Source of the DNA: an uncultured Muribaculaceae bacterium | GTDB taxonomy: Bacteria > Bacillota_I > Bacilli_A > RF39 > UBA660 | Direction: 5' to 3' | Assembly: GCA_964565085.1 (NCBI GenBank) | Contig: CAZMCS010000002.1 | Span: forward strand, 1 to 42,949 | DNA: 42,949 nucleotides | Shown here: positions 1 through 42,949 of the stretch, in pieces | How the letters are laid out: each line of letters starts with the position of its first letter | Position numbering within the stretch: position 1 is the stretch's first letter | The notes under the pieces: generated by a model | What the model was told of the DNA's origin: nothing | The model's input: only the letters and a program-made list of their open reading frames with translations | Database searches by the model: none | Made by a program: the position numbers and the translations under genes

Positions 1-645
1 TCTATGTTCAAAAGTGAACAATGCATGGCCAAAGAAACAGGTACTGGACTAGTAGGAACTAGCAACGTAATGTTAGCTAAAGAACTAGATCTTAAACCGA
101 TAGGTACAATGGCACACGAGTGGCTACAAGCACATCAATCACTATACAGAGTTATTGATAGTCAGTTTATGGCATTAGAAAACTGGGCTAAAGAATATAG
201 AGGTGATCTAGGCATAGCCTTATCGGATGTAATAGGGCTAAAGTATTTCTTACGTGATTTTGATATGTACTTTTCAAAACTATTCGATGGTACCAGGCAA
301 GATTCTGGCGATCCATATGAGTATGGAAAAGAACTGATCAAACATTATAAATCTATGGGAATAGACCCATTGACTAAAACCGTTGTATTCAGCGATGGCC
401 TTACAATTGATAAAGCTATAGATTTAGCTAAAACATTCAACAAAAAAATAAAAACTTCATATGGCATAGGAACACATCTAACAAATGATTTCCAGTTTAA
501 GCCTATTCAAATAGTAATCAAAATGGTAAGATGCAACAACCAGCCAGTTGCAAAACTAAGTGATACTCCCGGAAAAGGTATATGCATTAATAAAGACTAT
601 GTGGATTATGTAAGAAAAGTATTTGATAATATATTGAACATTTAA
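1..645 (+). CDS. pncB: nicotinate phosphoribosyltransferase, C-terminal part (5' end lies outside the window)
   Basis: The frame is open from base 1. The blocks GTMAHEW, TRQDSGDP, FSDGL and YGIGTHLTND match the PncB/NAPRTase core. Stop codon TAA at 643-645. Confidence 0.85.
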   Translation, partial: SMFKSEQCMAKETGTGLVGTSNVMLAKELDLKPIGTMAHEWLQAHQSLYRVIDSQFMALENWAKEYRGDLGIALSDVIGLKYFLRDFDMYFSKLFDGTRQDSGDPYEYGKELIKHYKSMGIDPLTKTVVFSDGLTIDKAIDLAKTFNKKIKTSYGIGTHLTNDFQFKPIQIVIKMVRCNNQPVAKLSDTPGKGICINKDYVDYVRKVFDNILNI

Positions 646-680
646 ACTAATAAAAAATAATAGTAGTTGTGTATATAACA

Positions 681-827
681 GGCGGGCCGAAAGGGTGTTA
701 TGGGCCACGGTAGATACAAGGTGATTTAACCACTACTAAGCAGAATATACGCCCGACCAAATATCAGATATCCTCTGAGGCGTACTGCTGAAACTGGTTG
801 ATGAAGTGTGATAATGCTACCCCCGCC
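681..827 (+). ncRNA. candidate structured RNA of unknown class, a GC-rich island in an AT-rich spacer
   Basis: Closing helix GGCGGG (681-686) / CCCGCC (822-827). Nested hairpins: GGTAG(709-713)/CTACT(733-737) with inner GGT/ACC; GCAG..TACGCC (740-753) / GGCGTA-CTGC (779-788) with inner TCAGA(764-768)/TCTGA(774-778). No ORF covers it. Confidence 0.3.
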
Positions 828-937
828 TACTACTAATAAATAAATCATGTGATTGGTATATATAAATACTATTATAATTATTACTTTAGACTTTTCTTAG
901 TTGATCAATTTATTTGTATATAAGGAATTATAATGTT

Positions 938-1681
938 ATGGCAGAACCAAAGAAAAAAACAAACGAAGAGGAATCACAAAACCCATCCCAACCACACGAG
1001 TTAGCTGGTTTGTTGGACACTTCATACCCACTCTTACAAGAATTCAGAGATAGTTGTCCTGGTTCATATAAACATTCTCAAACCGTAGCTGGAATGGTAG
1101 AAGGAATATGCACAAGATTAGAAATGGATGTTACTTACATGAAAGTAGCTGCTTTCTACCATGATATAGGTAAAATGTGGAATCCCAAGTATTTTACCGA
1201 AAATCAGTTAGAAAATGAAGACCCACATGCAGATTTGGATCCATGGATAAGTTACCAATTAATAACTAGACACATATCTGATGGTGTAAATATATTGTTA
1301 AATAACAATGATTTTCCAAGAGATCTAATACAAGTTATATCACAGCATCATGGAATCAGTATAGTGAAGTATTTTGCTTCCAAAGCGAAGTCTGATAATG
1401 TAGACCAGTTTAGGTACAAGTGTACGAAACCTAGATCCGTAGAAGCAGCAGTATTAATGATAGTAGATCATGTAGAAGCTACTTCTAGATCCCTTTATCA
1501 GTATAACAAATTAGATCCGACTAAAGTTATAGATGATACTATTACTGATCTGTTGGACGATGGACAACTTGATGATGTAGTTATACAACTAGGTGCTTTA
1601 AAAAAAATAAAAGAAGCTCTAGCTAAAGAATTAGAAGGTATGTATCAAAAACGTGTTGACTACGACAACGCTGGTAAGTAA
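938..1681 (+). CDS. soluble PgpH/YqfF-type HD-domain phosphohydrolase (no 7TM module)
   Basis: PGSYKHS..VAGMVE, AAFYHDIGK..PKYFTENQ, ISDG, SQHHG..VKYF.SKAK, FRY..TKP and VDHVEATSRS follow the PgpH HD-domain pattern. The in-frame ATG at 938 follows AAGGA; the ORF track's TTG at 914 is less likely. Confidence 0.8.
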   Translation: MAEPKKKTNEEESQNPSQPHELAGLLDTSYPLLQEFRDSCPGSYKHSQTVAGMVEGICTRLEMDVTYMKVAAFYHDIGKMWNPKYFTENQLENEDPHADLDPWISYQLITRHISDGVNILLNNNDFPRDLIQVISQHHGISIVKYFASKAKSDNVDQFRYKCTKPRSVEAAVLMIVDHVEATSRSLYQYNKLDPTKVIDDTITDLLDDGQLDDVVIQLGALKKIKEALAKELEGMYQKRVDYDNAGK

Positions 1682-1799
1682 GAGTACAAAAAGTAAATAG
1701 GATGTACTGTTAATAACTGATGTTTGAGTTGTCTAGTATTTAGACGTAGGCGTACCAATGTAGTAATCCTATCAGTACATTAACGGACTGACCATTTAG

Positions 1800-2069
1800 A
1801 AAAAGCAAGATAGAAAAATCAAAGCATCTATATATATAGCTATTTATCCATCAGATGATGGAGAGAATATAGTCCTGGTCAACAAAGATCCAAATAAGTT
1901 ACTGTACGATATAAATTCCTGCTTGTAAGACGACTACGAGTTTAGCGAAGAAGACATCAAATATTTTGTTGAAAATATGACAGTTTACAAAATACCTCTT
2001 GATTGTCAAAAATTTACTATAGAAACAACTATTACGAGGAAATTCTCGATGTACCTCGTTGAAGTATGA
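1800..2069 (+). pseudogene. decayed tandem paralogue of the gene at 2323-2625
   Basis: My translation (..IYIAIYPSDDGENIVLVNKDPNKLLYDINSCL*DDYEFSEEDIKYFVENMTVYKIPLDCQKFTIETTI..) aligns along its length with YIAVVPHPGGEENNVVFVSDDPSDLLGKVDNC...YDDGEYENFVENIVVYEIPSSCQRFVIEPSV. It has an in-frame TAA at 1926-1928 and no ATG or GTG at its 5' end. Confidence 0.6.
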
Positions 2070-2174
2070 CTTACTAAAATGGTCAAAGAAATATATTTAC
2101 CCATACAATGATAGCGAGCACTTGGATCAACGAGAAAATAATAAGAGAGGAATTAAACCAACGTCTGATGGTGT

Positions 2175-2255
2175 TAACCGGACTGCCGAATATGGACATT
2201 TACACTGCCTCAACAGGTGTGTTGAGATAGGAGTCCTACTAGCACGTCAGTAGAC
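2175..2255 (+). ncRNA. structured leader with a group-I-intron-core-like P7/P8/J8-7/P9 arrangement (class unproven)
   Basis: GGACT (2180-2184) pairs with AGTCC (2232-2236). Hairpin CTCAAC(2209-2214)/GTTGAG(2221-2226) is followed directly by ATAGG-AGTCC. A second hairpin CTACT(2236-2240)/AGTAG(2249-2253) follows. The region is GC-richer than its surroundings, and the track ORF at 2059-2253 lacks an SD. Confidence 0.3.
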
Positions 2256-2322
2256 TAGCTAGAACACTACAGTATTATAAACAAAAAGTATAAAAGAACA
2301 ATAACTTAAAAAGGAGAAGATC

Positions 2323-2625
2323 ATGGGTAAGATTGGAAGAAGTGATGCAAACAGTAAAAGGGAGACGTTAAAGTATACATACATAGCTGTTGTACCACAC
2401 CCAGGAGGGGAAGAAAATAATGTAGTTTTTGTTAGCGACGACCCAAGCGATTTATTGGGTAAAGTAGACAACTGCGTGCGGGGCAGACATGGTTATGACG
2501 ACGGCGAGTATGAGAATTTCGTAGAAAACATAGTAGTTTACGAGATACCCTCTTCCTGCCAAAGGTTTGTGATTGAACCAAGCGTTATAAAAGAGATATT
2601 GCTAGAACTTAAGCCATATATGTAA
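2323..2625 (+). CDS. hypothetical protein (intact copy of the 1800-2069 pseudogene)
   Basis: AAAGGAGAAG SD lies 5 nt upstream of the ATG. 100-aa ORF with an upstream paralogue. Confidence 0.65.
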   Translation: MGKIGRSDANSKRETLKYTYIAVVPHPGGEENNVVFVSDDPSDLLGKVDNCVRGRHGYDDGEYENFVENIVVYEIPSSCQRFVIEPSVIKEILLELKPYM

Positions 2626-2656
2626 AAAGCGGCAAAACTACGGAGGATAACAAAAA

Positions 2657-2851
2657 ATGAATAGATGGTGGGGATATATACATGTCAATGGACAGAAGTT
2701 TGTAAAACGATACTTTTGTCAAGAGGATATGAAAGAAGCCAACGAAAGTCCGTTCGTAAAAGCAGTATATGGTCCATGGGAATGTCTTAACAAAGAAGAG
2801 GCTATGTTATTCCTTAATCAAGTAGAAATATGCGTAAATAACAATGACTAG
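2657..2851 (+). CDS. hypothetical small protein
   Basis: A GGAGG SD precedes the ATG. The ORF fits the co-directional array. Confidence 0.5.
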   Translation: MNRWWGYIHVNGQKFVKRYFCQEDMKEANESPFVKAVYGPWECLNKEEAMLFLNQVEICVNNND

Positions 2852-2863
2852 GAAAATATTATA

Positions 2864-3835
2864 ATGGACAATTTAAATATTATAGTTAAAATGAAGTTCG
2901 GAAGTAAACTGTACGGCACAGACACCCCTGAATCTGATACGGATTATAAAGGAGTGTTTCTTCCCACAGCCAAAGAGGTATTACTGAACAGGATTCCTAA
3001 AAGCTACAACTATATGACTAAGCAAAACAAAAAAGATAAAAATTCCTCAGAAGATATGGACATTGAGTTTTACTCTCTTCATCATTTCATTAAACTGGCT
3101 TGTGAAGGACAAACAGTCGCTATGGACATGATTCATGCGCCTGATCACATGATTGAAGAAAAAACCGATATATGGGATTTAATAGTCAATAACCGAAAAA
3201 AACTCTATACTAAAAAGATGAAAGCCTTTGTCGGATATGCAAAACGACAAATGGAAAAACACGGTGTTTCTTCTGATAGATTAGGAAATTTAAACAAGAT
3301 TATTAAACAGTTAATTATGTTTAGAGACAGTAAAAAGTGTCATGAAACAAAATTAAAAGATATTTGGGACGATCTTCCTGATCTAGAGTTTACTAGAAGA
3401 CTTTATGATGAAAAAAGTAAATTACGAATGTATAAAGTAATTGATAGGAAATTCCAAGAAACTATTTCTATTGATTACATGTTAGACTGCCTTATAAAAA
3501 CTGAATCAACATATGGAAACCGTATTCGCAAAGCTGAAGAAAATCAAGTAGATTTTAAAGCTCTGTCTCATGCGTTGCGTACTGCTTATCAAATGAGAGA
3601 ACTTTTAATCGATAATACTATTACTTTTCCATTAAAAAATGCGAGCTTTATAAAAGAAGTTAAACAAGGTAAACACGACTATTTAACTGTAGTTGCTCCA
3701 GTACTAGAAAATCTATTCAGCGAAGTGGAAGAGTTGATTATAGACAGTGATTTGCCTGAAAGTGTTGATGCGGAATATTGGGACGGGTTACTGATGTTTA
3801 TCATAGGTGACAACGTTCTTAATATGTATACCTAA
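2864..3835 (+). CDS. RlaP-like (RNA-repair-associated) Pol-beta-fold nucleotidyltransferase
   Basis: The N-terminal motif KFGSKLYGTDTPESDTDYKGVF is the GS-x-YG...SD-x-D signature of the RlaP / predicted nucleotidyltransferase family. The length (~320 aa) is typical. Confidence 0.65.
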   Translation: MDNLNIIVKMKFGSKLYGTDTPESDTDYKGVFLPTAKEVLLNRIPKSYNYMTKQNKKDKNSSEDMDIEFYSLHHFIKLACEGQTVAMDMIHAPDHMIEEKTDIWDLIVNNRKKLYTKKMKAFVGYAKRQMEKHGVSSDRLGNLNKIIKQLIMFRDSKKCHETKLKDIWDDLPDLEFTRRLYDEKSKLRMYKVIDRKFQETISIDYMLDCLIKTESTYGNRIRKAEENQVDFKALSHALRTAYQMRELLIDNTITFPLKNASFIKEVKQGKHDYLTVVAPVLENLFSEVEELIIDSDLPESVDAEYWDGLLMFIIGDNVLNMYT

Positions 3836-3922
3836 TAGTTGAAAATAAATGCAGATAATACCTATTATAAAAACTTTATAGTATCATCTAGTTTTAGTTC
3901 TTTTGTTGAAAGGGATATACAC

Positions 3923-4123
3923 ATGCCTCTATATGAATTTAAATGTCCTAAATGTGGTAAGATAGTAGAACGTTTACAGAAGTACAGTGATCCAGCTCCG
4001 GTGTGTTGTACTGCAATGACAAGGCTTACCTCTTTAAGTAGTTTCCACCTTAAAGGTTCTGGTTGGTACAGTACCGACTACAAGAAGAATAAGGAGTCAA
4101 AACAAAATGAGCCTAGTAAATAA
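3923..4123 (+). CDS. FmdB-family CxxC-CxxC zinc-ribbon protein
   Basis: MPLYEFKCPKCG...PAPVCC is the canonical FmdB-type N-terminus. The ATG at 3923 follows AAAGGGA. The track's TTG start at 3839 is unlikely. Confidence 0.65.
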   Translation: MPLYEFKCPKCGKIVERLQKYSDPAPVCCTAMTRLTSLSSFHLKGSGWYSTDYKKNKESKQNEPSK

Positions 4124-4310
4124 CATAAAAACAGGTAATCTTGTACACAATATGACTACGTGTAAAACATGTAATAAAATAGTGCAAATGGAACATACTT
4201 GCTATACTTGTATAAGAGCAGAAGAATTCGATACCTACATTTTCTATTGCCCATATTGTAAGAAGGTACTACTAGTTGAGTTTGACCACAAGAACGATAA
4301 TGTATTGTAA
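4107..4310 (+). CDS. small zinc-ribbon-like protein
   Basis: AAGGAG SD. Cys pairs CKTC / CYTC / CPYC. Confidence 0.45.
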   Translation: MSLVNNIKTGNLVHNMTTCKTCNKIVQMEHTCYTCIRAEEFDTYIFYCPYCKKVLLVEFDHKNDNVL

Positions 4311-4322
4311 ACAGTAGAAAGA

Positions 4323-4580
4323 ATGGAGTGTTTAAATAAAATGTTACATGTAACAATTGCCAATAATACTAATGGCGGTCAAATACCAAAACGTTGTGTG
4401 CAGTTTTATTGCCCTGGATGCAATACATTAATAGAGTTTACTGATGTCTGTAGTCTAAAATGCAAGAAATGTAACAACACTCTACCATCAGTAGATTTTT
4501 TATTGAAAGAACTTGATAACGTTGGTCATTGGCACAACCAAAAATGTGCTACTTTATACTATCATAATTCAAACAAATGA
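4323..4580 (+). CDS. small zinc-ribbon-like protein
   Basis: Cys pairs CPGC and CKKC. Co-directional, with a weak SD. Confidence 0.4.
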   Translation: MECLNKMLHVTIANNTNGGQIPKRCVQFYCPGCNTLIEFTDVCSLKCKKCNNTLPSVDFLLKELDNVGHWHNQKCATLYYHNSNK

Positions 4581-4596
4581 CAGTTGGCTGCATTTT

Positions 4597-4608
4597 AAAT
4601 GTACATTT
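4597..4608. repeat. perfect 12-bp palindrome AAATGTACATTT in an intergenic spacer
   Basis: Read directly. It sits between the stop at 4580 and the SD of the 4664 gene. Confidence 0.5.
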
Positions 4609-4663
4609 AGTACTGTGCCTAAATAACGGTTATTGATAATGTTTTTATAAAGGAGCAACATAA

Positions 4664-4867
4664 ATGACGAAAAAATTTTACAAAAAAGTGCTTCTGCCTG
4701 TAACAGTATCAGCCGGAGACTATTGTTTTGGTAATGGATATTGTTGTGAATTTTTTGATAACGAAGATGGATACCCTGTATGCGCTTTAAATGTAGGAGA
4801 GTTAAACTACGACAAAGAAGATAATGTACCTAAACCTAGTGTATGTATAAATCTTCAGGAGGTATGA
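4664..4867 (+). CDS. hypothetical small Cys-containing protein
   Basis: AAAGGAG SD. 67-aa ORF. Confidence 0.45.
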   Translation: MTKKFYKKVLLPVTVSAGDYCFGNGYCCEFFDNEDGYPVCALNVGELNYDKEDNVPKPSVCINLQEV

Positions 4868-4871
4868 TATT

Positions 4872-5429
4872 TTGACAATTTGGTTTACATCTGACGAGCA
4901 TTATAAACACAAATCAATAATAAAACACTGCCCAGGTAGATTCGAGGAGTTCGGTAGCATTGACAAAATGGAAGGTGGTTTTATCAGTAGACATAATGAG
5001 GTAGTTAAGCCTGATGATGTTGTGTGGCATATAGGAGACTTTTGTTGGCTAAGAGCTGATAACAGGAATTATTACGAAGTTTTAATGAGTAAATTAAACG
5101 GTGAACACCATTTGGTTCTGGGAAATCATGATTACTGTAATCCGTTTTACTATGTAGATATAGGATTTACCACAGTGCATACTGCTCAACAACTTACTAT
5201 AAACAAACACAATATAATGATGTCTCATGACCCCTGTGTGTATACTAAATCATATAATGATTCGTATATACTACTATGTGGGCATGTACACACACTATTT
5301 AAATTTATTCCTGATAAAAGAGTAGTCAATGTAGGTGTTGATGTATGGAAGTACTACCCAATCTCACTAGAAACCATCATAGATACATTAGAACAAAATG
5401 CTAAAAGAAAGGAAAAACTGGACACATAG
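4872..5429 (+). CDS. calcineurin-like metallophosphoesterase
   Basis: The motifs SDEHYKH, GDF, GNHD and GHVH occur in the canonical order. A TTG start lies about 10 nt after AGGAGG. Confidence 0.75.
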   Translation: MTIWFTSDEHYKHKSIIKHCPGRFEEFGSIDKMEGGFISRHNEVVKPDDVVWHIGDFCWLRADNRNYYEVLMSKLNGEHHLVLGNHDYCNPFYYVDIGFTTVHTAQQLTINKHNIMMSHDPCVYTKSYNDSYILLCGHVHTLFKFIPDKRVVNVGVDVWKYYPISLETIIDTLEQNAKRKEKLDT

Positions 5430-5533
5430 GAATCGGCTACAGGAGCCAGGACCTTCACTGACCCGACATTAGGGAAGGGATAGGAGTAGGGGGTTTTGTT
5501 AACCACAAATCAAAACAACAAGGAGAATTAAAA

Positions 5534-6193
5534 ATGTCAACTCAAGCTGAAAGACGTAATACTTACGTAAAGGACGGAATAGAATATGCAAAACCAAACC
5601 GTAAGACCAAATACGAAAAATACGGGCATCCGAAGCCAAACATTGCCGGTGCTGTCGATGTTGACAGGGTAAAAAAAATATCGGAAAATCTTGATGACTT
5701 TATAATCAAATATATCCGTGATTATAAAGTAGAAAAAGTATTAAACGAATCTGGCCATGTAATAGGCAACAAAGTAGTACGACAAGCTCCCTATGCAGCT
5801 CTTGTAGCATTCAAAGACAACGATTCGTTGCTAATAGGGTGGTCAAAAAGACATTCTGGTAAAGCTTATCAGACAGATATAAAAATTATACCGGAAAAGA
5901 TGTTCAACGCAAACAGTCTAGCATCAGACTTGACTAAATCTATTAAACGAGTTGATGTAGAACCACTACCGTTCACAAAAAAAGACGCTGTATCAGTAGC
6001 CATAAACAGGGCTTATGGAGATAAAATAATATTTACTGGTGGTAAAAATACCGTAATAAGGACAAGCAGTGGCAATTTTGTGCCAAAATGTATCGAACGT
6101 GCATTGCCGTCATTCATAAGAAGAGCGGAAACATACTTCAAAACCACTGCCAAGAACGTAGAAACAAAAGGAGCTAATAGTAATGAAAAATAG
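5534..6193 (+). CDS. hypothetical protein
   Basis: AAGGAGA SD. 219-aa ORF with no motif I recognise. Confidence 0.6.
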   Translation: MSTQAERRNTYVKDGIEYAKPNRKTKYEKYGHPKPNIAGAVDVDRVKKISENLDDFIIKYIRDYKVEKVLNESGHVIGNKVVRQAPYAALVAFKDNDSLLIGWSKRHSGKAYQTDIKIIPEKMFNANSLASDLTKSIKRVDVEPLPFTKKDAVSVAINRAYGDKIIFTGGKNTVIRTSSGNFVPKCIERALPSFIRRAETYFKTTAKNVETKGANSNEK

Positions 6194-6401
6194 ACCAATA
6201 GATCTGCCGAGTGATCCTAATTTAACAGCCAAGGATATTGCTGAAGAGTTAGCTAATGCTATATTAAACACCATATTCAATGATTCAGAAGGTAACACAG
6301 TATATTCTACATCTGCTACTGTTGCGAGTGGAACAACCACAATATTTACAGAAATGACAGACGATGGAAGATTCACTATAGAAGTAAAACCAGTGAATTA
6401 G
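6183..6401 (+). CDS. hypothetical small protein
   Basis: The start overlaps the upstream stop. GGAG lies upstream. Confidence 0.4.
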   Translation: MKNRPIDLPSDPNLTAKDIAEELANAILNTIFNDSEGNTVYSTSATVASGTTTIFTEMTDDGRFTIEVKPVN

Positions 6402-6420
6402 AAAATTTTGAGTTATACAC

Positions 6421-7122
6421 ATGAAAAAAATAATCATAGCAGGAGATATACACGGAGAATGGGCTTACCTTAATGCCATGATAAACAGGCAGAACCCAAA
6501 TATTATACTACAGTGTGGTGATTACGGTTATTGGAGAAAATGGCACAATACTACGTTTGGAGTAGATTTGTATTCTGGTAAAAAATTAAAACCATGGAAC
6601 CAGTATGGAGTAAAAAATAGAGATTGTTTAATCTACTGGTGTGATGGAAATCACGAAGATCATTGGGCCGTAAAAAAAGACCTAGTAGAGACCGGTAACT
6701 TAGAGATGCAACCCGGAATTTTTTATCAGCCAAGAGGTTCTACTATAACTCTTCCAGACAGTAGAACAGTTATGTTCATAGGTGGTGCGGAATCAATAGA
6801 CAAAAAAGAAAGAATCTGTGGCGTGGATTGGTTCCCAGACGAGATAATAAGCTACTCTGATATAGAAACACTCCCAGACTGTAAAGTAGATATAATTGTA
6901 TCACATACAGCACCACGAGAATTTTACGAAAACATCTTTCATAAAGAACACAATAACGACACATCGATGGATGCCTTGTCGCTTGTGTTACAGAAATATA
7001 AGCCAGCATTATGGTATTTTGGTCATTTTCACACATTTGCAACTGGTAAATATGAAAGTACTAGATGGTGGTGCTTGAACAAAGCACCTGACTCTAATTG
7101 GTGGATCAATATATCAAACTAA
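6421..7122 (+). CDS. calcineurin-like metallophosphoesterase
   Basis: GDIHG, GDYG, GNHED and GHFH motifs. Confidence 0.75.
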   Translation: MKKIIIAGDIHGEWAYLNAMINRQNPNIILQCGDYGYWRKWHNTTFGVDLYSGKKLKPWNQYGVKNRDCLIYWCDGNHEDHWAVKKDLVETGNLEMQPGIFYQPRGSTITLPDSRTVMFIGGAESIDKKERICGVDWFPDEIISYSDIETLPDCKVDIIVSHTAPREFYENIFHKEHNNDTSMDALSLVLQKYKPALWYFGHFHTFATGKYESTRWWCLNKAPDSNWWINISN

Positions 7123-7128
7123 AATAAT

Positions 7129-7157
7129 TTGAAACAATTGATATTACCAGTTAGTAT
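7129..7157 (+). promoter_or_regulatory. sigma-70-like promoter candidate TTGAAA-N17-TAGTAT
   Basis: The hexamers and the 17-nt spacer were read directly. The -10 region TAGTATAT(AT)TAATA recurs at 8865-8877. Confidence 0.35.
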
Positions 7158-7218
7158 ATATTAATAATCATATCTACATCAAAATAATCAATATTATCGA
7201 TTAAAGAAAGGCCACTAA

Positions 7219-8013
7219 ATGACTATAAAATATAAACTAACCAATGTCAGTACACATACATATTATTCAAATGGTAGATGTTTTAATTTTGCATTTTGTT
7301 CAAAACCATCAGCATCTGGGACGGTACAACTACGCAGCCCTTTTGTTGCATGTAGAGAAACTTTCATACATTCTATGATTTATAGAATGAGATCAAGAAT
7401 CCCTAATCCTTACACAATCGACCCGGAAGTGAAAAAAATACCAATAAGTCAAGTCAGATTTGTAGTAGGTTTCTTTTACGACAGTACAACTAGTAAAAAA
7501 AATAATTCAAGTAAATTCGAATTAGCAGTGAAAAGAGGAATACGCATCATTAATCTCTTTGAGCGACGTCATAAATGGGAACTTACAAAACTATTTAAAG
7601 TGGAAGAAACAAAACCGAATGACACATCTCAATTCTATATGATAGTAGGTAACAAAAAATGGATTAGAAGTACACATATGCTGTCTTTATACACGTTAAT
7701 GCTTAGGCTTGGCAACTACATTGATGAAGTTAAAACATGCAAAAACATAATTGATGCTTTGAACAAACATATTGAGTGCCTTAACAATACTGTAGCTCAT
7801 GCGCGCGCCACATACAAATACTGGGATATGATTATGTCAAACTTTGATAATATTTTCAGTGGATTAACTACGAAACAAATATATGATATAAATGTTCTGG
7901 CATCACAATCACAAGAAGGTATTTTTAAATTGTGTCGTGGGTATTCGCATCATAATATAATAGCAGAAAGATTTAATAACGTCAAGGAAAATTATTTTAA
8001 TAAGGACAAATAA
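7219..8013 (+). CDS. hypothetical protein, member 1 of a three-copy paralogue family
   Basis: It shares FAFCSKPS, CRE and KKWIRSTHMLSLYTLMLRLG, YWDMIMSNFDNIF and EGIFKLC with 8017-8793, and more distantly with 11518-12351. Confidence 0.7.
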   Translation: MTIKYKLTNVSTHTYYSNGRCFNFAFCSKPSASGTVQLRSPFVACRETFIHSMIYRMRSRIPNPYTIDPEVKKIPISQVRFVVGFFYDSTTSKKNNSSKFELAVKRGIRIINLFERRHKWELTKLFKVEETKPNDTSQFYMIVGNKKWIRSTHMLSLYTLMLRLGNYIDEVKTCKNIIDALNKHIECLNNTVAHARATYKYWDMIMSNFDNIFSGLTTKQIYDINVLASQSQEGIFKLCRGYSHHNIIAERFNNVKENYFNKDK

Positions 8014-8016
8014 TAA

Positions 8017-8793
8017 ATGGACAAAACCTACACGTTGTTTTCTTCAGATAAAGCACAAGTAGACGGAAGTTTTAGTTTTTCATTTTGTTCCAAACCATCA
8101 GAGACGAAACAAGTATGGTTAGTAAGTGACTCAACTAAATGTAGAGAAATACTAGCATACTATTTAATTCAATACATCAGATACTCGTTTGGGGAGATCA
8201 AAATTACTACTGGAAACATTGATCATCAGAGAATGCAACTTGATTGTACCAGGCTTGTAATTACTACTAAATACATTAGTGATTCAACTAAACAAGCAAA
8301 CTGCGATACTTTTGAACGAGCTATTATTAGGGGAGTAAAATTAGTAAATTTATTTACAAGTCATCATGGATGGAGGCAAACAAAACTATACGGTTTTCAA
8401 CCACAGGAATCTATATCATCATTTATGACAGTAGGGGATAAAAGGTGGTTAAAAAGTACTCATATGTTATCGATGTACACATTAATGTTAAGACTTGGTG
8501 TTGAGCTAGACGATGATGATGTTAAAACACTTGAAAAAGCATTAAGTGTATTAAAGGAACCTAGTACTCTAGTAAACAGAATGCATGCATATGAATCAGT
8601 TAAATACTGGAACATGATTATGCACAATTTTGATGAACTTTTCTGTGGGTTGGACGAGAGAGATATATATAGTACACTTACTCTTGACAGACAATTTGAC
8701 GAGGGAATTACAAAACTATGTATTGGTTCATCAGAACATAAATTCATAGCTAATGTATTTGAAAAACTAAAACATAGGTATCTCACTAGATAA
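8017..8793 (+). CDS. hypothetical protein, member 2 of the paralogue family
   Basis: FSFCSKPS, KRWLKSTHMLSMYTLMLRLG, YWNMIMHNFDELF and EGITKLC. It starts 3 nt after the stop of member 1. Confidence 0.7.
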   Translation: MDKTYTLFSSDKAQVDGSFSFSFCSKPSETKQVWLVSDSTKCREILAYYLIQYIRYSFGEIKITTGNIDHQRMQLDCTRLVITTKYISDSTKQANCDTFERAIIRGVKLVNLFTSHHGWRQTKLYGFQPQESISSFMTVGDKRWLKSTHMLSMYTLMLRLGVELDDDDVKTLEKALSVLKEPSTLVNRMHAYESVKYWNMIMHNFDELFCGLDERDIYSTLTLDRQFDEGITKLCIGSSEHKFIANVFEKLKHRYLTR

Positions 8794-8842
8794 CTTTAAA
8801 ACAAGATTAATAATGCAAAACATAAACCACCACTAACAGTTA

Positions 8843-8870
8843 TTGTATTGCAAAATACCTAATATAGTAT
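8843..8870 (+). promoter_or_regulatory. sigma-70-like promoter candidate TTGTAT-N16-TAGTAT
   Basis: It shares the TAGTATATTAATA block with the 7152-7166 site and lies upstream of the transglycosylase gene. Confidence 0.3.
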
Positions 8871-8918
8871 ATTAATACTGATTACTGCGGTTTCCATAGT
8901 AATATAAAGGAGAAGTGC

Positions 8919-9620
8919 ATGAATATAAAAGGTAAAATTATCAAATATATTTTACTTGTTTTGAATACAAGCAAGCATAATATAGTACCAATATTAGTTA
9001 TATCAAGTATTTTATTGTGTATAATTGGCTCTTTTTTAATTGAAAACCCAATAGAAACAAGGTTTAAATTACTGTCAAGTTCTTATAAAGAAATGGCCAC
9101 AGAAAAAGCTAATTTATTGATTAGGTACAATAACTTAACAACTGAATATAACAACTTCAAAAACAAAATAGAAAACAACGACATCGATAAAAAAGCAATA
9201 GTATCGTACATCAAAACTAACTTTAAGAAGATGCCTATAGAAGTAGTACAGTCAATAGCTGATAATTTAATTGATATCAGTGTACGTAATAATATACCAT
9301 ATGAACTAATAATGGGAATGGTAGAGGTAGAATCAAATTTTAACCCGTCAGCAGTATCAAGCAAAGGTGCCAGAGGGTTGTTACAAGTAATGCCTAGTAT
9401 ATGGAAGGATACTCTTGGACTAGAAGATGAATACGATCTACACCAAATAAAAACTGGACTAGAACATGGAGTAAAAATATTAACAATAATATTAAATGAG
9501 CAAAAAGGCAACATGCCTAAAGCACTCTATCATTATGTAGGCAAAAATGAGGCCTATGTAAACAATGTTTACAAAGCCATGGGTGAATTTATGTTACACA
9601 GGTCATTATTGCAGTCATAA
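8919..9620 (+). CDS. membrane-anchored lytic transglycosylase (SLT domain)
   Basis: Hydrophobic N-terminal segment (IVPILVISSILLCIIGSFLI). SLT catalytic block VEVESNFNPSAVSSKGARGLLQVMPS. Confidence 0.8.
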   Translation: MNIKGKIIKYILLVLNTSKHNIVPILVISSILLCIIGSFLIENPIETRFKLLSSSYKEMATEKANLLIRYNNLTTEYNNFKNKIENNDIDKKAIVSYIKTNFKKMPIEVVQSIADNLIDISVRNNIPYELIMGMVEVESNFNPSAVSSKGARGLLQVMPSIWKDTLGLEDEYDLHQIKTGLEHGVKILTIILNEQKGNMPKALYHYVGKNEAYVNNVYKAMGEFMLHRSLLQS

Positions 9621-9814
9621 TATATAATATTGTGAAGCACTACAATCTATCAAGTTCTAGTATAAAAAAATAAATCAATAAAATTGGAAAAAACAAAGAT
9701 AAAACAGTAACGAAAAAAGACAAAACCAAAAACCAGTAAGATAAAAAAAGTGGTTAAACTAAAACAGGCTAATATCTAAATAGAAATAATCGAAACCAAT
9801 GAAAGGAGCATGCA

Positions 9815-10345
9815 ATGCCAAAAAAGGTAATAACGAAGTTTCTAGTACAAATGTTGATGCCTAACGAATTTGATACGGAGATATTAAAACGAAGAATATT
9901 TAACGTCAATATTAGATTACTGGTTGACAATAAGCAATATCGAAAAATAATTTCGTATATAATCTATTATATGAACAATTTGATGGAAACAAAATTCAGT
10001 GATTATACTACATTAAAGGGATTGTCAGGAGCAAACCTAGGCATACCGTTTAATATCATAGCAGTAAGGGACAATGGGTCCATAAAGATACTAATAAACC
10101 CACGAATAACTAAAAAATCTACGCGTACAAAAATTATTAACTCAAACTGTGGCTCGATAAGATTAAGCAAACCAATACCAGTAAGAAGATCCATCTGGAT
10201 AAATGTCGAATGGTACGATATTAAGGGAACTAGATATGTTTCTAAATTTGAAGGACCTGTAGGAAATACAATACAACATGAAATAGATCACAATCTTGGC
10301 GTATTAATAACAAATCGTAGTAACACAGAGACAAGACATGCTTAA
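9815..10345 (+). CDS. def: peptide deformylase-like protein
   Basis: Motif 1 GLSGANLG, motif 2 region NCGSI (canonical EGCLS), and motif 3 QHEIDHNLG. Confidence 0.7.
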   Translation: MPKKVITKFLVQMLMPNEFDTEILKRRIFNVNIRLLVDNKQYRKIISYIIYYMNNLMETKFSDYTTLKGLSGANLGIPFNIIAVRDNGSIKILINPRITKKSTRTKIINSNCGSIRLSKPIPVRRSIWINVEWYDIKGTRYVSKFEGPVGNTIQHEIDHNLGVLITNRSNTETRHA

Positions 10346-11510
10346 AATACAAGAATTCATACGTCAGTTTGAAGACATAGAAGATGCCAACATGTTCTTA
10401 AAAGAAAAATTACATCTAAAGATAAAAAAATCACTATTAAGACATCAAGATAACAGCTATGATGAAGTGTTTATTTATAACTATGATACAATAAAATCCA
10501 ATAAAACCAACGTGATAGTAAAAGAAGCAAGAGCATTAATTCTGGATAAACAAAGCAACATAGTAAGTATGTCGTTTCAAAGATTTTTCAATCAAGGAGA
10601 ATTAACTATAGATCACATTGATTGGGAGAGCACTGTAGCTGAAGAAAAATTAGATGGATCCTTGATAGTAATTTACAATTATAATGGTGATTGGTACATT
10701 CAAAGCAGGTCAGAACCCATGGCAGGTTGGTTTGTCCACAAAACTGATTTTACCTATGATACTCTTGCTAAAAGGGCATTATTGTCTAAGCAAAAAGAAA
10801 AAGACCCGTTTTGGATTTTTAAACAAGAAGAAAATAAATATTGTTATGTCTTCGAACTTGTTAGTCCGTATAATCGCATAGTTACTCCGTACGAAAGTAC
10901 CAGCTTATTTTTGCTAACAATTGTAGATAAGCATGCTGAAAAAGAACTAAGTAGAGATATGATAAATGACTTTGCTAAAAAGTATAATTTAGAACGACCT
11001 GAGACGTACAGAGTGAGAAATATAAAAGAGGTAGAGTACTTACTAGAAAATCTACTTCCGCTAGATGAAGGTTTTGTAGTAGTAGATGATAACAAAAATC
11101 GTATAAAAGTAAAAAACAAAGATTACTTATCAATCAGCAGAGTCGTTATTAAAAGCCGTAATCTACAAGCTAGATGTTTTGCAGAAATAGTACTAAATGG
11201 AAATGCCGACGAAATTACTACATATTTTCCAGAGTATACTCAAGTGTTGCGACTATTCACCGACTTACTTAGCATTCTATCAGATGAATTGTCATTCATA
11301 TGGTTTGATTGCCAAGACATCAAAAGTCAAAAAGAATTTGCCATTAAAATAAAAGATAACCCGTTAAGTAGTATATTGTTTAAAAAAAGGAATGGGTACA
11401 TTTCTAGTATTGATGACGAGCTGATGAAAATAAAACCAGATAAATTGGTTAGTATTGCTCAAAACAGAATTGGAAGTGAATTACAGAACGAATTAGAGTC
11501 TTTATTGTGA
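10338..11510 (+). CDS. ATP-dependent RNA ligase, Rnl1/Trl1-like
   Basis: Nucleotidyltransferase motifs occur in order: I EEKLDGS (K at 10647-10649), III YVFELV, IV EGFVVVD, V RIKVKNKDY. The upstream block ARALILD...FQRFFNQGE resembles the Rnl1/Trl1 clade. Confidence 0.8.
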   Translation: MLKIQEFIRQFEDIEDANMFLKEKLHLKIKKSLLRHQDNSYDEVFIYNYDTIKSNKTNVIVKEARALILDKQSNIVSMSFQRFFNQGELTIDHIDWESTVAEEKLDGSLIVIYNYNGDWYIQSRSEPMAGWFVHKTDFTYDTLAKRALLSKQKEKDPFWIFKQEENKYCYVFELVSPYNRIVTPYESTSLFLLTIVDKHAEKELSRDMINDFAKKYNLERPETYRVRNIKEVEYLLENLLPLDEGFVVVDDNKNRIKVKNKDYLSISRVVIKSRNLQARCFAEIVLNGNADEITTYFPEYTQVLRLFTDLLSILSDELSFIWFDCQDIKSQKEFAIKIKDNPLSSILFKKRNGYISSIDDELMKIKPDKLVSIAQNRIGSELQNELESLL

Positions 11511-11517
11511 GGTAACT

Positions 11518-12351
11518 ATGATAAATAATATAGAAAATGAAATAGAAATTGAATGGTTCAAAGACGAAAGCGGTTCGCTAAATGAGATTTACCAACAAAC
11601 ACAAATGCAGTTTGCTTTTATATCATCTCCGAAGAATGGTAATAAACAATGTCATACATTTGTACTGTGTAGAGATTACTTACATGATGTGCTAAAATGT
11701 AGTTGGTTGAAAAAAACATGTACCATATATGGATTCACATTTGATTACTATAAAAATCCGCTGGTAGATTTAGAACGTACTAGAATGTTAGTAACCATGA
11801 AAAATCTATCAGACAAAGATGTAGAAATCTTCAATAAAAAAATGCTAACAGCATTGTCGCTATTAAACCACTATGAAAAAATGGCCAGGTGGTCAAGAAG
11901 TAGGTTATACAAAGTTAGCAGCCATGAAAAAAATGTGTGGATGTTTGTTGGTACAGCAATGTGGATGCGTTCTCCATTTTTAATATCGCTCTATTCGTTG
12001 TTAATAAGACTAGGTGATAAATATGAATACCTGGACGGATTCAAAGGAAACGAAGATCTTAAAGAAAGATTGAAAAACATCGGAGCTGATACAAGTAATG
12101 ACATGGATAATGATTCCAATTATTTACATCATTTGTGGGATAAAATAGATAAGGTAATAGAATACAGAAAGACTTTGTTTTTTACACATGGAAAACTAGA
12201 TAAACGTTTTGACTCACCTGCAGTACAAACCATAAGCATATTTCATAATTGCAGCGGTATTTTGAGTTTATGTAAAAGTAATACACAGGATCATGAATTG
12301 GATACAACTTTCCGTAATACAATATTATGCGAAAAAAATAGCGAAGCATAA
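11518..12351 (+). CDS. hypothetical protein, divergent member 3 of the paralogue family
   Basis: FAFISSPKNG, CRDYL, and AMWMRSPFLISLYSLLIRLG are collinear with the members at 7219 and 8017. Confidence 0.65.
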   Translation: MINNIENEIEIEWFKDESGSLNEIYQQTQMQFAFISSPKNGNKQCHTFVLCRDYLHDVLKCSWLKKTCTIYGFTFDYYKNPLVDLERTRMLVTMKNLSDKDVEIFNKKMLTALSLLNHYEKMARWSRSRLYKVSSHEKNVWMFVGTAMWMRSPFLISLYSLLIRLGDKYEYLDGFKGNEDLKERLKNIGADTSNDMDNDSNYLHHLWDKIDKVIEYRKTLFFTHGKLDKRFDSPAVQTISIFHNCSGILSLCKSNTQDHELDTTFRNTILCEKNSEA

Positions 12352-12408
12352 AGTGATACAAGTATAGAAATATACGTAATACAAAATTAAAACGAAAGGA
12401 TACATAAC

Positions 12409-13317
12409 ATGTCAACAAGTCGTCACACTATTGGTACTGATCCGGAATTTTTTGTAGTAGACAAAGAAACAGGTGAGCTCAAATCAGCCATACCACTCAT
12501 AGACGGTACTAAATATGAGCCAAAGAAAATGCCCGGAGGAAGTATGATACAGAGAGACAATGTTGCTTTAGAGTTTGCAACACCTCCAGCTGTAAACGGC
12601 CAAGATTTTGTGTCAAAAATAAGAGAAGCCTTTCAAGATGTTATGAAGGAATTGCCAGCCGGATATGATATTGCTCCAATACCTTCGGCAAATTTTTCTC
12701 CGGAACAACTTGACCATGTTGAAGCACAGATGTTTGGATGTGATCCAGACTTTGATGTTTGGACAATGACCCAAAATACTGCTCCGTACGCTCCTGATCA
12801 CACATTCAGAAGTTGTGGTGCCCATATACATGTAGGATACACAGAAGGCTCTGGAAACGAGTTTTTACTGGAATTCGGGGGCAAGTTTGCGACTGTAAAA
12901 ACGATGGACTTAGTTCATGGCATAATATCTACAGTTTTGGACAGTTCACCAGAGGCAATTGCTCGAAAGAAGTTATATGGTAAAGCCGGCTGCCATAGAA
13001 TAACATCATACGGTATAGAATACAGAGTATTGAGTAATTTCTGGTTGAAGAGTCCACAGTTAGTAATGCTTATGGACAGTCTTACTGTGGACGTACTAAA
13101 TCTAGTACGTACTAATAAACATGAAGAAATGATTGAGGCTATAGGGCAAGACACAATAGTATCTACTATAAATGAAGGAAATGTTTTAGTAGCTAAAGAA
13201 ATAATAGACTCCTACTTGATGGAAGTCTTGAGTGAGACATCAAAAGATTTACTGGCCATGTGTATCGAAAAAATAAACACATTTGATTTCAAAAAAGAAT
13301 GGGAGATGGAGGCTTAA
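12409..13317 (+). CDS. GCS/GS-superfamily COOH-NH2 ligase, phage 'type 2' (DPEF family), paralogue A1
   Basis: IGTDPEFFVV, D.VALEF, CGAHIHVG and GIEYRV blocks are shared with 27102-28319 and 33671-34993. From memory this matches the phiEco32-like COOH-NH2 ligase type 2 family. Confidence 0.55.
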   Translation: MSTSRHTIGTDPEFFVVDKETGELKSAIPLIDGTKYEPKKMPGGSMIQRDNVALEFATPPAVNGQDFVSKIREAFQDVMKELPAGYDIAPIPSANFSPEQLDHVEAQMFGCDPDFDVWTMTQNTAPYAPDHTFRSCGAHIHVGYTEGSGNEFLLEFGGKFATVKTMDLVHGIISTVLDSSPEAIARKKLYGKAGCHRITSYGIEYRVLSNFWLKSPQLVMLMDSLTVDVLNLVRTNKHEEMIEAIGQDTIVSTINEGNVLVAKEIIDSYLMEVLSETSKDLLAMCIEKINTFDFKKEWEMEA

Positions 13318-13319
13318 AA

Positions 13320-14111
13320 ATGAAGTTAGGACTAACAATGTGGGACTCTAAGACAGGATCTCAACTTGTGATAAACAAAGCTTACGTAGACTATGTGTCG
13401 GAAGCAGACCCAAGCTACGAACCTATAATTATAACACCAGCCAACAATATCGACCAAATGGCTGATTTGTGCGACGGCCTAATCCTACCAGGAGGAATAG
13501 ATATAGATCCTATTTTTTATGATGAAGAAAATATAGCATCATATACTACTGATCCTGCAAGAGATGATTTTGAGAGACATGTGTTTTATGCATTTGTACA
13601 ACGTAATAAACCAGTGTTTGGAATATGTAGGGGGTTTCAGCTTATATTACGTGAATTCCTTAAAGATAGGAAAAAAACGTATAGTAGTTACTTTACGTTC
13701 TATCAACATATTTCTAACCATTCCTTGGCTACGGATCTTAGTATCAGTAGATGCAATCCATCGCACAGCGTACATGCTTTGAGAAATATACTCTATGGCG
13801 AGGAATACAATAAGACAGTAAGAATGTATGTTAATAGCATGCATCATCAGGGTGTTATAGTCAATTTCGGTAATTCAAAAAACACAACTATAAAAGACAT
13901 TACTGTAAGCGCCATGACCAGATATGGAATGAACAAAAAAGAAACCGGTTTTATAGTGGAAGCATATAAAATCAATGGGTGGTCTACTGGTGGAATAGAA
14001 GCAGTTCAGTGGCATCCTGAGGAACTAAAAGATTACGGATTAATAACCTCTTTTTTCAACAGTAATAATGCAGAAGAGGAAAACCAAAATGCACTCGATC
14101 TCAATTTATAA
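13320..14111 (+). CDS. class I glutamine amidotransferase / peptidase C26 (gamma-glutamyl hydrolase-like)
   Basis: PGGIDIDP, nucleophile elbow FGICRGFQL, HHQ, and VQWHPE. The ATG at 13320 follows GGAGATGGAGG. Confidence 0.8.
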   Translation: MKLGLTMWDSKTGSQLVINKAYVDYVSEADPSYEPIIITPANNIDQMADLCDGLILPGGIDIDPIFYDEENIASYTTDPARDDFERHVFYAFVQRNKPVFGICRGFQLILREFLKDRKKTYSSYFTFYQHISNHSLATDLSISRCNPSHSVHALRNILYGEEYNKTVRMYVNSMHHQGVIVNFGNSKNTTIKDITVSAMTRYGMNKKETGFIVEAYKINGWSTGGIEAVQWHPEELKDYGLITSFFNSNNAEEENQNALDLNL

Positions 14112-14382
14112 ACAGGAAAATAGCCAAACCAGTATTAATTGTGGTGAAGATAAATCAACAAAGTGGTCCGTAAGATTGTTCTTGGAAAACAGAGTAACAT
14201 TATATATGGTAGTTGGTTTACATAATTTAAAATCTATGATACAAGAAGTAAGGGCTACCAACAACAATAAGCCGTTAAGACCACTGTATCCATGGGTAGT
14301 TAGTTATTCAGAAAAAAGAGTTATTGACAAATTTGGATACGGAATTAGAATATCAAAAATTGAACTAAAACCACTAAACTAA
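14089..14382 (+). CDS. hypothetical protein
   Basis: It fills the gap between neighbouring genes. GAGGAAA lies upstream of the ATG. No motif recognised. Confidence 0.35.
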   Translation: MHSISIYKQENSQTSINCGEDKSTKWSVRLFLENRVTLYMVVGLHNLKSMIQEVRATNNNKPLRPLYPWVVSYSEKRVIDKFGYGIRISKIELKPLN

Positions 14383-14398
14383 GACGGAGGAATATGTA

Positions 14399-15772
14399 GT
14401 GTTGAATCACATGGTAGAATTAGATGTTCCGTGGGTTGCTGAAGTGATAAGTGAAAGATTTGATGGAGCTATGGAATTGATGACAGAAAATTCTATAATC
14501 TATGGTGGTGCAGTTAGAGATGCACTGGCTGGATTACCGTTGTTAGGTGATTTAGACATACTAGTAACAGATTCTGATTCAGAGTGTCTAAAACAAGCAT
14601 TCAATAATTCATCAAAATGGATTTCAACTGACTCCACACTTCCAATTACTATGTCTGGAAAAAAGAAACCATATCAATCATTGTTATCAGACATAGAATC
14701 ATTTCAACCAGTAGGGGTAGATATGCATTATAAAAATGCGTATGAACAACCGGTTATATCAAAAGTTAATACATTCCAAACCATTGGTGGTCTACAAGTA
14801 CAACTAGTTACTTTTCGCACTAATGAAGACCATGCTCTACCAATGTCCAGTATTACCAGATGCGCTTTGTACCCAGCAACATTTGTTGATCTAAAGTGTT
14901 GCAGTTTAGTAATGTTGAGTAATGGGAAAGTGTTTGAAACGGTAAAAGGTTCTTATCAAGATTGTATAGATAGAGTTCTCAGAACACACATAATAAACAA
15001 GAATCTAAATCTGGATATATTTACAAAAAGAGTAATAAAACTGGAAAAAAATGGTTGGAAATCTAAAATAAATATGCGATCTGTAGTTCGTACAGTTAAT
15101 AAGCTTAAAGCAGCTGAAAACAAGAAAACAAAACCAAAATGCAAAAAAACGCCTTCAGAACTAATAACCGTTGAAGAATGTTACGGTAAAGATTCTAGAT
15201 TTGCTTTCACAAGATTACGCATACCAAGGAACAGCATGACGGCATTTGTACCTAGAAATCCATATTTAGTCGAACAAGTCACTACGCTTGTCAATAACAT
15301 AGCAGAAAAAATAAAAAGAGAAATGCTATCAAGCATAAAAATAACTAGTAGTGAACAAGAAATAGTAATAACTATACAACCCAAAAGCTGTGCGACTACT
15401 ATGCTGGCTAACCTTTACGCTGCTGCTAGTATAACTAAAAATACAGTCAATGTTAAGCCTAATAAGCGTAAACCAGTAGTTCCAACAATTCTTAAAAAAA
15501 CCGACACCACTGTACCTAGTTATCACAAATGGATAAAAAATGCTTATATAAAGTATACACATGATTATCCCGAAGGCTTTTCAAATTACACACATGACTG
15601 CCACGAATACGTTAATGACAGGATAAATATAGATGATACAAATACTGAAATAAAATATGGCACAGCAACTGATATACTAGAAGCTAAAGACAGTTTCAAT
15701 GCTTATGAGTTTGTGCGACTTATGAATGCTGATCTAACAAACCATAAACATGTATCCAACAAGCAAGAGTAA
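14399..15772 (+). CDS. divergent Pol-beta nucleotidyltransferase with a CCA-adding/poly(A)-polymerase-type head
   Basis: IYGGAVRDALAGLPLLGDLDILV is the class II tRNA-nucleotidyltransferase head motif (GG.VRD...D.D). The rest of the protein is unrecognisable. GTG start after GACGGAGG. Confidence 0.55.
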   Translation: MLNHMVELDVPWVAEVISERFDGAMELMTENSIIYGGAVRDALAGLPLLGDLDILVTDSDSECLKQAFNNSSKWISTDSTLPITMSGKKKPYQSLLSDIESFQPVGVDMHYKNAYEQPVISKVNTFQTIGGLQVQLVTFRTNEDHALPMSSITRCALYPATFVDLKCCSLVMLSNGKVFETVKGSYQDCIDRVLRTHIINKNLNLDIFTKRVIKLEKNGWKSKINMRSVVRTVNKLKAAENKKTKPKCKKTPSELITVEECYGKDSRFAFTRLRIPRNSMTAFVPRNPYLVEQVTTLVNNIAEKIKREMLSSIKITSSEQEIVITIQPKSCATTMLANLYAAASITKNTVNVKPNKRKPVVPTILKKTDTTVPSYHKWIKNAYIKYTHDYPEGFSNYTHDCHEYVNDRINIDDTNTEIKYGTATDILEAKDSFNAYEFVRLMNADLTNHKHVSNKQE

Positions 15773-15784
15773 TTGAGTTAGTTA

Positions 15785-16237
15785 ATGAAAAATAAAAAAG
15801 ATATACATGAATATAAAAATTACGATCGTAATACCTCTGATCTAGTAAACATATTCGTCTACGGAACATTGAAAGTAGGCGGATATTATGCTGGTTATTT
15901 TGACCAGGTGAGGTTGTGTAGTGTACCGTGTACTATTAAAGGAGCTCTATATCGAATAACTGGTGGATGGTTCCCTGGGCTAATTCTAGATGAAACAAGA
16001 ACAGTACACGGAGAACTACATGTATACAAAAATGCGAAAAAAGTAATTGCATTAATGGATACAATCGAAGGAGTTTCAAGTGGATTATTTAGAAAAGAAA
16101 CCGTTAATGTAAAAGTTGAAGATAATAAAAATAAAGAAGCTATTGTATATGTATTTAATCATATAATTACTGAAAACAATGCCGTAATTATAGAAACCGG
16201 TACATGGCCGATAGACGAAAAGGAGAAACTATTATGA
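15785..16237 (+). CDS. gamma-glutamyl cyclotransferase (AIG2/GGACT-like)
   Basis: IFVYGTLKVGG, G.LY..., FPGLI, VHGELHVY and IEG follow the GGCT-fold pattern. Confidence 0.7.
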   Translation: MKNKKDIHEYKNYDRNTSDLVNIFVYGTLKVGGYYAGYFDQVRLCSVPCTIKGALYRITGGWFPGLILDETRTVHGELHVYKNAKKVIALMDTIEGVSSGLFRKETVNVKVEDNKNKEAIVYVFNHIITENNAVIIETGTWPIDEKEKLL

Positions 16238-16566
16238 GAATACTGGCTATAAAAAGATCTGGACAAATGGCTAATTACGAAGTAGGAGCACACGCAGAAC
16301 AGAATAATAACGTAGTATCAGCAATAAATTTTTATGAGACAGGTTGTGCTGGGCATAAAGTTTGGCATGGACCGTGTTTTGTAATATCATTCGTAAACAA
16401 CTCATCCAAAGTTGTCATTCCTGCAACCGCAGAAAATATTCTCGAAGTTACATATGATAACAGTGGTACGGTAATCACCAAGACACATGGGGTTAGTCTT
16501 AAAAAACAAACAGAACCAGTAAACGCGGAAACATACAAGTCTGACGTAGTAGAAATGGAGGCTTAG
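16235..16566 (+). CDS. hypothetical small protein ending in -EMEA
   Basis: The ATG at 16235 follows AAGGAGAA. The C-terminus VVEMEA mirrors the EWEMEA end of the 12409-13317 product. Confidence 0.5.
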
Positions 16567-16570
16567 TATT

Positions 16571-17284
16571 ATGAAAGCGTTAGTTCCATTTGGTTTTGAC
16601 TACGCAAGAGCTATAGAAGGATTAGTCACCCCAACTAGTGATATAGACGATTTTTATGAAAACACAAATGAGTATAGTCTTGTATTATTTACGGGTGGGC
16701 CTGATATCTCTCCGCATCTTTATGGCGAAACTAGCCCGAAGGGTTATTGTTTTGTAGATGATGCCAGGGATAGTGCCGAAATATCCATCTTCAAACATGC
16801 TGTAAAAAATAACGTAAAGATGGCTGGTATATGCCGTGGTTTACAACTACTGACAGTGATGTGTTGCGGTAGATTACTTCATCATTTAGATGGACATTCA
16901 AGAATGACTACCCATTCGTTTAAATGTTCAAACACCAATAACAATATTCAAGTTAACTCACTGCATCATCAAATGTGTATACCTCCTAAAGATGGATATA
17001 TCGTAGGTTGGTGCGGAACTAGAGAATCAGACAGGTATATCGGTGATGGTGACAAAGAAGTTGTATGGACTGGTCCGGAAGTGGAAGCGCTAGCCATGCC
17101 ATACAAGCAGTGTGTTGGTGTTCAATATCATCCAGAAATGATGAGTAAAACTACAGCAGGATATAAATGGTTTTACTTTTTTATACATGACTTTTTGTTC
17201 ACCTCTAGAAAATCTTTTATGTCTATTTATGTTAAAGGAAACAAGTACAATGTTCTCACCAAATCAAGCAGCACTCAGTCTTAA
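16571..17284 (+). CDS. class I glutamine amidotransferase / peptidase C26 paralogue
   Basis: TGGPDISP, AGICRGLQLL, LHHQ, and VQYHPE. Confidence 0.75.
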   Translation: MKALVPFGFDYARAIEGLVTPTSDIDDFYENTNEYSLVLFTGGPDISPHLYGETSPKGYCFVDDARDSAEISIFKHAVKNNVKMAGICRGLQLLTVMCCGRLLHHLDGHSRMTTHSFKCSNTNNNIQVNSLHHQMCIPPKDGYIVGWCGTRESDRYIGDGDKEVVWTGPEVEALAMPYKQCVGVQYHPEMMSKTTAGYKWFYFFIHDFLFTSRKSFMSIYVKGNKYNVLTKSSSTQS

Positions 17285-17735
17285 TAAAAAAACAGTCTAC
17301 GGTGTAGTAATTCTACCTGATGAAAGAGTGTTACTAAAAAGATCATTGTTTGAAACAAGCACAGGAATTGCTACAGGTTTATGGCACACAACAGTGTGTA
17401 AACAAACAACTAGCAATTCAACCGCTGTTGATTCTCTGAAAAAAGCTTTGTTTGCAGAGCTTAGTTTGAAAATTGATTCTCAGGATCTTATAATAACTAA
17501 TATAGCATCCAAAAATTTTGAGAGTTACATAGGAGAAATAATATTATATACTGTCAGATTTACTAGATCTGTTAGAATAAAAGTAAGTTACAGGACGCAA
17601 CTTATGGCCATGAAACCAAATTTATTAATGTGGGAAATAATAAACAATCAACCTAATTACATGTCGGATTCCGTAGCTGCTATGGAATTAGCAAGATCTA
17701 ACTGGGGGAAAACATTCTATGTCATGTCACGATGA
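17250..17735 (+). CDS. hypothetical protein
   Basis: The ATG at 17250 follows AAAGGAA. No complete Nudix box despite a superficially similar start. Confidence 0.45.
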   Translation: MFSPNQAALSLNKKTVYGVVILPDERVLLKRSLFETSTGIATGLWHTTVCKQTTSNSTAVDSLKKALFAELSLKIDSQDLIITNIASKNFESYIGEIILYTVRFTRSVRIKVSYRTQLMAMKPNLLMWEIINNQPNYMSDSVAAMELARSNWGKTFYVMSR

Positions 17736-18240
17736 TTTCTCTAAATTGTATGGTTCTGAAGTATACGTAGTAACCAAGGAAAGCACGTCCATAGTTGCTA
17801 AAGCTAGTGTTATAGAATTCGTACATTCATTTACAGATGTTATGGATATATTAAAAAACTTCGATCCAGTACGGGACGATAACGTAAAAGTATATCATGG
17901 TATATTAGCTCCTGCTAATGTGCTACCCGAAGAATTACATAACACAAATGTTTTTATGATAACTTTTAACCCATATAGTAGCAAAAATGAAGGAGTAGTG
18001 TTGCCTGCTACAGAAGAATGTGATGTGGAGGATTTGGCAGACGATATAGAAAATTTAGTAACAAGCGGTTCTGAAGTTACTCATGCAACCAAAATGGAAA
18101 GTACGTATCTACTGTATGGATATGAACTAGATGTGTGTCTTGGTATTAATGAAGAAAACATAGATGAAAAAATTATAAACACTTGTTCTGAAATTGTAGA
18201 TGAGGTACGGCTTACTATTGAGGCTACTAAAATAAGATAA
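17719..18240 (+). CDS. hypothetical acidic protein
   Basis: 173-aa ORF overlapping the upstream stop. Confidence 0.55.
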   Translation: MSCHDDFSKLYGSEVYVVTKESTSIVAKASVIEFVHSFTDVMDILKNFDPVRDDNVKVYHGILAPANVLPEELHNTNVFMITFNPYSSKNEGVVLPATEECDVEDLADDIENLVTSGSEVTHATKMESTYLLYGYELDVCLGINEENIDEKIINTCSEIVDEVRLTIEATKIR

Positions 18241-18287
18241 ATTAGAATATGTGATATTAAACATAAATATCTGTGAAAGGTGTTGTA

Positions 18288-18656
18288 ATGAGCAATAAGA
18301 AAAAAACTATTGAACTAGATCTTTGTATAGATGACAATGACATAAAATACAAAGGTCGTCTGTTAGGAATAGCCACTGATAAAGAATTTGCAGCATTACT
18401 TGGTAATAAGGAATTACAAAGTAAGGTTTATACATCAGGAACTGTTCCATTGTTAGACATAGCTGACGCAACAAATATAAATGGAGCTAGACTAGCAATG
18501 GCGGTAAAAGAGATAGATGGAGTTCCAGTAACATCTAGACATATATTTGTTTCAGATAAGGTAGACAGTATAGGTTTTGTACAAGGAAGTCAAATGGGTA
18601 TTGTTACTAGATCTAAATACTGGCTTTTGGTAGTAGAAACGGACGGAGGAATATAA
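18288..18656 (+). CDS. hypothetical protein
   Basis: The ATG at 18288 follows AAAGGTG. The track's GTG at 18273 is possible. Confidence 0.5.
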   Translation: MSNKKKTIELDLCIDDNDIKYKGRLLGIATDKEFAALLGNKELQSKVYTSGTVPLLDIADATNINGARLAMAVKEIDGVPVTSRHIFVSDKVDSIGFVQGSQMGIVTRSKYWLLVVETDGGI

Positions 18657-19420
18657 TGAACATAAATAATGTTGGAGAACTACAATCGACTTTGTTACCA
18701 TCTGGTACTCAGTTCGTGGTTATGGATAATACAGAGGGGTCTTATTTTACTTCCGGAACTACTGGATTTATAATTGCTTCGAGACCATGGATTCATGATG
18801 ACTACATTCCATGCGCAATACTAGACACAATTATAGTGAAAAAAGGTAAAACCGGGAGAGCAAGACTCGATTTTAATAATATAATCACACCAACGTATAC
18901 AATAGTGGATACCTCTTGCAAGCATTGGAAAATAATGCAACATCGTCTACCCGTGCATGAAAAGTTTTATACTGACTCGGTAAAACCATTTAACGAGTAC
19001 ACAGATATGTTTAATCTTAGGCCAGTAGAATTTCTAGGATGGTGCAGTGCCTATGCTCAGTATATTTTGAATTTATCCCAGTATGCAACACACCAAGTTA
19101 TATGGCCAGAAGATAAAACAGACGGTCTGAACATAGCTATACGTATTAAGGATATTTGGGATTCAGCTCCAGAACTAGCACTGGATAAATATACTACACA
19201 TGAAATGAGAGAGCGAATAGTAGTAGCAATTCGAGAAAAAGAAACCGAACTAGTAAAATGTAGTAAAATTAATAAACTCAAAACTGATCAACACAAGATA
19301 TTTGTTTTGAGGTATATAGCAAGCCACAAATTAACCAGTTCAGTAGTTGAGGTAGAAACTGAAGTAGGTAGATGGATACAATCAATGTCAAATATTAACA
19401 AAGCTAAACATACATTATAG
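18656..19420 (+). CDS. hypothetical protein
   Basis: GACGGAGGA SD. ATGA-type overlap with the upstream stop. Confidence 0.6.
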   Translation: MNINNVGELQSTLLPSGTQFVVMDNTEGSYFTSGTTGFIIASRPWIHDDYIPCAILDTIIVKKGKTGRARLDFNNIITPTYTIVDTSCKHWKIMQHRLPVHEKFYTDSVKPFNEYTDMFNLRPVEFLGWCSAYAQYILNLSQYATHQVIWPEDKTDGLNIAIRIKDIWDSAPELALDKYTTHEMRERIVVAIREKETELVKCSKINKLKTDQHKIFVLRYIASHKLTSSVVEVETEVGRWIQSMSNINKAKHTL

Positions 19421-19477
19421 TAATAATTAGCATCCATCATATTATGGAACACCAAATATAACAACGGAGTAGCAAAT

Positions 19478-20368
19478 ATGTTAATTACTGGGTCAAAAGT
19501 AATAGTCATAGAGAGCTCATTAAAAAAGGTAATAGGTCCTCGTGCTGGTAGTATGGGTTACGTTATTAAATCTACTTCATTTAACATAAGCAGCGATCGT
19601 GATATAATGTATTATACTTGTGATATCTTATTTACAAGATATGGATTTGAAGAAAGTAAAAGACATGAAATGAAAAGAGTTACGAATGTTTTACCGTTTC
19701 CACATTACTCTAGCCAAAATTATGTTAGAGAACTAATAAAAAAAGTCAAAGAAGTCGTATCATCCAAAAATAAAAATAAGTCTATGTTTAATGGTAGTGA
19801 GTATACTAGTGCTGATGTAATAGCAATTCCAATATTAAACCATAAAACAAATTTACTAAAATGTGAGTTTGAAGAATTCCATGCGTGGTTAGATAGTTAT
19901 CTACGATCTCCATTATTTATAGAAGTATTAACTAAGTTAATGGAAAAGAATTTCGTAGGTAATTCCTTTCCATTACAAATAAATCCTACGCTCGTAGAAT
20001 TCTTCATGAATTGCATATTGAAACGTGCATATAAAAATGTATTTCTGAAACAGAACACGTCCAACAGAGACTTTGTAAATGAAAAAAATGCTATAATCAA
20101 AAGAGAGGACATAATAACTGCAATAAAGATTCTTCAATCAAACTGGATGCGCTCGTATCTAGAAAATCTTATGGTCGAAATAGAAAATCAGACGAATCTA
20201 CTTACTCTCTTGAGAGACTATGTATTGCCGAATATTCACATTGATGATGTTTTAAAATTAAAAACATACATACCCAATACGATGTTTAACAACACATTAA
20301 AAGCAACCAATCAAGTTCTTGCAGAATTAACTACTATTGCTGATAATATGGCTAATAAGGAGAAATAA
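19478..20368 (+). CDS. hypothetical protein
   Basis: ACGGAG SD. 296-aa ORF. Confidence 0.6.
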   Translation: MLITGSKVIVIESSLKKVIGPRAGSMGYVIKSTSFNISSDRDIMYYTCDILFTRYGFEESKRHEMKRVTNVLPFPHYSSQNYVRELIKKVKEVVSSKNKNKSMFNGSEYTSADVIAIPILNHKTNLLKCEFEEFHAWLDSYLRSPLFIEVLTKLMEKNFVGNSFPLQINPTLVEFFMNCILKRAYKNVFLKQNTSNRDFVNEKNAIIKREDIITAIKILQSNWMRSYLENLMVEIENQTNLLTLLRDYVLPNIHIDDVLKLKTYIPNTMFNNTLKATNQVLAELTTIADNMANKEK

Positions 20369-20412
20369 TAATAGGTATTTAACTAAACTTCAAACTATCT
20401 AAAGGAGGCAGT

Positions 20413-23400
20413 ATGAACGAATTAAGTAAGGTAGAGTTTCTAGAGCAACATATATCTAAACAATTCAACTCAAGAGCAATAGTGGAGGCCAACAAACAGG
20501 GACTTGATTATGGCATAACCTTACAGATAGAAAAAAAGGACAATACTTTGTGGGTAACTTTTTCTAAAAAGAAAGAGTGTCATGGTTTTTACATACCATT
20601 ACCATATGTTGATAAAGGAATAATATTAATAGAAAACAATGAAGTAAAAAGAGCAGTATGTAAATATTGGTTAGAAGAGCAACAATTGATGTATGATTAT
20701 ATGGATGTAATACATCAAGTTGTTTGTGGTGATCCTACCGGATTAGTTCCTAACTACTTCATTAAGAAAATAATCTTTATGCAGCAAATAGTGTATTCAT
20801 TTGAGAACAAAAACACAGCTACCGTAATATACAACTTACAAAGAGCTATAAATGATGTAGTAAACAAACTACCACTACATAGTACTTATATGAACAGTCT
20901 AGTAATGAATAACCGTATCGTAGTTATAGACCCATCTTTCGATTCTATACAAGACCCGGAAACTAGGCTTAAATATCATATTGAAAAATCCAAAAAATAT
21001 TTTGACAGAGGGTGGACACCGATTGGTTTGTCAGATGGTAGTTTATCTGACAAAAACTATACATTGGCCTATGACCTGAAAAAATTTACTCCATTTGGCG
21101 GAAGGTTTCATAACCCTCAAAGAAATTTGTACAGTACTTTAAGTATGAAAGGTGCTGAATTACCATTAGTACGTTCTAGTTCAATGGAGAAAATGCATGA
21201 AATTGGCATAACTAGAACAGGATGGAATTTAATAACTTTATTTGCAGATATTCCGGATGTATGGGAAGATCAAATAGTAGTAAGTAGAAGTGCGGCAGAT
21301 AAAATGGCTGTGACATATGAACGGAGGATTCAATGCCATGGTTCGATGCGTGTAAAAGAAGGCTTTTTACTTAAATACGGACAAGCTTTATCCGTATCAC
21401 CCGATGGAAGAATCAAACGATTTGATATATTATGCGACAAAGCATGGGTATGTAAAATAGCAGAGTCTACTATAAGTGTAGGTGGAGTACCTACCAAAGT
21501 ACATAATATAATAGTAAAGTTTATTCGCAAGCTTAAGGATGGCGTAAAAATAACCAATACTGCTGCTAATAAAGGAGTAGTAAAAATAGTAGACAACCTC
21601 GGACAGGCTATAGATCCAAGAACAGGAGAGACTAGGGAACTTGAAGTTATAGTCGGATGTCAGGCAGTAAGAAAGAGAAAAAACTATACTCAAATTCTTG
21701 AGGCGCTAATAAACAATGTAACAGATGAAAAAGGAGTAGTGGTACCTGATTACTATTGTCCCACAATAGAACAGATAGAAAAACAACTTGAAGAAAAAGG
21801 TTTTCCTGCTGATGGTACTTGGCAGTGTTGTACAAATGTTGGGAATTTGACCGGAATATGCGGTAAAGTATTCTGGGGCGTAACACATGACGTAGAAGAT
21901 ATGTTGTGGCAAGAAGAAGACGTGACAAGGACGAACACAAGGAATCTTAGAACAGCTGGGCTTAAATTTTCCACAGTAGAGATTAGGGCACTCGAAACTA
22001 GATTTGGAAAAGACAATTCAATAATTGACGAATTAATGTCTTATTCCCAGGGCAGCAGCCAGTTACATGAACAATTAAAAATACTGAGATCTAAAAAAGG
22101 CGAAATACCTCCAGATACCAAAACTATAGATTTTAGAAACATAAAACCAGTAGATCAGTCAAATGGAACTATAGTTAGCAAATCCGCTATAGAAGGAACA
22201 ATAGCAGATGAAACTTTATATCCATATAGTTTTATGTTAAACCTTCCTATAACATATCAAATAATAGTAGATGTAAATGATAAAGTAATATCGGAAGGAT
22301 ACGTACAAGTACCACTAAATGATCCAAGCAGACCAATAAAGTATATAGTACAACTGGATAAAATCTATGTACCATCAATGGAACTAAGAGAATGCTGGAG
22401 GCACGAAACAGGTAAATACGGTTTGAGTGAAATAAGCGCACTGCTGAATAACATTATTGCAGTATCACATAGACTAGACAATGATCCAGAATCTAGTGCA
22501 CATATACAAGTTCTACACAAGGTAGTCTACAATTATTTTAACACTGTAGCATGTAGACTTGGTTCGAAACGCGGAGAAATAAGTCAGTATGGTATGTCTA
22601 TAAGATATCCGTTTTCTGCAAAAGCAGTAGCAACTCTGAATAACAGGTTGCCTAAGAACACCATAGAAATACACAAAGACATGGCAGAATTATTAGACGT
22701 GCAAAACGGAGATGTTGTGTTAGCAGAAAGATTTCCATGTATGGGGTTCATGAGCCTAAGACCGCAAAAAGTGCGTGTAACTTCAGATGAAAACTGTAAG
22801 TTTACTATAAGAGTAAGCGGTAACTCACTAGGTTCTATGACTTTGGACTTTGATGGTGACGTATTATTCTTAGCTTCATTTCATACACAAGCAGCGAAAA
22901 AATTGTTACACGGAGAGTGGACAAACCCAAACAAACCATGTTATAGCGCTATTTTAGAATTAAATTCAAAAATGGGGAAACCACACATCAAGGAATTATC
23001 TCTACAAGACTACAAAATACAACCATTTGATTTATTAACTGTAAATACACATGCCGAAATAGTAGACAAAGCTGTCGGAGTAAAGAGTCATACAGGACCA
23101 GTTATAGCATTTGCATACAATATTATGAGAATCATGGAAAATTCTAAAATTGCAAATAATCAAAAGGCGAATTGTGCAGTAGAAATATTCTTGGACAAGG
23201 TAGGTAATTCTATATTCAAACAAAAACACGGAGTAAAAGCTCTACACTCCATCTGTATAGATGCTATTTGTACAGGTGATATAGATACATTGGTAGCTGA
23301 AGGATTCAAACGCGGTACATCTACAATAATATGTGATACTATCAAAGAGAAAGCTAGAGAATTGGGTGTGGACAACTTAGTACAGTATCATGAGTATATT

Positions 23401-23703
23401 CGCAGAACAGGCAGTAGCAACATCATAAGCAGAATAGTAAGATCTATGAACAAAGTATATTATGCTAGTAGATCTACATACGAAGGCATTGAATTATTAA
23501 GTGCACTTCAACAACCCGTAGTAGACATACCAAGTAAGTTACTAGCATGGTCATTATCAGGAAAGGCAGAGTCCATTAAAACCCCGTTTGATGCTAAATT
23601 AAACGAGACTCTATTACAAACAATATCTACTAAAAATGTAAGAAAGATGGGTAGAATAATGTTAGATTTTTTAGACGATACACTATTGCATAAATCAAAT
23701 TAA
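20413..23703 (+). CDS. single-polypeptide two-double-psi-beta-barrel RNA polymerase (YonO-like homologue of multisubunit RNAP beta/beta')
   Basis: Beta-type barrel signature TAANKGVVKIV (NKGVV at 21568-21582; compare bacterial beta GNKGV). Beta'-type block AERFPCMGFMSLRPQKVRV....MTLDFDGDVLF with the metal-binding DFDGD at 22846-22860. Both lie in one 1096-aa chain. Strong AAAGGAGG SD. Confidence 0.7.
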   Translation: MNELSKVEFLEQHISKQFNSRAIVEANKQGLDYGITLQIEKKDNTLWVTFSKKKECHGFYIPLPYVDKGIILIENNEVKRAVCKYWLEEQQLMYDYMDVIHQVVCGDPTGLVPNYFIKKIIFMQQIVYSFENKNTATVIYNLQRAINDVVNKLPLHSTYMNSLVMNNRIVVIDPSFDSIQDPETRLKYHIEKSKKYFDRGWTPIGLSDGSLSDKNYTLAYDLKKFTPFGGRFHNPQRNLYSTLSMKGAELPLVRSSSMEKMHEIGITRTGWNLITLFADIPDVWEDQIVVSRSAADKMAVTYERRIQCHGSMRVKEGFLLKYGQALSVSPDGRIKRFDILCDKAWVCKIAESTISVGGVPTKVHNIIVKFIRKLKDGVKITNTAANKGVVKIVDNLGQAIDPRTGETRELEVIVGCQAVRKRKNYTQILEALINNVTDEKGVVVPDYYCPTIEQIEKQLEEKGFPADGTWQCCTNVGNLTGICGKVFWGVTHDVEDMLWQEEDVTRTNTRNLRTAGLKFSTVEIRALETRFGKDNSIIDELMSYSQGSSQLHEQLKILRSKKGEIPPDTKTIDFRNIKPVDQSNGTIVSKSAIEGTIADETLYPYSFMLNLPITYQIIVDVNDKVISEGYVQVPLNDPSRPIKYIVQLDKIYVPSMELRECWRHETGKYGLSEISALLNNIIAVSHRLDNDPESSAHIQVLHKVVYNYFNTVACRLGSKRGEISQYGMSIRYPFSAKAVATLNNRLPKNTIEIHKDMAELLDVQNGDVVLAERFPCMGFMSLRPQKVRVTSDENCKFTIRVSGNSLGSMTLDFDGDVLFLASFHTQAAKKLLHGEWTNPNKPCYSAILELNSKMGKPHIKELSLQDYKIQPFDLLTVNTHAEIVDKAVGVKSHTGPVIAFAYNIMRIMENSKIANNQKANCAVEIFLDKVGNSIFKQKHGVKALHSICIDAICTGDIDTLVAEGFKRGTSTIICDTIKEKARELGVDNLVQYHEYIRRTGSSNIISRIVRSMNKVYYASRSTYEGIELLSALQQPVVDIPSKLLAWSLSGKAESIKTPFDAKLNETLLQTISTKNVRKMGRIMLDFLDDTLLHKSN

Positions 23704-23748
23704 TACAGTGATGGGGTGGTCTTACTATGGAGGGTAAAATATCTGAAC

Positions 23749-24204
23749 ATGGCAATTAAAATAGGTCAAGTTGTTAGATTCAATGAGCATGCAGAACTTA
23801 TTATACCAGTACACGCTGGATTAATGGCGATAGTTGTAACGATGAAAGAAGTGTTGGATTCAGATTATGGTACACCCCATATAAAAATCGGAGTATCGGT
23901 AGACAAACCTATTATGCATTTTTGTAGTTTAGGTGGAATAGTACCTAAACGCACCGGACTTTGGATACCTGAAGATGTTTTATATTCTTCTGTAGAAGTA
24001 CTACAGCCATATATCCTAGATGGTACTACATTTAAGAGCAAAGATCTTGGTGGTTTTAAGTGTAGAATTATGGGAGCAATAGGAAAATCTGATTATATAA
24101 TAGAGGTTGATAGTAACGTAGGTGGTAATAGCGCAGACGGAAGAGGCAAAAATGGCAATTGCATAATAATTCCCAAAACACAATTGGAATATAAGTTGTC
24201 ATAG
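23749..24204 (+). CDS. hypothetical protein
   Basis: The ATG at 23749 lies downstream of GGAGGG. No motif recognised. Confidence 0.5.
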   Translation: MAIKIGQVVRFNEHAELIIPVHAGLMAIVVTMKEVLDSDYGTPHIKIGVSVDKPIMHFCSLGGIVPKRTGLWIPEDVLYSSVEVLQPYILDGTTFKSKDLGGFKCRIMGAIGKSDYIIEVDSNVGGNSADGRGKNGNCIIIPKTQLEYKLS

Positions 24205-24285
24205 GAATCAAACAAGACATGATTGTAAAATTTTAATTCAATAATAATCATAAAACCTTAAACAAGAGTAAAGGAGAAAACAATT

Positions 24286-24669
24286 ATGGATAATCAAATA
24301 AAACCATGGGTAGGACTAACCACGAACCAATGTGTAATACAAGGAAATTTGGTAGGAAACCCTCAGTACACCGATGACGGAACAGGAGGCGAAATAGCAT
24401 GGTTGCATTTAAGTACAATTGTGCGAGCACAAGACGCAACTGGAGCATGGGTTGACCACGAGCACATAGTACCAGTGGGTGTGGAAAATACAAACAAAAT
24501 AGCTGCCATTAAGCAGTATGTCCAGGAAGGACGGAAATTGCAGGTATTTGGTCATTTCAAAACCTGGGATTTCGGTAATCAAAGATTTTCTGGTATTTTG
24601 GGAAAACAAGTAGAATTCGGAGAAAAACCATATACACCTAAAGAGGGTCCCAATTTGCCTTCTATTTAA
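24286..24669 (+). CDS. ssb: single-stranded DNA-binding protein (OB fold)
   Basis: VIQGNLVGNPQY...GEIAWLHLST....IVPV......YVQEGRKLQVFGHFKTWDF follows the SSB OB-fold pattern. AAAGGAGAA SD. Confidence 0.6.
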   Translation: MDNQIKPWVGLTTNQCVIQGNLVGNPQYTDDGTGGEIAWLHLSTIVRAQDATGAWVDHEHIVPVGVENTNKIAAIKQYVQEGRKLQVFGHFKTWDFGNQRFSGILGKQVEFGEKPYTPKEGPNLPSI

Positions 24670-24688
24670 TAGGAAATATGAATAGTCA

Positions 24689-24714
24689 GAGGGGGTTAAA
24701 AACCCCCTATTTTG
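24689..24714 (+). terminator. Rho-independent terminator
   Basis: Perfect stem AGGGGGTT (24690-24697) / AACCCCCT (24701-24708), AAA loop, then ATTTTG. Confidence 0.8.
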
Positions 24715-24731
24715 ATAAGGAGGACTCATAT

Positions 24732-25157
24732 ATGGGGAGAATGGTACCACTCGGACAAACAACTGCACATAGTATTGTGGCTAGAACAATAGATACACCA
24801 CAGATAGTTGAAGATCGTATAGCTATTCTGGAGAACAGACTTAATGCTATGACACTAGCTTTTTATGAAACCAGGGCCGCATTAGCTGAAAAAGAACGTA
24901 GTCAGAACGCATATAGCATATTTCCACAGAAATTTAATAGAGACGGTATCCCAATGAACACCAGTTATATAGGAATGGTTAATGAAACACCACACATTTT
25001 AACTGTAAGCACAGATGGCAATTACTATATAGGAAATATACAGTATCCATCTTTATCTGCTGCTGCAGCTGCGGTCGGAGCTCCAGAGAGAAAAAGTGGT
25101 TGGAGATTTTGGAAAACAGCAGACGGGACGTCGTTGAAACAGCTATTCAGATCTTAA
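24732..25157 (+). CDS. hypothetical protein with a DUF4357-like C-terminal motif
   Basis: The ATG at 24732 follows AAGGAGG. The C-terminus PSLSAAAAAVGAPERKSGWRFWKTADGTSL resembles, from memory, the SPSaAA...NGW..WK motif. Confidence 0.5.
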   Translation: MGRMVPLGQTTAHSIVARTIDTPQIVEDRIAILENRLNAMTLAFYETRAALAEKERSQNAYSIFPQKFNRDGIPMNTSYIGMVNETPHILTVSTDGNYYIGNIQYPSLSAAAAAVGAPERKSGWRFWKTADGTSLKQLFRS

Positions 25158-25158
25158 C

Positions 25159-25689
25159 ATGTTAAGAAAAAACAGTAAAACTACCAGGCCATACAGCAAA
25201 TCAGAGTTCAAAAGCATTGTATGTTCTAACTGTAAGCTGTGTGACAACAATGTTAACCCAACATTTTGCTATTCATTATATAAAAGTAATCCACTCAAAT
25301 TCATGCATTATACATTTGTACAGTTATGCAAAGCTTACCAAACTGAGTTAGATGAGTTAAATTTGGAAATACAATGTAATAATAAAAAAGTTTCAACTAA
25401 TATTCACCATACTGATACTCCTAAAGCTGAATTATTGTTTAAAACTATATTTTGTAATGCAAACATTTGTGACAATGAGGTTGATAACAGCTCAGAATGT
25501 CCTCTGCTTATAGATTGCATGAACGAATTTATAAAACAAACATTAACATGTAATAAGTTTATGCGTAGCAAAGGAAATAGCAAATCCTATAAAAATAATA
25601 AATATATAGCTAAGGCGTACCCAACTTTTTTTTGTAGAACTGGTATAGAAAAAGAAATTAAAAATATTATTGGTGATAAAATATGTTGA
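25159..25689 (+). CDS. hypothetical Cys-rich protein
   Basis: 176-aa ORF with repeated C-x2-C / C-x-N-x-C spacing. Confidence 0.5.
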   Translation: MLRKNSKTTRPYSKSEFKSIVCSNCKLCDNNVNPTFCYSLYKSNPLKFMHYTFVQLCKAYQTELDELNLEIQCNNKKVSTNIHHTDTPKAELLFKTIFCNANICDNEVDNSSECPLLIDCMNEFIKQTLTCNKFMRSKGNSKSYKNNKYIAKAYPTFFCRTGIEKEIKNIIGDKIC

Positions 25690-27092
25690 TCTATATTGGT
25701 AGTAATATAATAATTAAAAACTCACCTAAACTTCTCAAGGATGTGTTGGTTGAAGAACTTAAACTACCCAATCCAAAATACACTACTGCTATAGAAAACG
25801 GTTTTAGTACGTGGGGTATAGACCCCAACATATACAATTTCAGCATACTACCTGACAATAGTATAGTAATACCAAGAGGATATAAAAAAAGATTACTTAG
25901 TCTAATAGACTATTTTTCACTAAAACCCAAAATTGAAGATAATAGAAACATATTCCCGTTTGAAACGATCGATTCGAGACATATAAATTATAGGCCTCTA
26001 CAATTGCAGGCCATAATACAACTAGTTAGTTCTGGGCAAGAAGGTATTTTAGTAGCTCCACCAGGCGGCGGTAAAACAGTAATGGGGCTGAGTCTAATAC
26101 CCATGTTAGGACAACCTACTTTGTGGTTGACACACACAGATAGACTAGCTAAGCAAACGCTTGAAAGAGTACGAACTTTTCTTCCATCACTAAAAGATGA
26201 AGATAAAGGATACATAGGCAATGGCAAATGGGTAGTCGGTAATATACTTACAGTAGCTATGGTACAAACTCTCAACAGAAGACCAGAAGAAACTGCTAAA
26301 CTAAGTGAACGTTTTGGTTTAGTAATACTGGACGAAGCTCATCATTGTCCAGCTACTACATTTTTGTCTACAATAAGCAATTTCAATTCATATTATAGAT
26401 ACGGTCTTACCGCTACTCCGTATAGAAGTGATAAAATGGAAAAATTAATGTTTCAGTCACTGGGCGACGAAACAGTCAGAATATCCATACAACAATTAGA
26501 ACAGGCTGGTAGTATAATAATACCAACTATAAAATACAGAGCAATAAGTTCTAAAAATATAGATGGTAACAATGTACAAGAAATTTTAAAAAAACACATT
26601 GTGCCTAACAAAAAAAGAAATGGATTGATAGCAGGAGACGTAATAAGAGAAGCCATTGAGGGTAACTTTTGTATAGTAGTAACTGACAGAAAACTACATG
26701 CTGAATTACTATATGATTTAATCCGTCCAACATGGCCAAAAACAGGCATAGCAACAGGAAACTACAGCAGGAAATACATAGACGAACAAGTTAACTTATT
26801 CGAGAATAATGAAATAACTGTATTAATATGCACGTTTCAACTATTAGGAGAAGGTTTTGACATTAGTTTTTTAAACAGAGGTTTCATAACTATGCCATTC
26901 AGAGCTGAAGGAAAAGTTGAACAGTTGATTGGTAGGATACAGAGGATAGCACCTGGCAAAAAAGATGCCATAGTATACGATTATGTGGACATTAATATAG
27001 GAGTATTAAGAAGTCAATTCTATACTTCGTACGGTAAAGACTGTAGATATAACTGCTATGAAAGACTAGGTGTACACATAGAACCCTATTAG
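25683..27092 (+). CDS. superfamily 2 DEAH-box helicase (type III restriction Res-like core)
   Basis: Motif I APPGGGKT, motif II VILDEAHH, motif III GLTATPYR. C-terminal RecA-like lobe with QLIGRIQR. Confidence 0.85.
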   Translation: MLIYIGSNIIIKNSPKLLKDVLVEELKLPNPKYTTAIENGFSTWGIDPNIYNFSILPDNSIVIPRGYKKRLLSLIDYFSLKPKIEDNRNIFPFETIDSRHINYRPLQLQAIIQLVSSGQEGILVAPPGGGKTVMGLSLIPMLGQPTLWLTHTDRLAKQTLERVRTFLPSLKDEDKGYIGNGKWVVGNILTVAMVQTLNRRPEETAKLSERFGLVILDEAHHCPATTFLSTISNFNSYYRYGLTATPYRSDKMEKLMFQSLGDETVRISIQQLEQAGSIIIPTIKYRAISSKNIDGNNVQEILKKHIVPNKKRNGLIAGDVIREAIEGNFCIVVTDRKLHAELLYDLIRPTWPKTGIATGNYSRKYIDEQVNLFENNEITVLICTFQLLGEGFDISFLNRGFITMPFRAEGKVEQLIGRIQRIAPGKKDAIVYDYVDINIGVLRSQFYTSYGKDCRYNCYERLGVHIEPY

Positions 27093-27101
27093 GAGAAAAG
27101 C

Positions 27102-28319
27102 ATGGATATAAATATCAGAATATCTAATGTTATGGATAGATGCAAAATATCTAAGATAGGTTTGTCTGAGAACAGGCTTATCAGACTACCGGCAGAAATG
27201 AGAACTTTATACGAGATAACACCTGGACAACAGTTAACACTTACTACTAAAACTGGATCACTGATCTCTTTATTAGTCACAGGGGCACATAAAGAAGATG
27301 TAGAAAAAGATGACCTAAGTGCATACGTAAATAGTGAAATCGCTGAATTATTAGGAATAGAGGATAATAACTCGATAGAAGTTTCATTATATGATGGCCT
27401 AACACTAGGATGTGACCCTGAATTTTTTATAGTTGATAAATATAAAGGCTTTATTCATTCGGCATCTATGTTCTTTCAAAAATGGGGAGATGTAGGATAC
27501 GATGGTATCATGGCAGAAGTAAGACCACTACCCAGTGTAAGCGCATATGTGGTAACCTCAAATATATTTTCACTTATCAAAAAAGCAAGAAGAATAATAG
27601 ACAATCATCCTAGTGGAATAGGCAAAAATATAATAATGGTAGCCTCGTCATCATTCAACAACATACAAGCTGGTTTTCATTTACATTATGGAATGCCTTT
27701 ACATATGCTTGGTTATGCTCCTGAAGGTAGTATTAAAAACAAGTTGATAAATCAAATAATAAAAGTTATGGATTTCTACATAGGAATCCCAAGCATTATT
27801 ATTGAAGGTACATGTGATAGCTCCAGACGCACAAATTTATTTTCGGACTATGGCAAACCTGGAGGATACAGACTTGACACTAGAACGCTAGAATATAGGG
27901 TGCCTGGGGGTGCTTTACTGAAACACCCAGCCCTAACTAGTGGCATCTTGGCACTCGGTGCTGTAGTAGTAGAAGACATAGTAAGCAGGATAAAAGAATA
28001 TTCTGATCAATTTATTGATCTATCAGTAATTACCACACCTGAAGATATTAGGGCGTTATACAATAGCTTACCACAGACTAAAGAAATATTTAAAGCAATA
28101 TGTAGTAAAGATACTGGTATAGCTGAAGAAATGATGTCAATTATAATACCTGACATCGAAAAGATGGTAGGTTATAAAAGAAGAGCACATGTGATAAAAA
28201 ACTTTTTTTCCATAATAAAACACAAAGAGGAATTTAACAATAACATAGAAAACAACTGGGAGGGATTTGGTAATGAGACTCAATCTGGACAAATGGACAT
28301 TTATACAGCACAGTTCTAA
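27102..28319 (+). CDS. COOH-NH2 ligase type 2 (DPEF family), paralogue A2, with a ~95-aa N-terminal extension
   Basis: LGCDPEFFIVD, DGIMAEVRPLPS, GFHLHYG and LEYRVPG are collinear with A1 and A3. Confidence 0.55.
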   Translation: MDINIRISNVMDRCKISKIGLSENRLIRLPAEMRTLYEITPGQQLTLTTKTGSLISLLVTGAHKEDVEKDDLSAYVNSEIAELLGIEDNNSIEVSLYDGLTLGCDPEFFIVDKYKGFIHSASMFFQKWGDVGYDGIMAEVRPLPSVSAYVVTSNIFSLIKKARRIIDNHPSGIGKNIIMVASSSFNNIQAGFHLHYGMPLHMLGYAPEGSIKNKLINQIIKVMDFYIGIPSIIIEGTCDSSRRTNLFSDYGKPGGYRLDTRTLEYRVPGGALLKHPALTSGILALGAVVVEDIVSRIKEYSDQFIDLSVITTPEDIRALYNSLPQTKEIFKAICSKDTGIAEEMMSIIIPDIEKMVGYKRRAHVIKNFFSIIKHKEEFNNNIENNWEGFGNETQSGQMDIYTAQF

Positions 28320-29955
28320 GCCTACTATAGATACCAAAGAAGTCTTATATTGGAAAGGTAGCTTGAAAAAACTATTAAAAGTAGGTATGGAATTCGAATA
28401 TAATCTACCGGATTCCAATGGTACTTGTAAGGGAAATAGCAATGTGTGTCCTTGTGTAAAAATGGCTACTAACGATTGTTGGAAAGAGTGTGCTAATAAA
28501 GCAAAGTGTGACGCTGAGAAAAACTACGACAAATGTTTGGCTAGAGCAGAAAAATGCAAACCAGAAGACTGCAAGAATTGTCCTAACTATGTATATGAAT
28601 GTCCTGGTGTATTTTGTACAAATTTTGTTACCAAATGTTTTAATTGCAGTGATTTTGTAACAGACTGTGCAAATTGCAAAAACAGATATGATCCAAGTAA
28701 AAACCCAGAATATATAAGAAATAAGATAACTGCTGAACTGACTCCTAACAACTGCTATGGTTACATAAATGAAAGTGGAGTACACAGTATAACTACGGAC
28801 GGTAGCCTACTAGGTAAACAAGGAGCTGAAGTAATAACTATAGGAAGACGTGTTGACTACTGGGAATTTTATAAAATGTCAAAAAATATAATCCAAAATG
28901 TTACTACCAAAGGCGCTTATCTAAATGAAAGATGTAGTCTACACATGCATCTTCTTGCAAGTTATTACGGTAAATTATTTCCTAGTAGTAGCTCAGCTAA
29001 ACATGGTATACCTGAGAATATAAGTGAGTTGGAAAGACCAATGCCGGAAATAATACTTGCTAATTTTCATCAGCTAGTAAGACGCTATCAAAACGCGTTA
29101 ACGTGGATGGGCATGAGCTTGGACATCCCAAACAAAATGACAAGGTGGGAAAAATTCAGAGTATCAGTCCTACAGATATCAGCAATAATGAATGATATGA
29201 GATCTGTACAAGAACAAGTATCTAGCCATTCTGGTAATAACAAGTATGGATTTGTAAATTACAAATACTGTCAATTTAATCGTTCTGGAGACATTACAAG
29301 ATTCCATATAGAAATGAGAAATCTAGATGGTATGAACAGCCCAAGTGCAGTAGCGGCCTTCGCATGTCTTTATTATGCGCTTGTGTTGAAAGCTGTAGAG
29401 ATCTCAAGGCACGGAATAGTAGAGGTAGGAGATTCTGAATGGTTTTCATATGCTTTAAAAGTAAAAGATGCTATTTTAAACAATGTAAAAGGATACCAGG
29501 AAGGAGACAGATTTTCAGATACCAGTAAACTGTATCAGTATAACAAGTATCTAATTGCTGAATCTCTAGATTTAGTAAGGCAACTAAAACATATTCTTAT
29601 AAAAATAGGCCCGGCATATCAAGTTCTGGAACAACTTGCTGAAAGTCCAATAGCTATTAGAAGGTGTAATGGTGACACTTGGGAAAAAATAGAGACTGAT
29701 TTATCGGTTCCGACTACCAATGAAACCGAACTCGAAGCAACTATAAACGAGTTCATAGATCTAAGATTAATAGACTCTTGTAATAGTCTTAGTGAATGGG
29801 TTACAGCAGTAGGAAAAGTAATCAGACAAAACACCTATGCTGAAGTTGAGGAGACTGACAATCTAGAAGAAAGAGTATTAAACTACGTAATTGACAAAAA
29901 AGAAAATGGAGAGCTGATCTGGTCGAACACGCTAGGCACAGCGGTGTTACTATAA
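28273..29955 (+). CDS. GS-like 'putative amidoligase' with a cysteine-rich insert
   Basis: The KVGMEFEY strand and SLHMHL block are typical of the GS/GCS-like amidoligase family. An insert carries 16 Cys by my count (28426-28676). The ATG at 28273 is preferred over the track's TTG at 28267. Confidence 0.55.
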   Translation: MRLNLDKWTFIQHSSKPTIDTKEVLYWKGSLKKLLKVGMEFEYNLPDSNGTCKGNSNVCPCVKMATNDCWKECANKAKCDAEKNYDKCLARAEKCKPEDCKNCPNYVYECPGVFCTNFVTKCFNCSDFVTDCANCKNRYDPSKNPEYIRNKITAELTPNNCYGYINESGVHSITTDGSLLGKQGAEVITIGRRVDYWEFYKMSKNIIQNVTTKGAYLNERCSLHMHLLASYYGKLFPSSSSAKHGIPENISELERPMPEIILANFHQLVRRYQNALTWMGMSLDIPNKMTRWEKFRVSVLQISAIMNDMRSVQEQVSSHSGNNKYGFVNYKYCQFNRSGDITRFHIEMRNLDGMNSPSAVAAFACLYYALVLKAVEISRHGIVEVGDSEWFSYALKVKDAILNNVKGYQEGDRFSDTSKLYQYNKYLIAESLDLVRQLKHILIKIGPAYQVLEQLAESPIAIRRCNGDTWEKIETDLSVPTTNETELEATINEFIDLRLIDSCNSLSEWVTAVGKVIRQNTYAEVEETDNLEERVLNYVIDKKENGELIWSNTLGTAVLL

Positions 29956-29967
29956 TAGGAGTTAAAT

Positions 29968-30804
29968 ATGTGTGCTATATTCGGAATAGGATTTTTAAAT
30001 AATTACAGTGTAAATAATGCGTCTACTATTAGACGCGTGCTCGACGAGTTATTCGATCAAGCTGAGATTTGTGGCCGTGACGCATCTGGAATTGCATTGG
30101 TGACGAACAAAGAGATTAATGTTATTAAAAATAACGTAACTGGAAGAAAATTTGTAACTGAAAACAATTACATTGAAGCAGTAACCAACTATTTAAAAAC
30201 TGGACATAATAATGCACATAAGATGTCTATTTTAGGTCACTGTAGAGCGCAAACAAAAGGAACTAGTGAAGACAGAAGCAATAATCATCCAATAGTAACC
30301 GGCAAAACTGTAGGTATTCATAATGGGATAATAACAAACGATGAGGAACTATGGGATATTCTAAAAGCTACTAAAAAACCAGCAGAAAGATGTGGTAGAG
30401 TAGATAGTGAAATCATATTTAAATTAATAGATAACGAATTCAACAGTAATAGGGACACTACGATGAGTAGAGCCATACAACTAGCTGTAAATGCGTTATC
30501 AGGTAGTTTTGCGTGTGCTGCGGTAAATTCAAAAGTACCATGGATGTTATATTTGTTTAGAAAAGAGCTTCCAATAGATATAGTACACTACAACCAGGCA
30601 GGACTATTAATGTTCGCCACTAGATCTTCTTTCATACAAAATGCAGTATCTAAAGCCGGTGGTTTAGGCAAACCAAGTCATATAGTTTTAAATAGCAATT
30701 CTGGCATATGTATAAATTTATTAAACAATAAATTGCACACATTTAGTATCAACAACTGTTTACAGCTACAACCACCAAAAATAAGCATGGGAGTAACACA
30801 ATGA
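29968..30804 (+). CDS. stand-alone class II (Ntn) glutamine amidotransferase domain protein
   Basis: MCAIFGI places the nucleophile Cys right after Met. GHCRAQTKG, NNHPI, IHNGIITN and VDSE blocks. No synthetase domain follows. Confidence 0.8.
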   Translation: MCAIFGIGFLNNYSVNNASTIRRVLDELFDQAEICGRDASGIALVTNKEINVIKNNVTGRKFVTENNYIEAVTNYLKTGHNNAHKMSILGHCRAQTKGTSEDRSNNHPIVTGKTVGIHNGIITNDEELWDILKATKKPAERCGRVDSEIIFKLIDNEFNSNRDTTMSRAIQLAVNALSGSFACAAVNSKVPWMLYLFRKELPIDIVHYNQAGLLMFATRSSFIQNAVSKAGGLGKPSHIVLNSNSGICINLLNNKLHTFSINNCLQLQPPKISMGVTQ

Positions 30805-31688
30805 GTCTTGATATAACATCAGTATTTACTAATTTATCACATCTTGGAAGATTAAAACACAAAGAAGAGTATTCTACTATAATACTAACCCAGACTGTTG
30901 ATCAATTAATAGTAGGATCACGACTTGTTATAAAAAATAAAATAGATAACCATGATAATCTGACTAAGACATGTATTACTTCTCTAGATCACATTTTTAC
31001 TTCAGATTCCATAAATCAAAATAGTAATAAACACACTATAGAAGTACAAGGAGTTCGTCCTGTTGCAATTGACGACAATGAAGATGCTGTGTTCTATTTA
31101 ACAAGTAAGCAATTTAAAATGGCTGGAAGATCATTTCTAAATAATCACAAACTAAAAGAAGTAGACGAGTTTAATACATCCAAACTACAAGAAATAAAAG
31201 AGTATACTGATCGTTATAGTTCCATAACGTTTCGTGTACATAACAATAAACAAGCAGCCAAATGTTTGTATAAATTAAACGACTTTACGAAAAGTTTTAA
31301 GTATAGTAGGCTAGCTAATCAGTATGTATCTGATTATGTGCTGGATGAGACTATCCCACTATTTACATTCATAAATCTATCGGAATGTATTCCTATATTC
31401 AATCCGAGACGACTAGATGGAATAGTGATATATCTCCAGGCAATCTCAAAGTTAACCACCACACCAATAACTGTGGCAAAATTATTAATAACCACAAATA
31501 ACTATCTGGATAATGTTTTTGTAATAGATGGCCAAACAATAAATGTAACTGAGAATATACATAAAGGGATATGGGATAGTTTCGCAAAGATGATATTACA
31601 AAAGGGACGTGTTGACAAAGCAAAAGAATCTATTAACTTAGAATCAATAGATAACGCATGTGTTTGTGCTTCTACATCAACACATTAA
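30801..31688 (+). CDS. hypothetical protein embedded between the two Ntn amidotransferases
   Basis: ATGA overlap with the upstream stop. 295 aa with no motif recognised. Confidence 0.55.
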   Translation: MSLDITSVFTNLSHLGRLKHKEEYSTIILTQTVDQLIVGSRLVIKNKIDNHDNLTKTCITSLDHIFTSDSINQNSNKHTIEVQGVRPVAIDDNEDAVFYLTSKQFKMAGRSFLNNHKLKEVDEFNTSKLQEIKEYTDRYSSITFRVHNNKQAAKCLYKLNDFTKSFKYSRLANQYVSDYVLDETIPLFTFINLSECIPIFNPRRLDGIVIYLQAISKLTTTPITVAKLLITTNNYLDNVFVIDGQTINVTENIHKGIWDSFAKMILQKGRVDKAKESINLESIDNACVCASTSTH

Positions 31689-31748
31689 GTAAAACAAGTA
31701 GTATCTTACCCATAATTTACTAATAATAAAACAATTTAGGAAGGTTAT

Positions 31749-33650
31749 ATGTGCGGAATAGTCGGTATTATAAATTTTGGAGATGTTGACAAAGAAGAAG
31801 AAAGATCTAAAAGAGAAACATCAATATTTCTTGCTACAGAGCTAATGCAACAAACTCAAGCAAGAGGCAAAGATGCTACCGGAGTAGTTAATTTGTATGC
31901 TAATGGTGATTGGCACGGTCTAAAAGAAGGCATTGACTGCATTGAATTTCTCTCAAAATGGGGCGAAACTGAAAACGAGTTTGGAGGTTTTTTAAAAATA
32001 TGGAGAAAGAAAAAAACAGCCCACAAAATATTTTTAGGACACTGTAGAAAAAGTTCCGTTGGTAGTACGTGGCATAATGCTAATAATCATCCTATACATA
32101 TAGGTGATGTGGTTGGAGTACACAACGGTACTCTTGACAACCACAACCAGATATTTGATAAGCTAAAATGTAAACGTGATGGTGATGTAGATAGTGAGGC
32201 TATAATAAGATTATTACACGTTTATTCAAAAAATGGAACTGTACCATTCACCCCAGATATGGTAAAAGAAGTAGCTATGAGACTTCAAGGGTCCTATGCT
32301 GTATTGGCGTTTAGTGGAAATAATCCATTTCAACTTGCCTGTTTCAGAGATGGGAGACCAATAGAATTCGCCTTAATAAAACCCACTAAACAAATACTAG
32401 TGGCATCGGAAAAAATATTTCTCCAATCTGCAGTGTTTAGAATGAGTAAAGAGGTAAAACTATACAACAACAGGATTTACCCGTATCTCACAGAAGATGA
32501 TGTAGAATTCAAAACTATGCGTGACGATAGTTTGGTAATATGGGATCTTACCAGAGACATTGATAACAACACTAAAATAGAAGATCTCTATAACACGAAA
32601 GATGTACCACGTGCTAATAAATTGTGGAAAGCACCAATACAGTCGAATTATAGTAGTAGTTATCATGGTAATTATAACCATAGTTATAGTACTAATAACT
32701 ATAATTCTCATGCAAGTGCTGCAACTAATTCTATGAGTAATAAAAATTGCAGCACAAACGCTAAAAACTATACATCCGTTTCAAAGAAAAGAGAAAAAAA
32801 CTCAACAAATAAAGAGAACAGAAATGGAATGATATGGAACCATAAATTTAAAAAATTCGAACCTAATATTACGGAGATATCTGCTGCTGAAAAAATAGGC
32901 AATGTGGAAATACGTATAGACGAAGATTGGATAAAACACATAGGTGCCAAGTACGATGATAGATTACACACCGTCGAGTTAATTGAAGGTGATGAAAGTA
33001 TACAAGATGTTACCGAAAATATCGTTGAAGCAAGAATAATAAACGAGCCTAATATAAATGATGATGTTACGATTATCGATCCAGCAGATATAGATATTTT
33101 GCACACAGAAGGTGAGTGTACAACTGAAATAACTAGAGTAGATCATGTTGTTCTAGAAGAAGCCAATACAGCATTAGAAAAACTCGAAAAATATGAAAGT
33201 ATCGAAGATGTTATGATAGATATGGACATAGATAGTGAAGAAGCTATGAATCAGCTCCCTATACATGCATTAGCAAATAGAATGAAAAAGGTAATGTATA
33301 AACTTGGGTTTTATGATGGCTGGCTTAAATGTTCTTCACGTAAAAAAGGCAACGGTGTTGAAAATAATACTGACAAGAAACACATGTCTAAGTTATCTAG
33401 AGCCGAGAAAAACATCAGGATTCTAAAAACTATGACCACAATCATGTTCAAAATATTCGATGGAAAAGAGTCGAATGTATATACTGACCAGAGTTATGGT
33501 TATGTTTTGAATAAAGCACTTATGGAATCTTTAAAAGACGGAGGCAGACTTAATACCGATGATATAGACAAAGTGTATTCTCAAGGTGATATGAGCAAAC
33601 ACCTGATACTGAGAAAAATAAGAGCCACAGTAAAAGAAAAAGAGAAGTAA
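31749..33650 (+). CDS. class II (Ntn) glutamine amidotransferase domain fused to a long uncharacterised C-terminal region
   Basis: MCGIVGII, GHCRKSSVG, NNHPIH, VHNGTLDN and VDSE. An N/S/Y-rich low-complexity linker follows, then ~300 aa of unknown sequence. Confidence 0.8.
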   Translation: MCGIVGIINFGDVDKEEERSKRETSIFLATELMQQTQARGKDATGVVNLYANGDWHGLKEGIDCIEFLSKWGETENEFGGFLKIWRKKKTAHKIFLGHCRKSSVGSTWHNANNHPIHIGDVVGVHNGTLDNHNQIFDKLKCKRDGDVDSEAIIRLLHVYSKNGTVPFTPDMVKEVAMRLQGSYAVLAFSGNNPFQLACFRDGRPIEFALIKPTKQILVASEKIFLQSAVFRMSKEVKLYNNRIYPYLTEDDVEFKTMRDDSLVIWDLTRDIDNNTKIEDLYNTKDVPRANKLWKAPIQSNYSSSYHGNYNHSYSTNNYNSHASAATNSMSNKNCSTNAKNYTSVSKKREKNSTNKENRNGMIWNHKFKKFEPNITEISAAEKIGNVEIRIDEDWIKHIGAKYDDRLHTVELIEGDESIQDVTENIVEARIINEPNINDDVTIIDPADIDILHTEGECTTEITRVDHVVLEEANTALEKLEKYESIEDVMIDMDIDSEEAMNQLPIHALANRMKKVMYKLGFYDGWLKCSSRKKGNGVENNTDKKHMSKLSRAEKNIRILKTMTTIMFKIFDGKESNVYTDQSYGYVLNKALMESLKDGGRLNTDDIDKVYSQGDMSKHLILRKIRATVKEKEK

Positions 33651-33670
33651 ACCATATATGGAGATCTGTG

Positions 33671-34993
33671 ATGCAGAAAAAGTTAGTGTTGATGATTTCG
33701 GACAAGATGGATCTGAACAAGAAGTCGGATAGAAACGAGCACTCTTTATTAAGAATGTCAGCTATGACGCGAGACAATCTGCAATTTAATAAGACATTTG
33801 TAGAACTAAAACCAACTTCCAATGCTATAAATTCACTAAAACTAAATATTTTTAGGGCATTCTCGTCTGATATAAATAAACTTAAAGAAAAAGTAGCAAG
33901 TGGTGAATTAACACTAGATGAGATAAACAGAGTGGGTTTCGTAACCAGAGATACTTATAAGAGAATCCTTGGCAACAGGCGCCAAAAAAACATATGGATT
34001 TCGGATAACAGTGACCCAACACAACAAATAGAGAATTTAGTAATAGGTTCTGATCCAGAATTTTTATTGTTTAACGAGGTAGGGGAAGTAGTAAGAGCCA
34101 ACAGTCTAATGATTAAACAAGGCAAACTTGGTTGTGACGGTGCAATGGCAGAACTGAGGCCAGACCCGGCTAAATCACCAGAAGAAGTAGTGAATAACAT
34201 AATGCAAATACTTTCGGATGAGTCACTAACTACTAGAATAGCGACTACTAAATGGATTGCAGAGTGTTACTATAAGGATAGTGTCCGAGATTACCCTGTA
34301 GGTGGACATATTCATATTGGTAATCCACAACAAGTTGCCGATATACCTATGATGTACAGATGTGATTTTTTCAATTCGATAAACAAGATAATGGATGAAC
34401 TATTATCTGTGCCAATGATTAAATTAGATGGGTTGGAGAAAGGATCATCAAGGCGAACAAAATGCAACACGGTACTAAACGGATCGAACGGTTACGGGTG
34501 GTATGGGGAATGGCGCGAATGTAATGGCCACTTTGAACATAGAACTCTAAGTGGTTTATGGCTTACTCATCCAACACTAGCTGTAGCTGTGCTAGGAACA
34601 GCCGAAGCTATAGCTAAAGAGGTATTTAAATTAGGTGCAGCTTCTAACTATGATATGAATTACTTATTCCCACAAAAATTTCATGCAGTTAGCGTATGGA
34701 GTTCTGATTTTGATAGTTGGGCGGAAATACCATTGATAGTAGATATGAAATGCACTACTTCATCTAAACAGGTTAAAGCCTTATTACATGATTCTGATCC
34801 AAGTAATATAACTGATAGTTACTTAAAAGAGTGGTATAACAACATAAAAACGTTGTCTACTTATAGTAGGTATGATAAATACATAGATGTTTTGTACTCC
34901 ATACTTTGTCATTCAGATAAAGAGCTAAGTGATTATAGTAGAGATATCAAAGATAACTGGCTTGGGGGTAAAGAATACCTAACAACTATTTAA
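33671..34993 (+). CDS. COOH-NH2 ligase type 2 (DPEF family), paralogue A3, with a ~125-aa N-terminal extension
   Basis: IGSDPEFLLF, DGAMAELRPDPA, GGHIHIG and FEHRTLSG are collinear with A1 and A2. Confidence 0.55.
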   Translation: MQKKLVLMISDKMDLNKKSDRNEHSLLRMSAMTRDNLQFNKTFVELKPTSNAINSLKLNIFRAFSSDINKLKEKVASGELTLDEINRVGFVTRDTYKRILGNRRQKNIWISDNSDPTQQIENLVIGSDPEFLLFNEVGEVVRANSLMIKQGKLGCDGAMAELRPDPAKSPEEVVNNIMQILSDESLTTRIATTKWIAECYYKDSVRDYPVGGHIHIGNPQQVADIPMMYRCDFFNSINKIMDELLSVPMIKLDGLEKGSSRRTKCNTVLNGSNGYGWYGEWRECNGHFEHRTLSGLWLTHPTLAVAVLGTAEAIAKEVFKLGAASNYDMNYLFPQKFHAVSVWSSDFDSWAEIPLIVDMKCTTSSKQVKALLHDSDPSNITDSYLKEWYNNIKTLSTYSRYDKYIDVLYSILCHSDKELSDYSRDIKDNWLGGKEYLTTI

Positions 34994-35054
34994 ATATAGT
35001 AGTTTTAAAATAATATAATAAAATTTTAATCAAAAAAATGATAGGAGAATTAAT

Positions 35055-36146
35055 ATGGCAAATAATGATGTTTACATTTATTACAGTGGAGCAACAGATA
35101 AAACAGGCAAAGCACTTTGTGAAGCATTGGATATAGACGGTGGTGCAGTCGCCCCTAAAACAAATAAAAAAGTTGTAATAGGATGGGGTACAAAAACAAC
35201 AAAAGAAGTAAACATGGGTAATAGCATTACCATTAACCACCCAAACTCTATTCGAGCAAATAGGGATAAATATTCGGCGCTGACTAAACTTAAAGAAAGA
35301 AACGTAAATGTAGCCAATTTTATGACGGCAGAAGAAGCCAACAATATGCTCAAGTCAAAAAAAAACATGAGCATGCCTATTATCGGACGTACTAAGTATC
35401 ACCAGGGAGGAAAAGGGTTTTGGACATGCTTAGATGAAGGAATGGTTCAAGAAGCTATACATGAGGGTGCTTATTATTTTCAAGAACGAATACCAATAAA
35501 GGATGAATACCGACTCCATATATTTGATGGTAATCTGATATATGCTCAGAAAAAAGTAAAACGCGATGACATGGAAAAAGCATTTATTGATCATCAGATG
35601 GGCAAAATTGAAAACGCCGCCGATAGAGGAGGTAAAAAATTAGACAAGGACACCATCAACTTCATACTTGAAAGGCAGGCTAAAGAACAGGCAGAACACG
35701 CTGATATGTTGATCAGATCTAATGAAAGAGGATGGAAGTTTATATCCATTAAAACATCTAGTATCAAAGAAGAACTACTGCAGCAGGCAGTTAAAGCGGT
35801 AAGTGCGGTTGGTCTTGATTTTGGAGCAGTCGATTGTTGTACAGACTTGAATGGTAAATCATGGATAATTGAGATAAACTCAGGACCCGGTTTGGATGGA
35901 AAATCATTCAAAGCATATGTAGAAACATTGGATCAAGCTATACGCAACAGGTGTTATCCTAGCAAAACAAAAACCAATGAAAAAACTACATCGGAATCGT
36001 CAACCAGTACTACGTCAGCAAAACCCGAAAGTAACAAATCGATTTTGAAACAGAAACTATCTCTCTTACAGGAAATGATTGACGTGGCTGACACCGATGA
36101 ACTCGTAGCGCTAAACAAAGTAGCTGCAAAAATGTTTGGTGGTTGA
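35055..36146 (+). CDS. ATP-grasp ligase (RimK-like)
   Basis: EYRLHIFDGNLIYA and GLDFGAVDC...SWIIEINSGPGL are ATP-grasp core blocks. S/T-rich C-terminal tail. Confidence 0.75.
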   Translation: MANNDVYIYYSGATDKTGKALCEALDIDGGAVAPKTNKKVVIGWGTKTTKEVNMGNSITINHPNSIRANRDKYSALTKLKERNVNVANFMTAEEANNMLKSKKNMSMPIIGRTKYHQGGKGFWTCLDEGMVQEAIHEGAYYFQERIPIKDEYRLHIFDGNLIYAQKKVKRDDMEKAFIDHQMGKIENAADRGGKKLDKDTINFILERQAKEQAEHADMLIRSNERGWKFISIKTSSIKEELLQQAVKAVSAVGLDFGAVDCCTDLNGKSWIIEINSGPGLDGKSFKAYVETLDQAIRNRCYPSKTKTNEKTTSESSTSTTSAKPESNKSILKQKLSLLQEMIDVADTDELVALNKVAAKMFGG

Positions 36147-36149
36147 TAA

Positions 36150-36572
36150 ATGGCTAAGTTTTGTGTATCACTGTCAGATTACTATATAGCTGATCAGATA
36201 GCAAATCTTATTAATACATATAACCGATTATATAAGCTGCATACTGCCGAAAGCATAATGTCAAGTAACACTACTTATTTAGTCGAAATACTTGGTACTG
36301 AGGTAGTAGGTTGTGTGGGAATAACAACTGAGAGCTATGAAATAAGTAGAATACATCACATCTCTGTAAAACCAGAGGTTAGAAAACGTGGTATAGCTAA
36401 GAAACTAACGTGCTTAGCTATAACACAATGTCAAACCACTAATGTATATATGACCATAAGGGCCGACAACTACGCGAGTCTGGCATTAGCTATTGAATTG
36501 GAATTTATATTTGTTAACAGCTATTGGAACAGAGACCACTATGTAATCACAGCTGCAAGGAGACTGAAGTAA
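36150..36572 (+). CDS. GNAT-family N-acyltransferase
   Basis: HISVKPEVRKRGIAKKL is acetyl-CoA-binding motif A (R-x-x-G-x-A). 140 aa. Confidence 0.7.
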   Translation: MAKFCVSLSDYYIADQIANLINTYNRLYKLHTAESIMSSNTTYLVEILGTEVVGCVGITTESYEISRIHHISVKPEVRKRGIAKKLTCLAITQCQTTNVYMTIRADNYASLALAIELEFIFVNSYWNRDHYVITAARRLK

Positions 36573-37306
36573 TGGGTGTTGTGAATCAACAAGTAGAACA
36601 GGAAAACAAAAGCACTAATATCAAGTACATGTCTGTAGAACTAACAAGAAAATCCAAAATTATCACCAACACAAGCATAGAAGATATGGAATATGGATTA
36701 TTTAAAGGACTAGATTTTAAAACAAAAGCTGTTTACCAAGATCTAGATGATACAAGAGTAATCATATATGATAATGCCAAGAAAACAACCAAATATTTAT
36801 CGCTTAAAGACTATAATATAGTATCCTTTGAGATATTTAACGGTTCCTCTAGAGATATAACATTTTTTTGGAGCACAGAGGCTGACCAGAAAGCAGCTCT
36901 TTCGAGATTAAATGACGCATTAGTAGCCATGCAAATTGTCGAAAGGGTTACATTGGATCAGAACATCATAGATGTCTCAAGTTATACGGATATAGCTCCT
37001 GGTCTAAGTATTGATAATAGAGACTATAACACAACACATAGTACTAGTAAAAGCAATTATAACACTACTACTACCACTACAAACGGTAACAAAAAGGAAG
37101 CCTCTGCGATGAAACGAAGTAGTAAGGTTCCTACAAAAGAATTTTTACACAAACTTAAAGCTAGTATTGATCAAATACGTACAGGAGATTATGAAGAAAT
37201 AGAATTTCCAATATTTGACAATAACAATGACGATAAAATGGACGAAGATGACAAATTACAGTTAGAGTATGGTCAAGAAAATATGTGGTCATACATGGGT
37301 TACTAG
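36572..37306 (+). CDS. hypothetical protein
   Basis: The ATG at 36572 overlaps the GNAT stop (TAATG) and follows AAGGAGA. The track's start at 36524 is unlikely. Confidence 0.5.
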   Translation: MGVVNQQVEQENKSTNIKYMSVELTRKSKIITNTSIEDMEYGLFKGLDFKTKAVYQDLDDTRVIIYDNAKKTTKYLSLKDYNIVSFEIFNGSSRDITFFWSTEADQKAALSRLNDALVAMQIVERVTLDQNIIDVSSYTDIAPGLSIDNRDYNTTHSTSKSNYNTTTTTTNGNKKEASAMKRSSKVPTKEFLHKLKASIDQIRTGDYEEIEFPIFDNNNDDKMDEDDKLQLEYGQENMWSYMGY

Positions 37307-37315
37307 GGAAGGCCT

Positions 37316-38305
37316 ATGCAATTAATAGGGCATGAAAAAGAAAAAAAGATAATATATACTGCTTTGTTGTCTGCTACTAGAAGAAATAAAGCGCTACCAC
37401 ATCTGCTATTCTCAGGATCAGCAGGCTGTGGAAAAACTACTCTGGCTAAGGAAGTAGCAAAAACGGCAAATGTTCCGATGTTTGTAATAAGCCCTGAGAA
37501 TTTGGGGAAGCCATCAGATGTAATAGAAAAACTCAAATTACTTCCAAGAGAAAATTACGACGACTTTGGCAACAGAATAGGCCCAATTAGCGCCCCTATT
37601 ATATTTATAGATGAAATTCATAGACAAGCTCTCGGAGGGCAAGAAGTCCTAGGTATAGCGATGGAGGAGTTCGAGCTAGCTATGGACAAAGAACGTAAAA
37701 ATATGTGGCTACCTTATTTTACCGTAATAGGTGCTACTACAGATGACGGTAAACTTTCTAAGCCTTATAGAGACAGGTTTAAGATAAGATTTCTATTTGA
37801 GCCATATTCTTTCGATGACTCTATTAAAATAATAAGAATGCATAGTGTAAGACTTGGAATAATATTAACTCCAAAAGCTGTCAGATCAGTAGCTCAGAAA
37901 GGAAGAGGTGTACCTAGAATAATAGTAGGTTATCTGGAGAGAATACGTGATAAATGTCATACAGAAAATCTATTATGTGCCACTAGTAGAGTAGTGGATG
38001 ATGTGTTTACAGAGTTAGAAATAGATGCTACTGGATTATCAGCTGTCGAACTAAAAATTTTAAATGCATTATATCATTCTGAAGATCCAATAGGTCAAGA
38101 CAATTTATCTATACTGGTAAATGAATCTCCTAAGACATTGAGTAATTCTATAGAGCCGTTTCTTATTCAAAGAGGTTTGATAATAAGGAGTGGTAAAGGA
38201 CGAAAAATAACAAATACCGGCAGAGAGTACCTAGAGGAGCATGGTCATATAAAGGACAAAGAAAGACCAAAGTACCTTATAGAGCCAGGCTATGTGAGGA
38301 CGTAA
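37316..38305 (+). CDS. RuvB-like AAA+ ATPase
   Basis: LLFSGSAGCGKTTLA (Walker A), IFIDEIHR (Walker B), VIGATTD, DRF. The C-terminal winged-helix-like ELKILNALY...IEPFLIQRGLI follows RuvB domain order. Confidence 0.8.
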   Translation: MQLIGHEKEKKIIYTALLSATRRNKALPHLLFSGSAGCGKTTLAKEVAKTANVPMFVISPENLGKPSDVIEKLKLLPRENYDDFGNRIGPISAPIIFIDEIHRQALGGQEVLGIAMEEFELAMDKERKNMWLPYFTVIGATTDDGKLSKPYRDRFKIRFLFEPYSFDDSIKIIRMHSVRLGIILTPKAVRSVAQKGRGVPRIIVGYLERIRDKCHTENLLCATSRVVDDVFTELEIDATGLSAVELKILNALYHSEDPIGQDNLSILVNESPKTLSNSIEPFLIQRGLIIRSGKGRKITNTGREYLEEHGHIKDKERPKYLIEPGYVRT

Positions 38306-38306
38306 A

Positions 38307-39080
38307 ATGCCAGAAATAAATAAGCAAAATAATGTTCATTTGGATATAATATCACAAGAAGAGGTAGAAACTAAAGAGTCGTTTCCATTATTTATTTTAG
38401 GAGATACTCTTGAAGAAGCAGAAGAAGTATACCAAAAATTTGAAAGTTACCTCAATAAAATAGCATATACATACGCTACTGTATACCACGTAGAAAAATA
38501 CGATGTTTTTAGTGAGGCTTTATTAGGCCTTGGAAAAGCAATAAAAGGATTTGATAAACAAAGGAACGACAGTTTCATGTCATATGCTATGGTAGTAATT
38601 AAAGACACGCTGCATGAATATGTGAGAAAAATGTCCAGAGCGGTAGTAATACCTTCATATATAAAAAAGACTAATACCGTGTTAAGCAGAGTCAATGATA
38701 TTGCGTTGCCACCAGAGGAACGAGAAAAAGCTTTTGCTTTGTTAAAGAAGGCAGCCAAAAGGGCGGGTCTAACCGTAGAAGAATTATCTAACAGGGCAAG
38801 CGTGTTACCATCTAGTATAGAATATACTAATCAAATAGATTATTCAGATCAGCCTAATACATCGCCTGATAAAAAGGCGATGCTTATTATGACATTAGAT
38901 AAGTTATTTAAAACAATGACTGCTACTGAAAAAGAGATAGCCAAAGGACTAATGGATGATCTAAACCAGAGTGAAATAGCTATAAGACTTAACGTAGATA
39001 AGGCATATGTATCAGAAGTGTTAAAAAAATTCAGGAAAAGACTCAAAAGACTTGGTATTAAGATAGAAGACATAATATAA
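38307..39080 (+). CDS. sigma-70-family sigma factor
   Basis: Region 2-like FSEALLGLGKAIKGFDKQRNDSFMSYAMVVIKDTLHEYVRK. Region 4-like HTH LNQSEIAIRLNVDKAYVSEVLKKFRKRLK. Confidence 0.75.
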   Translation: MPEINKQNNVHLDIISQEEVETKESFPLFILGDTLEEAEEVYQKFESYLNKIAYTYATVYHVEKYDVFSEALLGLGKAIKGFDKQRNDSFMSYAMVVIKDTLHEYVRKMSRAVVIPSYIKKTNTVLSRVNDIALPPEEREKAFALLKKAAKRAGLTVEELSNRASVLPSSIEYTNQIDYSDQPNTSPDKKAMLIMTLDKLFKTMTATEKEIAKGLMDDLNQSEIAIRLNVDKAYVSEVLKKFRKRLKRLGIKIEDII

Positions 39081-39106
39081 AATCATTTAAGGAGGCAAGT
39101 AACAGA

Positions 39107-39526
39107 ATTGGTAAATTACATGAAATATTAGCAGTAAAAGACGATTCGGAGAACGCATTCAAAAAAGCAGTACAAGAAACAAAATCTATATTTGAGAAAG
39201 GAGATTTTTTTAATTCTTCTGTAAAAGTGTTAGAGATGTTTGATGATGCTGAGAATGCTAAGATAGGAGGTATAACAGAATGTAAAGATATGACTACAAC
39301 TGTGTTCGATAAACTGGACGACATAGTAGGGCCTACAGCACGGTTTCTAGACATTCTATTTCAACAGGAATCAACCAACCAGACAGCAAAAGCAGACGTA
39401 ATAGTAGGGGGTAAAGCTATTATAGAAAACGCACCTGCCACATTTTTGTTATCCCTGGGAAAGAAGTTAAATTCAATGAGGGATATGTATGACACTATTC
39501 CTACACTGGCGCCAGGGATTAGTTAG
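39107..39526 (+). CDS. hypothetical protein whose frame has no canonical start (possible ATT start) or is a truncated gene
   Basis: The frame is open from 39062. A strong AAGGAGG lies at 39089-39095. The first ATG/GTG/TTG in frame is only at 39227, while an ATT at 39107 is correctly spaced. Confidence 0.4.
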   Translation: MGKLHEILAVKDDSENAFKKAVQETKSIFEKGDFFNSSVKVLEMFDDAENAKIGGITECKDMTTTVFDKLDDIVGPTARFLDILFQQESTNQTAKADVIVGGKAIIENAPATFLLSLGKKLNSMRDMYDTIPTLAPGIS

Positions 39527-39578
39527 GAGAAAGATGAGAAAGAAGGAAGACACGTTTTGATTATCAATAAAAAAATCA

Positions 39579-39670
39579 TTCCTTGGTCGTTGGTTCAATT
39601 CCAACCTGCCCGGCCACTAAAACTTTAAACTATCGGGCAGTAACTCAGTGGCAGAGCTAGGAATTATTAG
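39579..39670 (+). tRNA. circularly permuted tRNA gene: 3' half (positions 39-76, CCA encoded) at 39579-39616, a 17-nt linker, and 5' half (positions 1-38) at 39634-39670
   Basis: 3' half: TTCCT-TGGTC-GTTGG-TTCAATT-CCAAC-CTGCCCG-G-CCA. 5' half: CGGGCAG-TA-ACTC-AGTGGCA-GAGC-T-AGGAA-TTATTAG. The two pieces form a perfect 7-bp acceptor stem and a perfect 5-bp anticodon stem. U8, A14, G18G19, A21, T54T55C56 and G53-C61 are all present. The order in the DNA is 3' half before 5' half. Confidence 0.6.
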
Positions 39671-39730
39671 ATTAATATCTATTGAAAAGCAAGTGTGAAT
39701 AAAAGTGCAAACCAAACATATTGTCTATCT

Positions 39731-39742
39731 ATCGTATACGAT
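39731..39742. repeat. perfect 12-bp palindrome ATCGTATACGAT
   Basis: Read directly. It lies in the spacer upstream of the cca gene. Confidence 0.5.
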
Positions 39743-39753
39743 TATATGAATAA

Positions 39754-39783
39754 GGGGGTATTGGAAGGCAATCCAATGCCCCC
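39754..39783 (+). other. strong GC-capped hairpin (12-bp stem)
   Basis: GGGGGTATTGGA / TCCAATGCCCCC with loop AGGCAA and one G-T wobble. No T-tract follows on the plus strand. Confidence 0.6.
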
Positions 39784-39836
39784 ACAAGAAAATAAGAAAG
39801 CACATGTTATATATTATATTATAAGGACAAAAACCA

Positions 39837-41363
39837 ATGAAGACCCTAGAAGCATTACAAAAGTTGGATAAAGAAACTAAAGCCAAGGTGTATATAGTAG
39901 GCGGTTTCGTACGGGACTTCTTAAGAAACAAGATTAATAATGATTTGGATATAGTAATAAGAAAGTACCATATAGAACAAATAATCAAATTTTTGTCAAA
40001 TTATGGTAGTGTTAAAAAAGTTAAACTATCACATACTAAGAATCAGTTTGGAATGTCTATAATACTGTTTAAAGCACATGGAGACACCATTGAAGCACAA
40101 ATAAGTCTTCCAAAAAAAGGTAAAACTCAAAAACAACACCCAACACATAGTTTAAAAGACGACGTTAAGCACAGGGATTTTACTATAAACGCTATGTATT
40201 TACCGATAAACTTTAAATCTAAAAAAGACTTGATAGATTTAGTGGGTGGTCAATTTAGTATTTTCCACAGACGTATATTCGCTGTAGGTAACCCACTTGA
40301 GCGAATAGTGGAATCACCAATACGCATAATGCGAGCTATATCGCTATCAGCTAGAACAGGCTATACTATAGACCCATTCGTAACAACTACTATGAAACAC
40401 GAAGCCAAACTGCTATACAAAGTACCTTTAGAAAATATACGTAATGAGTTAAACAAAATCCTGCTCAGTAAAAAACCATCTAAAAGTTTTAAGTTAATGG
40501 CTTACACAGGCATACTTCGTGTAATACTGCCAGAATTAGATGATTGTAGAGGAGTAAAACAGGATCGTAGGTATCATAAATGGGACGTATTCCATCATTG
40601 TATATATACTGCTGATTCCACTCCAGAAGATTTAACTTTGAGACTGGCTGGATTGTTACACGATATAGGAAAACCAAAATCCAAAAAAACATTAATCAGC
40701 GATAGTGGAGAAAAAGACAGGCTAACGTTTCATAAACATGAGATAATAGGACACAGACTTGCTAACAAAATACTTACTCGTTTAAAATATGATAATAAAT
40801 TAAAAACGCAAGTATTGGATTTGATAAAAAATCATATGTATCATTATATAGGTAATGTATATTGTTGTACTAATACTAGTTCATTGTGTACATGGAGAAA
40901 AGCAGTAGCTAAGACTGACAAAAATTTGACAACGTGTCCTATATGCGGAAGCCCTGTAGTTATCAAAAACGGATGGACAGACAGTTCTATAAGGAGATTT
41001 ATTGCAAATACAGGTATGACAGAATCAGACATAGAGAACCCTGATACCTTTCCACTATTTATTTTAAGAAGTGCAGACAGAAAAGGAAACGGATTCAAAG
41101 ATTTGCTTGTTACTGATAAACAAAAAGATTTCCAAAATCGAATAAAAAGTGTATTTAAATCTAGTAAAGCGCTCAAAGTTGCTGATTTAGATATAGACGG
41201 TACCGATTTAATGAACACATTTAATCTAAGTCAATCTCCAAAAATAGGTACTATACTTTCATACCTATTGGACCAGGTAATAGAACATCCACATTTCAAT
41301 AATAAACTTGATTTATTAAAATTGTCTACAGAATTCTTGTTTAATAAAGGCATTACATACTAA
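39837..41363 (+). CDS. cca: tRNA nucleotidyltransferase (CCA-adding enzyme) with an HD domain and a Cys-rich insertion
   Basis: Head IVGGFVRDFLRNK..DLDIV, RDFTINAMY, body RIMRAISLSAR. HD domain FHHC...LAGLLHDIGKP...FHKHEIIG. Confidence 0.85.
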   Translation: MKTLEALQKLDKETKAKVYIVGGFVRDFLRNKINNDLDIVIRKYHIEQIIKFLSNYGSVKKVKLSHTKNQFGMSIILFKAHGDTIEAQISLPKKGKTQKQHPTHSLKDDVKHRDFTINAMYLPINFKSKKDLIDLVGGQFSIFHRRIFAVGNPLERIVESPIRIMRAISLSARTGYTIDPFVTTTMKHEAKLLYKVPLENIRNELNKILLSKKPSKSFKLMAYTGILRVILPELDDCRGVKQDRRYHKWDVFHHCIYTADSTPEDLTLRLAGLLHDIGKPKSKKTLISDSGEKDRLTFHKHEIIGHRLANKILTRLKYDNKLKTQVLDLIKNHMYHYIGNVYCCTNTSSLCTWRKAVAKTDKNLTTCPICGSPVVIKNGWTDSSIRRFIANTGMTESDIENPDTFPLFILRSADRKGNGFKDLLVTDKQKDFQNRIKSVFKSSKALKVADLDIDGTDLMNTFNLSQSPKIGTILSYLLDQVIEHPHFNNKLDLLKLSTEFLFNKGITY

Positions 41364-41416
41364 ATCAATAACGTCAATAAATATAAATAAGGTGTACATA
41401 AAAACAGATATAACAT

Positions 41417-41466
41417 AACCACATTTGTCCACTAATGCTTCCTTGCGATAAATATCAAATGTGGTT
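41417..41466. repeat. 11-bp perfect inverted repeat AACCACATTTG / CAAATGTGGTT with a 28-nt spacer
   Basis: Read directly (41417-41427 and 41456-41466), just downstream of cca. Confidence 0.6.
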
Positions 41467-41559
41467 GTGTACATATATTCTTCTAGTACTAAATATTCCA
41501 AAGTGAGTATGCGAGATGAAGCCAAAATGATGTGCTTACCCCTGCTTACAAATGAGAAT

Positions 41560-42045
41560 AGATATGTGCTATGAAGAAGTTTGGACGGCTGGTCGTAATG
41601 GCAATCCGCACTTCATTAACGTGAGTGTCGATGAAGAAAGATAGTCTGGTATCGCACCAATAATTGGTAAACAAAGACCAACGACAAGACCAGCATTAAA
41701 GTTGGTATATAAAGTAGCATAGGCATGGCTGTAATGCAACCAAGTTCTCACTAAACAACGAGAGTGTCTTAAATTTGTACGTTAAACCTCTATCAATCCT
41801 GTGACAATGATAGTATATGCTTTTCTTACTGGAAAATGTAAATACTCAAACTCAGGCGGTGATTTTGACACCTCATTATTCATCGTGAACAACGTTCAAA
41901 TGAGGGGCAAGATTATGGGTTTTTGAATTGGTAGTGGTAATCGCGTTTTTTAATCCCATAAAAACAATCTTGATATCCAATTAAAAACATTTCTACTACT
42001 AGAGAACTGGCAAACAAAAGTTCGAATCTTTTGCTTGATGTATCA
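41560..42045 (+). ncRNA. candidate large structured RNA (class unknown: group-I-intron-like core, or a ROOL/GOLLD-type phage RNA)
   Basis: No plus-strand ORF of 60 aa or more is listed between 41364 and 42570. Long-range pair GCTGGTC (41588-41594) / GACCAGC (41688-41694). Hairpin CTTCAT(41611-41616)/ATGAAG(41631-41636) followed by AAGATAGTC (41638-41646). Hairpin CCTCAT(41871-41876)/ATGAGG(41900-41905) with inner GAAC/GTTC. T-arm-like AAAAG-TTCGAAT-CTTTT (42016-42032). Confidence 0.3.
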
Positions 42046-42079
42046 TACGTATTATATGCTGTTCTAGTCGTCCAAATCT

Positions 42080-42164
42080 GGGTAGGTGCCCGAGCTGGCT
42101 GAAGGGGGCGGGCTGTAGACTCGTTGACTGAAAATCCGCGGTGGTTCAAATCCATCCCTACCCA
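42080..42164 (+). tRNA. tRNA-Tyr (anticodon GTA), class II, CCA not encoded
   Basis: Acceptor GGGTAGG/CCTACCC. D arm TG-CCCGAGCTGGCTGAAGGGG is nearly collinear with bacterial tRNA-Tyr. Anticodon arm GCGGG-CTGTAGA-CTCGT. 15-nt variable region. T arm GGTGG-TTCAAAT-CCATC. Discriminator A, followed by CAA. Confidence 0.8.
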
Positions 42165-42284
42165 CAAATAAATTCTTTTGTTTGGTTATATTATGACGTT
42201 GAAAGTTGTTTAAAACAAAATTTTTATAGTATTGACTGCGATAATAGTTTTATAAGTTTTTCCAAAAGTCATTTCGTATATTGT

Positions 42285-42570
42285 GAACTACCCACGACCC
42301 TAAAGGGTCGGGGCTTCTAATAGAAGTCGGTTCACCAGACTAAGCTATGAGAAATCACAGCTACGATATTTAGGTCATAACACCCTCGGTTGACGCATCA
42401 GACCGTTGCTCTGTTATCCGTGATTAAGTAGAGGTTAAGGGTACGCCTCGGTGTTGCGGATGTAAAAAGCCTATATATCTTTGTCGAGATGAGGACGGAA
42501 AAGCAACGTGGTAATAGCGTTGTAGAGTACGCATAACACCGCAAGGTGAATTATTCTGAAAGGAATTTTT
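42285..42570 (+). ncRNA. probable omega RNA (HEARO-type) of the downstream IscB; exact 5' end and guide not determined
   Basis: GC-rich, ORF-free, visibly structured leader immediately 5' of iscB, e.g. hairpin CCCACGACCC-TAAA-GGGTCGGGG at 42291-42313. IscB omega RNAs are encoded upstream of and abutting the ORF. Confidence 0.5.
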
Positions 42571-42949
42571 ATGAAAATATATGTAATAAGCAAGAATGGG
42601 AAGCCACTGATGCCAACAACTCCCGCAAGAGCAAGAAAAATGCTTAGAGACGGAAAAGCTAAGTGTATCCGCAGAACACCATTTACCATTAAGTTGCTCT
42701 ATGAAACCACGAGCTATACTCAATCAATAACACTTGGAGTAGACACCGGAAGTAGTCATGTTGGAAGTGCGGCTGTGGATTCTGCGGGGAGTGTTGTTTA
42801 TTTGTCTGAAACGGAAATCAGAAACGACATTGCTGACAAGATGAAACAACGAGCTAAATATCGTAGGAATAGAAGAAATCGTAAAACAAGGTACCGTCAG
42901 GCACGATGGCTAAACCGCAAAAACAGCATTAAGTCCGATAGATTTTCTC
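42571..42949 (+). CDS. iscB: IscB-family (or IsrB) OMEGA RNA-guided nuclease, N-terminal 126 aa; the ORF runs off the window
   Basis: My translation is MKIYVISKNGKPLMPTTPARARKMLRDGKAKCIRRTPFTIKLL...ITLGVDTGSSHVGSAAVD...RAKYRRNRRNRKTRYRQARWLNRKN. This gives a PLMP domain, the RuvC-I motif GVDTGS, and an arginine-rich RRxRR bridge helix. It is not in the supplied ORF track because it has no stop inside the window. Confidence 0.85.
   Translation, partial: MKIYVISKNGKPLMPTTPARARKMLRDGKAKCIRRTPFTIKLLYETTSYTQSITLGVDTGSSHVGSAAVDSAGSVVYLSETEIRNDIADKMKQRAKYRRNRRNRKTRYRQARWLNRKNSIKSDRFS

What the first reader, a model, noticed from the sequence alone, without database searches (positions are those of the whole stretch)
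27102..36572. Block B of an expanded amidoligase / amidotransferase / ATP-grasp / GNAT cluster with unknown product
Eight consecutive genes make up this block. They are a DPEF-type COOH-NH2 ligase (27102), a GS-like amidoligase with a Cys-rich insert (28273), a stand-alone Ntn amidotransferase (29968) and an unknown protein (30801). These are followed by an Ntn amidotransferase fused to ~400 aa of unknown sequence (31749), a second DPEF-type ligase (33671), an ATP-grasp ligase (35055) and a GNAT (36150). Gene junctions are tight or overlapping, as in an operon. Comparative genomics (Iyer, Abhiman, Burroughs and Aravind 2009, Mol Biosyst) predicted phage systems combining these folds (phiEco32-like) for peptide or amide-linked metabolite synthesis or macromolecule tagging. 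To my knowledge no product or target has been demonstrated. This version is unusually large: four amide-bond ligases of three folds plus two Ntn domains. It could assemble a multi-step peptide-like or polyamine-like compound, or a modification of protein, cell wall or nucleic acid.
Basis: partly seen in the sequence, partly recalled or inferred. Interest (0 to 1): 0.8.

Follow-up and report, generated by a model that had tools for sequence, protein, structure and literature searches.

The report
Expanded phage amide-ligase gene cassette
An uncultivated giant phage carries a conserved run of genes for four amide-bond-forming enzymes, two glutamine-splitting enzymes and an acetyltransferase; it is an enlarged version of a gene cassette known from smaller phages since 2009, and nobody has yet shown what that cassette makes or modifies.

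Summary
All eight ORFs are at the stated coordinates, and profile or structure searches place seven of them in the proposed folds. These are two PF14395 COOH-NH2 ligases, one GS-superfamily ligase with a 16-Cys insert (no Pfam match; nearest viral structures are phage 'Amidoligase' proteins), two Ntn amidotransferases, a RimK-like ATP-grasp and a GNAT. The eighth ORF (295 aa) stays unknown and evolves fast.

The block is collinear in 11 distinct loci from related metagenomic phage contigs of 29-313 kb (36-56% aa identity where measured). The component families are found almost only on phage contigs.

It matches the phiEco32/LUZ24 cassette in parts and in gene order, but it is expanded. New features:
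- Both PF14395 ligases carry an N-terminal CDC48/VAT-type double-psi barrel.
- The stand-alone Ntn protein has become a retained pseudoenzyme in one lineage.
- A ~150-kb phage clade uses Amidoligase_2 paralogs in place of the PF14395 ligases.

No product or target has been demonstrated in the literature I could search. My best inference, at moderate confidence, is ATP-dependent amide ligation or amidation on a protein or peptide substrate. Metabolite synthesis, cell-wall editing and DNA hypermodification are not excluded. I rate it a new variant of a known, uncharacterised kind.

The parts
27102..28319 (+). Lig1: N-terminal CDC48/VAT-N-type double-psi beta-barrel (about residues 1-100) fused to a PF14395 COOH-NH2 (GCS2/YbdK-like) ligase.
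   Evidence: PF14395 at 82 bits, residues 102-381, plus a weak AbrB/MazE match at residues 27-50. The N-domain profile matches DPBB structures at E 6.9e-9. Catalytic D-P-E, E, H-x-H, R and E-x-R are invariant across 17 sequences. Orthologs were found in all 10 distinct loci examined in detail.
28273..29955 (+). GS-superfamily carboxylate-amine ligase. It is a divergent relative of phage Amidoligase_2, with an ~85-residue insert carrying 16 invariant Cys (about residues 52-135, nt ~28426-28677) and a helical C-terminal domain. Its start overlaps the Lig1 stop by 47 nt.
   Evidence: No Pfam, PHROG or NCBIfam match. The AF2 model has pLDDT 78. Foldseek matches GS, PafA, YbdK and GCL at probability ~1, and BFVD top hits are phage Amidoligase proteins. 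It shares the motif DGSL..G.E...RCS.H.H with Bas86 Amidoligase_2. There are 16 invariant Cys. The family has 237 clusters among 1.84e9 representatives.
29968..30804 (+). Ntn1: stand-alone class-II (Ntn) glutamine amidotransferase / gamma-glutamyl amidohydrolase domain.
   Evidence: GATase_6 at E 3.8e-11. Sub-threshold matches to GlmS, PurF and EgtC models. It starts MC.., and the HCR, HNG and VDSE motifs are present. The L007 ortholog has lost all four motifs but is retained.
30801..31688 (+). Unknown 295-aa protein. It evolves fast and is the only dispensable member of the block.
   Evidence: No family match. The only close homolog is 98% identical. Positional orthologs are 17-29% identical by alignment or BLAST. 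It is absent in L010, and phmmer did not detect it in L019 or L024, where Ntn1 and Ntn2long are adjacent.
31749..33650 (+). Ntn2long: Ntn amidotransferase (residues 1 to ~290), a hypervariable low-complexity linker, and a conserved alpha-helical C-terminal region (about residues 455-633).
   Evidence: GATase_6 at E 7e-11. PHROG 4736 at E 2.6e-22, the same family name as the long GATase of the Bas86 cassette. A 10-sequence alignment shows Cys2, R100, N126-G127 and D148 invariant, the linker unalignable and the C-terminal region conserved.
33671..34993 (+). Lig2: paralog of Lig1, with a DPBB N-domain (about residues 1-122) fused to a PF14395 ligase.
   Evidence: PF14395 at 94 bits. The AF2 model has pLDDT 92, and its catalytic domain matches YbdK, GS and GCL. 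The Lig1 N-domain HMM hits Lig2 at 1e-9. DPBB match. 433 homologs, all carrying PF14395.
35055..36146 (+). ATP-grasp ligase of the RimK/LysX/MptN-like group, with a low-complexity tail and a conserved C-terminal helix.
   Evidence: PHROG 2599 at E 4e-36. rimK_fam at 41 bits, below the 143-bit cut-off. phmmer against the Bas86 and Clew-6 cassette ATP-grasps gives 6e-19 and 8.5e-14. The E-x-N and other core motifs are invariant in 9 orthologs.
36150..36572 (+). Small GNAT N-acetyltransferase, RimI-like. It always follows the ATP-grasp directly.
   Evidence: Acetyltransf_1 at E 2e-8. rimI at 37 bits, below cut-off. The R/Q-x-x-G-x-A/G motif, which I take from general knowledge to be the acetyl-CoA-binding motif, is conserved in 8 of 9 orthologs.
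36572..37306 (+). Conserved 244-aa ORF with an N-terminal beta-rich domain, a low-complexity linker, a conserved basic helix and an acidic tail. Whether it belongs to the system is uncertain.
   Evidence: Present between the GNAT and the RuvB-like gene in L005-L012 at 20-30% identity. Not detected by phmmer in L019 or L024. No family match.
12409..17284 (+). Upstream 'Block A', outside the finding. It holds the canonical phiEco32/LUZ24-type COOH-NH2 ligase (12409-13317), two Peptidase_C26 gamma-glutamyl hydrolase-like genes (13299-14111, 16571-17284) and a GGACT gene (15785-16237). It probably supplies the cassette parts that Block B lacks.
   Evidence: PHROG 3815 at E 1.3e-57. tblastn hits in 318 isolate phage records. 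Peptidase_C26 and GGACT matches.

Best explanation
**Shown.** Block B is a real module of eight to nine genes, conserved across related phages and found essentially only on phage contigs. It is an expanded derivative of the phiEco32/LUZ24-type phage amidoligase cassette. All seven recognisable enzymes keep their catalytic motifs, so the module most likely performs several ATP-dependent amide-bond formations, glutamine-dependent steps and an N-acetylation.

**Inferred (about 0.4).** The substrate is a macromolecule, most likely a protein or peptide, rather than a free metabolite.
- The two PF14395 ligases are held on the substrate by their CDC48/VAT-N-type double-psi barrels and activate carboxylates as acyl-phosphates.
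- The Ntn proteins act in one of two ways. They may deliver ammonia from glutamine to turn activated carboxylates into amides. Alternatively they may trim gamma-glutamyl groups, as EgtC does.
- The Cys-rich GS-like ligase forms a further (iso)peptide bond, in the manner of PafA.
- The RimK-like ATP-grasp adds one or more alpha-linked glutamates.
- The GNAT caps a free amine.
- The low-complexity linkers and terminal helices on Ntn2long, the ATP-grasp and the 244-aa protein suggest the enzymes are tethered in one assembly.

I could not identify the target.
For: **Folds and motifs.**

**Synteny.** The block is collinear in L005-L012, L019 and L024 at 36-56% identity in L005-L012, on contigs of 44-313 kb.

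**Distribution.** The GS-like family has only 237 clusters at 50% identity among 1.84e9 proteins. In 185,579 species genomes it gave three hits, all on MAG contigs assigned to unrelated taxa.

**Link to the known cassette.** Parts and gene order match the Bas86 and Clew-6 cassettes.

**For a macromolecular substrate.**
- The Lig1 and Lig2 N-domains match VAT/CDC48-N-derived DPBB structures at E 6.9e-9, and the natural VAT/CDC48 N-domains at E 0.006-0.04. The canonical cassette ligases lack this domain.
- PafA and Dop are among the top structural matches of the GS-like ligase.
- The best characterised relatives of the ATP-grasp and the GNAT are the protein modifiers RimK and RimI.
- An inactivated Ntn1 is retained in L007/L008, which suggests a structural role in a complex.

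**Recurring composition.** In the ~150-kb clade (L018) the short GS-like gene again sits with two Ntn GATases and two other GS-type ligases. There the two ligases are PF12224 rather than PF14395.
Against: - No substrate gene was identified. There is no small tag ORF, and no protein in the block has a conserved acidic or Gln/Glu C-terminus.
- DPBB domains also occur in enzymes, and the related AbrB fold binds DNA. The N-domain therefore does not prove a protein substrate.
- RimK-family and GNAT enzymes also act on small molecules. From general knowledge, examples are MptN, CofF and the NAAG synthetases.
- Foldseek TM-scores to PafA are low (0.27-0.30).
- Collinearity extends across the whole RNAP-to-CCA-enzyme region, so gene order alone does not prove functional coupling.
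- No experiment exists for any member of this cassette type.
Confidence: 0.4

Rival explanations
1. Small-molecule biosynthesis. The block would assemble a free N-acetylated, glutamate-containing and amidated peptide-like or gamma-glutamyl-amine metabolite. By analogy, the GNAT plus RimK-like ligase would make an N-acetyl-dipeptide as in NAAG synthesis, and a GCS2 ligase plus an Ntn hydrolase would install and remove gamma-glutamyl as EgtA and EgtC do.
For: - The PF14395 ligases belong to the GCS2/YbdK group.
- The Ntn domains give sub-threshold EgtC matches (E 2.6e-9 and 2.4e-4).
- The ATP-grasp also matches MptN and LysX, which act on small molecules or carrier proteins.
- The window holds two Peptidase_C26 genes and a GGACT gene, which from general knowledge act on gamma-glutamyl compounds.
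- The NAAG and ergothioneine analogies rest on established biochemistry, not on tests done here.
Against: - The DPBB substrate-binding-type domains on both ligases are not expected for a soluble metabolite pathway.
- Neither are the long disordered tethers or the retained inactive Ntn1.
- No transporter and no tailoring enzyme typical of natural-product clusters lies in the block.
Confidence: 0.25
2. Cell-wall editing, the standing literature hypothesis for the phiEco32-type cassette. The enzymes would add, amidate or remove amino acids on peptidoglycan stem peptides or their precursors, to block superinfection or tune lysis.
For: - Hypothesis stated in PMC5498523 and PMC10580990, both citing Iyer et al. 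2009.
- From general knowledge, stem peptides contain gamma-linked D-Glu and carboxylates that are amidated by ligase/GATase pairs such as MurT/GatD and AsnB-type enzymes.
- An SLT transglycosylase gene lies in the window at 8919-9620.
Against: - No Mur-ligase, Fem-type, D-amino-acid or lipid II-related domain is in the block.
- No signal peptide or membrane protein was noted, though I did not test for these formally.
- The module sits among replication and transcription genes.
- The hypothesis has never been tested experimentally.
Confidence: 0.15
3. Nucleic-acid hypermodification. The ligases and amidotransferases would extend or amidate an amino-acid-bearing base, for example a glycyl- or glutamyl-thymidine or carboxy-pyrimidine, in phage DNA or on tRNA.
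For: - Lee et al. [quoted passage not shown]
- The block lies between a helicase, an SSB and a RuvB-like gene, and short GS-like homologs sit next to DnaB and primase genes in L020.
- The Lig1/Lig2 N-domain also gives weak matches to AbrB-type DNA-binding models.
Against: - No 5-hmU kinase, aGPT-Pplase, dUMP hydroxymethylase, TET/JBP or DpdA-like gene was detected among the ORFs of this 43-kb window that were scanned.
- To my knowledge, the canonical cassette hosts phiEco32 and LUZ24 are not reported to have hypermodified DNA.
Confidence: 0.12
4. No common pathway. On this view the genes are independent auxiliary nitrogen or glutamine-metabolism genes that sit together only because the whole genome region is collinear in this clade.
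For: Collinearity extends far beyond the block. Promoter-like and terminator-like sites do not delimit an operon.
Against: - The same combination recurs in unrelated podoviruses in the same order.
- It also recurs in a ~150-kb phage clade with non-orthologous ligases.
- The Lig1/GS-like start-stop overlap is conserved.
- An inactive Ntn1 is retained.
Confidence: 0.05

Closest known systems
phiEco32 / LUZ24 / RIO-1-type phage amidoligase cassette (Iyer et al. 2009; called a 'peptidoglycan modification cassette' in PMC5498523)
   Same: - It has a PF14395 ligase, a GS-like amidoligase, a long Ntn GATase (PHROG 4736) and a homologous ATP-grasp (PHROG 2599).
- The order ligase, amidoligase, GATase, ATP-grasp is the same.
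- A GGCT/AIG2 gene is nearby, as in Block A here.
- It also lies among early, replication and transcription genes. Kuraviruses also encode a sigma factor and a CCA-adding enzyme.
- Its function is likewise unproven.
   Different: In Block B:
- The PF14395 ligase is duplicated, and both copies carry a DPBB N-domain.
- The amidoligase is a separate family without a Pfam model, with a 16-Cys insert.
- There is an extra stand-alone Ntn protein and a GNAT.
- No DNA or tblastn match was found in 50,697 isolate phage records for Lig2, the GS-like protein or the block DNA.
- The host genome is a jumbo phage of about 300 kb.
Pup ligase PafA and depupylase Dop (actinobacterial pupylation)
   Same: They have the GS/GCS-type carboxylate-amine ligase fold and are among the top Foldseek matches of the GS-like protein. 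From general knowledge, they ligate a glutamate gamma-carboxylate to a protein lysine, and the system includes a deamidation step.
   Different: There is no sequence-level similarity, no Pup-like tag gene, and no Mpa or proteasome. The adjacent AAA+ protein is RuvB-family. TM-scores are only 0.27-0.30.
EgtA/EgtC logic in ergothioneine biosynthesis (GCS2-type ligase plus stand-alone Ntn amidohydrolase)
   Same: A GCS2/YbdK-like ligase is paired with a stand-alone class-II 'GATase' domain. Both Ntn proteins match the EgtC model below threshold.
   Different: No EgtB or EgtD homologs are present. The scores are far below the equivalog cut-off (37 against 219 bits). This is an analogy of chemical logic only.
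RimK (ribosomal protein S6 poly-glutamate ligase) with RimI, and the NAT8L + RIMKLA/B N-acetyl-aspartyl-glutamate pathway
   Same: The best-scoring characterised families for the ATP-grasp are RimK, MptN and LysX, and for the GNAT it is RimI. The GNAT and the ATP-grasp are always adjacent.
   Different: Both score well below the family cut-offs (41 against 143 bits; 37 against 86 bits). The weak Ribosomal_S6 match in the GS-like C-terminus (E 0.014) is probably chance.
Ligase plus glutamine-amidotransferase amidation pairs (MurT/GatD, AsnB-type)
   Same: These systems also activate a carboxylate with ATP and couple it to glutamine-derived ammonia. This rests on general knowledge.
   Different: The ligase folds differ (Mur ligase or PP-loop rather than GS/GCS), and GatD is a class-I GATase. 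I made no direct homology test for these families here.

Membership tests
phiEco32/LUZ24-type phage amidoligase cassette | PF14395 'phage phiEco32-like COOH.NH2 ligase type 2' | tested here: met
   Lig1 scores 82 bits and Lig2 94 bits against a 25-bit cut-off. All 17 aligned members match.
phiEco32/LUZ24-type phage amidoligase cassette | GS-like Amidoligase_2 (PF12224) gene | tested here: inconclusive
   No PF12224 match at E <= 10, and only 1 of 10 short-form relatives matches, at E 0.019. However, the fold is GS/GCS, the top BFVD structural matches are phage Amidoligase proteins, and a core motif is shared with Bas86 gp77 (hhalign probability 57%).
phiEco32/LUZ24-type phage amidoligase cassette | Class-II (Ntn) glutamine amidotransferase, including a long form | tested here: met
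   GATase_6/7 matches. PHROG 4736 at E 2.6e-22 for the 633-aa protein. phmmer against the Clew-6 GATase gives 1.8e-7.
phiEco32/LUZ24-type phage amidoligase cassette | ATP-grasp ligase of PHROG 2599 | tested here: met
   E 4e-36. phmmer against the Bas86 and Clew-6 cassette ATP-grasps gives 6e-19 and 8.5e-14.
phiEco32/LUZ24-type phage amidoligase cassette | Gamma-glutamyl cyclotransferase (AIG2/GGCT) gene in the cassette | tested here: inconclusive
   Absent from Block B. A GGACT gene lies about 11 kb upstream at 15785-16237, in Block A.
phiEco32/LUZ24-type phage amidoligase cassette | Gene order ligase, amidoligase, GATase, ATP-grasp within an early/replication region | tested here: met
   Compare (Bas86; Clew-6).
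Pupylation-type protein tagging (PafA/Dop) | Small tag protein with a C-terminal GGQ/GGE, plus an Mpa AAA+ protein and a proteasome | tested here: not met
   Intergenic gaps in the block are at most 61 nt, leaving no room for a tag ORF. The neighbouring AAA+ protein is RuvB-family. No proteasome-type Ntn protein is present.
Pupylation-type protein tagging (PafA/Dop) | PafA/Dop-family ligase | tested here: inconclusive
   Foldseek probability is 0.99-1.0 but TM-scores are 0.27-0.30. There is no sequence match to any PDB chain.
RimK family alpha-L-glutamate ligase | Score above the family cut-off | tested here: not met
   TIGR00768 gives 41.3 bits against a 143.4-bit cut-off, and the PRK10446 S6-glutamate ligase model gives 21.9 against 331. 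The ATP-grasp core motifs are conserved.
Thymidine hypermodification gene clusters (5-HMUDK / aGPT-Pplase) | 5-hmU DNA kinase, aGPT-Pplase, dUMP hydroxymethylase or TET/JBP nearby | tested here: not met
   None was detected among the window ORFs scanned against Pfam or PHROGs. The remaining ~260 kb of the genome could not be examined.
CDC48/VAT-N-type double-psi beta-barrel (N-domains of Lig1 and Lig2) | Profile match to DPBB structures, and a duplicated beta-alpha-beta (psi-loop) pattern | tested here: met
   The A8 profile matches 7dvc at 6.9e-9 and 7dvf at 8.1e-9, and the natural CDC48/VAT N-domains 7dg7, 7dg9 and 1cz4 at 0.006-0.04. The AF2 model shows E26-29/H31-36/E43-47 and E88-91/H93-100/E107-110. 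The N-domain could not be submitted to Foldseek on its own.

The most novel reading that the evidence does not exclude
The block encodes a phage-specific protein-conjugation or protein-editing machine. Two carboxylate-amine ligases grip a protein substrate with CDC48-N-type barrels. With a Cys-rich PafA-like ligase, a RimK-like glutamate ligase, an acetyltransferase and two glutamine amidotransferases, they would build or amidate an (iso)peptide mark on a phage or host protein. This would be a previously unknown viral analogue of pupylation or polyglutamylation. It would be core to a clade of uncultivated ~300-kb phages and ancestral to, or derived from, the phiEco32 cassette.
Probability: 0.3. 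Interest if true: 0.8.

Novelty: new variant of a known kind. Interest (0 to 1): 0.55.

Why it matters
The phiEco32-type amidoligase cassette matched 318 isolate phage records here. These include phages of Pseudomonas and E. coli that are being studied for therapy. It has had no demonstrated product since it was predicted in 2009.

This expanded version adds constraints that any explanation must satisfy:
- Substrate-binding-type barrels are fused to the ligases.
- An inactive amidotransferase is retained in one lineage.
- The composition of three GS-type ligases plus two Ntn proteins recurs with non-orthologous parts in another clade.
- The module is kept in every related jumbo-phage locus examined.

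If the target is a protein, this would be a new kind of viral post-translational modification system. If it is DNA or the cell wall, it would be a new anti-defence or exclusion chemistry. In either case the comparison suggests experiments that can be done in the tractable relatives Bas86 and LUZ24.

Tried and rejected
- **Isolate-phage relatives of the block.** megablast of the block and tblastn of Lig2, the GS-like protein and the 1096-aa RNAP-like protein against 50,697 phage records gave no match.
- **Single-protein IMG/VR scans.** Scans with the ATP-grasp and with LigA found nothing. An exact look-up of the ATP-grasp product also found nothing.
- **Homolog search for the 295-aa unknown.** It returned only a 98%-identical copy, so no alignment or structure could be made.
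- **Pfam at E <= 10.** The GS-like protein, the 295-aa protein, the 244-aa protein and the Ntn2long C-terminal part gave nothing, apart from a weak Ribosomal_S6 match that I treat as chance.
- **Cassette accessory proteins.** HMMs of the DPBB N-domain, the Ntn2long C-terminal region, the 295-aa family and the 244-aa family found nothing in the Bas86 or Clew-6 cassette proteins.
- **Operon boundaries.** Promoter-like sites were at chance level, and no convincing + strand terminator lies inside the block.
- **Pupylation-like membership.** Rejected: no tag gene, no Mpa, no proteasome.
- **Thymidine-hypermodification context.** Not found in the window.
- **Cellular origin or host assignment.** Rejected: only three MAG contigs, assigned to unrelated taxa (Patescibacteria, Muribaculaceae, Woesearchaeota), carry the GS-like gene. 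These are probably mis-binned phage contigs.
- **Iyer et al. 2009.** PMC3268129 is not in the held library. Its content is cited from memory and from papers that quote it.

Full report
**1. Observation**

The window is a uniformly + strand, ~34% GC phage-like region. Independent gene calls on four public contigs that carry the identical 560-aa protein give the same genes.

Pfam confirms the following:
- PF14395 COOH-NH2 ligase in 27102-28319 (82 bits) and 33671-34993 (94 bits).
- Class-II (Ntn) GATase domains in 29968-30804 and in the first ~230 residues of 31749-33650.
- A GNAT in 36150-36572.

The ATP-grasp (35055-36146) is weak in Pfam. It matches PHROG 2599 at E 4e-36 and RimK, MptN and LysX models below threshold. 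Its core motifs, including the E-x-N motif, are invariant in nine orthologs.

The 560-aa protein (28273-29955) has no Pfam, PHROG, NCBIfam or PDB sequence match. An AlphaFold model built on 34 homologs has pLDDT 78.
- In the PDB it matches glutamine synthetases, PafA/Dop, YbdK and gamma-glutamylcysteine ligases at probability ~1, with TM-scores normalised to the query (TMq) of 0.22-0.35.
- Among viral models its best matches are almost all phage 'Amidoligase enzyme' proteins, from phage tf, Cronobacter phages, CW02 and crAss-like phages.
- A profile of the family aligns with the Kuravirus Amidoligase_2 protein only over the core motif DGSL..G.E...RCS.H.H.
- The Cys-rich insert is real. Sixteen cysteines within ~85 residues are invariant in 34 sequences. 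That region is modelled with low confidence.

The 295-aa ORF stays unknown.

**2. Corrections to the observation**

- PF14395 ligases and the GS-like protein share one superfamily fold. Both models match GS, YbdK and GCL. The four ligases therefore represent two folds in three families.
- The ~400 aa after the second Ntn domain is not an enzyme domain. It is a hypervariable low-complexity linker followed by a moderately conserved helical region.
- Junctions are tight (-47 to +61 nt), but the junctions to the flanking helicase, the 244-aa ORF, the RuvB-like gene and the sigma gene are equally tight.
- Promoter-like sites are at chance level, and no convincing + strand terminator lies inside the block.

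**3. Comparative genomics**

*Family sizes.* The GS-like protein has more than 560 relatives at 90% clustering. They are 53-62% identical over the full length, unnamed, and sit on contigs up to 330 kb. An exhaustive HMMER search of 1.84 billion representatives found only 237 clusters. They come in two forms: ~560 aa with the Cys insert and ~430 aa without it. Lig2 has 433 relatives, all carrying PF14395.

*Distribution.* None of the block has a DNA or tblastn match in 50,697 isolate phage genomes. In 185,579 species genomes only three MAG contigs carry the gene. They are assigned to Patescibacteria, Muribaculaceae and Woesearchaeota, which suggests mis-binned phage DNA.

*Synteny.* In ten distinct loci examined in detail, the order helicase, Lig1, GS-like, Ntn1, (unknown), Ntn2long, Lig2, ATP-grasp, GNAT, (244-aa ORF), RuvB-like, sigma is kept. 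These loci come from a 313-kb NCBI contig and IMG/VR contigs of 44-298 kb, with 36-56% amino-acid identity in L005-L012. A further MAG locus, L026, carries the GS-like gene but I did not examine its neighbours. The 295-aa gene is the only dispensable member. Its positional orthologs are 17-29% identical, it is absent in L010, and it was not detected in L019 or L024. The 244-aa ORF was found in L005-L012 but not detected in L019 or L024.

The whole region from the RNAP-like gene to the CCA-adding enzyme is collinear. Synteny by itself therefore does not prove functional coupling.

*Evidence for coupling beyond synteny.*
- The Lig1/GS-like start-stop overlap is conserved.
- In the lineage represented by L007/L008, the Ntn1 ortholog matches the family HMM at 1e-47 but has lost Cys1, the glutamine-binding Arg, the Asn-Gly pair and the Asp. 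The gene is nevertheless retained, as expected for a structural subunit.
- In a different ~150-kb phage clade (L016-L018), the short GS-like gene sits with two Ntn GATases. In L018 it also sits with two PF12224 Amidoligase_2 paralogs, and no PF14395 ligase was detected there. The composition of three GS-type ligases plus two Ntn proteins therefore recurs with non-orthologous parts.
- In L020-L022 the short form stands alone. In L020 it lies next to DnaB and primase genes.

**4. Relation to the known cassette**

The upstream ligase at 12409-13317 ('Block A') is the canonical phiEco32/LUZ24 type. It matches PHROG 3815 at 1.3e-57 and has tblastn hits in 318 isolate phage records. It is accompanied by two Peptidase_C26 genes and a GGACT gene.

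The annotated cassettes of Kuravirus Bas86 and of the LUZ24-like phage Clew-6 have the order COOH-NH2 ligase, small ORF, Amidoligase_2, long GATase, ATP-grasp, GGCT. Block B follows the same order. Its ATP-grasp is directly homologous to theirs (phmmer 6e-19 and 8.5e-14). Its long GATase matches the Clew-6 GATase directly (phmmer 1.8e-7) and shares PHROG 4736 with the Bas86 GATase.

Block B is therefore an expanded derivative of that cassette. It has a duplicated PF14395 ligase, an extra stand-alone Ntn protein, a GNAT, and a divergent Cys-rich amidoligase.

The most distinctive addition is an N-terminal domain of ~100-120 residues shared by Lig1 and Lig2. The HMM of the Lig1 N-domain hits Lig2 at 1e-9. 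The domain is absent from the canonical ligases.
- Its profile matches double-psi beta-barrel proteins reconstructed from VAT/CDC48 N-domains at E 6.9e-9, and the natural CDC48/VAT N-domains at E 0.006-0.04.
- The high-confidence Lig2 model (pLDDT 92) shows the duplicated beta-alpha-beta pattern.
- Weak AbrB/MazE matches fit the same cradle-loop barrel lineage.

**5. Literature**

Full-text searches found no experimental product or target for this cassette type.
- Published statements are hypotheses derived from Iyer et al. 2009: cell-wall modification to block superinfection, or secondary-metabolite synthesis (PMC10580990, PMC5498523). That paper is not held in the library.
- SU10 proteomics lists the cassette's ATP-grasp, GATase and GGCT-like proteins among early gene products (PMC4281155).
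- Lee et al. 2021 note amidoligase and amidotransferase genes beside thymidine-hypermodification genes in viromes (PMC8989533).
- The 2021 jumbo-phage survey does not discuss this module.

**6. Mechanism**

*Shown.* All recognisable enzymes keep their catalytic or cofactor-binding motifs. The module is conserved under purifying selection in a phage-only distribution.

*Inferred from established enzymology of these families.*
- GS/GCS-type ligases activate a carboxylate as an acyl-phosphate and couple it to an amine.
- Class-II Ntn GATases either release ammonia from glutamine for such an acceptor, or hydrolyse gamma-glutamyl amides as EgtC does.
- RimK-type ATP-grasps add alpha-linked glutamate to a terminal carboxylate.
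- Small GNATs N-acetylate an amine.

*My preferred reading (about 0.4).* The substrate is a protein or peptide. The reasons are:
- the CDC48-N-type barrels on both ligases;
- the PafA/Dop-like structural neighbours of the GS-like ligase;
- the protein-modifying nearest relatives of the ATP-grasp and the GNAT;
- the retained pseudo-Ntn;
- the disordered tethers and terminal helices, which suggest a multi-enzyme assembly.

*Against it.* No substrate or tag gene is evident, DPBB domains are functionally diverse, and RimK-like and GNAT enzymes also act on small molecules.

*Rivals.* Free metabolite synthesis with a gamma-glutamyl or N-acetyl-peptide logic (0.25). Peptidoglycan editing (0.15). Extension of an amino-acid-bearing nucleobase (0.12); no base-activation genes were detected among the ORFs of this 43-kb window that were scanned. 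Unrelated auxiliary genes (0.05).

**7. Verdict**

This is a new, expanded variant of a known but functionally uncharacterised kind of phage gene cassette.

Interest is moderate, at 0.55. The new domain architecture and the comparative constraints are useful, and the underlying question has been open since 2009. However, this phage clade is uncultivated, and computation alone does not reveal the product.

Noticed in passing
window 42283-42496 (+) and 42541 to the window end: A full-length HEARO RNA (Rfam RF02033, 123.5 bits) lies just after a tRNA-Tyr gene. It is followed by an ORF that runs off the window end. The ORF's N-terminus has IscB-like PLMP and RuvC-I motifs (MKIYVISKNGKPLMPT...LGVDTGSSHVGSA). 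This looks like an OMEGA/IscB element inside a jumbo-phage genome.
   Followed up: partly
window 20413-23703 (+): A 1096-aa protein has weak matches to both Rpb2 domain 6 and Rpb1 domain 2, so it looks like a fused beta/beta'-type RNA polymerase. It is conserved at 44-52% identity in all related loci, but has no tblastn match in 50,697 isolate phage genomes. A sigma-70 region 2 protein lies at 38307-39080.
   Followed up: partly
L007:9501-10292 (and the equivalent position in L008): The ortholog of the stand-alone Ntn amidotransferase matches the family HMM at 1e-47 but has lost the catalytic Cys1 and the Arg, Asn-Gly and Asp glutamine-binding residues. It is a retained pseudoenzyme.
   Followed up: yes
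L016-L018 (IMG/VR contigs of ~146-158 kb); L018:2255-3154 and 3381-4280: A different phage clade has the short (~430 aa, no Cys insert) GS-like gene with two Ntn GATases of 370-417 aa and a RuvB-like gene nearby. In L018, two PF12224 Amidoligase_2 paralogs also sit there in place of PF14395 ligases. The RuvB-like gene stays in the neighbourhood even though gene order differs between L016 and L017/L018.
   Followed up: partly
window 4-645 (+): A NAPRTase-family (Nampt-like) gene fragment lies at the window start (E 2e-64). It may belong to a phage NAD-salvage pathway.
   Followed up: no
window 2864-3835, 4872-5429, 6421-7122, 9815-10345, 10338-11510, 39837-41363: There is a cluster of RNA-repair and translation-related genes: an RlaP-like nucleotidyltransferase, two metallophosphoesterases, a peptide deformylase, an Rnl1-type RNA ligase and a CCA-adding enzyme with an HD domain.
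   Followed up: no
window 28426-28677 (residues ~52-135 of the GS-like protein): Sixteen invariant cysteines occur with the spacing C-x6-C-x-C-x7-C-x3-C-x5-C-x8-C-x6-C-x4-C-x2-C-x6-C-x4-C-x6-C-x2-C-x6-C-x2-C. The region is modelled with low confidence. It could form four Zn(Cys)4 sites or Fe-S clusters. One BFVD structural neighbour is annotated as a LIM-domain protein.
   Followed up: partly
L026, L027, L028 (GTDB genome contigs): Contigs carrying the GS-like gene are binned into MAGs labelled Patescibacteria, Muribaculaceae and Woesearchaeota. These are probably phage contigs mis-binned into cellular genomes.
   Followed up: no
window 36572-37306 (+): A conserved 244-aa ORF has an architecture resembling SSB proteins: a beta-rich N-domain, a low-complexity linker, a conserved basic helix and an acidic tail. 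Three orthologs end in ..FCC or ..YCC. Its function is unknown, and its link to the ligase block is uncertain.
   Followed up: partly

What the first reader, a model, noticed from the sequence alone, without database searches (positions are those of the whole stretch)
39564..39685. Circularly permuted tRNA gene: 3' half encoded upstream of the 5' half, split in the anticodon loop
Seen directly: positions 39579-39616 read as tRNA positions 39-76 (TTCCT, variable TGGTC, T arm GTTGG-TTCAATT-CCAAC, acceptor CTGCCCG, discriminator G, CCA). After a 17-nt linker, 39634-39663 read as positions 1-31 (CGGGCAG, TA, D arm ACTC-AGTGGCA-GAGC, T, AGGAA). The two pieces form perfect 7-bp acceptor and 5-bp anticodon stems and carry the universal tertiary nucleotides. 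No 5' half lies before 39579 and no 3' half lies after 39670, so two ordinary tRNA genes cannot explain this. The flanks also pair: GATT (39670-39673) with AATC (39574-39577), and TATTGA (39680-39685) with TCAATA (39564-39569). That extends the anticodon arm as a leader-trailer helix, as in archaeal split tRNAs. If the junction is at the canonical 37/38 site, the loop would be UUAUUA+A, giving anticodon AUU. Discriminator G73 is compatible with tRNA-Asn, but this assignment is inference only. Permuted tRNA genes are established in the red alga Cyanidioschyzon merolae, some green algae and one archaeon. Permuted two-piece tmRNA genes occur in some bacteria. I am not aware of a permuted tRNA gene in a phage. 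Bacteria lack the bulge-helix-bulge (BHB) splicing endonuclease, so a different maturation route would be needed. One option is a two-piece tRNA. Another is sealing by the Rnl1-type ligase encoded at 10338-11510, an enzyme class that naturally seals anticodon-loop breaks.
Basis: partly seen in the sequence, partly recalled or inferred. Interest (0 to 1): 0.92.

Follow-up and report, generated by a model that had tools for sequence, protein, structure and literature searches.

The report
Phage tRNA-mimic RNA, not a tRNA
The "permuted tRNA gene" is real sequence, but it is one member of a widespread, undescribed family of phage tRNA-shaped non-coding RNAs (built like bacterial YrlA/Y RNAs) that always sit just after an uncharacterised protein gene, DUF7873, which in this genome is truncated.

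Summary
In detail: 39579-39616 (3' half plus GCCA), a 17-nt linker, then 39634-39663 (5' half), with perfect acceptor and anticodon-like stems. It is not chance and not a scar. The same arrangement lies just downstream of a DUF7873 gene in 79 of 80 IMG/VR loci, 18 of 21 MAG contigs and two cultured phages tested, and in 0 of 29 control loci. The T arm, the acceptor stem closed across the linker and the D stem covary strongly (98.4% paired against 64% shuffled). A covariance model built without the window hits 39565-39692 at 87 bits.

It is not a decoding tRNA. There is no anticodon loop. A stem of variable length leads into a conserved non-tRNA internal loop and, in the family, a long leader-trailer stalk. 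The best Rfam match is YrlA (Y RNA-like), full length but below threshold, and the Ro60-binding motif and Ro60 gene are absent.

Best reading: a YrlA-like tRNA mimic whose partner is DUF7873. It is probably opened by RNase P at the encoded N-CCA linker, as shown for M. smegmatis YrlA. In this window the DUF7873 gene is a truncated pseudogene and the stalk is weak, so this copy may be a relic.

The result is a new variant of a known kind, of moderate to high interest.

The parts
39107..39562 (+). Truncated, decayed DUF7873 gene (residues about 1-150 of about 248). Homologues' Met1 aligns to ATT 39107 (Shine-Dalgarno AAGGAGG at 39089-95), a conserved Trp aligns to an in-frame TAG at 39524-26, and homology stops at about 39558-62.
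   Evidence: Pfam DUF7873 match covers only profile positions 52-133 of 244. tblastn of full-length homologues aligns through the TAG to 39559-62, and no C-terminal part is found anywhere in the window.
39564..39578 (+). Remaining leader, the 5' strand of the stalk (TCAATA, AAAA, AATC, A). It is short compared with the 45-60 nt leaders of other family members.
   Evidence: The partner-swap test is not significant for the window.
39579..39583 (+). 3' strand of the anticodon-like stem (TTCCT). Pairs 5/5 with 39659-63.
   Evidence: Family own-partner mean is 4.34 of 5 against 3.31 for swapped partners.
39584..39605 (+). Variable loop (TGGTC) and T arm (GTTGG-TTCAATT-CCAAC).
   Evidence: T stem 99.3% paired, 4 of 5 pairs with compensatory changes.
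39606..39616 (+). Acceptor 3' strand CTGCCCG, discriminator G, and the encoded CCA.
   Evidence: CCA in 58 of 65 non-redundant members; acceptor pairs 99-100% paired, all 7 with compensatory changes.
39617..39633 (+). Linker that caps the acceptor stem (CTAAAACTTTAAACTAT). It ends in TAT, as in 27 of 65 members. This is the inferred RNase P / 3'-trimming site.
   Evidence: Processing is inferred from M. smegmatis YrlA (PMC4201824).
39634..39658 (+). Acceptor 5' strand CGGGCAG, U8-A9, D arm ACTC-AGTGGCA-GAGC, and T26.
39659..39663 (+). 5' strand of the anticodon-like stem (AGGAA).
39664..39679 (+). Conserved family-specific internal-loop motif in the trailer (TTATTAGATTAATATC). T39667 and A39675 are at least 90% conserved; A39669 and T39673 at least 70%.
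   Evidence: Alignments A3 and A4; matched by model R1.
39680..39697 (+). Trailer, the 3' strand of the stalk (TATTGA, a GAAAAG motif resembling the family's YGAAAG, then CAAGTGTG). Its outer 5' partner is largely missing in this genome.

Best explanation
The element at 39564-39692 is a non-coding tRNA-mimic RNA of the YrlA (Y RNA-like) architectural class. It belongs to a previously undescribed sub-family that is encoded immediately downstream of DUF7873 genes in many phages.

SHOWN:
- The RNA has a tRNA-like head: T arm, 7-bp acceptor stem closed across a variable linker, D arm, and all tertiary-interaction nucleotides.
- The transcript's two ends lie at the 'anticodon' side. There a short stem leads into a conserved asymmetric internal loop and, in the family, a 35-45-bp interrupted leader-trailer stalk.
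- The head covaries strongly, and co-occurrence with DUF7873 is essentially complete.

INFERRED:
- DUF7873 binds the conserved loop/stalk, playing the role that Ro60 plays for Y RNAs.
- The encoded N-CCA plus a pyrimidine at position -1 make the linker a substrate for RNase P and 3' trimming. That would yield a nicked, two-piece tRNA-shaped RNA with a free CCA end, as shown experimentally for M. smegmatis YrlA.
- The tRNA-shaped head engages or decoys tRNA-recognising enzymes (repair, processing or host defence nucleases) during infection.

It is not matured into a decoding tRNA.

In this genome a deletion of roughly 0.5 kb removed the C-terminal 40% of DUF7873, the intergenic spacer and most of the outer 5' strand of the stalk, and the remnant gene has since lost its ATG and gained a stop. 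This copy is therefore either a protein-independent survivor or a relic.

The confidence of 0.75 is a blend: about 0.9 that it is a member of this tRNA-mimic family and not a decoding tRNA, about 0.6 that DUF7873 is the binding partner, and about 0.5 for RNase P processing into two pieces.
For: - Rejoined halves are always called a tRNA.
- The permuted detector finds the same arrangement downstream of DUF7873 in 76 of 80 loci and nowhere in 29 control loci.
- Covariance model R1, built without the window, hits the window at 87 bits over its full length. It also hits 79 of 80 IMG/VR DUF7873 loci, 18 of 21 MAG loci and 0 of 29 controls, and Rhizobium phage RHph_TM30 and Vibrio phage D491, where the RNA is unannotated.
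- RNAalifold and the pair counts give 15 of 16 pairs with compensatory changes, 98.4% paired against 64% shuffled and 35-47% slid, and a covariation score of 0.879 against 0.198, reached by 0 of 500 shuffles.
- The stalk is real in the family: -23.5 against -13.7 kcal/mol for own against swapped partners.
- N-CCA occurs in 58 of 65 members and position -1 is T in 36 of 65.
- The best Rfam match is YrlA over the full length of that model.
- DUF7873 is the only conserved neighbouring gene.
- The syntenic relative L001 lacks the whole segment.
- The YrlA processing precedent is in PMC4201824.
Against: - There is no expression, processing or binding data for any member.
- DUF7873 has a confident model (pLDDT 88) but no recognisable RNA-binding fold or structural relative, so its role as the RNA's partner rests on synteny alone.
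- Four members replace CCA with CTA and cap the acceptor with a perfect hairpin, so a free CCA end cannot be essential to all.
- The window's copy lacks an intact partner gene and has a weak stalk.
- Some DUF7873 phages (Rhizobium) also encode Ro60 nearby.
Confidence: 0.75

Rival explanations
1. A genuine circularly permuted tRNA gene, as in Cyanidioschyzon. The leader-trailer helix would be cut and the ends ligated (for example by the phage Rnl1) to form an anticodon loop, and RNase P and RNase Z would open the acceptor, giving a decoding tRNA (Asn-AUU or similar).
For: The order of the halves, the perfect stems and tertiary nucleotides, the encoded CCA, ARAGORN accepting the rejoined sequence, and the RNA ligase and CCA enzyme in the genome.
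Against: - Across the family the distance from the D arm to the conserved trailer U varies from 7 to 11 nt, and the stem is 4-8 bp, so no fixed 5-bp stem plus 7-nt loop geometry can result.
- What is conserved is a non-tRNA motif and a stalk of about 40 bp.
- There is no canonical 3-4-3 bulge-helix-bulge motif.
- Acceptor and discriminator identities are heterogeneous.
- Ligase and CCA enzyme are not conserved neighbours.
- Four members have no CCA and a closed acceptor hairpin.
Confidence: 0.04
2. A classical Ro60-bound YrlA RNA whose Ro60 (TROVE) gene lies elsewhere in the genome. On this view the DUF7873 adjacency is incidental.
For: YrlA is the best Rfam match, and end to end. Phage YrlA-type RNAs near TROVE or vWA genes score similarly low with Rfam. 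Rhizobium phages carry both DUF7873 and TROVE within 6 kb.
Against: - The Ro-binding motif GNCGAAN0-1G occurs in only 4 of 65 leaders.
- No TROVE domain was found among the window's large ORFs or as a conserved neighbour in 80 loci.
- The Vibrio D-type, Klebsiella, Serratia and Ralstonia phages with DUF7873 give no TROVE hit.
- In RHph_TM30 the TROVE gene has its own YrlA-type RNAs directly upstream (36-57 bits), while the DUF7873-linked RNA scores 81 bits with the DUF-type model.
Confidence: 0.08
3. A cis-acting tRNA-like 'punctuation' or stability element. RNase P or RNase Z cleavage at the head would process or stabilise the DUF7873 mRNA 3' end (like mascRNA or mitochondrial tRNA punctuation), rather than the RNA acting as a trans-acting RNP.
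For: It always lies on the same strand 60-650 nt after the DUF7873 stop codon. No promoter-like or terminator-like site flanks the window's copy. The encoded CCA and the -1 U suggest RNase P recognition.
Against: A processing signal would not need a conserved internal-loop motif and a covarying stalk of about 40 bp. The element persists intact in the window after the upstream gene was destroyed.
Confidence: 0.1
4. A rearrangement scar: remnants of two tandem tRNA genes, an attP/attB recombination product, or a dimeric-tRNA artefact.
For: The element abuts a deletion breakpoint and a pseudogene. The segment is absent from the syntenic relative L001. Tandem tRNA genes do give weak hits to such models (PMC4201824).
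Against: The same arrangement, with different sequences and compensatory changes, recurs in about 100 independent loci. No flanking tRNA halves, direct repeats or integrase were found. Among 144 real tandem-tRNA pattern matches, acceptor complementarity peaks at 3 of 7.
Confidence: 0.01
5. This concerns the window's copy only, and is compatible with the best explanation for the family. The copy would be a non-functional relic of the DUF7873-RNA module, retained only because the deletion is recent.
For: The partner gene is truncated at residue about 150, has lost its ATG and has TGG changed to TAG. The outer 5' strand of the stalk is missing and the stalk is no better than swapped partners. In sibling contig L032, 2 of 4 substitutions over 756 bp fall inside the 38-nt 3' half.
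Against: The head and trailer motif are fully intact, scoring 87 bits, which is mid-range for the family. The element is identical in three of four independent samples, and both L032 changes keep pairing as G-U.
Confidence: 0.35

Closest known systems
[quoted passage not shown] 2014, PMC4201824; Wang et al. 2018, bioRxiv 10.1101/312249; Thermus phage phiLo Yrl1/2, PMC12135203)
   Same: - The topology is the same: the RNA's termini pair into a bulged stem, and the distal module is a tRNA mimic in the order T arm, acceptor-like stem capped by a loop, D arm.
- It is encoded next to its presumed protein partner on the same strand, often among tRNA genes.
- The Rfam YrlA model aligns end to end.
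- Like M. smegmatis YrlA, it has a 7-bp acceptor stem, which is the feature that allows RNase P cleavage and a CCA end.
   Different: - The partner gene is DUF7873 (about 250 aa, unknown fold), not Ro60/TROVE.
- The Ro-binding GNCGAAN0-1G motif on the 5' strand is absent. Instead there is a U-N-A...U-R-A motif on the 3' strand, and in many members AGUA / YGAAAG motifs further out.
- A full N-CCA is encoded in 89% of members, whereas S. Typhimurium YrlA lacks a free CCA.
- It scores below Rfam's gathering threshold (32-47 bits against 69).
- It coexists as a separate module with Ro60-YrlA in Rhizobium phage RHph_TM30.
Circularly permuted tRNA genes of Cyanidioschyzon merolae, some green algae and Thermofilum pendens (from my own knowledge: Soma et al. 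2007; Maruyama et al. 2010; Chan et al. 2011)
   Same: The 3' half is encoded upstream of the 5' half. A short intervening sequence joins the acceptor strands. The leader and trailer base-pair.
   Different: Those genes give mature decoding tRNAs through a bulge-helix-bulge splicing endonuclease, circularisation and RNase P/Z. Here there is no canonical BHB motif, no fixed anticodon-arm geometry, a conserved non-tRNA stalk, a bacterial-phage context and a dedicated protein partner.
Two-piece (permuted) tmRNA genes
   Same: Permuted gene order, with T arm, acceptor 3' strand and CCA upstream of the acceptor 5' strand. The product is processed into two base-paired pieces.
   Different: There is no G3-U70 alanine identity pair (1 of 61 members), a full D arm, and no tag reading frame or pseudoknots. 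ARAGORN calls no tmRNA, and Rfam tmRNA_permuted scores 14.7 bits against a threshold of 47.

Membership tests
Canonical (collinear, decoding) tRNA gene | Collinear 5'-to-3' cloverleaf detectable by tRNA finders | tested here: not met
   ARAGORN and the Rfam tRNA model find nothing at 39564-39692. A tRNA is called only after in-silico rejoining.
Canonical (collinear, decoding) tRNA gene | 5-bp anticodon stem closing a 7-nt loop with U33 and R37 | tested here: not met
   No closed loop exists. The stem opens into the leader and trailer. In the family the spacing from the D arm to the conserved U is 7-11 nt.
Circularly permuted tRNA genes (C. merolae type) | 3' half upstream of 5' half, with acceptor strands joined by a short intervening sequence | tested here: met
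Circularly permuted tRNA genes (C. merolae type) | Leader and trailer form a bulge-helix-bulge motif (3-nt bulges flanking a 4-bp helix) at the junction | tested here: not met
   Window: a 5-nt bulge on one strand, the 4-bp helix GATT/AATC, then a 6x4 internal loop. Family: loop sizes vary. The window's flank pairing is no better than swapped partners.
Circularly permuted tRNA genes (C. merolae type) | Maturation to a ligated, aminoacylated decoding tRNA | not testable with these tools
   Needs RNA-seq, northern blots and aminoacylation assays. The sequence geometry argues against it.
YrlA / Y RNA-like (RF02553) | tRNA-like module (T arm, loop-capped acceptor-like stem, D arm) carried on a stem formed by the RNA's 5' and 3' ends | tested here: met
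   Full-length alignment to RF02553, covariation of the head, and the family stalk. The stalk is weak in the window itself.
YrlA / Y RNA-like (RF02553) | Score at or above the Rfam gathering threshold (69 bits) | tested here: not met
   The window scores 32.3 bits and other family members 36-47 bits. YrlA-type elements in phage loci with TROVE or vWA genes also score only 36-37 bits.
YrlA / Y RNA-like (RF02553) | Ro60-binding motif GNCGAAN0-1G in the 5' strand of the stem | tested here: not met
   Present in 4 of 65 leaders, which is chance level, and absent in the window.
YrlA / Y RNA-like (RF02553) | Encoded within about 4 kb of, and on the same strand as, a Ro60/TROVE gene | tested here: not met
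   No TROVE domain among the window's ORFs scanned. DUF7873 is the only conserved neighbour in 80 loci.
Two-piece tmRNA | G3-U70 pair, tag reading frame, pseudoknots, detection by ARAGORN or Rfam | tested here: not met
DUF7873-associated tRNA-mimic RNA (family defined here) | Match to covariance model R1 (head plus trailer motif), built without the window | tested here: met
   87 bits, E = 7e-26, model positions 1-129 of 129. The family range is 46-106 bits.
DUF7873-associated tRNA-mimic RNA (family defined here) | Lies on the same strand directly downstream of a DUF7873 gene | tested here: met
   The DUF7873 remnant at 39107-39562 abuts the RNA. Unlike the other 64 of 65 homologues found, the gene is truncated.
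DUF7873-associated tRNA-mimic RNA (family defined here) | Long (35-45 bp) sequence-specific leader-trailer stalk | tested here: inconclusive
   The window's stalk is among the five weakest of 65 and no better than swapped partners.

The most novel reading that the evidence does not exclude
DUF7873 plus its tRNA-mimic RNA is a previously unrecognised, Ro60-independent ribonucleoprotein of tailed phages. The protein family has about 2,500 clusters at 50% identity and occurs in cultured Klebsiella, Serratia, Vibrio, Rhizobium, Gordonia, Ralstonia and cyanobacterial phages. On this reading RNase P opens the RNA into a two-piece, CCA-ended tRNA look-alike held on a protein-bound stalk. The complex would then capture, decoy or recruit tRNA-directed enzymes (host anticodon or acceptor nucleases, CCA-modifying toxins, or repair enzymes) during infection. 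That would make it a second, independent use of the Y-RNA principle.
Probability: 0.3. Interest if true: 0.8.

Novelty: new variant of a known kind. Interest (0 to 1): 0.6.

Why it matters
tRNA mimicry by YrlA RNAs has so far been tied to Ro60, and the job of the tRNA-like head is still unknown. Here the same architecture is strictly linked to a different, uncharacterised protein in a very large phage family. Members include easily grown phages of Klebsiella, Vibrio and Rhizobium, and in at least one of them (Rhizobium phage RHph_TM30) both systems coexist.

That gives a second, independent handle on what a tRNA-shaped head on a protein-bound stalk is for. It assigns a first testable role to DUF7873 and adds an unannotated RNA gene to many phage genomes, where small bogus ORFs are sometimes called over it. 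It also shows that 'permuted tRNA' signatures in phages should first be read as Y-RNA-like mimics rather than as split tRNA genes.

Tried and rejected
- **Stop-codon reassignment.** Reading through the TAG at 39524 would extend the ORF through the 3' half. Rejected: the TAG aligns with a conserved Trp (TGG to TAG), and homology ends at about 39560.
- **Insertion into DUF7873.** The C-terminal part of the gene is nowhere else in the window, so the event was a deletion, not a simple insertion.
- **att-site, tandem-tRNA or dimeric-tRNA scar.** Rejected by family conservation and covariation. Real tandem tRNAs show acceptor complementarity peaking at 3 of 7.
- **Two-piece tmRNA.** Rejected.
- **DNA-level relatives in GenBank phages.** None found for the region or for the large RNAP-like protein.
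- **Exact-pattern scans of IMG/VR** for either half or for the whole junction: none found.
- **The search for related loci with the truncated DUF fragment alone:** nothing found. It succeeded only with an alignment of full-length homologues.
- **CCA-enzyme relatives.** 29 loci carry no such RNA, so the adjacency to the CCA enzyme in the window is not a family feature.
- **DUF7873 function.** No PDB sequence hit, no PHROG, no PADLOC family, no significant PDB or BFVD fold match, no domain fusions among the top 150 representatives, and no paper mentions it.
- **Promoter and terminator scan of 39000-39900:** nothing found.
- **Aligning the stalk.** MAFFT cannot align the leader, so stalk covariation was tested by partner swapping rather than column by column.
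Full report
**1.

- a tRNA 3' half with variable loop, T arm, acceptor 3' strand, discriminator G and CCA at 39579-39616
- a 17-nt linker
- a 5' half with acceptor strand, U8-A9, D arm and the 5' strand of an anticodon-type stem at 39634-39663

ARAGORN and Rfam at gathering thresholds see only a tRNA-Tyr (42080-42165) and a HEARO RNA (42283-42496) in the window. Whichever way the two halves are rejoined in silico, ARAGORN calls a tRNA.

I wrote a detector that looks for a 7-bp acceptor closure across a short linker and then runs ARAGORN, with introns allowed, on the rejoined sides. It found only this element in the window and none in 29 unrelated phage loci, out of 21,237 candidates in all. 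Chance is excluded.

**2. Local context**

All genes run on the + strand at about 34% G+C. The local order is a RuvB-like ATPase, a sigma-70-like factor (38307-39080), a short ORF matching Pfam DUF7873, the element, and a CCA-adding enzyme with an HD domain (39837-41363).

The DUF7873 ORF matches only profile positions 52-133 of 244. Full-length homologues of about 248 aa align in frame from 39107 to about 39560. Their Met1 falls on ATT, a conserved Trp falls on the in-frame TAG at 39524-26 (a single G-to-A change from TGG), and nothing beyond residue about 150 exists anywhere in the window. The gene is therefore a truncated pseudogene whose breakpoint abuts the element.

A relative with the same gene order (L001; CCA enzyme 46% identical) runs straight from the sigma gene into the CCA gene and lacks the whole 760-bp segment. 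Three 99.7%-identical contigs from other samples carry the same truncated gene and the same element. One of them (L032) has two C-to-T changes in the 3' half, at positions 48 and 71, and both keep pairing as G-U.

**3. The element belongs to a large conserved family**

I used an alignment of full-length DUF7873 proteins to fetch 80 IMG/VR loci. ARAGORN showed that these genes usually lie among tRNA genes. The detector found a permuted tRNA-like element on the same strand 150-650 nt downstream of DUF7873 in 76 of the 80 loci, with almost no hits elsewhere.

Laid out piece by piece, 65 non-redundant members share these features:
- a canonical T arm, a 7-bp acceptor stem and a D arm
- N-CCA directly after the acceptor 3' strand in 58 of 65
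- a linker of 9-95 nt, either short and A-rich or a hairpin
- T at position -1 in 36 of 65

RNAalifold on a plain MAFFT alignment of 61 sequences recovers the T stem, the acceptor stem closed across the linker, and the D stem. 15 of 16 pairs show compensatory double changes, and 1 of 427 acceptor-stem cells (61 sequences × 7 pairs) is broken. The formal count gives:
- 98.4% of cells paired, against 64% after shuffling and 35-47% when partners are slid
- a covariation score of 0.879 against 0.198, reached by 0 of 500 shuffles

A covariance model built from 60 members without the window gives these results:

| Target set | Result |
|---|---|
| Window | 39565-39692, 87 bits, E = 7e-26, full model length |
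| IMG/VR DUF7873 loci | 79 of 80 hit at 46 bits or more (the exception is a contig ending inside the gene) |
| MAG contigs with DUF7873 | 18 of 21 at 46 bits or more |
| CCA-enzyme control loci | 0 of 29 |
| Rhizobium phage RHph_TM30 | 81 bits, RNA unannotated |
| Vibrio phage D491 | 58 bits, a small "hypothetical protein" ORF called on top of it |

DUF7873 is the only gene conserved around the RNA. The protein family has about 2,500 clusters at 50% identity, and the 150 best hits are all single-domain proteins of about 250 aa.

**4. It is not a decoding tRNA**

Below the D arm there is a stem of 4-6 pairs. Own partners average 4.34 of 5 pairs against 3.31 for swapped partners. The stem does not close a loop. 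On the 3' side it runs into a conserved motif, roughly U-N-A...U-R-A, with T39667 and A39675 at least 90% conserved. The distance of this motif from the D arm varies between 7 and 11 nt, so no fixed anticodon-arm geometry exists.

Further out, leader and trailer form an interrupted helix with a median of 37 bp. It is sequence-specific: -23.5 kcal/mol for own partners against -13.7 for swapped partners, and in 37 of 62 members the own trailer is the best or second-best partner. Many members also have AGUA (leader) and YGAAAG (trailer) motifs.

There is no canonical bulge-helix-bulge motif. Discriminator and acceptor identities are heterogeneous, and G3-U70 occurs once. Four members replace CCA with CTA and cap the acceptor stem with a perfect hairpin.

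**5. What it resembles**

With permissive thresholds, the best Rfam match for the region is YrlA (RF02553, "Y RNA-like"). Other family members score 36-47 bits.

YrlA RNAs have the same topology, with a tRNA mimic whose termini lie on the anticodon side. They are encoded next to Ro60/TROVE genes in more than 250 bacteria and phages. The M. smegmatis YrlA has a 7-bp acceptor stem, is cleaved by RNase P in vitro and in vivo, and receives CCA, giving two Ro-bound halves (PMC4201824; structure in bioRxiv 10.1101/312249; phage Ro60-Yrl complex in PMC12135203).

The family found here differs in several ways:
- The Ro-binding motif GNCGAAN0-1G is at chance level (4 of 65).
- No TROVE protein was found among the window's ORFs scanned or as a conserved neighbour.
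- DUF7873 has a confident AlphaFold model (pLDDT 88) that matches nothing in the PDB or BFVD. It also has no PHROG, PADLOC or literature entry.

A pattern scan of IMG/VR gave useful positive controls. One element with 7/7 acceptor closure lies next to a TROVE gene (L230), and one next to a vWA/DUF2828/DUF7788 protein (L171).

In Rhizobium phage RHph_TM30 both systems coexist about 6 kb apart. The TROVE gene has its own YrlA-type elements directly upstream, scoring 36-57 bits with my model. The DUF7873-linked RNA scores 81 bits because it carries the family-specific trailer motif. The Vibrio D-type, Klebsiella, Serratia and Ralstonia phages with DUF7873 give no TROVE hit.

**6. Most likely mechanism**

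Shown: a tRNA-shaped head on a covarying stalk, strictly syntenic with DUF7873.

Inferred:
- DUF7873 binds the conserved internal loop and stalk, as Ro60 binds Y RNAs.
- The encoded N-CCA and the -1 pyrimidine make the linker an RNase P and 3'-trimming site, giving a nicked two-piece tRNA look-alike with a free CCA end.
- The head recruits or decoys tRNA-recognising enzymes during infection.

The window's genome carries many RNA-repair-type genes (Rnl1, RlaP, CCA enzyme with HD domain).

**7. This particular copy**

The head and trailer motif are intact, and 87 bits is mid-range for the family. However:
- The partner gene is destroyed.
- The 5' outer strand of the stalk is replaced by the DUF7873 remnant.

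A single deletion of about 0.5 kb, followed by decay of the gene remnant, explains this. I cannot tell whether the RNA still works without its protein or is a recent relic, and I put the relic reading at about 0.35.

**8. Verdict**

It is not a permuted gene for a decoding tRNA, and the arrangement is not unprecedented in phages.

It is a new variant of a known kind, a YrlA-like tRNA mimic with a new, uncharacterised protein partner. It is widespread, is not represented by a family of its own in Rfam 15 (only sub-threshold YrlA matches), and was not found in the literature searches run here. Interest is 0.6.

Noticed in passing
window 42283-42949: A HEARO/omega RNA (RF02033, 123.5 bits) followed by the start of an IscB-like ORF (from about 42570, running off the window). 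This is an insertion relative to the 99.7%-identical sibling contigs L030 and L031, whose homology with the window stops at 42290. It looks like a recent IscB-element insertion just after tRNA-Tyr.
   Followed up: partly
window 39754-39783: A strong 12-bp hairpin (GGGGGTATTGGA-AGGCAA-TCCAATGCCCCC) lies between the RNA and the CCA-enzyme gene. No T-run follows it, and the scan does not call it a terminator.
   Followed up: no
L034 7066-7211; L054 7096-7242; L075 7042-7176; L114 3379-3636; L115 3391-3661: Several DUF7873 loci carry a second permuted tRNA-like element in tandem right after the first, reminiscent of the YrlA/YrlB pairs next to Ro60. Many others have an ordinary tRNA gene 40-100 nt downstream.
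   Followed up: partly
L171 4644-6467: A YrlA-type element (62.9 bits with model R1, perfect 7-bp acceptor closure) lies directly downstream of a 484-aa DUF2828/DUF7788/vWA protein rather than a recognised TROVE protein. This may be a third protein-partner class, or a divergent Ro60.
   Followed up: partly
L257 (NC_070966.1 137000-144000) 2484-2758 and 3250-3327: Rhizobium phage RHph_TM30 has two or three unannotated YrlA-type elements upstream of its annotated TROVE gene, about 6 kb from its DUF7873-RNA module. Both lie inside the phage's tRNA gene cluster.
   Followed up: partly
L256 3425-3520 (Vibrio phage D491, OZ196387.1): A 31-codon 'hypothetical protein' CDS is annotated on top of the predicted RNA, which is probably a gene-calling artefact.
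   Followed up: no
window 2864-3835, 10338-11510, 12409-13317, 27102-28319, 33668-34993; L030 10023 onwards: The genome carries many RNA-repair and peptide-ligase-type genes: an RlaP nucleotidyltransferase, an Rnl1 ligase, three or more phiEco32-like COOH-NH2 ligases, and an Rnl2-like ligase in the sibling contig. There is also a 1096-aa protein (20413-23703) with weak Rpb2/Rpb1 RNA-polymerase domain hits.
   Followed up: no
L044, L052, L053, L094 (linker region): Four family members have CTA instead of CCA, and their linker is a perfect hairpin extension of the acceptor stem (TCTATG...CATAGA). This looks like an uncleavable, closed-acceptor variant, as in S. Typhimurium YrlA.
   Followed up: no
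L117, L121, L134 (MAG contigs): DUF7873-RNA modules occur on contigs binned as Bathyarchaeia and Promethearchaeota (Asgard) MAGs. I did not resolve whether these are archaeal viruses or mis-binned phage contigs.
   Followed up: no
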